Assembly (NCBI RefSeq): GCF_038025025.1
Contig: NW_027117340.1
Location: forward strand, 2,480,001-2,525,330
Origin: Phyllosticta citribraziliensis
Lineage: Eukaryota
Reading direction: 5' to 3'
Length of the DNA: 45,330 nucleotides
Part shown: positions 1-45,330 of the stretch, one piece after another
How positions within the stretch are numbered: position 1 is the first letter of the stretch
How the letters are laid out: each line of letters starts with the position of its first letter
The notes under the pieces: model-generated
Database searches by the model: none
What the model was told of the DNA's origin: nothing
What the model saw: the letters and a program-made list of their open reading frames with translations, nothing else
Program-made: the position numbers and the translations under genes

Positions 1-557
1 TATCTAGTAGTTACTCCTATAAGAAGCCTCTAGTAATTAGTAAGGATAATGCCCTAGTATTAAGATATATAATATCTATAAGTCCTAATATATAGAGCTA
101 AAAGCTATACTTAAGGGACTAGTAGTAAGGGAATCCTAGTAAGCTATTATCTACTAGTAACCCTAGTAGTACTTATTTAGATGTTAAGATAGGGGGATCC
201 TTACTAGATAAAGCCTTTTTATTAGTTCCCTTAGTTCTAGGATCTATTATATTTACTATTATAAATAAACTACCTATTAATAGGGTATTACCTTTAGCTT
301 TACTCCTCTAGTCCTAGTATAGTATAGTATATATAGCTAAGCTAAATAGGAAGAGTAGGCTCTATACTAATATATAGATTACTAGAATAAGTTATAGTTA
401 AGAAGGGGCTATATATTATTCTATTATATAGCCCTAAGTCCTTTTAGGGACTCTTACTTATTATTAATAGTAGCTATAAATATATCCTTACCCTATATAT
501 TATAGGTAGCTCTTAAAGATCTATATTAGTAATCTATACCCTATAAATAGTAGTATA

Positions 558-626
558 TGTCACGACTTGTAGATTTCTTATTACGCAGGTAAGGGCTAAA
601 GGCAAACTGCTAGAGAATATATATAT
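558..626 (-). repeat. A2 3' LTR, distal (U5) fragment
   Basis: Reverse complement of the last 69 nt of the A LTR; continues at 8879 after the A1 insertion. Confidence 0.9.
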
Positions 627-1049
627 TATTATAATAGGTATATACGCGCCTATATAAGTACTAGGGCCAGCATAGATAAACCTGGCGTCATATAGTTATA
701 AGAAGTACAAGCCTCACCTCAGGTAGCAGCCCGCCGCAGCTCAGGCTAAAACCCACAGGCTAGTACCAGCTACTACAGCCTGGCACCAGCCACTATAGCC
801 CTAGGCAGATACTATATAACAGCCCATTAACACCTCACCTTTACAACTTACCTAATAATAACTAAGGACCCTTATACAAAGGATAAGAGGTAGAATAGTA
901 TAAAGGAAGGACTAGGAAATATATAGGTAGTAAGTATCTTTTATATTTTATTCTTTTAACTTATTAGATTTAATTAAGATATATATATATTTTCTAGCAG
1001 TTTACCTTTAGCCCTTACCTATATAATAAGAAATCTATAAGTTATAATA
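627..1049 (+). repeat. A1 5' LTR (423 bp)
   Basis: Colinear with 8451-8873 apart from transitions; RIP-altered TG..CA ends (TATTATAA/TTATAATA); internal 20-bp tandem unit near 760-805. Confidence 0.95.
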
Positions 1050-1061
1050 GATATAAAAGAT
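1050..1061 (+). promoter_or_regulatory. Self-priming type primer-binding site of A1
   Basis: ATATAAAAGAT (1051-1061) is the exact reverse complement of ATCTTTTATAT (936-946) inside the LTR; no TGG tRNA-type PBS. Confidence 0.7.
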
Positions 1062-1283
1062 CATTCTAAGTTTTAGCTCTATCCTACTTCTTTACCTATA
1101 AAGGTATTATAATATTTAACCTAAGTAATATTATATACAGCTATAGTCTTATATAAGACTGCTTATTACTTTTCCCTAGTAAACCCAAGTTATCTTTATT
1201 AGGCGCATTGGTATTATCTAAGGACTAAGGAGTATTAAGTATATATTAACTATAGAAGTCTTTAGTTAAGGCTATAGGGTAGT

Positions 1284-2850
1284 ATGTAAATGTCTAGGAG
1301 GCGTCCTATCTATAACCTACTTAAGGGACATTCTAAGTAGAAGACTATAAAGATAGTATAGCTAAGAATAAAGCTAATATATCTAGTACTACTAAAGGTA
1401 TTAGTACTAGTTAATTAACCTAATAAGATTCGCGTGAAGGAACTAAAGATTCGCGTAATACTAGATACTTATTAAATAATAATAAGAGAGGACCTACCCC
1501 TATTCTCCTATATAATTTCTACTTAGTCCTAGTAGTAGAGGTAAAAGAATGTACCTAAGACCTAGAGTTAACTTATACAGTTTAAGCTCTAGTTATAGAG
1601 GCGTTTATAAAGGTACTGTACTTAGATATTAATTAATTTAAATCTAAGATTACATCCTTAAACAAGTCTTAAGTATAGCAGTAACTAAACTATATATAAA
1701 GGTAAAACTAGGCTCTTAAGTAAACGCTCTTAAACTATACTAATAGACTTAGGGAAGTTCTAAGGGAAGGATATATTAGGCCCTCTTTATTAGCTTAGCA
1801 CCTAAGACCTATTACCCTCTCTTAAGATCCTTCTACTAGTAGAGTTATAAGGACTCTTAGACCTCCTCCTAACTATATAAGGGAAACTACTACTAAAACC
1901 TCTACTTTATCTTTAAGTAGTAAGAAATACTAAAGTAGTAAGGTTCCTAATCCTCCTCTTCTTACTAATAGAGAAGACCCCTTATATAAATACTAGACCC
2001 TCCTTATATAAAATAAAATTAAACAAAACCACGATCACTTTACTAAAGATATAGTAGAGGAGACTAAATAGAATATTACAGGTTATATTATTTCTTATAT
2101 TAGTAGAGAAGTCTTATATTACCTAACTCCTTTCCTTACTTCTTATATAAAGGCTAATAAAGTTACTCTAGATAAGGATATCTTTAAATTCCTAGATAAC
2201 CTCCTCTAGAGTCTATATAAATATAAGGATATAAAGAAGTAGTTATACTCTCTTATATACTATATCCCTATAGACCTTTAGAAGTTTTAATTAAACTTTA
2301 TATAATTAGCCTTAGACGCAGATCTTCCCTAGGAATAGTAGAAAGAGGACTTTTATAATATAATAGATCCTCTCCTTTAAACCTATATAGTTACTATAGA
2401 GTAAGATAGGGATATTAACTTTTATAAGTACCTCTAATAAGCCTACCCTATTACTTAAAGTCTTAGTAACTACTATTCTAACTATAGAAAACTAATACTC
2501 ACGTCGCGTAAGGAACGAGTAAAGAAGAGATAATAAGAATAAGTAAAGATAACTACCTTAGGCAGTATAAGTGCTTTATCTTCTAGTTATACCTAGGCGC
2601 GATCTATATCTAGGGCTCCCTCATATAATACAACCTATAAAGGTAAAGTAGAAGTCTATATAGAGATTAGACTATATAATTACTATAGCTAGTTTAGCCA
2701 TTTATAGAGATAATGCCTATAACCTAAGATAAAGGTAATAGAGTTAGTTAAAGAAGAAAGCGCTAAAGATGTCTATATAAATAAAGGAGATTAGTCTTTA
2801 TTAGAAAATAATAAGGCCTAGGTAAAGTCTCCTACCTTAGGTCTAAACTT
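1284..2850 (+). pseudogene. gag: A1 gag relic with CX2CX4HX4C zinc knuckle
   Basis: 2675-2716 tat aat tac tat agc tag ttt agc cat tta tag aga taa tgc de-RIPs to CNYCGQFGHLQRQC; ends approximate; many TAA/TAG stops. Confidence 0.8.
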
Positions 2851-5800
2851 AGAGTAATACATATTAAAGGTTCTTATATAAATCTTAGTTACTTTATTAG
2901 AGGTGTACCCTTTACTATATAAACCTTAATTATATCTAACGGCCGCGCCTTAGAAATTCGTGCCCTAGCTAATACTAGTACTAGTAGTATAAGTTTTATT
3001 CACCCTAAGCTACTACTAACTCTCTAGTCTATAGGTGCTATAAAAAAGAGAATAATAGGTAAAGGGCTTAATATTACTAGGTTTAACTAATATATAAATA
3101 AGAAAGTTAATTTTTACTTTTATCTTTAACTCTACTTCTAGGATCGAATAGTTTCTACTTATACTTTTATTTATAATATTAGCTGTAATAATATAATTCT
3201 TAGGTAATAGTTTTTTAACTAGTACAATGTTCTTCTAGACTATAAATAATGTAAACTAGTCTAGAGATAGCTACTAGTTAACTAATCCTTTTAGTATCTT
3301 TTATGCCTACTAAAAGTCTCCATGTAAAGCAACAAACCGCAGAAAGAATATTAAGTAGATATAGACTATAGAGATAAAAACTTTAATAAATGCCTTCTTC
3401 CCTTAGTATAGGTTATTAAGGGAATTGAATTTTAAATTTAAGATGCTTTTAAGCTTTCTATCTATAAAATACAAGTTATACTAATAGAGATCTATACTAT
3501 TAACCTTATACAAGTTTAAGTGGCTCTTAAAGATAAAGAAACCGAGGAATTATTAGCTTCTAAGCTACTAGCTACTTATAAGGAATTTTAAGATGTGTTT
3601 TCTAAAATAGAGTCTAATAAGCTACTACTATATCGCGCGGGGGTTAATTATAAAATATCTCTTATATATAATAGTCTACTAGAGCTTCTACCTAGTCCTC
3701 TCTATAGAATGTCTCTAGAGCAGCTTAAGGCTGTAAAAGAGTATATTATTAAGAACCTTTAGAAAGGCTTTATTACTAAGAGCTTTACTACCTATACTTC
3801 TCCTATTCTTATAGTGAAAAAGCCTGGTAGGGGATAGAGATTTTACATAGACTACTAATAGCTTAATAAATAAACTACTAAGGATTCGCACCCCCTTCCT
3901 CTTATTATAGAGTTACTTCAGCGCGTTAGAAAGGGCAAAATTTATACTAAGCTTAATATTTAATAAGCTTTCTACTATATTCATCTTACTAAGGATTCTA
4001 AAGACAAGACTACCTTCTATATAAGATATAGCTTATTTAAATACCGTGTCTTACTATTTAGATTAAGTAACAGACCTATAGCCTTTTAATATTTTATCAA
4101 CTAGGTTCTCTTTAAGTATTTAGACGATTTTATTATGGCTTTTATAGATAACATACTTATTATCTCTAAAGACCCTATAGAGCACAAGGAATAAGTAAAA
4201 AAAGTACTAGCAAGACTATAAAAAGCGGGACTATAAGTAGATTTAAAGAAGAGCAAGTTTTTAGTTACTCATATAAAGTTCCTTAGATATATTATTTCTA
4301 CAGAAGGCATTTAGATAGACCTAGATAAGGTAGAACCTATATAAAACTAGCTAATACCTAAAACCCTTAAAGCTCTTTAATCCTTCCTAGGTTTCTATAA
4401 TTTCTACTAATAATTTCTCCCTAACTATAGACAAATTAGCTGGCTATTAGAGAAACTATACTCTAAGGCAAAATGGCGACTACTAGGACCCCTAGAAGAG
4501 GAGGCAATTTAATAACTTAAGAAGCTAATATATAGTAACACACTCCTAGCTAACTATAACCCTACTCTTAACACTTATATAGAGACTAATATAAGTGATA
4601 GAGTTACTATAGGTGTTTTAACGCAGCTCTAATAACCTTTATATAATTAGAAACTAGTAGCGTTCTACTCTAAGGTAATAGCAGATGTAGAACTTCATTA
4701 TAGAATTTTAGATAAAGAACTGCTAGCTATTAAGAATAAACTAGAAGAATAGAGACTAATACTTATCAGCCTTAAAAAACCTTTTCTTATAATTACAGAC
4801 TATTAGGCATTAGAGTACTACTCTACTAAACGACAACTTAATTAATAACAAGCTAGATAGTCTAAGTTTTTTATAGAGTTCTACATATAATTCTCCTATT
4901 AACTAGGAAAGGAAAATATCATTACTAATTACCTTACTTAAAAATAAGAAGACCTAAAGACTTAAAAAGAAAAGATAAGGGCTATATAAGAGATGTGCCT
5001 TATCCTACTAGAGACTATTATCTCTCTTTCTATTTTAGAATAAGAACTTCCTCCTCTAGTATTATTTTTAAATAAACTCCTCTGCGCAAACTAGGAAGAT
5101 TCTAAATTAGAACTCTAGAGATAGAAAGCCCTCTTAAAGGACCTTAAATAAAGAAATAGTTAGGAACTAAAGGATGGTCTTTTACTATAATATAGTACAC
5201 TCTTTATACTAGATTATAATAACCTCTATATAAGAACGCTTAATACTTTATATACCACCTATATAACTACCTATCCTAGTATTATAAAGATGCGAAAACT
5301 CCTTAAGTAATATTACTATTAGCCAGCTATAAATCGCACGATTAATATTTACAGGCGAGGATACTATATTTACTACTAAATAAAAGAGTTTTATAATAAA
5401 GACCTAGGCCTTTTATAACTACTAGAGATTCCTACTCAACCCTAGTAATACTTAGCTATAGATTTTAAAGAGATACCTAAGGACTAAAAAGGCTACAATA
5501 TAATCCTAGTTATTATAGACTAGTTAAGTTAAAGAACCTTTAGCTTGCCTTATATAAAGAAGATTAATACTAAAGGAGTCTCTAGGCTTTTTTATAAATA
5601 TATCTACTATATTTATAGAAACCCTAAGTCTATCCTATCTAACTAAGGCCCTTAGTTCATCTCAGCGTTTATAAATAAACTATATAAGCTAACTAGTATA
5701 GAGTAGCATTTTAACTTATCCTACTACTCTTAAACTAATAGTATTATAGAGATTGTTAATCAGCATCTTATATAAAGATTAAGACCTTTTATTAATTACT

Positions 5801-6650
5801 TTTAGAATAATTAGTCTAATCTTCTACTATTAATAGACCTCATACAAGTAACACTTCCCTATAAAGCTACTAGACTTTTACCTTTTAAGATTAAGTTAGG
5901 ATATTCCCCTTAAATACACTATAACTAGTAATAAAGAATAGAGACCCCCTAGCAACTAGAAAAGATAGCTCGCATAGTAGCGCAAACGCTATAAAAGAGA
6001 AGATAAGAAGCTTTTAAATTTATAAAGAATCTTATTCTTAAATCCTAAGAGTATATATACTAATAAGCTAATAAATACCGTCACGCGCTAGACTTTATAG
6101 TTAGAGATTACATCTATATTAAGAAAACTAAATAGTCTACTAATCGGCTAAACCTTAAATTAGACTTCCCTAATACTAGACCTTTTAAGATTATAGGAAT
6201 AGAAGGACCCTCCTATATCCTTAATCTTCCCTTATATATAAAGATGGTCAACCTTTTCCACGCTAATAGGCTATATAAGGCCGAAATAGAACAGCTTCCT
6301 AGTTAGGAATATACTAAACCTAAACCTAAGATTATTTAAGATAAGCCTAAGTAGGAAGTAGACTATATTTAAGCTAGTTAAGTCTTATATAGGAAGCTTT
6401 AATACCAAGTTAAATAGACTAGATATAACTAAGATGACTAGTAGTATAATATAAGTTCTTTTAGTAGTATACTATAGAAAATTAAAGAATTCTACTTATT
6501 ACACCCTATTATAGCAGGACTACTAAAAAATCTAGAAAAATAGAAGGCTGCCTTCCTCTAAGAAGAACTATAGATTAAAATAGAAAGTAATAATAAAATA
6601 AGTCACTTAGGCCCGTAGTAAATATTATAAAGATATAGAAAGTAGACTAA
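2810..6650 (+). pseudogene. pol: A1 pol relic (protease, RT, RNase H, integrase, chromodomain)
   Basis: De-RIP motifs: IRALADTG ~2956-2980; PLYRMS ~3697; VKKPG..WRFCVDYR ~3815-3860; F(V/I)DD 4141-4152; ETDASD ~4582; DKELLAI ~4711; ILSDRGPQF ~5632; EPEWEVD..YQVKW chromodomain ~6341-6500. Ends approximate. Confidence 0.9.
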
Positions 6651-6659
6651 TTAGTTTAC

Positions 6660-7900
6660 TATCTACCCTTATATAAATACTATTAATCTTAACTTCTACT
6701 CTTTAGTCTCTCCTTTTTACTACTTATTCCCTACTATCCTCTTCTTTAATTTCTACCCTTTACTTCTTTCCTTTTCCCTTCTTCTTATTATAATAGTTAT
6801 TATATAAGACCGTCTCCTCTAGATCCTCTAGCTTATTAGGCAGGATATTCTACTTAGCTAAAGCCTAATTAGTTTAATCCTCTAACCTAGCTTAGTAGTA
6901 CAAGTTCTAGAACTCCTCTATATAAATTTTGTCTTTATACCTCTTATAATAAGTAGGCGGCTTGGCACCCTTTAAGTTACTTATAGTGTAGTTAAGGTTG
7001 CCTATACCCTAAAGGCAGTTAGTGTAGCAGCCCTATAAGAAACCAGGCAGGTAGCGACAATTAATAAACGCATAAGTATTAGTATTATTATAATACTTAG
7101 TACAGCTAATAGGGTTATTAATTCTAGTATACTAGATAAGAAAAGCATCGCGCGAGCTAGCTTAAGTTTTAACTAATAAGTAGTTAAATTATTAAGTAGA
7201 AACTATAATATATAAGTAAGGCATGCTATTACCTAAGGCCAAGATGTATTTAGCATACTCTTACGCTTTAGAACTACTAAGGCGCACCTATATAGTTAGT
7301 TAGATAAGAATCCCTTATATTAGTAAGATAAACTTACTTATACAACACTCTCTATATTCTTATAAGGAATGTAAAGCATCAACTTAAAGTCCCACTTAAT
7401 AGGTACCTTATTAGAGCTAACTAGTAACGCTGCAACACAAATCTCACTATTACTACTATTATATAAAGTAGTAGGCAGCAAGTACTCAGCTACTAGAACC
7501 TAATAAGCTATAGGATTATAATAATAGTATATATAAGTAGGCTCTTTACCTTCTTCCTCTAAAACAGGCTACATAACAGCGAACCGGCGGCAACACAGCA
7601 TAATGCACTAGTTAGTAGCAGGCTGCGCAGCTATAGATGATGAACCTTGTATAATAACTAATAATACTAATTAAGTAGAACCTGATGCTATAGTATGCTA
7701 TAGGTAAAGTGATAAGCCTATAGCTATTCCTAGCTAAATAAGTAAAGCCTAGCCTAACTAAGTCTTTATATAAGTGTCCTCCTCTATAATTGTATTGGTT
7801 GGTAAGACGGGACGATAAAGTAGTAAAACCTAGATATATAATACTACTTATCAGCCTAGATAACAATTAGCAACGGTCTAAAGAGATAGAATTAAAGTTT
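6660..7900 (-). pseudogene. A1 antisense accessory ORF relic with six-Cys cluster (DUF3716-like)
   Basis: Cys cluster at ~6985-7170 on the minus strand (intact tgt-cgc-tac and aac-tgc codons); limits uncertain. Confidence 0.55.
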
Positions 7901-8440
7901 ACTTACCTTAGAACTCTACGTAATAGTCCTTATAGATACTGCTAGCTAAAATAGCTCTCTAAGTAAGTAGCAACTATAATAGATCGCGAATAATACTATA
8001 TAATAACAACTTAATACTATAACTCTTATATAATAGTAATAAGTCCTAATAGACTAGACCACAATAAGTAGTAGATATATTAAGCACACAGCAGCTAGGA
8101 ATGTCTACTTTACTATTAGTAGGGTATAAATCATTTAAATTATTAGAACCTTTATATATAACAGTTAGTTTACTAGATTATAGCTAAATTAGACCAGGGT
8201 AATAACATACTTTAATAGGGAGCTTTAGATATAGCTAAGTAAGATAGTAACCTTCTATAGGTCATATAGTAAAAGAGATAGTAATAGAAAGAGATAGTAT
8301 AGTAGTAGACCTAGACTAACAATTATACTTTATAACTATATAGAATACTTAAATTGCTAAATCACCACTATTATATATTACGAGTCTATACCTATATAAG
8401 TACCTATAGCCGCTAATTCCTATAATTTTAGCTTCTCTTT

Positions 8441-8450
8441 AGGGGGGGCA
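8441..8450 (+). promoter_or_regulatory. Polypurine tract of A1
   Basis: AGGGGGGGCA immediately before the TGTCA start of the 3' LTR; mirrored at 9278-9287 (A2) and 31407-31416 (A3). Confidence 0.9.
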
Positions 8451-8873
8451 TGTCATAATAGGCATATATATGCCTATATAAGTACTAGGGCCAGTATAGA
8501 TAAACCTGGTATTATATAGTTATGAGAAGTATAAGCCTTACCTTAGGTAGCAGCCCGCTGCAGCTCAGGCCAAAACCTATAGGCTAGCACTAGCTACTAT
8601 AGCCTGGCACCAGCTACTACGGCCCTAGGTAGATACTATATAACAGCCTATTAACACCTTACCTTTACAACTTACCTAATAATAACTAAGGACCCTTATA
8701 TAAAGGACGAGAGGTAGAATAGTATAAAGGAAGGACTAGGAAATATATAGGTAGTAAGTATCTTTTATATTTTATTCTTTTAACTTATTAGATTTAATTA
8801 AGATATATATACATTCTCTAGTAGTTTGCCTTTAGCCCTTACCTATATAATAAGAAATCTACGAGTCGTAATA
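8451..8873 (+). repeat. A1 3' LTR (423 bp)
   Basis: Starts TGTCATAATAGG, ends GAGTCGTAATA; direct repeat of 627-1049. Confidence 0.95.
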
Positions 8874-8878
8874 GATAT

Positions 8879-9277
8879 ATCTTAATTAAATCTAATAAGT
8901 TAAAAGAATAAAATATAAAAGATACTTACTATCTATATATTTCCTAGTCCTTCCTTTATACTATTCTACCTCTTATCCTTTATATAAGGGTCCTTAGTTA
9001 TTATTAGGTGAGTTATAAAGGTAAGGTATTAATGGGCTATTATGTAGTATCTACCTAGGGCTATAGTAGCTAGTGCCAGGCTATAGTAGCTAGTACTAGC
9101 CTGTAGGTTTTAGCCTAAGCTATAGTAGGCTGCTACCTAAGGTGAGGCTTATACTTCCTATAACTATATAATACTAGGTTCGTCTATACTAGTTCTAGTG
9201 CTCGCCTACTATATAATACTAGGTTTATCTATACTAGCCCTAGTACTTATATAGGCGCATATATGCCTATTATAATA
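8879..9277 (-). repeat. A2 3' LTR, proximal fragment (with 45-bp internal duplication)
   Basis: 69 nt (558-626) + 399 nt = 468 bp, equal to the partner LTR 16679-17146. Confidence 0.9.
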
Positions 9278-9829
9278 TGCCCCCCCTAAAGAGAAGCTAA
9301 AATTATAGGAATTAGCAGCTATAGGTGCTTATATAGGCGCAGACTTATAATATATAACAGCAGTAATTTAGTAATTTAAGCATTCTATATAGTTATAAAG
9401 TATAATTATTAGTCTAGGTCTATTACTATACTATCTCTTTCCATTACTATCTCTTTTACTGCGCGACCTATAGAAGGTTACTATCTTACTTAGCTATATC
9501 TAAAGCTCCCTATTAAAGTACATTATTATCCCAGTCTAATTTAGCTATAATCTAGTAAACTAACTGTCGCGCGCGAAGGTTCTAATAATTTAAATAATTT
9601 ATACCCTACTAATAGTAAAGCAGACATTCCTAGCTACTATACGCTTAATACATCTACTACTCATTATAGTCTAGTCTATCAGGACTTATTACTATTATAT
9701 AAGAGTTATAGTATTAAGTTATTATTATATAGCATTATTTATAATCCGTCATAGTCACTACTCACTTAGAGAGCTATTTTAGCTAGTAGTATCTATAAGG
9801 GCTATTATATAGAGTCCTAAGGTAAGTAA

Positions 9830-11070
9830 ACTTTAATTCTATCTCTTTAGACTATTACTAATTATTATCTAGGCTATTAAGTAGTATTATATATCTAGGT
9901 TCTACTACTTCATCATCCCGTCTTGCTAACTAATATAATTATAAAGGAGGACACTTATATAAATACTTAGTCAGGCCAGGCTTTACTTATTTAGCCAGGA
10001 ACTACTATAGGCTTATCACTTTACCTATAGCATACTATAGTATCAGGTTCTACTTAATTAGTATTATTAGTTATTACGTAAGGTTTATTATCTACAGCTA
10101 TACAGCCTGCTACTAACTAGCCTATTATACCACATTACTACTAGTTTACTGTTGCGCAGCCTATTTTAGAGGAAGAAGGTAAAGAGCCTACTTATATATA
10201 CTATTATTATAATCCTATAGCTTATTAGGTTCTAGTAGCTAAGTACTTACTACCTACTACTTTATATAATAGTAGTAATAGTAAGATTCATGTTATAGTA
10301 TTACTAGTTGGTTCTAATAAGGCGCCTATTAAGTAGGACTTTAAGTTGATGCTTTATATCCCTTATAAGAATATAGAGAGTATTATATAAGTAAGTTTAT
10401 CTTACTAATATAAGGGATTCTTATCTAACTAATTATATAGGTACACCTTAGTGGTTCTAAAGTATAAGAGCGCGCTAAATATATCTTGGCCTTAGGTAAT
10501 AGCATGCCTCACTCACACATCATAGTTTCTACTTAGCAATTTAACTACTTATTAGTTAAAACTTAAGCCAGCTTACACGATACTTTTCTTATCTAGTATA
10601 CTAGAATTAATAACCCTATTAGCTACACTAAGTATCGCAATAATACTAATACTTATATATTTATTAGTTATTACTACCTGCCTAGTTTCTTATAGGGCCA
10701 TTACGCCAACTACCTTTAGGGTATAGGCAACTTAGACTGCACTATTAGTAACTTAAAGGGTACTAAGCCGCCTACTTATTATAAGAGGCATAAAGATAAA
10801 ATTTATATAGAGAAGTTCTAGAACTTATACTACTAAGCTAGGGCAGAGGATTAAACTAATTAGGCTTTAGCTAAGTAGGATATCCTACCTAGTAAGCTAG
10901 AGGATCTAGAAGAGACTATCTTATATAATAATAGTTATAATAAGAAGAAGGGAAAAGGATAGAAGTAAAGGGTAAAAAGTAAAGAAGAGGGAAGTAGGGG
11001 ATAAGTAGTAAAAAGAAGAGACTAGAGAGTAGAAGTTAAGGTTAATAGTATTTATATAAGGGTAGATAGT
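9830..11070 (+). pseudogene. A2 antisense accessory ORF relic with six-Cys cluster
   Basis: Homologous to the A1/A3 region; cluster at ~10558-10743; Lys/Glu-rich tail 10940-11040; limits uncertain. Confidence 0.55.
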
Positions 11071-11077
11071 AAACTAA

Positions 11078-14000
11078 TTAGTCTACTTTCTATATCTTTA
11101 TAATATTTACTACAGGCCTAAGTGACTTATTTTATTATTACTTTCTATTTTAATCTATAGTTCTTCTTAGAGGAAGGCAGTCTTCTATTTTTCTAGATTT
11201 TTTAGTAGTCCTGCTATAGTAGGGTATAATAAGTGGAATTCTTTAATTTTCTATAGTGCGCTGCTAAAAGAACTTGTGTTATACTACTAGTTATCTTAGT
11301 TATATCTAGTCTATTTAACTTAGTATTAAAGCTTTCTATATAAGACTTAACTAGCTTAAATATAGTCTACTTCCTACTTAGGCTCGTCTTAAATAATCTT
11401 AGGTTCTAGTTTAGTATATTCTTAACTAGGAAGCTGTTCTATTTCGGCCTTATATAGCCTATTAGTATAGAAAAGGTTAACTATCTTTATATATAAGGGA
11501 AGATTAAGGATATAGGAGGGTCCTTCTATTCCTATAATCTTAAAAGGTCTAGTATTAGGAAAGTCTAATTTAAGGTTTAGCTGATTAGTAGACCATTCTA
11601 TTTTCTTAATATAGATATAATCTCTAACTGTAAAGTCTAGCACGCGACAGTATTTATTAGCTTATTAGTATATATACTCTTAGGATTTAAGAATAAGATT
11701 CTTTATAAATTTAAAAGCTTCTTATCTTCTCTTTTATAGCGTTTATACTACTATATGAGCTATTTTCTCTAGTTACTAAGGGGTTTCGGTTCTTTATTAC
11801 TAGTTATAGTATAATTAAGGGGAATATCCTAACTCAATCTTAAAAGGTAAAAGTCTAGTAGCTTTATAGGGAAGTGTTGCTTGTATAAGGTCTATTAATA
11901 GTAGAAGATCAGACTAATCATTCTAAAAGTAATTAATAAAAGGTCTTAATCTTTATACAAGATGCTGATTAATAATCTCTATAATACTATTAGTTTAAGA
12001 GTAGTAGGATGAGTTAAAATGCTGCTCTATACCAGTTAGCTTATACAGTTTATTTATAAATACTAAGATGAACTAAGGGCCTTAGTCAGATAGGATAGAC
12101 TTAGGGTTTCTATAAATATAGTAGATATATTTATAAAAGAGTCTAGAGACTCCTTTAGTATTAATCTTTTTTATATAAGGTAAACTAAAGGTTCTTTAAC
12201 TTAACTAGTCTATAATAACTAGGATTATATTATAGCCCTTTTAGTCTTTAGGCATCTCTTTAAAATCTATAGCTAAATATTACTAGGGTTAAGTAGGAAT
12301 CTCTAGGGGTTATAGAAGGCCTAGGTCTTTATTATAAAACTCTTTTATTTAGTAGTAAATATAGCATCCTTGCCCATAAATATTAATTGTGCGATTTATA
12401 GCTAGCTAATAGTAATATTACTTAAGGAGTTTTCGCATCTTTATAATACTAGAATAGGTGGTTATATAGGTGGTATATAAAGTATTAAGCATTCTTATAT
12501 AGAGGTTGTTATAATCTAGTATAAAGAGTATGCTATATTATAGTAAAAGACCATCCTTTAGTTCCTAACTATTTCTTTATTTAAGGTCCTTTAAGAGGGC
12601 TTTCTATCTCTAGAGTTCTAATTTAGAATCTTCCTAGTTTACGCAGAGGAGTTTATCTAAAAATAATACTAGAGGAGGAAGTTCTTATTCTAAAATAGAA
12701 AGAGGGATAATAGTCTCTAGTAGGATAAGGCATATCTCTTATATAGCTCTTACTTTTTCTTTTTAAGTCTTCAGGTCTTCTTATTTTTAAGTAAGGTAAT
12801 TAGTAATAATATTTTCCTTTCCTAGTTAATAGGAGAATTATATGTAGAACTCTATAAAAAACTCAGACCATCTAGCTTATTATTAATTAAGTTGTCGTTT
12901 AGTAGAGTAGTACTCTAACACCTAATAGTCCGTAATTATAAGAAAAGGTTTTTTAAGGCTAATAAGTATTAGTCTCTATTCTTCTAGTCTATTCTTAATA
13001 GCCAGCAGTTCTTTATCTAAAATTCTATAATAAAGTTCTACATCTACTATTACCTTAGAGTAGAATGCTACTAGTTTCCAATTATATAAAGGTTGCTAGA
13101 GCTGCGTTAAAACGCCAGCAGTAACTCTATTACTTATATTAGTCTCTATATAAGTGTTAAGAGTAGGGTCATAATTAGCTAGGAGTGCATTACTATATAT
13201 TAGCTTCTTAAGTTATTAAATTGCCTCTTCTTCTAGGGGTCCTAGTTATCGCCATTTTACCTTAGAGTATAGTTTCTCTAATAGCCAGCTAATTTATCTA
13301 TAGTTAGGGAGAAATCATTAGTAGAAATTATAGAAACCTAGGAAGGATTAAAGAGCTTTAAGGGTTTTTAGTATTAGCTAGTTTTATATAGGTTCCACCT
13401 TATCTAGGTCTATTTAAATGCCTTCTATAGAAATAATATATCTAAGAAACTTTATATAAGTAACTAAAAACTTACTCTTCTTTAAATCCACCTATAGTCC
13501 TACTTTTTATAGTCTTACTAGTACTTTTTTCACTTATTCCTCATACTCTATAGGGTTTTTAGAGATAATGAGTATATTATCTATAAAAGCCATAATAAAA
13601 TCATCTAAATACTTAAAGAGAACCTGGTTAATAAAACATTAAAAGGCTGCAGGTCCATTACTTAATTTAAATAGTAAGATATAGTATTTAAATAACCTAT
13701 ATCTTATATAGAAGGTGGTTTTGTCTTTAGAATCCTTAGTAAGATAAATACAGTAGAAAGCTTATTAAATATTAAGCTTAGTATAAATCTTGCCCTTTCT
13801 AATATGCTAAAGTAACTCTATAATAAGAGGAAGGGGGTGTAAATCCTTAGCAGTTTATTTATTAAGCTATTAGTAGTCTATATAGAATCTCCATCCCCTA
13901 CTAGGCTTTTTTACTACTAGAATAGGAGAAGTATAGGTGGTAAAGCTTTTAGTAATAAAGCCTTTCTAAATATTCTTAATAATATACTCTTTTATAGCCT

Positions 14001-16444
14001 TAAGCTGCTCTAGAGACATTCTATAGAGAGGACTTAGTAGAAGCTCTAGTAGACTATTATATATAAGAGTTATTTTATAATTAACTCTTATATAATATGG
14101 TAATAGCTTATTAGACTCTATTTTAGAAAACACATCTTGAAATTCCTTATAAGTAGCTAGTAGCTTAGAAGCTAATAATTCCTCAGTTTCTTTATCTTTA
14201 AGAGCCGCTTAAACTTATATAAGGTTAATAGTATAGATCTCTATTAGTATAACTTGTATTTTATAGATAGAAAGCTTAAAAGCATCTTAAGTTTAAAATT
14301 CAATTCCCTTAATAACCTGTACTAAGGGAAGAAGGTGTTTATTAAAGTTTTTATCTCTATAGTCTATATCTACTTAATGTTCTTTCTGCAGTTTATTACT
14401 TTATATAGAGACTTTTAGTAGGCGTAAAAGATGCTAAAAGGATTAGTTAACTAGTAGCTATCTCTAGACTAGTTTATATTATTTATAGTCTAGAAGAATA
14501 TTATGCTGGTTGAAAAACTATTACCTAAGAATTATATTATTATAGCCAATATTATAAATAAAAGTATAAGTAGAAACCATTTAATCTTAGAAATAGAGTT
14601 AAAGATAAAAGTAAAAATTGACTTTCTTATTTATATATTAGTTAAACCTAGTAATATTAAGCCCTTTACCTATTATTCTCTTTTTTATAGCACCTATAGA
14701 CTGGAGAGTTAGTAGTAGCTTAGGGTGAATAAAACTTATACTACTAGTACTAGTATTAGCTAGGGCATAAATTTCTAAGGCATGGCTATTAGATATAATT
14801 AAGGTTTATACAGTAAAGGGTACACCTCTAATAAAGTGACTAAGATTTATATAAGAACCTTTAATATATATTACTCTAAGTTTAGACCTAAGGTAGGAGA
14901 CTTTACCTAGGCCTTATTATTTTCTAATAAAGACTAATCTCCTTTATTTATATAGACTTCTTCTATACTTTCTTCTTCTACTAACTCTATTACCTTTATC
15001 TCTAGTTATAGGTATTGCCTCTATAAATAGCTAAACTGGCTATAGTGATTATATAGTCTAATCTCTATATAGACTTCTACTTTACCTTTATAGGTTGTAT
15101 TATATAAGGGAGCCCTGGATATAGATCGCGCCTAGGTATAACTAGAAGATAAAGTACTTATACTACCTAAAGTAGTTATCTTTACTTATTCTTATTATCT
15201 CTTCTTTACTTAATCCTTATGTGACGTGAGCGTTAGTTTTCTATAGTTAGAATAGTAGTTACTAAGACTTTAAGTAATAGGGTAGGCTTATTAGAGGTAC
15301 TTATAAAAGTTAATATCCTTATCTTACTCTATAGTAACTATATAGGTTTAAAGGAGAGGATCTATTATATTATAAAAGTCCTCTTTCTACTATTCCTAGG
15401 GAAGATCTATATCTAAGGCTAATTATATAAAGTTTAATTAAAACTTCTAAAGGTCTATAGAAATATAGTATATAAGAGAGTATAACTACTTCTTTATATC
15501 CTTATATTTATATAGACTCTAGAGGAGGTTATCTAGGAATTTAAAGATATCCTTATCTAGAGTGACTTTATTAGCCTTTATATAAGAAGTAAGAAAAGGA
15601 GTTAGGTAATATAAGACTTCTCTACTAATATAGGAAATAATATAACCTATAATATTCTATTTAGTCTCCTCTACTATATCTTTAGTAAAGTAATTATAGT
15701 TTTATTTAATTTTATTTTATATAAGGAGGGTCTAGTATTTATATAAGGGGTCTTCTCTATTAGTAAGAAGAGGAGGATTAGGAACCTTACTACTTTAGTA
15801 TTTCTTACTACTTAAAGATAAAGTAGAGGTTTTAGTAGTAGTTTCCCTTATATAGTTAGGAGGAGGTCTAAGAGTCCTTATAACTCTACTAGTAGAAGGA
15901 TCTTAAGAGAGGGTAATAGGTCTTAGGTACTAAGCTAATAAAGAGGGCCTAATATATCCTTCCCTTAGAACTTCCCTAAGTCTATTAGTATAGTTTAAGA
16001 GTATTTACTTAAGAGCCTAGTTTTGCCTTTATGCGTGGTTTAGTTGCTGCTGTACTTGAGACTTATTTAAGGATATAATCTTAGATTTAAATTAATTAAT
16101 ATCTAAGCGCGGTACCTTTATAAATGCCTCTATAACTAGAGCTTAAACTGTATAAGTTGACCCTAGGTCTTAGGTATGTTCTTTTACCTCTACTACTAGG
16201 ACTAAGTAGAAATTATATAGGAGAATAGGGGTAGGTCCTCTCTTATTATTATTTAATAAGTATCTAGTATTGTGTAAATCTTTAGTGCCTTTATGTGAAT
16301 CTTGTTAAGTTGATTGACTAGTACTGATACCTTTAATAGTGCTAGATATATTAGCTTTATTCTTAGCTATACTGTCTTTATAGTCTTCTACTTAGAATGT
16401 CCCTTAAGTAGGTTATAGATGGGATACCTCCTAGATATTTATAT
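11078..16444 (-). pseudogene. pol: A2 gag-pol relic
   Basis: Reverse complement of A1 gag-pol; track ORF 11422-11643 (DFTVRDYIYIKK...RPFKIIG) is a surviving piece of the integrase GPY/F region. Confidence 0.9.
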
Positions 16445-16678
16445 ACTGCCCTGTAGCCTTAACTAAAGACTTCTATAGTTAATATATACTTAATACTCCT
16501 TAGTCCTTAGATAACACTGATGCGCCTAATAAAGATGACTTAGGTTTACTAGGGAAAAGTAATAAGTAGTCTTGTATAAGACTATAGCTGTGTATAATAT
16601 TACTTAGGTTAAATATTATAATACCTTTATAGGTAAAGAAGTAGGATAGAGCTAAAACTTAGAATAATCTTTTATATC

Positions 16679-17146
16679 TATTATAACTTATAGATTTCTT
16701 ATTATATAGGTAAGGGCTAAAGGTAAACTACTAGAGAATATATATATATCTTAATTAAATCTAATAAGTTAAAAGAATAAAATATAAAAGATACTTACTA
16801 CCTATATATTTCCTAGTCCTTCCTTTATACTATTCTACCTCTTGTCCTTTATATAAGGGTCCTTAGTTATTATTAGGTAAGTTATAAAGGTGAGGTATTA
16901 ATGGGCTATTATATAGTATCTGCCTAGGGCTATAGTGGCTGGTGCCAGGCTATAGTGGCTAGTACTAGCCTATAGGTTTTAGCCTGAGCTATAGTAGGCT
17001 GCTACCTAAGGTGAGGCTTATACTTCCTATAACTGTGCGATGCTAGGTTTATCTATACTAGCCCTAGTACTTGCCTACTATATAATGCTAGGTTTGTCTG
17101 TACTGGCCCTGGTGCTTATATAGGCGCGTGTATGCCTATCGTGACA
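16679..17146 (-). repeat. A2 5' LTR (468 bp)
   Basis: Reverse complement of the A LTR plus a 45-bp tandem duplication (units in register at 17041 and 17086). Confidence 0.95.
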
Positions 17147-17571
17147 GTATAACTATTATTTTAACTAGAATCTCTCCTAATAACTGTTATATACTGTTAG
17201 GTATATAGGGGCTGGTCTAGGACCTATATCTAGCTAGTCTAGGGATTGGTTAGAAGCTACTAGATAATAGTATTAGCTATAGTTATAGACTAATATATTA
17301 GGAGGCTAGTTAGTAGATTCTATTTTCTCTTCTCCTATAGTTTTAGAGGTAGGGGAACCTAGCTCTTCTAGAGTAGATTTCTCCTTCTTACTAGACTCCT
17401 TTCTAGCTTCTTTACCTTATATAAGGTACTATCTATAGGTAGTTTATCTCTTACTAGTGCCCCTTATATTATTAGCCTTAGATAGTTATAACTAGGATCT
17501 TAAACCTAACTCTCTTTTTAATCCTACTCCTGTATTTGCTGGGGTGGGTAATATAAGTTATTTTAGGTAGG

Positions 17572-17740
17572 TATAATAATCTAACTAGATATTTATAGTA
17601 CTAATTTAGGTGTAAGAGTTGTCCTATTACTTAGGCTATCTATATAGCTAAAGTACCTATCCCCTATAACTACTAAGCTTACTAAGCTTACCCTTAGTAT
17701 CTAATAGCTATACTAGATCCCTATAGGATCTACTACTATA
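17572..17740 (-). repeat. Element B 3' LTR (169 bp)
   Basis: Matches 28428-28596 except for transitions. Confidence 0.93.
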
Positions 17741-17874
17741 GGTAGTAGCTAAAGTGGTTTATAGGTACCCTTACCTATATTTACTATCTAGTCCTAATCT
17801 ATACTCCTAAATCTATAGAACTAATCTATATAGTAATTATAACTATTACTAAAGGAAAAGAAAGGGAAAGCTTT

Positions 17875-20500
17875 ACTTATTATTATTATCTATTACTATC
17901 TACTCTAGAGTCTTAATCTATCTATCTCTAGTATCTAAGAGGTAGGAGCCTATAGCCTTAGTATTCTACTTTACCCTAACTATAGCTATTACCTTATTAT
18001 CCTAGGATTACTTACTACTTAAGTACTTAGATCCTAATTAGTTATTAATATTAATTACTCTATTACCCTTAGTTTATCTATATATCTTACGCGCTATATT
18101 ATAGATAGCCTTATATATAGTACTATCCTTTTTATAGGTAGTACTATTAGTATTAGACTTATCTTCTTTATTAAGTAGGTTAGTTAGGGCTAATATCTTA
18201 TCCTTAAGGTTAATAACCTCCTTATTATCTATTATACTAGGGTAATTAGTAATCCTATATTACTTAGGACTTAGCTTATTAGGGTCTAGCTTAGTCCTTA
18301 TAGTCTACTTCTTCTTAGGCTTAATTATAGTTATAGGGTTCTTAGGATCCTTATTCTTAGGACCCTTATTATTAATAGCTTTTAAGCTATACTAGGGTTT
18401 ACTATCTATACTAGATCTAGGTATACTAGTAAATATACCCTAGTATTATAGTATTAGTATTATAATACTAGATTTACTAGGTATTAGGGTAGATAGGGAG
18501 CTAGGATAAAAGTATAGATTAGGGTTAATAATCTTACTAGGATTAATTATATTAAAGATATTATTACTAGGGCTAGTAGTAGGATATAAGGGAGTATACT
18601 TCTATAATCTAAGTATAAGTAGAGTTCTATAGTACTAGTAGTCTAGCTAGTTCTATATCTCTACTATATAGTATTTCTTCTCTTATTCTATAGTATCCTT
18701 CCTTACCTACTCTTTAGCTAGACCTTCTTTAATCTAGGCCCTAAATAGGTTTACTAGGTAGTACTAGGGGCCTATAGGTATATAGTTATAGTTATAGAGT
18801 ATTAGATTATACTAGATATCTATAATATTCTACTTAATATAGAAATCCCTAGGTAGGGTAGTATATAATATAGACCTAGCCACCTTCTATAGTAATCTAA
18901 TCTTAGTTAATAACTAGGTAGTAAAACTATAATATAGGAGAGTATAGTTATTAAGTAGTACTAGGATTATATAAGATAGTAGGCCTAGTATCTAGTAAGT
19001 CTATAATTTAGTTAGGTTTAGTAGTAGGTTACCTATACTATCTAGAGTCTAGAAATACTTATTAAAGGGATAGGTATACTTTAGACCTATATACTAGAAT
19101 ACTATATAGACCTCTTCTATCTAGAGATAATTATAGGGCAGGATACTATAGTATATTATAGTATATAGTACTATTAGATCCTTAAATTAAAATAGGTCTT
19201 CCTTTATCTATCTATAGTATATACTACTAGCTATAATAATATTACTTCCTTTAAAGTATCCTTCTTATAGGGATTATCTATCTTCTACTCTAGATAATAG
19301 AGTAATAACTAGCTTAACCTTATTAATATAGCTAGTAGTAATAGGTAGTATCTTAGTAACTTCCTATTTATAACCCTTCTTAATAATAAAAGGTAGAGGT
19401 AGCCCTATAATATTATAGTTATAGGTAGCCTAGTATATAGCTTAGAAAGCCTTATTAGATATATTAGTCTAGAAATTAGTATTATTAAAGATATAGAAAC
19501 CCTAGAGGAGTATTATAATATTAGATTTATAGGGTTTAACTATATTATTATCCTTAACTTTATACTAGAGAATATAGATAGTATCCTAACTAGTCTTTAT
19601 AACCTAATAGCTATTATTAAAGGTGAGCAGGGCTATATACTAATATAGGATATTAAAATAGTACTAGTACTATAAGTAGGCGCATACTTTAAAGTAGAGG
19701 CCTAGGACCTAGACTAGCTTAATTAAGGTAAAGTACTCCTTATTAGGGGTAAGGTAGTCTAGAACCTTCTTATCCTAAGTAATAATAGGTACTACCCTAC
19801 TACTAGAAGATATATTCCTCTATTTATTAGCTTAGTAGCCCTAAGTATATTCCTTATTTAGATCCTTACTAGGATCCTTAGCTATAATAGTAGTATATAT
19901 CTTATCTCCTCCTAGCATCTTATACTTATAGATCCTAGTATAATAGAAGGCATTACTAATCTTCACCATAAAAGCTCTACTATAGAACCTATAGTAGGGA
20001 TTTAGTAAGCCCTCTATATAGGTATAAATATAGTACTTACTAATATTTATAAGCTAGAGGTTACTAGCTATTAATTATCCTACTAGTAAGTAGAGCTATC
20101 CTTCTATATATAATAATAAGTTATATCTATAGGGTAGAAGACTATAGGTATATATAACTATAGTCTAGATACTATTAAAGAGTACTATAGAATCTATAGT
20201 AGCTAGATTAGTAGTTCTTACTAGTTTACTATCCTCTCCTTTATTATAGGAGCTCTTTACTAGTAGATAGGTAAATATAGATATTAGAGCCTTATCCTTA
20301 GATAAGAAGGATATTATCTCTTTACCTAGAGGTATATTAGTATTAAGGTTAGGATCCTAGTTATATATATTAGTTACTAAATATTTACCTTTACTAGGTT
20401 TATATTTTATAATAGTAGTAATACTATAAGCCTTAGATTTATATTTTACTTAAGCTATAATCCTAGTAGACTACCTTAGTATAAGCTAGCCTAAGGGTAT
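17875..20500 (-). pseudogene. Element B extra ORF3 relic, same sense as pol, probably spliced; product unknown
   Basis: Long protein-like frames on the minus strand (C-terminal part de-RIPs to roughly KPKKKRTVRTKPDPDK...DEEVIDLEDE); candidate intron 19989-20040 GTAAGT..CTAA..TAG. Confidence 0.5.
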
Positions 20501-20879
20501 AATAGTTAGTAAGTATATTAAGCTAAGATATAATAGATATTAAAAGGGTGAGGGTATAGTGATAGATAATTATAGTTTAGACCTTAGGTACCTAGGTAAT
20601 ATAATTATACCTACTAGTATCCCTATATCCTAGCCTAAAAATAAAGGGAAAATAAATAAAGAAAGATAAAGAGAACTCTCTATAATATCCTAACTCTCTA
20701 TAATATCCTCTATATTATATCTTCTCCTTAATAAATAAAATACCTTAGTATAACCTCCTTATTATATTCTTATTACTATTACTAGAATCTATATCTTTAT
20801 CTACTATTACTAGCTCTAGGCTAGTATAAAGAAAATGTCCCTAGATATATATATAAGGAAAATAATATGGGATAATAAT

Positions 20880-23800
20880 AAAGGAAGAGCGCCTATTTAG
20901 GCGCAGTATAGGATTACTATATAAGGACTCCTAGTATAGTGGCCCCTGTGCTTATTATGCTAATAGGCTACTTTACCCTTATTAGTAATATTATTATAGG
21001 CTTGTAGGGGGTCCTTATTTACTATAGTTCCTATAGGTTCTTAGATACTAGTAGTCTCTTCTAATACTAGGATGCTAATAGTAGTGTTAGTAGGACCCTA
21101 AGGATACCTAGTAGGGGTGTATTACTTAGTTATATAGGTTTCTATATTAATCCTTATATTGTACTCCTTAACTAGGTCTTAGGTATTATAAAGGTTCTCT
21201 AGGTTTATCTACTAGTAGTATTTAGCTCCTTATCCTTACTAGTTAACTAAGTATTAGATCTTCTTTAAGTAGGGATTATGGTGCTGTAATAATAGTACTT
21301 AGATTTTATATTCTAGTACTATCTTACCCTTAGTTATAACCTCTAATAGTCCTAGAGGTAGAATATCCTGGCTATAAGGGTCTGCCCCTAGTATAGTATA
21401 AGGCTTAAGCTGTATAATGCTAATTACTAGATAGATTTTTATATTATTAGGGAGCTTAAGCTTATATACTAGCTTAGATCTAGTATAGGCCTTAATATAG
21501 AAAGGTCTAATAAACTAGTAGGTAAATTTCTTACTTATATTTCTATATATATAGTATTTATAGTATAGTTAAAGTCTTACCTAGGATCTAACTAGTAGGT
21601 GGATAAGCTTATACCTCTAGTTATATATATATTTATAGGAAGTATTTATAAAAGTAATACCTTTATAAGCTTAGTCCTAGAAATGAGCTCTTATAACCCC
21701 TAGTTTAGTATCTAGTAGCTCCTATTAGATTATTATTATTAGGTTAACTTATAGCTAGAATCTAAGGTATATCTTATCTGGAGTCTGGCCTGTTGCTATA
21801 TTAGGGGAAGAGTTTATTATAGCCTGAATTATAGGAAGGGTATTAGTCTACTATAGCTTAGTATTTACTATAATAAAGTAGTATAAGGTAATTTTAACTA
21901 TTTAATTTATCTACTTACTCTAGCTATCTATCTAGGGATGGTATACTATACTAGCTATAAAGTTAATCCTAAGATACTTAAAAATACTATTTATAAAGTT
22001 AGAGAGCTAATAGCTATCCCTATCTAAAATTATAACTGAAGGGAGTTCCTAGCTAAGTACTAGGATGGTTTTAATAAAAATACCTCCCTATTTACTAGCT
22101 ATTTAGGTCTCCTATCTAGGGACTAAGGCTATATACTTAATAAATTTATAGGTAACTATTAATAGTATATTAAATACCTCTATAGTAGGGGGTATCCTAG
22201 TAATGAAATCTACTATGATAGTATAGAAAGGTAATTTTAGGCTAATAATTAGGTATAGGGATCTATATAGCTTATACCTAGGAGTCCTATTCTATTTATA
22301 GTCTAGATAGTTATAGATATACTTAGATAATTATAAGTTTAAGTTATAGATAAAGTAAGCTAGATAGATATAGCTAAGTACCCTATTAATCCCCTAGTAG
22401 CTATACTTATTATAGGCTATTTTAAAGATATCCTTCTTATAACTTAGTAGGATATATAGGTACTCTTATCTATTAACCTAATCTTAAAAGTATACTAGGC
22501 TATTATAGATAAAGAACTATAGACTACTAGAAGGAGCCTCTACTAGGATATAGTTCTCTAGGGGTATATTATCCTAGTTAGCCTACTACTCCTATTTAAC
22601 TATTATAACTATCCTAGACTACTTTTAGTCTTTAGTATAGCTAGTATAGATCTTAGCCTTAAAGGTATTAGAAAGTTCTACTAAGGTAACTTAGAATATA
22701 AAGGTTTAATTATCTTTTAGAATTATATAGTTATTATTAGAGGATAGATATTCCTTAGTATCTAGGTAGCTAAGTATATCTAGAATAATATAGTTTTACC
22801 TAGCCCTATAGTATAGCTCTAAGTAGAACTAGCTTAGGAACTAGGATCCTTATATAAGCTTTATATTTAGGTATTCTATAGAATCTATACTTAGGAAGTA
22901 AGTCTAGGTAGTAATAGCTATAAGAGCTAAGTAGTCTATAAAAATAATTATATACTTTATAGATTCTATATAGAGATAAAGCTTATAAATAGCCTAGACT
23001 ACCCTAGCTATCTTAAGCTTAGTAGGCTAGTATCTAGATTCTATACCCTTTACTTATTTAGATAGGAAGATAATTAGCTATACTAATACCTTAGGAAAAT
23101 ATTTAGTATACTTAAGCTATTTAACTAATAGATCCTAGACTAATCCTAGTCCTACCTAGATACTATCTAGTTACTTAATAGCCTAAGTATATAGGGCTTA
23201 TCTATCCTATACTACTAGTACCTAAGGCTCTATTTTAGGCTTAGGATCCCTAATAATATGGTAGGCTATTACTCCTATACTATATTCCTTACTTATATTA
23301 ATATTAATATATAAAGGCCTCTCTAGATTATAATATACTAACTAGTCTATATTATATAAGGTTTCCTTAATTACTTTAAATATATCTAGCTAGTCTAGGT
23401 TAGGGTTATTCTACTTCTTAGCTACTACTTAATAGTATGTACTCTTAGTCTTAGGGATCCCTTTAAGTACCTTAGCTAGTAGTACCATTTTAGTTACTTC
23501 TAGTAGCTCTACTAGGTAGGTATAATATAGTATATACTACTATAACTATCTAGTAAGCCCTAAGAAAGTTTTAAGCTTTTAGAGGGTATTTAGGAAAGTA
23601 AGGTCCTTAATAGTATAGATCTTATCTTTATAGGTAATTACTCTATAGCTATAGATATACTAACCTAAGTATAAAACTAATAGGTATCTAAGTAGTATCT
23701 TCTTAGGTAATAAGGAGATCTATCTATTATCTAGTACCTTTAGTATAGAGTCTAGGTATATAAGGTATTTATTAAAAGTTTTAAAGTATATTAGTATATT

Positions 23801-26800
23801 ATTAATATATATAAAAGTAAAATCCTAGCAGCCTATATAGTATAGGATATTATTAAATTAGTACTAGATATATAGTATACTATTATAGAATCCTATAAGA
23901 GCTACTACTAGGGTTTCCTAGCTATAGTAACTCTAGATTATTATATAGTACTAGTAGGCTTACTTAACTAATTATTAATAGAAGAAAGATTACCTATTAA
24001 TAAATAAGGCATATAGATATCCTTATAGATAACTTACTAAGTCCTAGATAGTTTTTAAGGCATACTTATTATAGCACATTAGGGTATTTAAACCCTAGAT
24101 ATCTATAACTCTATAACCCTTATACTTATACTAGACCTATAGGGGCCTATCTCCTAGTTAGAGAAGCTAGTAATACTTATCTTTCTAGATAATAAAGGCT
24201 AGCTAAGCAAATTCTATTAGCTTATCTATCTATAATATTTTAGGCGTTCCATCTACAGCAATCTAATTATATAGGTCTTTAAAGGTCTTATTCAGCACCT
24301 ACTTACCCTTATAGGATATACTATATACCTAAGTTAGTAGGAGGTATCCTAGCTTATCTTACTAGTTATCTACTAGGTTAATAGGTATCTAGTCTTCTTT
24401 AGGTATATTAACTATAGTATATTAGTCTATAAATAGTAGTAGATACTTCTTTAGGATCTTCTAAAAGGTATTAATATAATCTAGTAGGCTATAGATATAA
24501 ATACTATTATTAAGAGTAGTTTCTAATTCTAGTAGGATCCTATTATAGAATATACCTGCTATAGAGTAGTTAGATACCTAGTAGTAGCTATTAATTTCTA
24601 TAGCTACTAAGTATCTAAGCCTTACTTATTATAGGATTATGAGTAGCTTATCTATATTATTATAAGTAAAAAGCTAACTAAAATCTAAATTATATACTAT
24701 ATAATATAGGATACTGCCTTAAACCAGGAATAGAATCTAGCTAGTTTACTAATTAGGTTAAAATTTATATAGCTAGTTAGGGAGATCCTTACCTACTATT
24801 ATACTAATTAGCACTAATAAATATAGCTTAATAATTACCTGCTATATAGCCTTAATAACCCTGTATACTAGTATGGTATACTTCTATAGGACTACCTTAG
24901 TCTATAGGTTATAATAGAAAGGCTATATTACTATACTTTAGCTATTAATGAGGACCCCTTAAGGTTAGATAATATTTATACTAATAAGTAGTAGGATTAG
25001 TATATTATTAATTACCCTTATATAGTATTATACTATCCCTATAGCTTATGACCTATTAGGCAGCACCCCTAGTAAGTAGAGTGGTAAAAGGATATACTTG
25101 TTAGATACTATAGGCTTACCTACTACTCTATAGATAGTACCTACTATTAGTAAGGTCTAGATCTTAATATTAGGTAGTTTATTATATAGGAAGCTTCTTA
25201 TTACTAAGGATAAGGATACTCCTATATTTAAGTAAGCTATATTAAGGAATCCCTTAGGTATGAGCTAGAAACTTATTTCTATAGATTGGTATATAGGGAA
25301 ATAGGGAGGTGCCTAGATATCTACTATATTTACTAAAGAACTAATTATCTATAGATCCTATATACTTATAGTAAAGATGGTATTAAGTACTTATAGTATC
25401 TTATTAAGCTAATAATTATACTCCTTAGTTTTATTACCCTTAGACCTATTCTATACCCTAGTAGGATGGTCCTTTAAATGCGCGAATAGCTTATTATGTA
25501 ATATAAAATATATTAGATAGAACTGGTATCTGTATAGTAAGATTAGTTAAGTATTATCTAGGGTCTTATTACTGGTACTAGCTAATAGGCCTAATAGGGT
25601 AAGGTTAATAAAAAGTATAAAATCCTTATAATAGTAATAAGCTGTATCTTCCTCTATAGTATCCTTATCTACTAATGCCTTATTACCTTTATCTAGGCTG
25701 CTATCTAATATATCTCCTTTATCTTCTTTACTATTACTACTATCTAGGCTGCTAGTATAGTAATTAGGCTATACCTTAGCTAGGCCCTTACCCTTCTAGT
25801 TCTAGTATTAGGATTTTGAATTAGTAGTATTTCTAGTATACTAAGGTAGAGTAGGTAGGGCCTTTTTCTTAGGATATATAATCTACTTCTTAGCTATAGT
25901 ATTACTTATATAACCCTAGCCCCCTTAATAGGAGTTATTAGTATTATAGTAGGGATTTTATAAGAATCCTTACTAATTAGTATTATATATAAAAGGTTAC
26001 TTACTTACTTATAGATATACCTTATTATATAGCTCATACTATATATACTAGTATAACTTAATATCCTAGATAAATTCTTCTATAGTAGTATCTACTTATA
26101 GGTATAGGATAAGTATATAGTATTATACCTCTATCTTATTCTAAGCCTATATTAATTAGCTGCGCACCCTAGTAAGGCTAGATACCTTACTATACTAGAC
26201 ATAATCTAATATAAAATCTGCTATTAGAATATTATTATATATACTATATTTATTAAACTTTATTTTATCTAGCCACTTTATAGCTTTATAGACTAGTAGT
26301 CCCTACTATTCCTATAGCACTTATACCTAATTATTAATACTATCACCATCTAGGAGAGCATCCTAATAGGCCTTTATTAACTACTAGATATACTATTTAG
26401 TAGCTTATCCTTTAAGGCATCTTCCTAGGTTTTTATATATAACTTATACTAGAATATATTATAAGGATATATCTGTAGCTTTAATAAATTACTTAATATC
26501 CTAGTAGTAGGTCTAGGTTCCTTTAATTATAATATTACTAGGCTTAAATTTAGCTTCTAGGAGGTATAGGTTAAAGAATCTAACCTCCTTAGGGCTAAAC
26601 TTTAGTACTAGTAACTACTAATAAGAAGGAAACTACTAATCTAGATCTAGGGTAGTCTATAGACTAGTATTATATAGGTATTCTATAGCCTTCCTTTTAT
26701 AATCTATATACTAGATTATAGCTCTCAGGCTATCCTAATTAGCTTAGGCTTTATAGGTAGTATTATATTAGGTTTACTAGTAACTCTCTAGGGATTTAAA

Positions 26801-27056
26801 TAATTTACCTAATTATATATTAATTTTACTTATACTAGTATTAATTATAGTAAGCCTTATTCCCTACTAACCTAGTAGCTTAGATTAGTTACCTAACTAT
26901 ATATTAAGGTCAGTAATAGCTACATCCTAAGCACTAAGATTAGTTTTAAGGTACTAGGCTTAGGCCCCTATAAAAGATAGTAGGTCCTCTATATTACCTT
27001 ATCTACTACCTCTAGATCCTAATCCTTTACTAGATCTACTAGCCCCAGATATCATA
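20880..27056 (-). pseudogene. pol: Element B gag-pol relic
   Basis: De-RIP: CLDTG ~25220-25236; FVYIDD ~23799-23816; LYIDIDASKE ~23287-23316; YWPTELE ~23012-23033; TVDFITGIP ~22194-22220; ISDRD ~22017-22031; AYHPQTDGQSER ~21911-21946; VGPF ~21502; chromodomain EYEI..YSVDW.G ~21150-21320. Ends approximate. Confidence 0.88.
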
Positions 27057-28427
27057 ACTCTCTAGTAGTATTAAGAACCTATACTTAATTAGCTTATAGG
27101 ATAGTATTTAGGTACTCTAGGGGGTAGGAGTATAGGAAGTAGCTTATATTAGTTATATTATAGTAACTAGGAAGGTTTTAGTAAGGGGAATTAAGTATCT
27201 AGGCAGTTAGTATCATACCAGATAATTATATTAAGGGATCTACTATATAAATCTAAAGAGAGGTTATTACTACTTATATTATAATAGTTAGGGAAATAAA
27301 AGGCTCCATAGTAACTAGGCTAGTAAAGGTTTAGATCTATAGAGTAGGATTTATAGCTTAACACATAAGAATAGTAGAAAAGATTAGAAGGTATATATAG
27401 AGAGGATAAAAGTCTATAGGATATATTAAGGGAGGATATATTAAATAGTCATTATTAGGCACAGCTAGGTATTAAAGGACTAGCTAATTCCTAGGCAGGT
27501 AATAGCAGGTATATTACACCTATATTAGGACCTAGGATCTAGTATAGTAACTACCATTATAGTTACTTAGTTACTATAGTACCTAGTTATTATATACTAT
27601 CTTCATAACTAGCAGATCTGTGCAGACTAAACCTATAGAGGGTAATTATACTATATTCCTTAATTATACTCTAGGAAGACCATTATACTAAAGGGGCTTA
27701 TAGTATTAAAGGGTAGATTAGAGTTAATATATATAGTATTATAATATATTAAGGAGTAGTAGGGGTTAAAGATATAGGTACTAGTATAGGTAGTACACTT
27801 ATAATACCAGCTATAAAATATATAGTATCCATAGATTAGCTTATTAGTACTAGTATCTAGCCTATAATCATCTAGGATTAGCTAGAAGAACTAAGTAGTA
27901 AGCCTATAATAATAGGTAGTAGGGTAGAGCCTTATAACTAAATCTTATAGGCTAGTATACTAATCCTAGCAACCTAAGTAGCATACTCATTAATAAACTC
28001 CTATATAGTATATAAGAGAGTCTATTAGCCTTTAATAGTAGAACTCTAAGTAATAGGGTATCTAGGAAGAGCCCTACTAGCCAGATTCCTTATACTAGCC
28101 TAGATCTTAGGAGGATTAAACTATTATATAAAGATAAAGATTAACTAATAGGTCAGGGCAAGGAGTAGATCCTAGAGGGACTATAGGCCAGTATCTAAGA
28201 GGTTCTATAATTACTAAGTAAGTAGTTAAAGTTTTATAGGTAGTTCTTATTACTCTATAGTTATTAAGGTAGACCAGGTTAGATTCTAGGTATAGGAGGA
28301 TCTTAATACACTATTAATATAGTAGAAGATATATTATATATTTAGATCTAAGTAGCTAGTATAGCAGTAGTAGAAGCAGTATAAAAAGGGGTTTTAACTT
28401 ATAGAATAACCCTTTTTAGCTACTATA

Positions 28428-28596
28428 TATAATAATCTAACCAGATATTTATAGTACTAATTTAGGTATAAGAGTTATCCCATTACTTAGGCTATCTATA
28501 TGGCTAAAGTACCTATCCCCTATAACTACTAAGCTTGCTAAGCTTACCCTTAGCATCTAATAGCCACACCAGATCCCTACAGGATCCACTGCTATA
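28428..28596 (-). repeat. Element B 5' LTR (169 bp)
   Basis: Direct repeat of 17572-17740, upstream of gag on the minus strand. Confidence 0.93.
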
Positions 28597-28601
28597 GTAG
28601 G

Positions 28602-30375
28602 TAACCTGCTTATTATTACTTAGTCCCTTAGTACTTATATTATACTAAGGGGCTGTATATCCTCTATTAGTCCTTTTATAGTTTACCTAGCTATAGGGGT
28701 AACTTTAGTTAGTTATCTATCCCTAGCCTTACTAGGGGAAGGTTCCCTTACCTACTTTATAGTGTTATACTAGGTACTCCTAAGTTTAGTAATAGCTCTT
28801 AATTATTTTAATAAAGGACTATATAGTTATTTAGGGTATAGGCTCCTCTAGCTACTACTAGTAGAAAGGATCTATTTTAGTAAAGGTATTAGTAAGCTAA
28901 TTATAGATAGTCTAGAAGCTAGCTATATATCCTAAATAGATATAAGTAATTATAAAGTCCCTAGTACCCTTATTATATACCTCCTTAAGACTAAAACTAA
29001 TAGTATTTAAAGTATTAATTACTTTATACTAGGTTATACTAAAATCCTCCTAAAGTAAGGTAGCCTAGTATTTAATACTAGCCCTAGTATATATATAGGC
29101 ACAGTCCTCCTCTATAATTTATAAAGTAAACTATATATTAGTAGTTCCTTTAAGATACTTCTATAGATTAAGTTATACTATCCTAGTACTAAATATTATA
29201 TAAGCTATCTAAGTACTATTAATAAATTATTCTATAGTATAGTAAACTACCTTCCTATATTTTATAGTACTACTACCCTAGCTAACCTTATCTTTACCTA
29301 GATTAGGGTTAAAGTAGCTAATATTATTAGGGTAGAAGTATAGGAAAGTATAAGAGTAGTTATAGTTATTATCTATATACTAAATAATTTATTAGTCTAC
29401 TACTAGTAGTAGAGACTACTTATATATTATACTATTAGGGAAATAGAACTAGAAGTATAATAGTAGTTATAGTTATATAAGGTTTAATAGTCCTCTATAA
29501 TTATAGGTTTTAAGAAAAGGAAAACTAGACTAGGCATAGTATTCCTAGTAGTACTATACCTTTATATCTAGGTAAAAGTAACCTATATTATCTTAGAGGT
29601 AGTAGGTATTATTTATAGTATTACTAGTAGATTTAAGACTAGCTAGGCACTTACTTAGTAAGCTATAGAGGGTATTAATACTATTATTTATACTCTTAAA
29701 GCTTTCTATTTATACCTATTACTAGTTAAGGATAAGCCCCTAGAGTCTAGTAATCTAGCTTATTAAAGTAGTATACTCTACTAGGCCTTATAGGATCTCC
29801 TCTATCTTATCTATAGTATTATAGTACTATCTTTCCTTACCCTAAGTATCTATTCTTTAGCTAGTAGGGCCTAGCCTAGCTATAAACCTCTAAATACTAG
29901 GGCTACTAATATTAAAGCCTATAGTAGGTATACCTTATATTAGTATAGGTAGTATAAAGGTTCCTATAATCTAAGCTAGTAGAGGTAGGAAGATTCCTAC
30001 TATAGAGACTATTAGTATAGTAGCCCTAGTAGAAAAGGGGGCCTATACCTACTCTATACTAGTACTATAGGTATTAAAAGTATAGGTATATAATTTTAGT
30101 AGAGGTACTATTATTCTAGATCTCTAGATACCTAAGAGATCTAAATAGTCCCCTTACTAGGTCTTATCACCTTTATCCCCTTAATAATTATTAAGACTAT
30201 TATTATAAGGGTTATTATACTACTTAGTATTATAATTAATATATAGGTTCTCCCTACTATAGGGTAATATCTCCTCTATATCCTTACTACTACTATACTA
30301 GGGGTTTAGTTTAACTATCTCTATTAAGGAGGTATAATATCCTTTACCTTTATTAATAGGGACCTATAAAGCTAT
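28602..30375 (-). pseudogene. Uncharacterised low-complexity ORF relic (continues at 17566 down to ~17310), putative extra ORF of element C
   Basis: Minus-strand frame from ata-gct-tta-tag-gtc (probable ATG) with an acidic N-terminus; the frame reads through the element B TSD; at least one frame change/intron near 29150. Confidence 0.4.
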
Positions 30376-30983
30376 AATTAAACTAGTATATAAATATATA
30401 CTCTCCTATCTATAAGTACTAACTAAGGTTTAGCTAACTTAACTTAAGGGCTAGGCTCTTAATTAAAAGTATAGGAGTAGTTTTATAAAACTAGGGGAAC
30501 TATAACTATATCCTTATAGTATTTAGGGTAGAGTAGTCTTAGTTAAATTATTAGGTTAAGCTAGAATATTAAGTTATAAGGTATACTCTATATAAGGTTT
30601 ATAGGTAGGAGAGTTAAATATAAGAGTTAAGGGGTATCCTTAAAGAGTAGTAATAGGAGTATAGGCTAATAAGGATAATAGGTTAGCTAAGTATATAGTT
30701 AGAGTAGCTTAACTAATTAGGTAGGTACTACCTAAGGGATAATTATCTAATTATCCTAATATCTAGCCTAAGGTTACTAGGTTAGTTATTAAAGGTCTTA
30801 TAGGTAGTAACCTTTAAGATATTACTAGGGTACTTCCCCTTCCTACTTTAGAGATACCTACCATTCCTAGGGCCTCATTTATTTATTATAGGCCTAAGCC
30901 AGGGGTTATTAGGTAGTCTAGGAGTATTTATATAAAGGAACTAAAGCTTCTAGGTTCTAGTATAGTAGTACTTACTAGGTTAT

Positions 30984-31406
30984 TATTACGACTCGCAGAT
31001 TTCTCGTTATGTAGGTAAGGGCTAAAGGTAAACTACTAGAGAATATATATATATCTTAATTAAATCTAATAAGTTAAAAGAATAAAATATAAAAGATACT
31101 TACTACCTATATATTTCCTAGTCCTTCCTTTATACTATTCTACCTCTTATCCTTTATATAAGGGTCCTTAGTTATTATTAGGTGAGTTATAAAGGTAAGG
31201 TATTAATAGGCTATTATGTGGTATCTACCTAGGGCCGTAGTAGCTAGTACCAGGCTGTAGTAGCTAGTGCCAGCCTGCAGGTTTTAGCCTAAGCTGCGGC
31301 AGGCTGCTACCTAAGGTGAGGCTTATACTTCTTATAACTACGTAATACTAGGTTTATCTATACTAGCCCTGGTACTTATATAGGTATATATACGCCTATT
31401 ATAACA
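30984..31406 (-). repeat. A3 3' LTR (423 bp)
   Basis: Reverse complement of the A1 LTR; single copy of the 45-bp unit. Confidence 0.95.
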
Positions 31407-31959
31407 TGCCCCCCCTAAAGAGAAGCTAAAATTGTAGGAATTAGCAGCTATAGGTGCTTATATAGGTACAGACTTATAATATATAATAGTGGTGATTTGG
31501 TGATTTAAGCGTTCTATATAGTTATAAAGTATAATTATTAGTCTAGGTCCCTACTATACTATCTCTTTCTATTACTATCTCTTTTGCCGCGCGACCTATA
31601 GAAGGTTACTATCTTACTTAGCTATATCTAAAGCTCCCTATTAAAGTATATTATTACCCTAGTCTAATTTAGCCATAATCTAGTAAACTAACTATCGCGC
31701 GTAAAGGTTCTAATAATTTAAATAATTTATACCCTACTAATAGTAAAGCAGATATTCCTAGCTGCTATGTACTTAATACGTCCGCTACTTATTATAGTCT
31801 AGTCTATTAGGACTTATTACTATTATATAAGAGTTATAGTATTAAGTTATTATTATATAGTATTATTTACAATCTATTACAGTCACTGCTTACTTAGAGA
31901 GCTATTTTAGCTAGCAGTATCTATAAGGACCATTATATAGAGTTCTAAGATAAGTAAAC

Positions 31960-33200
31960 TTTAATTCTATCTCTTTAGACCATTACTAATTATTATCTAG
32001 GCTATTAAGTAGTATTATATATCTAGGTTTTACTACTTCATCATCCCGTCTTACTAACCGATATAATTATAGAGGAGGATACTTATATAAAGACTCAGTT
32101 AGGCTAGGCTTTACTTATTTAGCTAGGAATAGCTACAGGCTTATTACTTTACCTATAGTATACTATAGCGTCAGGTTCTACTTAATTAGCATTATTAGTT
32201 ATCGCATGAGGTTCATCATCTACAGCTATACAGCCTGCTACTAACCAGCCTATTATGCTATATTACTGCCAGTTTACTGTCGCGCAGCCTATTTTAGAGG
32301 AAGAAGGTAAAGAGCCTACTTATATATACTATTATTATAATCCTACAGCTCATCAGGTTCTAGCAGCTAAGTACTTACTACCTACTACTTTATATAATAG
32401 CAGTAATAGTAAGATTCGCATTATAGCATTACCAGTTAGCTCTAATAAGGCGCCTATTAAGTAGGACTTTAAGTTAACACTTTATATCCCTTATAAGAAT
32501 ATAGAGAGTATCGTATAAGTAAGTTTATCTTACTAATATAAGGGATTCTTATCTAACTAACTATATAGGTGCGCCTTAGTAGTTCTAAAGTATAAGAGCG
32601 CGCTAAGCGCATCTTAGCCTTAGGTAATAGCATACCTTACTTATATATTATAGTTTCCACTTAGCAATTTAACTACTTATTAGTTAAAACTTAAGCCAGC
32701 TTGCGCAATACTTTTCTTATCTAGTACACTAGAATTAATAACCCTATTAGCTGCACTAAGTATTATAACAATACTAACACTTATATATTTATTAGTTATT
32801 ACTACCTGCCTGGTTTCTTATAGGGCCGCTGCGCCAACTACCTTTAGGGTATAGGCAACCTTAACTATACTATAAGTAACTTAAAGGGTGCCAAGCCGCC
32901 TGCTTATTATAAGAGGTATAAAGATGAAATTTACATAGAGGAGTTCTAGAACTTATACTACCAAGCCAGGTTAGAGGATTAAACTAATCAGGCTTTAGCT
33001 AAGTAGGACATCCTGCCTAATAAGCTAGAGGATCTAGAGGAGATGGTCTTATATAATAACTATTATAATAAGAAGAAGGGAAAAGGAAAGAAGTAAAGGG
33101 TAGAAATTAAAGAAGAGGATAGTAGGGAATAAGTAGTAAAAAGGAGAGACTAGAGAGTAGAAGTTAAGATTAATAGTATTTATATAAGGGTAAATAGTAA
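31960..33200 (+). pseudogene. A3 antisense accessory ORF relic with six-Cys cluster (DUF3716-like)
   Basis: 32686-32870 includes ctg cct ggt ttc tta tag ggc cgc tgc gcc aac (LPGF.WGRCAN); track ORF 32255-32464 probably belongs to an upstream exon in another frame; limits uncertain. Confidence 0.6.
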
Positions 33201-33205
33201 ACTAA

Positions 33206-36200
33206 TTAGTCTACTTTCTATATCTTTATAATATTTACTATAGGCCTAAGTAACTTATTTTATTATTACTTTCTCTTTCAATCTAGGGTTCTTCTTAAAG
33301 GAAGGCAGTTTTCTATTTTTCTAGATTTTTTAGTAGTCCTACTATAGTAGGGTATAATAAATAGAATTCTTTAATTTTCTATAGTGTGCTACTAAAAGAA
33401 CTTATATTATACTACTAGTTATCTTAGTTATATCTAGTCTATTTAACTTGGTATTAAAGCTTCCTATATAAGACTTAACTAGCTTAAATATAGTCTACTT
33501 CCCACTTAGGCTCGTCTTAAATAATCTTAGGTTTAGGTTTAGTATATTCCTAACTAGGAAGCTGTTCTATTTTAGCCTTATATAGCCTATTAGTATAGAA
33601 AAGGTTAACCATCTTTATATATAAGGAAAGATTAAGGATGTAGGAGGGTCCTTCTATTCCTATAATCTTAAAAGGTCTAGTATTAGGAAAGTCTAATTTA
33701 AGGTTTAGCTAATTAGTAGACCATCCTATTTTCTTAATATAGATATAATCTCTAACTATAAAGTCTAGCGCGCGACGGTATTTATTAGCTTGTTAGTATA
33801 TATACTCTTAGGATTTAAGAATAAGATTCTTTATAAATTTAAAAGCTTCTTATCTTCTCTTTTATAGCATTTATACTACTATGTGAGCTATTTTCTCTAG
33901 TTACTAGGGGGTTTTAGTTCTTTATTACTAGTTATAGTATAATTAAGGGGAATATCCTAACTCAATCTTAAAAGGTAAAAGTCTAGTAGCTTTATAGGGA
34001 AGTGTTACTTGTATAAGGTCTATTAATAGTAGAAGATCAGACTAATCATTCTAAAAGTAATTAATAAAAGGTCTTAATCTTTATATAAGATGCTAATTAA
34101 CAATCTCTATAATACTATTAGTCTAAGAGTAGTAGGATAAGTTAAAATACTACTCTATACTAGTCAGCTTATATAGTTTATTTATAAATACTAAGATGAA
34201 CTAAGGGCCTTAGTTAGATAGGATAGACTTAGGGTTTCTATAAATATAGTAGATATATTTATAAAAGAGTCTAGAGACTCCTTTAGTATTAATCTTCTTT
34301 ATATAAGGCAAGCTGAAGGTTCTTTAACTTAACTAGTCTATAATAACTAGGATTGCATTATAGCCTTTTTAGTCTTTAGGCATCTCTTTAAAATCTATAG
34401 CTAAGTGTTACTAGGGTTAAGTAGGAATCTCTAGGGGTTATAGAAGGCCTAGGTCTTTATTATAAAACTCTTTTATTTAGTAGTAAATATGGCATCCTTG
34501 CCTGTAAATATTAATCATATAATTTATAGCTAGCTAGTAGTAATATTACTTAAGGAGTTTTTACATCTTTATAATACTAGGATAGGTAGTTATATAGGTA
34601 GTATATAAAGTATTAAGCATTCTCGCGCGGAGGTTATTATAATCTAGTATAAAGAGTATACTATATTATAGTAAAAGACTATCCTTTAGTTCCTAACTAT
34701 TTCTTTATTTAAGGTCCTTTAAGAGGGCTTTCTATTTCTAGAGTTCTAATTTAGAATCTTCCTAGTTTACATAGAGGAGTTTATCTAAAAATAACACTAG
34801 AGGAGGAAGTTCTTATTCTAAAATAGAAAGAGGGATAATAGTCTCTAGTAGGATAAGATATATCTCTTATATAGCTTTTACTTTTTCTTTCTAAGTCTTT
34901 AGGTCTTCTTATTTTTAAGTAAGGTAATTAGCAATGATATTTTCCTTTCCTAGCTAATAGGAGAATCATATATAGAACTCTATAAAAAACTTAGACTATC
35001 TAGCTTATTATTAATTAAGTTGTCATTTAGTAGAGTAGTACTCTAATACCTAATAGTCTATTATTACAAGAAAAGGTTTTTTAAGGCTAATAAGCATTAG
35101 TCTCTATTCTTCTAGTCTATTCTTAATAGCTAGCAGTTCTTTATTAGATATTCTATAATGAAGTTCTATATCTACTATTACCTTAGAGTAGAAGGCTACT
35201 AGTTTCTAATTATATAAAGGTTATTAGAGCTGCATTAAAACGCCTATAGTAACTCTATTACTTATATCAGTCTCTATATAAGTATTAAGAGTAGGGTTAT
35301 AGTTAGCTAGAAGTGTATTACTATATATTAGCTTCTTAAGTTATTAAATTGCCTCCTCTTCTAGGGGTCCTAGTAGTCGCCATTTTGCCTTAGAGTATAG
35401 TTTCTCTAATAGCTAGCTAATTTATCTATAGTTAGGGAGAAATTGTTAGTAGAAATTATAGAAACCTAGGAAGGATTAAAGAGCTTTAAGGGTTTTTAGT
35501 ATTAGCTAGTTTTATATAGGTTCTACTTTATCTAGGTCTATCTAAATGCCTTCTATAGAAATGATATATCTAAGGAACTTTATATAAGTAACTAAAAACT
35601 TACTCTTCTTTAAATCTACCTATAGTCCTGCTTTTTATAGTCTTACTAGTACTTTTTTTACTTATTCCTCGTGCTCCGTAGGGTCTTTAGAGATAATAAG
35701 CATGTTATCTATAAAAGCCACAATAAAATCGTCTAAATACTTAAAGAGAACCTAGTTGATAAAATATTAAAAGGCTGTAGGTCTATTACTTAATCTAAAT
35801 AGTAAGACATAGTATTTAAATAAGCTGTATCTTATATAGAAGGTAGTCTTGTCTTTAGAATCCTTAGTAAGATAAATGTAGTAGAAAGCTTGTTAAATAT
35901 TAAGCTTAGTATAAATTTTGCCCTTTCTAATATACTAAAGCAACTCTATAATAAGAGGAAGGGGGTGCGAATCCTTAGCAGTTTATTTATTAAGCTATTA
36001 GTAGTCTATATAAAATCTCCATCCCCTACTAGGCTTTTTTACTACTAGAATAGGAGAAGTGTAGGCAGTAAAGCTTTTAGTAATAAAGCCTTTCTAAATA
36101 TTCTTAATGATATACTCTTTTGCAGCCTTAAGCTATTCTAGAGATATTCTATAGAGAGGGCTAGGTAGAAGCTCTAGTAGACTATTATATATAAGAGATA

Positions 36201-38572
36201 TTTTATAATTAACTCCCGCGCGATATAGTAGTAGCTTGTTAGACTCTATTTTAGAAAATACATCTCAAAATTCCTTATAAGTAGCTAGTAGCTTAGAAGC
36301 TAATAATTCCTCGGTTTCTTTATCTTTAAGAGCTGCTTAAACTTGTACGAGGTTAATAGTATAGATCTCTATTAGCACAACTTATATTTTATAGATAGAA
36401 AGCTTAAAAGCATCTTAAGTTTAAAATTTAATTCCCTTAATAACCTGTACTAAGGGAAGAAGGCGTTTATTAAAGTTTTTATCTCTATAGTCTATATCTA
36501 CTTAATATTCTTTCTGCGGTTCGTTACTTTATACAGAGACTTTTAGTAGGTATAAAAGATACTAAAAGGATTAGTTAACTAGTAGCTGTCTCTAGACTAA
36601 TTTATATCGTTTATAGTCTAGAAGAACATTGTGCTAGTTAAAAAACTATCACCTAAGAATCATGTCATTATAGCTAATATTATAAATAAAAGTATAAGTA
36701 GAAACTATTTAATCCTAGAAGTAGAGTTAAAGATAAAAGTAAAAATTAACTTTCTTATTTATATATTAGTTAAACCTAGTAATATTAAGCCCTTTACCTA
36801 TTATTCTCTTTTTTATAGTACCTATAGACTAGAGAGTTAGTAGTAGCTTAGGGTAAATAAAACTTATACTACTAGTACTAGTATTAGCTAGGGCATAAAT
36901 TTCTAAGGCGCGGCTATTAGATATAATTAAGGTTTATATAGTAAAGGGTATACCTCTAATAAAGTAACTAAGATTTATATAAGAACCCTTAATATGTATT
37001 ACTCTAAGTTTAGACCTATAGCTAGAGACTTTACCTAGGTCTTATTATTTTCTAATAAAGACTAATCTCCTTTATTTATATAGATATCTTTAGTACTTTC
37101 TTCTTTAACTAACTCTATTACCTTTATCTCTAGTTGTAGGTATTATCTCTATAAATAGCTAAACTAGCTATAGTAATTATATAGTCTAATCTCTATATAG
37201 ACTTCTACTTTACCTTTATAGGTTATATTATATAAGGGAGCCCTAGATATAGATCTATGCCTAGTATAACTAGAAGATAAAGTACTTATACTACCTAAGG
37301 TAGTTATCTTTACTCTTTCTTATTATCTCTTCTTTACTTATTCCTTACGCGACGTGAGTATTAGTTTTCTATAGTTAGAATAGTAGTTACTAAGACTTTA
37401 AGTAATAGGGTAGGCTTATTAGAGGTACTTATAAAAGTTAATATCCTTATCTTACTCTATAGTAACTATATAGGTTTAAAGGAGAGGATCTATTATATTA
37501 TAAAAGTCCTCTTTCTACTATTCCTAGGGAAGATCTACATCTAAGGCTAATTATATAAAGTTTAATTAAAACTTCTAAAGGTCTATAGGAATATAGTATA
37601 TAAGAGAGCATAACTACTTCTTTATATCCTTATATTTATATAGACTCTAGAGGAGGTTATCTAGGAATTTAAAGATATCCTTATCTAGAGTAACTTTATT
37701 AGCCTTTATATAAGAAGTAAGGAAAGGAGTTAGGTAATATAAGACTTCTCTACTAATATAGGAAATAATATAACCTATAATATTCTATTTAGTCTCCTCT
37801 ACTATATCTTTAGTAAAGTAATTATAGTTTTATTTAATTTTATTTTATATAAGGAGGGTCTAGTATTTATATAAGGGGTCTTCTCTATTAGTAAGAAGAG
37901 GAGGATTAGGAACCTTACTACTTTAGTATTTCTTACTACTTAAAGATAAAGTAGAGGTTTTAGTAGTAGTTTCCCTTATATAGGTTAGAGGAGGTCTAAG
38001 AGTCCTTATTACTCTACTAGTAGAAGGATCTTAAGAGAGGGTAATAGGTCTTAGGTACTAAGCTAATAGAGAGGGCCTAATATATCCTTCCCTTAAGACT
38101 TCCCTAAGTCTATTAGCATAGTTTAAGAATGTTTACTTAAGAGCCCAGTTCTACCTTTGAGTATAGTTTAGTTACTGCTATACTTAAGACTTATTTAAGG
38201 ATGTAATCTTAGATTTAAATTAATTAATATCTAAGTGTAGTACCTTTATAAACGCCTCTATAACTAGAGCTTAAACTATATAAGTTGACCCTAGGTCTTA
38301 GGTATATTCTTTTACCTCTACTACTAGGACTAAGTAGAAATTATATAGGAGAATAGGGGTAGGTCCTCTCTTATTATTATTTAATAAGTATCTAGTATTA
38401 TATAAATCTTTAGTTCCTTTATGCGAATCTTATTAAGTTAATTAACTAGTACTAATACCTTTAGTAGTACTAGATATATTAGCTTTATTCTTAGCTATAC
38501 TATCTTTATAGTCTTCTACTTAGAATGTCCCTTAAGTAGGTTATAGATAGGATACCTCCTAGATATTTATAT
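33206..38572 (-). pseudogene. pol: A3 gag-pol relic
   Basis: Colinear reverse complement of A1 gag-pol with the same motifs. Confidence 0.9.
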
Positions 38573-38806
38573 ACTACCCTATAGCCTTAACTAAAGACTT
38601 CTATAGTTAATATATGCTTAATACTCCTTAGTCCTTAGATAATACTAATGCGCCTAATAAAGATAACTTAGGTTTACTAGGGAAAAGTAATAAGTAGTCT
38701 TATATAAGACTATAGCTGTATATAATATTACTTAGGTTGAATATTATAATACCTTTATAGGTAAAGAAGTAGGATAGAGCTAAAACTTAGAATAATCTTT
38801 TATATC

Positions 38807-39229
38807 TATTATAACTTGTAGATTTCTTATTATATAGGTAAGGGCTAAAGGTAAACTACTAGAGAATATATATATATCTTAATTAAATCTAATAAGTTAA
38901 AAGAATAAAATATAAAAGATACTTACTACCTATATATTTCCTAGTCCTTCCTTTATACCATTCTACCTCTTATCCTTTATATAAGGGTCCTTGGTTATTA
39001 TTAGGTAAGTTATAAAGGTAAGGTGTTAATAGGCTATTATATAGTATCTACCTAGGGCTATAGTAGCTAGTACTAGGCTATAGTAGCTAGTACTAGCCTA
39101 TAGGTTTTAGCCTAAGCTGTAGTAGGCTGCTGCCTAAGGTAAGGCTTGTACTTCTTATAACTATATAATGCTAGGTTTGTCTATACTAGCCCTAGTACTT
39201 ATATAGGCGCGTGTACGCCTATCGTGATA
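38807..39229 (-). repeat. A3 5' LTR (423 bp)
   Basis: Direct repeat of 30984-31406; ends CCTATCGTGATA. Confidence 0.95.
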
Positions 39230-39234
39230 ATTAC

Positions 39235-42200
39235 TAGGGTATAGTTAGTTTTTAAACTAGCTTAAGGAGCCTATATAGCTAGTACTACTATAATTTATTT
39301 TACTAGTAGGTATTATAGTCTCCTATATATATAGTAATATTAGCTAATAGTATTAGCTACTAGTATTTATAGCTAATAACTTTAATAGTATATTTAATAC
39401 TAAAGTACCTACTAACTAGGTTATTATAGTTCTATAGAAAGATCTTACTATATAATAGGGTACTATTAGGTACCTATACCTTACTATCTTAGTAGATAAG
39501 ACCCTAGGGGTCTATAGAGTACCCCTCTCTAGTACTATCTACCCCTATTATACTATCTATATAGACCTTATTATATAGAGGGTCTACTCTCTAGCTATCT
39601 AGAAGTAGCTAGAGGAGAGACTTAGAGGGGTTAATATAGGCTATTTTACTAGTAGTAGCTACTACTACCTCCTAGTAAGATATTAAGCTTAGTACTAAGC
39701 TAATACTAATAATTAGGGCTACTATAAGGGGGTTCCTATTATAGGAAAGGACTTAGATTAAAGGTAGTATTACTAAGTCCTTAGCTCTAAATAGGTACTA
39801 TAATATATCTATCTAGCTAGTATATAGAGGGCTAGTAGTACCTAGGAACTCCTTAAGATTCTTTACTTAGAGCTTCTACTATAGTATAGGTAGTAGAATA
39901 TCTAATACTAGCTATTTATCTATCTCTTTAAAGCCCCTAGTATAGTTAGGGTAATAGGATAGGCTATTAGTAGGATTAGTTAAGCTAGATTTATAGCTAA
40001 TCTTAAAATTAAACTCTATAAGTAACTCTATATACCTAGCCTACTAAGTAGTTAGGTACTTAGTTTCTATAAAGTAGTAGAGGTTATTATAATCTATAAG
40101 GACTTATATAGTAGTAGGTATATATACTAGGTAGTACTACTATATTTTAAAGTATTCTATAATAGTATATAACTCTTTATTATAGGTATTATACTATACT
40201 TTAGTAGTAATAAACTTATATAAGTAGTAGGTAATTAGGTACTAGTATATAGCCCTATTACTCCTAACTATAGGCTATAGGAGAATTCCTATATATATAT
40301 AATTAGAGGTATCTATAATTAGGGTTAATAGATACTATAGATTATAGTACTATAATAGAGGGCCTTTAAGAAAGGCTCCTTATAGCTACTAGAATATTAT
40401 CTAGATAGGTTCTAGCTAGTACTAGAATTAGTACTATTATATAGGCCCTTTCTTAGTCTTTTTCTTCTTTACCTCTATAGCCCTAGGTTTACTACCTATT
40501 AGGGGCTAACTAGCCTCCCTTAGGAGCTTATATAAGGGCTAAGTAAGTATAGAGTAGTTCTAAATAAACTAATAATAGAAGTTAGTAAAGCCTAGGAATA
40601 CTTAGATATCCTAGTAGCTTTAGGGTTCTAGCTATTCTTTAATAATCTAGACCTATTTAGTATCTATTTAGATACTATTAAGGGTAATTATAAACCCTAA
40701 GAATTTAATATACTTTATATAGAATATATACTTTAAACTCTTTATATATAGTTTCTATTCCTATAACTATTCTAAGATTAATTTAATATAGTAGATATAG
40801 TCTATCTTATCCTTAAAGTAGATAAGGATATTATCTAGATAGATAATATAGATAGAGTCTAGGTATCTAACTAAGGTATAGTAGATATATACCTAAAAGA
40901 ATACTAGAGTATTAGCTAGCCTAAAGGGTATTATTATATACTTATAATAGCTATAGTATATCTTAAAAGCTATTTTCTATTTATCCCCTACTTTAATATA
41001 GAGCTAATAGTAGGTATTATAGAGATCTAGCTTTATATAGATAGTAGCCCCTAAGATATAGTCTATTAGCTCCTTAATTAGTAGTAAAGGGTACTAATTC
41101 TTAATAGTAGCCTTATTAAGCCCCTAGTAGTCTATATAAAAGTATAGGGTCCTATTAGCCTTTAGAATAAAGAGGATTAGGGCCTTATTAGATAACTTAT
41201 TAGATCTAATCTATCTAAGGTATAGTATCTTCTCTAGGTACTCCTTAAGGATATTTAGTTCTCTCTTAGATAGGTTATAGATTAGTAACTATAGTAGTAT
41301 TTTATTATCCTCTAGATTAATTATATAGTTATACTCTATATTCTAGGCTAAGATACTAGTAAGTTTATTATTAAAGATATTATTAAACTCTATATACTAC
41401 TTTAAAAGGGCCCTAAAGGGCTCTCTACTAGTACCTATATAGGCTACTAGGTCCTAGGGATAGCTACTATTAGATATACTAATAGTAGCTATAAGTAATT
41501 ATATATTCTATAGGGTTCCTATAGGACCTAAGTAGCTAACCTATTAGGGTTACTATACTATAGTACCTATAGTCTAGGTATAGTAGATATATTCTTTAGG
41601 GCTAACCTTATCCTCTAGCTTATCTAATAAGATATACTTAATTACTAGCTTATAACTTAGGTTAGCCTAGGAGAATAATATTCTATACTTTTAGAAGTAC
41701 TTAAAGTAGTACTTAGCCTTACCTATCTACTCTAGGCTAAGGATAAGATTAAATACTACCTCTTAACTTTTCTAGAATAGCTAGGGGCCTATAGTCCTAC
41801 TATAACTATAGTTATCCTAGATTATAGTTAAGAACTTATAGGTTAAGCCTAGGGTAAGAGGAGACTTATCTACTAGAATAGTAGTTAGATAGTAACTAGG
41901 TAGTACTTAAATAGAGACTAATCTCTTATCTAATACTATAGACCTCTAGATTATATTTAGGGTTATATTATTATTAATAAGGGCTATTAAAGAGTAGGTC
42001 CTAGTAGCTATATTATATATAACTTATACTACTAGTAAATTATCTATTACTTAATAGCTTCTTTATTAGTTCTCTTACCCTAATTACTAAGAAGCTCTTA
42101 GATATATAACTAGAGTATACCTTTTTCTAACTTCTTATTAGCTAGTAGTTAGTCTCTCTTTAACTAGGGGGTACTATCTAAATAGCTTTAGTTACTATTC

Positions 42201-43230
42201 TAGTATCCCTTCTAGCTATTCTCTAAGTATACTAGTTTATTAGTCCTACTTCTAGATATTAGTCCTTAGTACTTTTTCTCTAGTCTTAGCCCCTAAGGGG
42301 GTACTAAGCTAGGTTTAAACTAGCCTTATTTAGGTACCCCCTTAGAGTTACCCTTTTTAGAGAACTATCTAAGTAGCTCCTTAGCCTTTTTAACTTTAAT
42401 AAATACTTTATATTTAGTCTTTATCTAGCTCTTAGTACTTATCTCTATTAGCTTAATATAGAGTATAGGGTATACCTATAAGAACTAGTATATAATATAG
42501 TATTCTTTATCTATAATTTTAAACTTTAGATAGTATTCTTCTATTTCTAGTATAGATTATAGGCTTTTAAACTCTTACCCCTTTTCTTAGATTATATTAA
42601 AGAACTTTATATATATTTTAAACCTCTATATATTAGGGTCCTAGATTTAATCTATAATAAATATATAAAATTCTTTAAAGTATACTAAGGGACTTATTTT
42701 TAAGTTAAGGGTATTAAATACCTTATTATATAGGTTTACCTTACTAATAGCTAGCCTCTAAGTAGCCTATTATAACTAGTACCCTAAATCTTTAGAAGTA
42801 CTATATATTTTAAATATATTATTTAGGGCCTAGAACTAGGAGTTAATATCTTTTACCTCTATACTTATAAGCTTAGGTATAGGGGCCTTAATAAGGGAGT
42901 TAAGAGGGTTATAATAGGAGGCTTATAGCTTAGGCTATAAGTAGCCTCCTATTAGGCCTAGGTTAGGTAGCTCTAAGAGGCTTCTTTTAATCTCTTAGAG
43001 CTTCTAGATTTACTAGTATACTTTAATAAGCTCTTTAGTATCTACTAAGTTAAGTATTATTAATAGTACTATAATCTTCTTATTAATAGTTACTATATAT
43101 AGGTTTAGTATTAGTATAGCTAAGTAGTAGCTTATACCTTTATTTAGGTTCTAACCTTTACTATAAGTATCTTTACTAACTAGGGGGAGGTCTAGTCTCT
43201 AATTAATAGATTCTTAGCTACTAAATAGCT
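39235..43230 (-). pseudogene. pol: Element C gag-pol relic (gag, protease, RT, RNase H, integrase zinc finger; catalytic core absent)
   Basis: De-RIP: ALID.GA ~41963-41984; LFIPK..LRFCVDYRGLN ~41117-41176; VYLDDILIYSK ~40812-40845; FLGFANFYRRF ~40563-40598; ITDASDY ~40300-40321; HDD..GGHFG / CDTCQ ~39302-39428. Confidence 0.85.
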
Positions 43231-43333
43231 AGCTAGTAGCTAGTAAGTTAGTATTAGGGATAATACTTACTAAATAGATAGTAGGAGCTATTTTTTATTA
43301 ATTTAACTAGCTATAGTAGTTAAAGGTTTTAAA

Positions 43334-43544
43334 TATAAGATTTAGTACTATAGGGGGTTAAATTAAGTAAGAATAATATATTTAGTATCCTAGATAATAG
43401 ATAAAACCTTAGTTTCTAAGGGTTTAGCCTAGCTAGGGGTTTTATATATTCCTTACTTAGCCTTATAGCCCTCTTAGGGCCTAAGTAGCTACTATATAGC
43501 CCCTATATAGGTTCCTCCTTAGTAAGGGTAAGGGCTAGTATTAT
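43334..43544 (-). repeat. Putative 5' LTR of element C (~211 bp)
   Basis: Lies between the gag leader and the abrupt start of LINE coding sequence at 43545; RIP-altered TG/CA-like ends (TATAAGA..TATTATA); adjacent 9-nt self-complementary PBS; partner not in window, so boundaries are inferred. Confidence 0.55.
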
Positions 43545-45283
43545 AACCTACTAATAACTAGTCTACCTAGTATCCCTATATTATCTCCTTTATATAAAGA
43601 GATACTAGTATCTCTACTAAATAACTTTAGCTTATAATAGGCCCCTCTTAGAGGGACCTACTCTTCCTCTTACTCTAGCCCTAGTTAGGCCCTACTCTCC
43701 TTATAGTTAATATCTATAATACCCTATATAGGAGTACTAACCCTAATACTACTACTCTAGCCCTCTAAGATATTCTAACCTTACTCCTTAACTATAAGAC
43801 TCTTATTATAGGTAACTTTAATCTCTACTACTAATAGTAGTAACTATTAGTAGCTAACCCTTCCTAGAGGGCCTAGGAATTTATTAACTAGTTTAATACT
43901 ACTAACCTCTTTATACTCTCTAAGTAGGATAAAGCTACCTATAATTAGAGTAATATCCTTAACCTTACCCTTAGCTATAGGCTATAGAGCCTTAAGGTAA
44001 TAGTAGTAATTAATAACTCCTTTAATATCCTCTCTAACTATATACCCTTTCTTACCCTCCTCCCCTAGAGCTACTAGCCCCCCTCTATATTAAAGTAGCT
44101 CTATCCTAATACTATTAATAAGGATACCTTTTAGAATATTCTCTTACTTATACTCTAGAAAGTCCCTACCTACCTTAGGATAACCTAGGATCTTAATAGT
44201 ATAGCTAATAGGTTAGTCTAGGCTATTAGCTATATATATAGAGCCTTAGCTAAAAGGTTACTAGAATATAGGAAGGATTACCTCTAGTAGACTCCTAAAT
44301 ATACTACTATAGTTACTACTACTTACTAGGTAAGATATAACCTAGGTATTAATAAGGGCCCTACTTATAAATAAATAGATAAGGTCCTTAACTATACTAA
44401 GTAATCTTTCTTCTAGAATAGGGTTATAGAGGTAAAGACCCTAAAGAAAGTCTACTCCTTTACTAAGTAGTATAAGACTATAGGTATATTCTACTCTATA
44501 CTACTATATAATCTACTCTATCTAGATAAACCCTCTATAGTTACTCTTACTAATAAATACTAGGTCCTTATAGCTAATCTACTTATTAACTAGGCTAAGG
44601 CTAGGGATATCCCCTATAATACCCTTATAGTACCCTACTACTTACTATTTCTCCTTAGTCTTATAGACCCTAAAATTAATAACTATATCCTCTATACTAG
44701 TAATACTACTCTAGGTATAGATAAAATCCCTATATTAGTCCTTTAGCTAGCCTAGCCCCTTATTACCCCCTAGATATATACCCTTTTCTATAGCTACCTC
44801 TATATAGGATACTACTCTATATATTTCTATAGTATAGTCCTTACTATACTTTAGAAGCCTAATAAGCTAGACCTCTCCTTTCTCTACTTCTACTATCTAA
44901 TTACCCTCCTCTCTATTCTAGATAAGGGCCTTAAGTACCTACTTACCTACTATATATCTTAAGTAGCTATCTATATAGGTATCCTTTATAAATAGTAGTT
45001 TAGAGCTCTCTCTTAGTACTCTTTAAATAACCTTACTACCTACCTTACCTATAATATTAAATAAGGATAGGTATTAGGAAAGGTTAATAGCCTTCTTATA
45101 CTTAATATTAAGGGTCCCTTTAATATAGTACTCTCTAGTTATCTTATCTAATAGCTCTATAAGTAGGGTTAGCCTAAGAGCCTAGTTTACTAGGCCTCTT
45201 TCTTTACTACCTTCTACTTAGTATAGATCTAACTTAATAGGGAGATTAGGCTAATATAATATATTAAGTATAGGCTTCCCTAG
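43545..45283 (+). mobile_element. Tad1-like non-LTR retrotransposon (LINE) ORF2 relic: AP endonuclease and N-terminal RT
   Basis: De-RIP: VVNVYNAP ~43703-43726; GDFNLHH 43811-43831; LDLTL ~43958; SDH ~44033; PG.D.IP ~44712; RPITLLS.LGKGLE ~44892-44935; LDIKG.FD ~45101-45124; truncated by LTR insertions on both sides. Confidence 0.88.
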
Positions 45284-45330
45284 TGTTACGACTCGTAGAT
45301 TTCTTATTATATAGGTGAGGGCTAAAGGTA
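45284..45330 (-). repeat. Start of another family A LTR (copy A4), inserted in the LINE RT; runs off window
   Basis: TGTTACGACTCGTAGATTTCTTATT matches 558 and 30984; expected TSD CCTAG (45279-45283). Confidence 0.92.

Follow-up and report, generated by a model that had tools for sequence, protein, structure and literature searches.

In retroviruses and LTR retrotransposons, the plus strand is regarded as almost universally primed at a purine tract that resists RNase H, and annotation tools take the PPT as a defining feature. An inserted retrotransposon of Phyllosticta citribraziliensis (hereafter element B) carries, next to its 3' LTR, the complement of its own PBS instead of such a tract. 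In this work, we asked how the plus strand of such an element could have been primed, and whether the motif is more than an accident of one reverse transcription.

Limits, orientation, and coding content of element B

The window, i.e., the whole stretch of DNA analyzed, covers positions 2,480,001 to 2,525,330 of NW_027117340.1 (45,330 nt). Element B is a RIP-degraded Ty3/Gypsy chromovirus on its minus strand (Table 1). A repeat search of the window found direct repeats at 17572-17741 and 28428-28597 with 92% identity; with LTR limits at 17572-17740 and 28428-28596, the flanks form a perfect 5-bp duplication, GTAGG. The first-pass annotation had fixed the LTR limits by a perfect target-site duplication and placed a motif pair 2 nt inside each LTR, and both statements are confirmed (GTAGG; 17743-17753 and 28415-28425). 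It had also implied a forward frame, which is not borne out: since element B is read on the minus strand, its true 5' LTR lies on the right, as does its genuine PBS (28415-28425), and the odd motif is the one on the left. The two LTRs (169/170 nt) differ by 13 transitions and no transversions, and their ends read TA...TA, as expected from TG...CA after RIP. Because the target-site duplication is perfect and the LTR differences are of RIP type only, we conclude that a real retrotransposition made this copy.

Table 1. Features of element B, with positions counted from the first letter of the window.
Feature	Position	Strand	Basis or remark
Target-site duplication GTAGG, left copy	17567..17571	.	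Identical to 28597-28601
3' LTR, 169 nt	17572..17740	-	Direct repeat; orientation from pol matches
2-nt spacer between anti-PBS and 3' LTR (CC in sense)	17741..17742	-	
Anti-PBS	17743..17760	-	Complement of PBS, hand alignment to tRNA, and slot comparison
Hairpin TATAGGTA-AGGG-TACCTATA, 19 nt upstream of 3' LTR	17760..17779	-	Comparison with relatives
3.4 kb from pol end to hairpin, without recognizable coding content	17780..21148	-	
Gag-PR-RT-RNase H-integrase-chromodomain polyprotein, one frame, many RIP stop codons	21149..26602	-	Profile HMM, phmmer, tblastn
Long leader, PBS to first gag similarity	26603..28407	-	Profile HMM search
PBS, sense TAGTAGCTAAAAAGGGTT (RIPed TGGTAGC...)	28408..28425	-	Relatives and tRNA sequences
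2-nt spacer between 5' LTR and PBS (TA)	28426..28427	-	
5' LTR	28428..28596	-	Direct repeat
Target-site duplication GTAGG, right copy	28597..28601	.	

For the polyprotein, an hmmsearch with a profile built from 7 homologues gave i-E values of 3.5e-157 (24526-21149) and 7e-17 (26602-24572), and the best phmmer E value was 8.3e-95. Searches with tblastn tie element B to polyproteins with the Pfam order RVT_1, RT_RNaseH, Integrase_H2C2, and rve; the domains SH3_Tf2-1 (Tf2-1-type SH3) and Chromo are also present in homologues. Pfam on element B itself returned sub-threshold RNase H matches only. Its RIPed translation aligns with the protein P0002 to residue 1997 (the Chromo domain of P0002 spans 1946-1999) and has no Pfam Chromo match. 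Among the features of chromoviruses, element B has direct LTRs with a target duplication in the 4-6 bp range, a tRNA-complementary PBS just inside the 5' LTR, and the domain order PR-RT-RNase H-integrase on a single strand; it lacks the polypurine tract just inside the 3' LTR. Between the pol end and the hairpin (17780..21148), there was no Pfam match, no HMM match, and no tblastn match with 150 homologues or with the ORFs of the 12-kb relative L038, whose extra ORFs belong to no Pfam family and have no match in element B. Nested elements form a mosaic across the window, and the internal region of element B spans 10.7 kb.

The PBS and its complement at the opposite junction

The PBS of element B reads TAGTAGC, a RIPed TGGTAGC, 2 nt after the LTR. 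All seven un-RIPed metagenome relatives for which both LTRs were resolved have TGGTAGC, or a RIP-like variant of it, 1-4 nt after the 5' LTR: TGGTAGC in L001, L003, L024, L038, and L052, TAATAGC in L009, and TAGTAGC in L032. Further loci have the same PBS motif after ...ACA, and the PBS region of L038 (TGGTAGCTGAGAAG) can be compared with that of element B (TAGTAGCTAAAAAG). Because 7/7 relatives carry it there, the right-hand motif is the ordinary initiator-tRNA PBS of this clade. The earlier proposal of an initiator-Met-type PBS is therefore upheld by the un-RIPed relatives, which read TGGTAGC at the same place. The PBS complement of element B is in register with A59 A60 C61 C62 and GCUACCA of the initiator tRNA; a hand alignment over 18 nt has 12 exact matches, 4 transitions, and 2 transversions.

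In self-priming elements of the Tf1/sushi group, the RNA:PBS duplex is 11 nt long. According to excerpts of PMC5006619, RNase H cuts this duplex to make the primer. Excerpts of two further sources describe Tf1-type self-priming as common in Tf1/sushi-like chromoviruses (PMC6317226, PMC2864245), the same broad group as element B by integrase SH3 and chromodomain. If element B worked in this way, its PBS would be complementary to the transcript start in the LTR, and the copy at the 3' end would be a second primer sequence. An 8-mer (TTTAGCTA) at LTR position 89 is indeed complementary to the PBS; however, it is commonplace in the window (23 copies vs. 26.9 expected), and un-RIPed relatives have a plain TGGTAGC tRNA-type PBS. 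Moreover, Tf1 takes its primer from the transcript's 5' end, which is within the LTR, whereas the complementary piece of element B lies before the 3' LTR and no significant LTR complement to its PBS was found. We rejected Tf1-type self-priming, which we consider very improbable, because this best LTR complement of 8 nt is reached by chance: a match of at least 8 in the LTR was found for 44% of random 30-mers.

The motif at the left junction, TAGTAGCTAAA at 17743-17753 (+), has its exact reverse complement at 28415-28425, and both lie exactly 2 nt from an LTR, the limits of which are set by the GTAGG duplication. These two are the only exact copies of the 11-mer in the window, where Markov-1 simulations expect 1.4. 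The chance of two window 11-mers being reverse complements at a fixed offset is approximately 1.6e-5. Compared with 300 random interior 40-mers, the 11-nt complementary run between the junctions has P = 0.003, and the duplex energy of the junction pair (-22.5 kcal/mol) was equalled by none of the 300.

These values bear on the suspicion that the pair is an artefact, namely of two elements joined head to head, of a 5' end duplicated in inverted orientation, or of coincidence in low-complexity RIPed DNA. The nested mosaic and the long internal region are in keeping with such an origin. On the other hand, the LTRs are direct and their target-site duplication is perfect, no internal LTR pairs were found, gag-pol occupies one frame on one strand, the opposite strand of 17742-21149 gave no gag signal, the similarity of the two ends stops after ~20 nt, a hairpin typical of the clade lies at the right distance (see below), and coincidence has the small probability given above. 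It can also be reasoned that crossovers inside LTRs cannot create a junction of U3 start and anti-PBS. An artefact of any of these kinds is hardly credible. Inverted duplication of the 5' end in particular was rejected, as the repeat search and HMM searches on both strands gave no support; RIP-tolerant blastn was too permissive for this question and returned background matches of ~59% only.

The same 11 exact base pairs and their duplex energy may be read as RNA cyclisation, in which the anti-PBS would pair with the PBS region, either within one RNA or between partner RNAs, and so bring the ends of the genome together for initiation or strand transfer, the plus strand being primed otherwise. 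The model would be CYC5:CYC3 of Ty1, a direct 5'-3' complementarity near the PBS that is needed for efficient initiation; by the account in excerpts of PMC4974528, end-to-end interaction is needed for efficient initiation both in Ty1, by direct pairing, and in Ty3, by a tRNA bridge. However, pairing in element B would cover the nucleotides that the tRNA must bind, as its 11-nt complement coincides with the PBS, whereas CYC5 lies beside the PBS, downstream of it, in a Copia-type element that keeps its PPT. Cyclisation would also leave the missing plus-strand primer unexplained, and none of 7 relatives has a complementary run of more than 6 nt between its 5' and 3' junctions. We consider this explanation improbable.

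In sense, the anti-PBS reads AAACCAC TTTAGCT A CTA and complements the PBS exactly over its last 11 nt (17743-17753). Over 18 nt, it resembles the 3' end of the initiator tRNA (AAACC...GCUACCA). The sense strand before the 3' LTR had been likened to a tRNA 3' end in the first-pass annotation, and the likeness proved longer than claimed: the pattern is AAACC, 6 nt, and GCTACTA. In excerpts of the sources for the human and yeast initiator tRNAs, it is AAACC, 7 nt, and GCUACCA (PMC12775451; bioRxiv 10.1101/2020.07.01.182105). A hand alignment to the 3' 19 nt of the human initiator tRNA has 14 exact matches, 3 C-to-T differences, 1 transversion, and 1 deletion; for the human and yeast sequences alike, the match past the 7 terminal nt is to invariant positions only. 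The anti-PBS differs from the PBS complement at 3/19 positions, 2 of them transversions. Because of these differences and of the 6 nt in place of 7, the anti-PBS is not a faithful copy of the tRNA, and it is not a fresh copy of the PBS either. No tRNA genes were found in the window or in the 41 loci scanned out of 66. Rfam had nothing at gathering score in the window, and around the left junction only far-sub-threshold noise. A literature search for the motif pattern yielded yeast and human tRNA sequences only.

The plus-strand primer slot and the upstream hairpin

The arrangement is the same in all 9 relatives whose 3' junction could be read: a hairpin is followed by 17-26 nt that close with a short G-rich tract, and these by the LTR. 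The hairpin, with its G-rich loop, has a position common to element B and these relatives, and its stem is at least 6 in 9 of the 10 (null, 250 of 2000). Between the hairpin and the 3' LTR, the relatives have a U-rich plus G-rich primer tract; element B keeps the hairpin and the spacing but reads AACCACTTTAGCTACTACC there. The anti-PBS fills exactly the slot where the relatives have their plus-strand primer tract. The last 12 nt before the 3' LTR on the coding strand include 4 purines in element B compared with 6-9 in the 9 relatives (counts for L024 and L014 were made by hand). The earlier claim that a normal plus-strand primer tract is missing agrees with this count and with the presence of a tract in 9/9 relatives. 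RIP did not erase a tract in element B, because it makes transitions only and cannot remove purines. In element A, a control in the same window, AGGGGGGGCA adjoining the LTR was kept in 3/3 copies.

Because all 9 relatives, including L038, have the G-rich tract, the state of the slot in element B is derived and could be a defect; the relatives in this comparison, of which L038 is the nearest, are more distant than the own family of element B. A consensus with a PPT, which the first-pass annotation would count against its reading, applies to these more distant relatives only. The G-rich tracts of the relatives are weak and contain C (e.g., ...CCGGCAGA), which suggests that primer selection in this fungal chromovirus clade may rely on structure as well as on purines.

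Possible origin and function of the tRNA-end mimic

Our preferred reading, to which we give slightly less than even odds, is that the tRNA-end mimic marks priming of the plus strand, with either a tRNA or a spared RNA oligomer as the primer. The motif may have arisen when minus-strand DNA reached the 5' edge of U3, added two bases, jumped to the 3' end of the initiator tRNA, and copied ~18 nt; a return to the genome just 3' of the hairpin would have deleted the U-rich/G-rich primer tract, and all these steps would fall within one round of reverse transcription. This would give minus-strand DNA a second PBS-like site, with its end 2 nt from U3, at which plus-strand synthesis could start from a second tRNA annealed to minus-strand DNA, or from a tRNA-mimicking oligomer of genomic RNA spared by the RNase H activity that normally cuts the tRNA/DNA junction. 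In this proposal, the mirror symmetry and the equal 2-nt spacers would follow because both strands are primed by the same 3'-terminal sequence. Excerpts of PMC4974528 report that tRNAiMet is packaged in Ty VLPs. A wider proposal, which the sequence evidence leaves rather unlikely, is that element B represents a lineage of LTR retrotransposons without a polypurine tract, in which an initiator-tRNA 3' end sequence would prime both strands. The minus strand would start from the tRNA itself on the RNA genome, and the plus strand, on minus-strand DNA, from a second tRNA or from a mimic oligomer of genomic RNA that is released by the RNase H cut for tRNA removal. A literature search found no LTR element described as having a PBS complement in place of the PPT.

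A complete cDNA of this structure can also be obtained without priming at the site, if the strong-stop plus strand came from a second packaged genome. As the main alternative, it is quite possible, if short of probable, that element B is such a one-off aberrant cDNA, in which a single template jump onto the tRNA left a functionless motif and a copy that was inert from the start because it had no plus-strand primer, the strong-stop plus-strand DNA having come from a second, normal genome in the particle. The G-rich tract kept in 9/9 relatives fits this account. So do the detection of the anti-PBS in no further copy among those listed and its 1-nt shortfall, which an error-prone jump would be expected to leave; that a Ty particle contains two RNAs is textbook knowledge (excerpts of PMC4974528). 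However, two rare events in one particle would be needed (the jump and an intermolecular plus-strand transfer), and a template tRNA that is itself in priming position means that the same event already offers a working primer. In addition, the two arms differ by 2 transversions, whereas the 170-nt LTRs have acquired none since insertion, a hint that the motif predates this insertion.

Other copies were sought in public sequencing runs, for which the best share of words with element B was 0.12. Contigs that are 80-99% alike, with transition-type differences, were found along most of element B in two organisms; because such contigs cover most of it, the family of element B is multi-copy. Two contigs cross the right junction: X1 (28272-28536) with 4 differences, none in the 11-mer, and X2 (28359-28596) with 15 differences. 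The left junction (17741-17760) is bridged by no contig among the matches listed, such that the anti-PBS is read there in one copy only and the listed contigs neither support nor refute its conservation.

Hepadnaviruses provide a precedent for priming without a purine tract: in their DR1/DR2 primer translocation, the plus strand starts from a short RNA oligomer, at a position set by sequence identity with a second genome site rather than by a purine tract. They are a different class of virus, with a capped 5' RNA fragment as the oligomer and without LTRs, integrase, or tRNA. Among LTR elements, Ty3 of Saccharomyces cerevisiae resembles element B in that the initiator tRNA primes the minus strand at a short PBS near the 5' LTR; excerpts of two sources give this PBS as 8 nt long (nt 121-128) and slightly set off from the LTR, by a few nt, and add that RNase H cuts at the tRNA/DNA junction and that the tRNA joins the genome ends through a bipartite PBS (PMC4974528, PMC5371799). 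The plus-strand primer of Ty3 is a 12-nt purine tract (GAGAGAGAGGAA), whereas element B has none, and the 3' PBS segments of Ty3 lie in U3 and bind other tRNA arms, whereas element B has, at its primer slot, a sense-strand sequence that mimics the tRNA 3' end.

The Skipper chromoviruses of dictyostelids likewise have one primer slot without the canonical sequence: in the excerpted description, a polypyrimidine stretch replaces the PBS, and its authors suggest a novel mode of self-priming (PMC5006619). The two cases may be mirror images, as the PBS slot of Skipper resembles the complement of a purine tract and the PPT slot of element B the complement of a PBS. However, Skipper lacks TGG, as far as the excerpts describe it, whereas element B has no polypyrimidine stretch in its PBS slot and keeps a tRNA-type PBS; furthermore, the Skipper feature is common to whole families across species, and that of element B was seen in one copy.

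Correct integration with a tRNA-end mimic in the PPT slot, if true, would show that the primer sequence is replaceable. It would likewise show that an LTR end can be defined by a second tRNA or by the specificity of RNase H for the tRNA/DNA junction. In combination with the polypyrimidine 'PBS' of Skipper, it would point to a general principle by which a single primer can come to serve both slots. If element B is a one-off accident only, it would still preserve a clear record of a jump from template to primer tRNA. As a by-product, the comparison with relatives also identified a conserved G-rich-loop hairpin ~20 nt upstream of the 3' LTR in a clade of fungal chromoviruses.

Structure and termini of element B

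In a self-comparison, element B, the RIP-degraded Ty3/Gypsy chromovirus, is bounded by a single pair of direct repeats, each 170 nt long, at 17572-17741 and 28428-28597. When the LTR limits are set at 17572-17740 and 28428-28596, the outer flanks carry a perfect 5-bp duplication (GTAGG), and the spacer between each LTR and its 11-mer is exactly 2 nt. Thirteen transitions and not a single transversion separate the LTRs, so they were identical at insertion and have since diverged by RIP only.

Retroelement signals were found on the minus strand only (translation with X at stops). A 1033-residue read-through of 24400-21301 matched 6787 proteins at E <= 0.001 (best 8.3e-95), and the top matches were mostly polyproteins of 1800-2200 residues. 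Four of these contain RVT_1, RT_RNaseH, Integrase_H2C2, SH3_Tf2-1, and Chromo (rve in three of the four) and are Tf1/sushi-like chromoviruses. A profile of seven homologous polyproteins matched B in one minus-strand frame (26602-21149; i-E 7e-17 for gag-PR and 3.5e-157 for pol) and had no match on B's plus strand. Because coding is on the minus strand, the right-hand LTR is the 5' LTR, and the right and left 11-mers lie in the PBS and PPT positions, respectively. The unusual length of B is due to its leader and to a long unassigned stretch after the putative chromodomain (see table).

The first-pass annotation had described exact inverted 11-mers 2 nt from each LTR; the coordinates, the GTAGG duplication, and the low probability of coincidence bear this out. 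TAGTAGCTAAA occupies 17743-17753, and 28415-28425 carries its exact reverse complement; the window has no further exact copy (simulations expect 1.4). For 11-mers of such composition, the probability that two form a reverse-complementary pair is 1.6e-5. In a control set of 300 40-mers drawn at random from the interior of B, a complementary run of 11 nt has P = 0.003, and none reached the duplex energy between the two junctions (-22.5 kcal/mol). Chance was rejected on these grounds; the inverted pair is real and non-random. Imperfect inverted similarity continues to ~19-20 nt (16/19, hand count) and, together with the LTR-terminal inverted repeat, amounts to 29 nt at 79%. The PBS arm differs from the left-hand arm (the anti-PBS, which extends to 17760) at three of 19 positions, including two transversions. 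Nesting or inverted duplication was also rejected, given the one-frame minus-strand gag-pol, the lack of a plus-strand match, the direct LTRs with their target duplication, and the lack of an internal LTR pair in B in the repeat search and self-comparison; by reasoning, crossovers within LTRs never alter the sequence abutting an LTR end, which further excludes it.

Features of the window and of metagenome loci (L-numbers) carrying relatives of B
Feature	Coordinates	Strand	Remarks
B leader, ~1.8 kb	28407-26603	minus	
B, 3.4 kb between putative chromodomain and 3' hairpin	21148-17780	minus	no coding similarity detected
B 3' hairpin, TATAGGTA-AGGG-TACCTATA	17760-17779		19 nt before 3' LTR
Relatives' 3' hairpins (approximate)	L001:6784-6801, L003:8096-8117, L009:10918-10932, L032:10606-10622, L038:12757-12778, L052:16469-16484		L024 and L002 likewise
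L008 PBS	1014-1038		PBS positions 15-18 read GGTT, in register with the tRNA
L011 PBS	4967-4991		GTTCGAT at PBS positions 17-23
Element A, 8.2-kb Gypsy, ~420-bp LTRs, three copies	625-8879, 8871-17139, 30984-39231		self-comparison of window
gag-like fragment, other element of B's clade	28795-29337	minus	profile positions 90-265, i-E 3.6e-8
Degraded Gypsy pol, different family	39942-41477	minus	tblastn E 1e-41 to homologous protein P0130

Primer-binding site and initiator tRNA

A profile scan of metagenome contigs yielded 66 loci with relatives of B, about equally distant from the RIPed element (~26% identity; L038 and L048 slightly best). Both LTRs, just 86-229 nt long, are present in seven elements (L001, L003, L009, L032, L038, L052, which is the L036 element, and L024). 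All seven have TGGTAGC 1-4 nt past the 5' LTR, reading TAATAGC or TAGTAGC in two that are apparently RIPed, and further loci have ACA followed by 3 nt and TGGTAGC. The counterpart of the B PBS TAGTAGCTAAAAAG in L038 is TGGTAGCTGAGAAG. The initiator tRNA ends in GCUACCA in yeast and human (bioRxiv 10.1101/2020.07.01.182105; PMC12775451), and it is described as the primer for Ty1 and Ty3, the latter with an 8-nt PBS (PMC4974528). Since the relatives' TGGTAGC complements this tRNA end, the right-hand motif of B is identified as the ordinary PBS of the clade, and the tRNA reading of the motif made at first pass was correct.

Most relatives match the tRNA over 7-8 nt only, and the match in L038 may be 11 nt. 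PBS complementarity reaches the tRNA T arm in some relatives (L008 and L011). L038, which has the most B-like PBS, is likewise long (~12 kb) and carries two more ORFs after pol (8157-9407, 416 aa; 9438-12098, 886 aa), also present in L048; these had no Pfam family and no match in B. In B, an inverted repeat (AAAAAGGGG ... CCCTTTTT, 28385-28417) makes the 3' part of the PBS pairable with the leader ~15 nt downstream, possibly as a PBS-occluding hairpin.

Self-priming of the Tf1 type is reported as common in the Tf1/sushi-like group (PMC6317226; PMC2864245). It was not supported for B: the sole LTR complement is an 8-mer, equalled or beaten by 44% of random 30-mers, and a plain PBS of the tRNA type is present in the relatives. 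The paired junctions might instead serve only to cyclise the RNA, as CYC5:CYC3 does in Ty1 (PMC4974528). However, such pairing would cover the tRNA's own binding site and leave the plus-strand primer unexplained, and we regard this account as quite improbable.

The 3' junction

The 3' junction is readable in nine relatives, namely the seven with both LTRs plus L002 and L014, in which the LTR start was inferred from TGTTA after the motif. All nine share one architecture: a hairpin, then 17-26 nt that are U-rich followed by a short G-rich tract, then the LTR TG. The tracts end in GGGCAGAT, GGGCAGGT, TGGCAGTT, GGGGGGGAGTT, AGGGGGGAT, CCGGCAGA, AGGGGGGATATT, CCGGCAACT, and AGAGGCATT; these 'PPTs' are short and often contain C (e.g., CCGGCAGA). 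Stem sequences vary between elements; the position and a G-rich loop (GG, AGG, GGG, AGGG, CGGA, AGGA, or AGGGCC) are common to the nine relatives and B. A stem of at least 6 bp is found there in nine of these ten elements, versus 250 of 2000 random placements. In the seven relatives with both junctions, complementarity between them included no run longer than 6 nt (P 0.23-0.70).

The 19 nt between hairpin and LTR in B are AACCACTTTAGCTACTACC. Only four of the last 12 nt before the 3' LTR are purines, compared with 6-9 in the nine relatives, which confirms the absence of a PPT noted at first pass. RIP cannot convert purines to pyrimidines, and in all three copies of element A one LTR still has AGGGGGGGCA at its inner edge (8441-8450, 9278-9287, and 31407-31416); B is therefore truly without a tract. 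The anti-PBS occupies the exact slot that the primer tract fills in the relatives. A 20-nt purine run, AAAGGAAAAGAAAGGGAAAG, lies on the antisense (+) strand at 17851-17870, ~110 nt from B's LTR.

In both human and yeast, the initiator tRNA has AAACC (positions 58-62), then seven variable nt, then GCUACCA (bioRxiv 10.1101/2020.07.01.182105; PMC12775451). The sense strand ahead of B's 3' LTR reads AAACC-ACTTTA-GCTACTA, and the complement of B's PBS, (T)AACC-CTTTTTA-GCTACTA, is in register with the tRNA. Aligned by hand to the human and yeast tRNAs, with the likeness resting on invariant positions, the anti-PBS has 14 exact matches, three C-to-T changes, one transversion, and one missing base against the human 3' 19 nt; the PBS complement has 12 exact matches, four transitions, and two transversions over 18 nt.

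Candidate origin and genomic surroundings

With chance, nesting, and inverted duplication excluded and Tf1-type self-priming unsupported, what remains is a putative sense-strand mimic of the primer tRNA 3' end that stops 2 nt short of U3. Copying of a primer tRNA normally ends near position 58. The simplest origin may be a template jump during minus-strand synthesis, in which minus-strand DNA would arrive at the U3 edge, gain two bases, copy the ~3' 18 nt of an initiator tRNA, and return to the genome after the hairpin. The outcome would be a second PBS-like site on the minus strand, and the template tRNA, already annealed with its 3' OH towards U3, could serve as plus-strand primer. Subsequent rounds could use a second packaged tRNA in the same manner, or the primer could be a genomic RNA oligomer with the sequence of the tRNA end, freed by the RNase H cut that removes the tRNA, as at the RNA/DNA junction in Ty3 (PMC5371799). 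Either route would account for the equal 2-nt spacers and correct LTR ends. We place this template-jump mimic, with priming by tRNA or oligomer, a little below an even chance. Double tRNA priming is a coherent candidate mechanism, resting on one degraded copy. The main rival holds that the jump happened once, by accident, with strong-stop DNA coming from the partner genome and the copy left dead, an account that we consider somewhat less likely. Other, RIP-diverged copies of B were found along most of its length in public runs of two organisms; among the matches listed, no contig crosses the left junction.

In the literature searched, we found no LTR element in which the PPT is replaced by a complement of the PBS or a mimic of the tRNA end. 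The nearest published case, the dictyostelid Skipper, is described as having a polypyrimidine stretch in the PBS slot, and a novel form of self-priming is suggested for it by its authors (PMC5006619). It is the mirror image of B, in which the PPT slot is altered instead.

The window consists of fungal repeat DNA with heavy RIP (GC ~0.30; TpA/ApT 1.8-2.2; (CpA+TpG)/(ApC+GpT) 0.0-0.37). Copies 1 and 2 of element A are oppositely oriented and meet at 8871-8879, where they abut or overlap. The gag-like fragment is located directly outside B's 5' LTR, and an older relative was apparently the insertion target of B; TAGTAGC at ~29902-29908 (minus strand) may be the PBS of that older flanking element.

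Follow-up and report, generated by a model that had tools for sequence, protein, structure and literature searches.

Does the DNA between pol and the 3′ LTR of this dead retrotransposon hold a gene of its own, and if so, what might its protein have done for the element? The window (the whole 45,330-nt stretch that was analysed) is fungal repeat DNA mutated by RIP, with a GC content of ~29% and a TpA/ApT ratio of ~1.8. It contains three copies (C1, C2 and C3) of one element, family A, each ~8.25 kb long with LTRs of ~420 bp, and 93% alike. The LTRs, the polypurine tract (PPT) and the pol order RT-RNase H-integrase identify family A as a Ty3/Gypsy LTR retrotransposon. The parts of the element needed here are:

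625–8879, plus strand: copy C1, an LTR element copy with a DUF3716 relic at 7158–7015 on the minus strand
8871–17072, minus strand: copy C2, with a Cys cluster at ~10558–10743 that is too mutated for an HMM match
30984–39231, minus strand: copy C3, with an LTR pair, 93% identity to the other two copies, RT and RNase H, and a TpA/ApT ratio of ~1.8
30984–31406, minus strand: 3′ LTR of C3, defined by self-BLAST to 38807–39222 and by the PPT junction, with one CGCGCG site (31339)
31409–31416, minus strand: PPT, which 21 of 22 copies show as seven consecutive G on the sense strand of the element, separated from the LTR by 2 nt
33235–36400, minus strand: pol of C3, with RT, RNase H, integrase, an SH3-like part and a chromodomain-like end; the 3′ end is accurate to ~30 nt and the 5′ bound is approximate

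Pfam detected RVT_1 and RNase H in pol of all three window copies and rve in one (C2, in the order RVT_1, RT_RNaseH, rve). The C-terminal end of the integrase gave a weak SH3_Tf2-1 match; it looks chromodomain-like by eye, and Pfam matched no chromodomain there in any of the three copies. In the genome (31.4 Mb) at least 40 matches to the 3′ region of the element were found, and the antisense gene described below is common to all copies. Transitions outnumber transversions by ~19:1 among 22 full-length copies, and every copy examined is riddled with stop codons, dead by RIP. The locus itself is a dead relic of known layout.

C1 and C2 adjoin LTR to LTR in opposite orientation (window 8455–9270 and 16673–17139). 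The far LTR of C2 is shortened by ~60 bp, and one C2 LTR contains a 45-nt duplication; LTR insertions of 30–45 nt occur at five genome loci, C2 among them.

The gap between the end of pol (~33235) and the PPT (31409–31416) measures ~1.8 kb, as the earlier note had claimed for the three copies. The Cys-rich frame noticed there is on the plus strand while pol of C3 is on the minus strand; the frame is therefore antisense and converges on pol, also as described. Its start had been placed near 32221. We find instead that coding extends upstream across introns that had been missed, and the gene model (~31624–33096) comprises 436 codons in four exons:

31420–31623, plus strand: conserved spacer, candidate promoter or 5′ UTR of the antisense gene, with one CGCGCG at 31588
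31624–31645, plus strand: probable exon 1 with the start codon (one of 30 copies reads ATG, the other 29 ATA), its frame joining the downstream exons; the least certain part of the model
31646–31706, plus strand: probable intron 1, with GTAYRT donor variants, an ACTRAC branch site in 29 of 30 copies and an AAG acceptor
31707–31949, plus strand: exon 2, fast-evolving; 6 of 7 indel events keep the frame, and transversion sites by position are 19/31/21, the third position being highest
31950–32000, plus strand: intron 2, with GTRAGT in 23 of 30 copies, a branch site and YAG in 30 of 30; it collects frame-breaking indels
32001–32518, plus strand: exon 3; each of the 10 indel events has a length divisible by 3, and third positions hold 17 of 35 transversions in the 5′ half and 15 of 22 in the 3′ half
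32519–32568, plus strand: intron 3 (phase 0), with GTAAGT in 30 of 30 copies, a CTRAC branch site and YAG in 30 of 30; retained in 7 of 8 diverged copies
32569–33096, plus strand: exon 4, with the DUF3716 domain, an acidic segment, a terminal Lys-rich run and the stop at 33094–33096
32692–32868, plus strand: DUF3716 six-Cys domain, C-x2-C-x11-C-x10-C-x2-C-x8-C
33097–33234, plus strand: purine-rich 3′ untranslated gap with frame-breaking indels, separating the two converging genes

Two of the introns are well supported and the third is probable; the 1- and 11-nt indels of diverged copies fall within intron 1. The uncertain parts of the model are exon 1 and the frame of 32001–32245: in the 5′ half of exon 3 another plus-strand frame has fewer stop columns, which makes the frame there less certain. 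A further intron at 32206–32272 was considered and rejected, as its donor and acceptor columns misfit and the indels there all keep the frame. The spacer upstream of exon 1 is conserved, with 0.044 transversion sites per base vs 0.11–0.28 in the exons and 0.065 in pol.

The 3′ end also had to be corrected. The note had described a Lys/Arg/Glu-rich tail resembling a nuclear localization signal, and part of it stands: the terminal Lys-rich run is coding. Each of the 8 aligned copies extending to the gene end has its stop, at 33094–33096, directly after this run. Behind that stop lies the Arg/Glu-rich stretch, from which 4 of 30 copies have lost 14 nt and in which diverged copies have −1 and +5 indels. 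Given the common stop and the frame shifts behind it, the Glu-rich "tail" is untranslated, and we rejected it as coding sequence on account of these frame-breaking indels.

Because RIP makes transitions only, we assessed coding constraint from transversions and indels. When the genome was searched at the protein level, 59 rows were returned, diverged subfamilies among them; 53 are full-length exon-4 matches, in keeping with the aORF-3R class of antisense genes, and an internal TGA occurs in none of the 59. Of these loci 11 were fetched, and 8 were aligned with C3, at 70–86% DNA identity. In this alignment 95 of the 188 transversion sites in the three large exons fall at third positions, with a p of 8.5e-7 that is optimistic, since the frames were partly chosen using the same data. 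In a count by exon, exon 4 has 37 of 68 transversions at third positions; it has no TGA column among 173 codons. Indel events keep the frame in 17 of 19 cases within modelled exons vs 2 of 20 outside; the tally was made by hand and excludes gaps at alignment ends, one pol event seen in a single copy and a few events that were split or compensating. Stop columns discriminate less: the modelled chain has 35 and the other two offsets 41 and 74, so that it is barely separated from one of them. The stop-column load of the gene resembles that of pol (104 of 987). The codon-level conservation that the note had asked about is present, as third-position bias and frame-keeping indels. We conclude that the element family carried a spliced antisense gene of ~436 codons that was under protein-level constraint while the family diversified.

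The spacing of the six Cys codons reported in the note (x2, x11, x10, x2, x8) holds across 30 genome copies. Cys is encoded in 7 of these 30 at 32752, 9 at 32761, 7 at 32797, 20 at 32830, 20 at 32839 and 4 at 32866; the remaining codons in the six columns are all TAY (Tyr), as was also seen in a set of 22 full-length and 8 diverged copies. Within the window, five of the six codons survive in at least one copy, again as stated, the exception being 32761. A seventh Cys proposed ahead of the cluster, at 32725, was rejected, as this codon is TAY in 30 of 30 copies.

The domain has the pattern of DUF3716 (PF12511), i.e., six Cys spaced x2, x9–25, x10, x2, x8 with a PG..G.CANC core. DUF3716 was the top Pfam family, yet only 2 of 30 natural copies, all RIP-damaged, matched it, at 15.1 and 15.4 bits vs a gathering threshold of 22; the three window copies, read with X, gave no Pfam match. 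A further profile was built from 15 intact domains (13 from metagenomes and two from host genes). Aligned to this by hhalign, the profile of family copies matched with 94% probability (E 1.2e-7). The resemblance to DUF3716 that the note had proposed is supported, although single copies stay below the Pfam cut-off. In six frames of the window the HMM of the 15 domains matched in the antisense gene of C1 and C3 only (the C1 relic scoring 18.3 bits, i-E 5.6e-7), and it matched 15 of 20 full-length loci at i-E <1 and 0 of 22 control loci. With a larger family HMM, to which 98 more domains were added, 8 of 30 natural copies exceeded 22 bits, the best reaching 33.4. Taken together, the gene call and the domain call are very probably both correct.

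Among intact DUF3716 members the spacing 2,11,10,2,8 occurs in 4, the commonest being 2,9,10,2,8 (54 members). A word-based protein search for an intact close relative, using one natural copy, scored 0 of 37 candidates, and the profile of 30 copies searched against 1.8 billion representatives gave two matches, both repeat proteins that we judged spurious. The first half of a Gal4-type Zn2Cys6 cluster is spaced C-x2-C-x6-C. With 11 residues between Cys 2 and 3 this class was rejected, and Zn_clus matches 0 of 30 copies. The note's alternative wording, an "expanded Zn2Cys6 cluster", likewise did not survive: the spacing is DUF3716's own. The predicted structure of an intact family member (69 residues, pLDDT 82.9) gave no PDB fold match by Foldseek or VIA, searches in which 69 residues may score too low. 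A PDB sequence search returned weak matches only, the best being a HiPIP at E 0.029.

To place the domain we turned to its intact relatives. A motif scan of metagenomes yielded 67 loci, of which 14 encode DUF3716 above the cut-off, two of them with identical domains; the sample is biased because the motif pattern selects one DUF3716 subtype. In the 14 loci 37 of 60 long ORFs were scanned. Nine loci are at least 2.9 kb long, and a transposon enzyme was found in six of these and none in the scanned ORFs of the other three:

L054: Copia RT, with DUF3716 converging behind pol as in family A
L092: Helitron Rep/helicase
L105: PIF1 helicase
L047: hAT
L060: NDC10_II (Crypton-like) and Tc1
L065: Plavaka, with the DUF3716 gene divergent from the Plavaka transposase (7959–12492)

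Using the RIP-damaged pol as query, tblastn detected no Gypsy pol in the 67 loci, so that no intact Gypsy element with the gene was seen among them. Several of the loci contain palindrome arrays. CGTACG is found 57 times vs 9.9 expected in L054, 17 vs 1.1 in L047 and 25 vs 3.3 in L060, with median gaps of 106–162 bp. In L056 (92–4245) TGTACA occurs 24 times vs 3.1 expected, at a median gap of 154 bp; this may be an unclassified element, as no Pfam transposase was detected in its scanned ORFs. The enriched words of L092, L105 and L065 are non-palindromic. L065 is enriched in CAACTTGA (9 vs 0.46). In L062, L052 and the two host DUF3716 genes no enriched word beyond simple repeats was seen. These two host genes, L031 (G000:C11:1304896) and L032 (G000:C12:1431642), are intact, lie outside RIP DNA in the same genome as family A and have no palindrome array nearby. 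Further Phyllosticta proteins match the DUF3716 profile.

Family A has a palindrome of its own:

31339–38427, no strand: dispersed CGCGCG, mostly YCGCGCGR, each site being intact in one or more of 22 natural copies, at 31339, 31588, 31696, 31854, 32203, 32512, 32702, 32782, 33769, 34624, 36217, 37346, 38158 and 38420

Compared with a background of 160 kb of gene-rich host DNA, CGCGCG occurs 14 times vs 3.8 expected and YCGCGCGR 11 times vs 0.78 expected per 7.8 kb (one LTR counted), counts to be read with the caveat that RIP spared RCGY contexts better than YCGR. GCGCGC is unenriched (6 vs 4.6 expected), and the other palindromes of three C and three G occur 0–1 times. A pyrimidine 5′ and a purine 3′ of CGCGCG are found in 25 of 28 flanking positions (p 1.4e-5), a test that RIP cannot bias; the word itself was picked post hoc, after inspection of the element. 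A second repeat family was tried as a control for the motif, and with 43 CpG sites in 9 loci it was too mutated to serve. CGTACG was rejected as the family A motif, having one site only. The sites are unevenly spread, 8 of 14 lying in the 1.45 kb between the LTR and the domain, and they are sparser and less regular than the CGTACG arrays. As to CpG survival in general, the 22 full-length copies retain TCGA and CCGG at no more than 4 sites, GCGC at 55 and ACGT at 28, a pattern suggesting that in this fungus RIP or methylation favours YCGR.

An antisense DUF3716 gene and a CG-rich palindrome within the same element suggest that the element might once have been a target of its own protein. The proposal in the note, a nuclear transactivator or anti-silencing protein, gains indirect support from the palindrome sites and from the presence of intact relatives in several classes of transposon. 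The gene would have had a promoter of its own, located either in the conserved spacer or in the LTR; the ~200 bp between PPT and start could serve as well as the LTR as a promoter candidate. The protein would then enter the nucleus, bind metal via its six Cys and bind the YCGCGCGR palindromes of the element. Such binding may have maintained transcription of the element or protected the element from heterochromatin, much as VANC acts on its transposons; this is the least certain step. We give this whole reading, an element-encoded nuclear DNA-binding factor for the element's own motif, a probability of roughly 55%.

Precedents exist for parts of this reading. NCU05718 of Neurospora is reported to bind double-stranded TTAGGG directly, through a domain that was not mapped (PMC4650311), and is called an orthologue of a DUF3716 protein (PMC10776026). 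The likeness of family A to NCU05718 and to PSC58 of Fusarium (PMC4650311, PMC10776026) is the DUF3716 family link, NCU05718 binding DNA repeats; unlike the family A gene, both are described as host genes. VANC is reported to relieve silencing of its own transposons sequence-specifically (PMC5735166). As described for the Arabidopsis VANDAL elements in the same source, an element-encoded protein is combined with short motifs within the element that vary between families, and family A likewise has a short motif enriched within the element; this is a likeness of working model, with no homology shown or expected. VANC targets are described there as often being tandem repeats in non-coding regions, whereas the family A palindromes are dispersed and lie mostly inside coding sequence.

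The layout of the gene also has counterparts. In Boty-like Ty3/Gypsy elements of Botrytis cinerea and Sclerotinia, brtn is an antisense extra gene (Zhao et al., 2011, Virology 417:248, as cited in PMC7264820, PMC8365987 and PMC4227169). Both are extra antisense genes between pol and the 3′ LTR of a fungal Gypsy element, a likeness of position and orientation; in contrast to brtn, family A is dead in every copy examined, and the citing passages mention no motif array for brtn. The domain content of brtn may already be in print. Plant aORF-3R genes (Grande gene23, RIRE2, Retand and PvRetro13) share position and orientation with the family A gene, and for them an own promoter and a nuclear protein proposed as a regulator are described; they belong to other protein families, and no Cys6 domain is named in that account (PMC7264820). 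DUF3716 itself is reported in REP9-1 and REP9-2 of the Zymoseptoria REP9/Styx IS3EU-like DNA transposon (PMC8232023), although a later paper gives the Styx ORFs other domains, namely GATA, CCHC and DUF3577 (PMC10853768). These too are transposon-borne DUF3716 genes; unlike family A, REP9/Styx is a class II element, active and expressed.

The antisense-gene layout (brtn) and DUF3716 in a transposon (REP9) are already known from the literature. New here are a gene model with four exons, a correction of its 3′ end and a different palindrome. A search of openly available articles found no paper placing DUF3716 in a retrotransposon or tying it to palindrome arrays, and among the papers listed for CGTACG palindromes in fungal transposons no title concerned transposon arrays. 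The TCGTACGA palindrome of the transposon arrays is described as the core of the Pfcyp51 promoter repeats of Pseudocercospora fijiensis (PMC8252799), where a tie to DUF3716 is only a lead.

The protein could instead have been a functional accessory factor at another step, such as nuclear import, RNA handling or integration targeting, or the gene could have acted via its antisense transcript, the palindromes being host-bound or unrelated. We consider this unlikely. Both roles have been proposed for antisense extra ORFs (PMC7264820), and the orientation fits an RNA-only role; that role leaves the frame-keeping indels and the third-position bias unexplained. Because the genome has DUF3716 host genes in non-RIP DNA without arrays, a host protein could be the palindrome binder. 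In the host promoter of Pseudocercospora, multiplication of TCGTACGA is reported to correlate with higher expression (PMC8252799), a hint that palindromes of this kind can be read by host factors. A role in reverse transcription would not explain why the same gene is found beside hAT, Helitron, Crypton-like and Plavaka enzymes.

That a host DUF3716 gene was captured on a single occasion and then persisted as a near-neutral passenger, or because of what it did to the host, appears improbable. The same genome does have the two intact DUF3716 genes in non-RIP DNA, one of which is the best non-family match of a natural copy (26%, E 0.003), and REP9-1 is reported to affect pycnidia formation (PMC8232023). 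The likeness to the host genes is limited to the domain, however, and no better than that to distant fungal members, the constraint lasted across subfamilies 70–86% alike, and the association with transposons recurs across classes. Finally, a chance pattern in AT-rich RIP debris, which could appeal to the stops that fill all copies (12 of the 436 modelled columns are stops in 22 of 22), is refuted by the coding constraint, the hhalign match and the specificity of the HMM for the antisense-gene spot, the known pol being equally loaded with fixed stops (45 of 987).

Returning to the element-encoded DNA-binding factor, its extension beyond family A can be offered only tentatively and at somewhat less than even odds. 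Fungal transposons of unrelated classes (Gypsy, Copia, hAT, Helitron, Crypton-like, Plavaka and IS3EU) might have adopted DUF3716 as a module that binds specific DNA sequences and lets each of them recognise itself. Every lineage would then combine its variant of the domain with a palindrome of its own (CGTACG, TGTACA or, in family A, YCGCGCGR), placed even inside coding sequence, and fungi would have an equivalent of VANC anti-silencing that spans transposon classes; family A would be a case of protein and motif changing together. No function has so far been known for DUF3716 or for the antisense extra genes of LTR retrotransposons, and a defined domain with a candidate binding word makes both questions testable. 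Should the motif differ with the protein, this would point to a counter-defence of fungal transposons and to a new family of DNA-binding domains.

The rest of the window consists of other repeats. The region 17140–30983 is more heavily affected by RIP, with 10 CpG in 13.8 kb, and gave no match to the DUF3716 HMM; it includes a 170-bp direct repeat (17572–17741 and 28428–28597). The segment 20000–24000 is matched at full length 7 times in the genome, and by eye its minus strand shows Gypsy-like RT stretches. At 40491–41279, also on the minus strand, another, distant Gypsy family is represented by its RT region, 36% identical to the pol of family A, and in the DNA around it CpA, TpG and CpG are almost gone.
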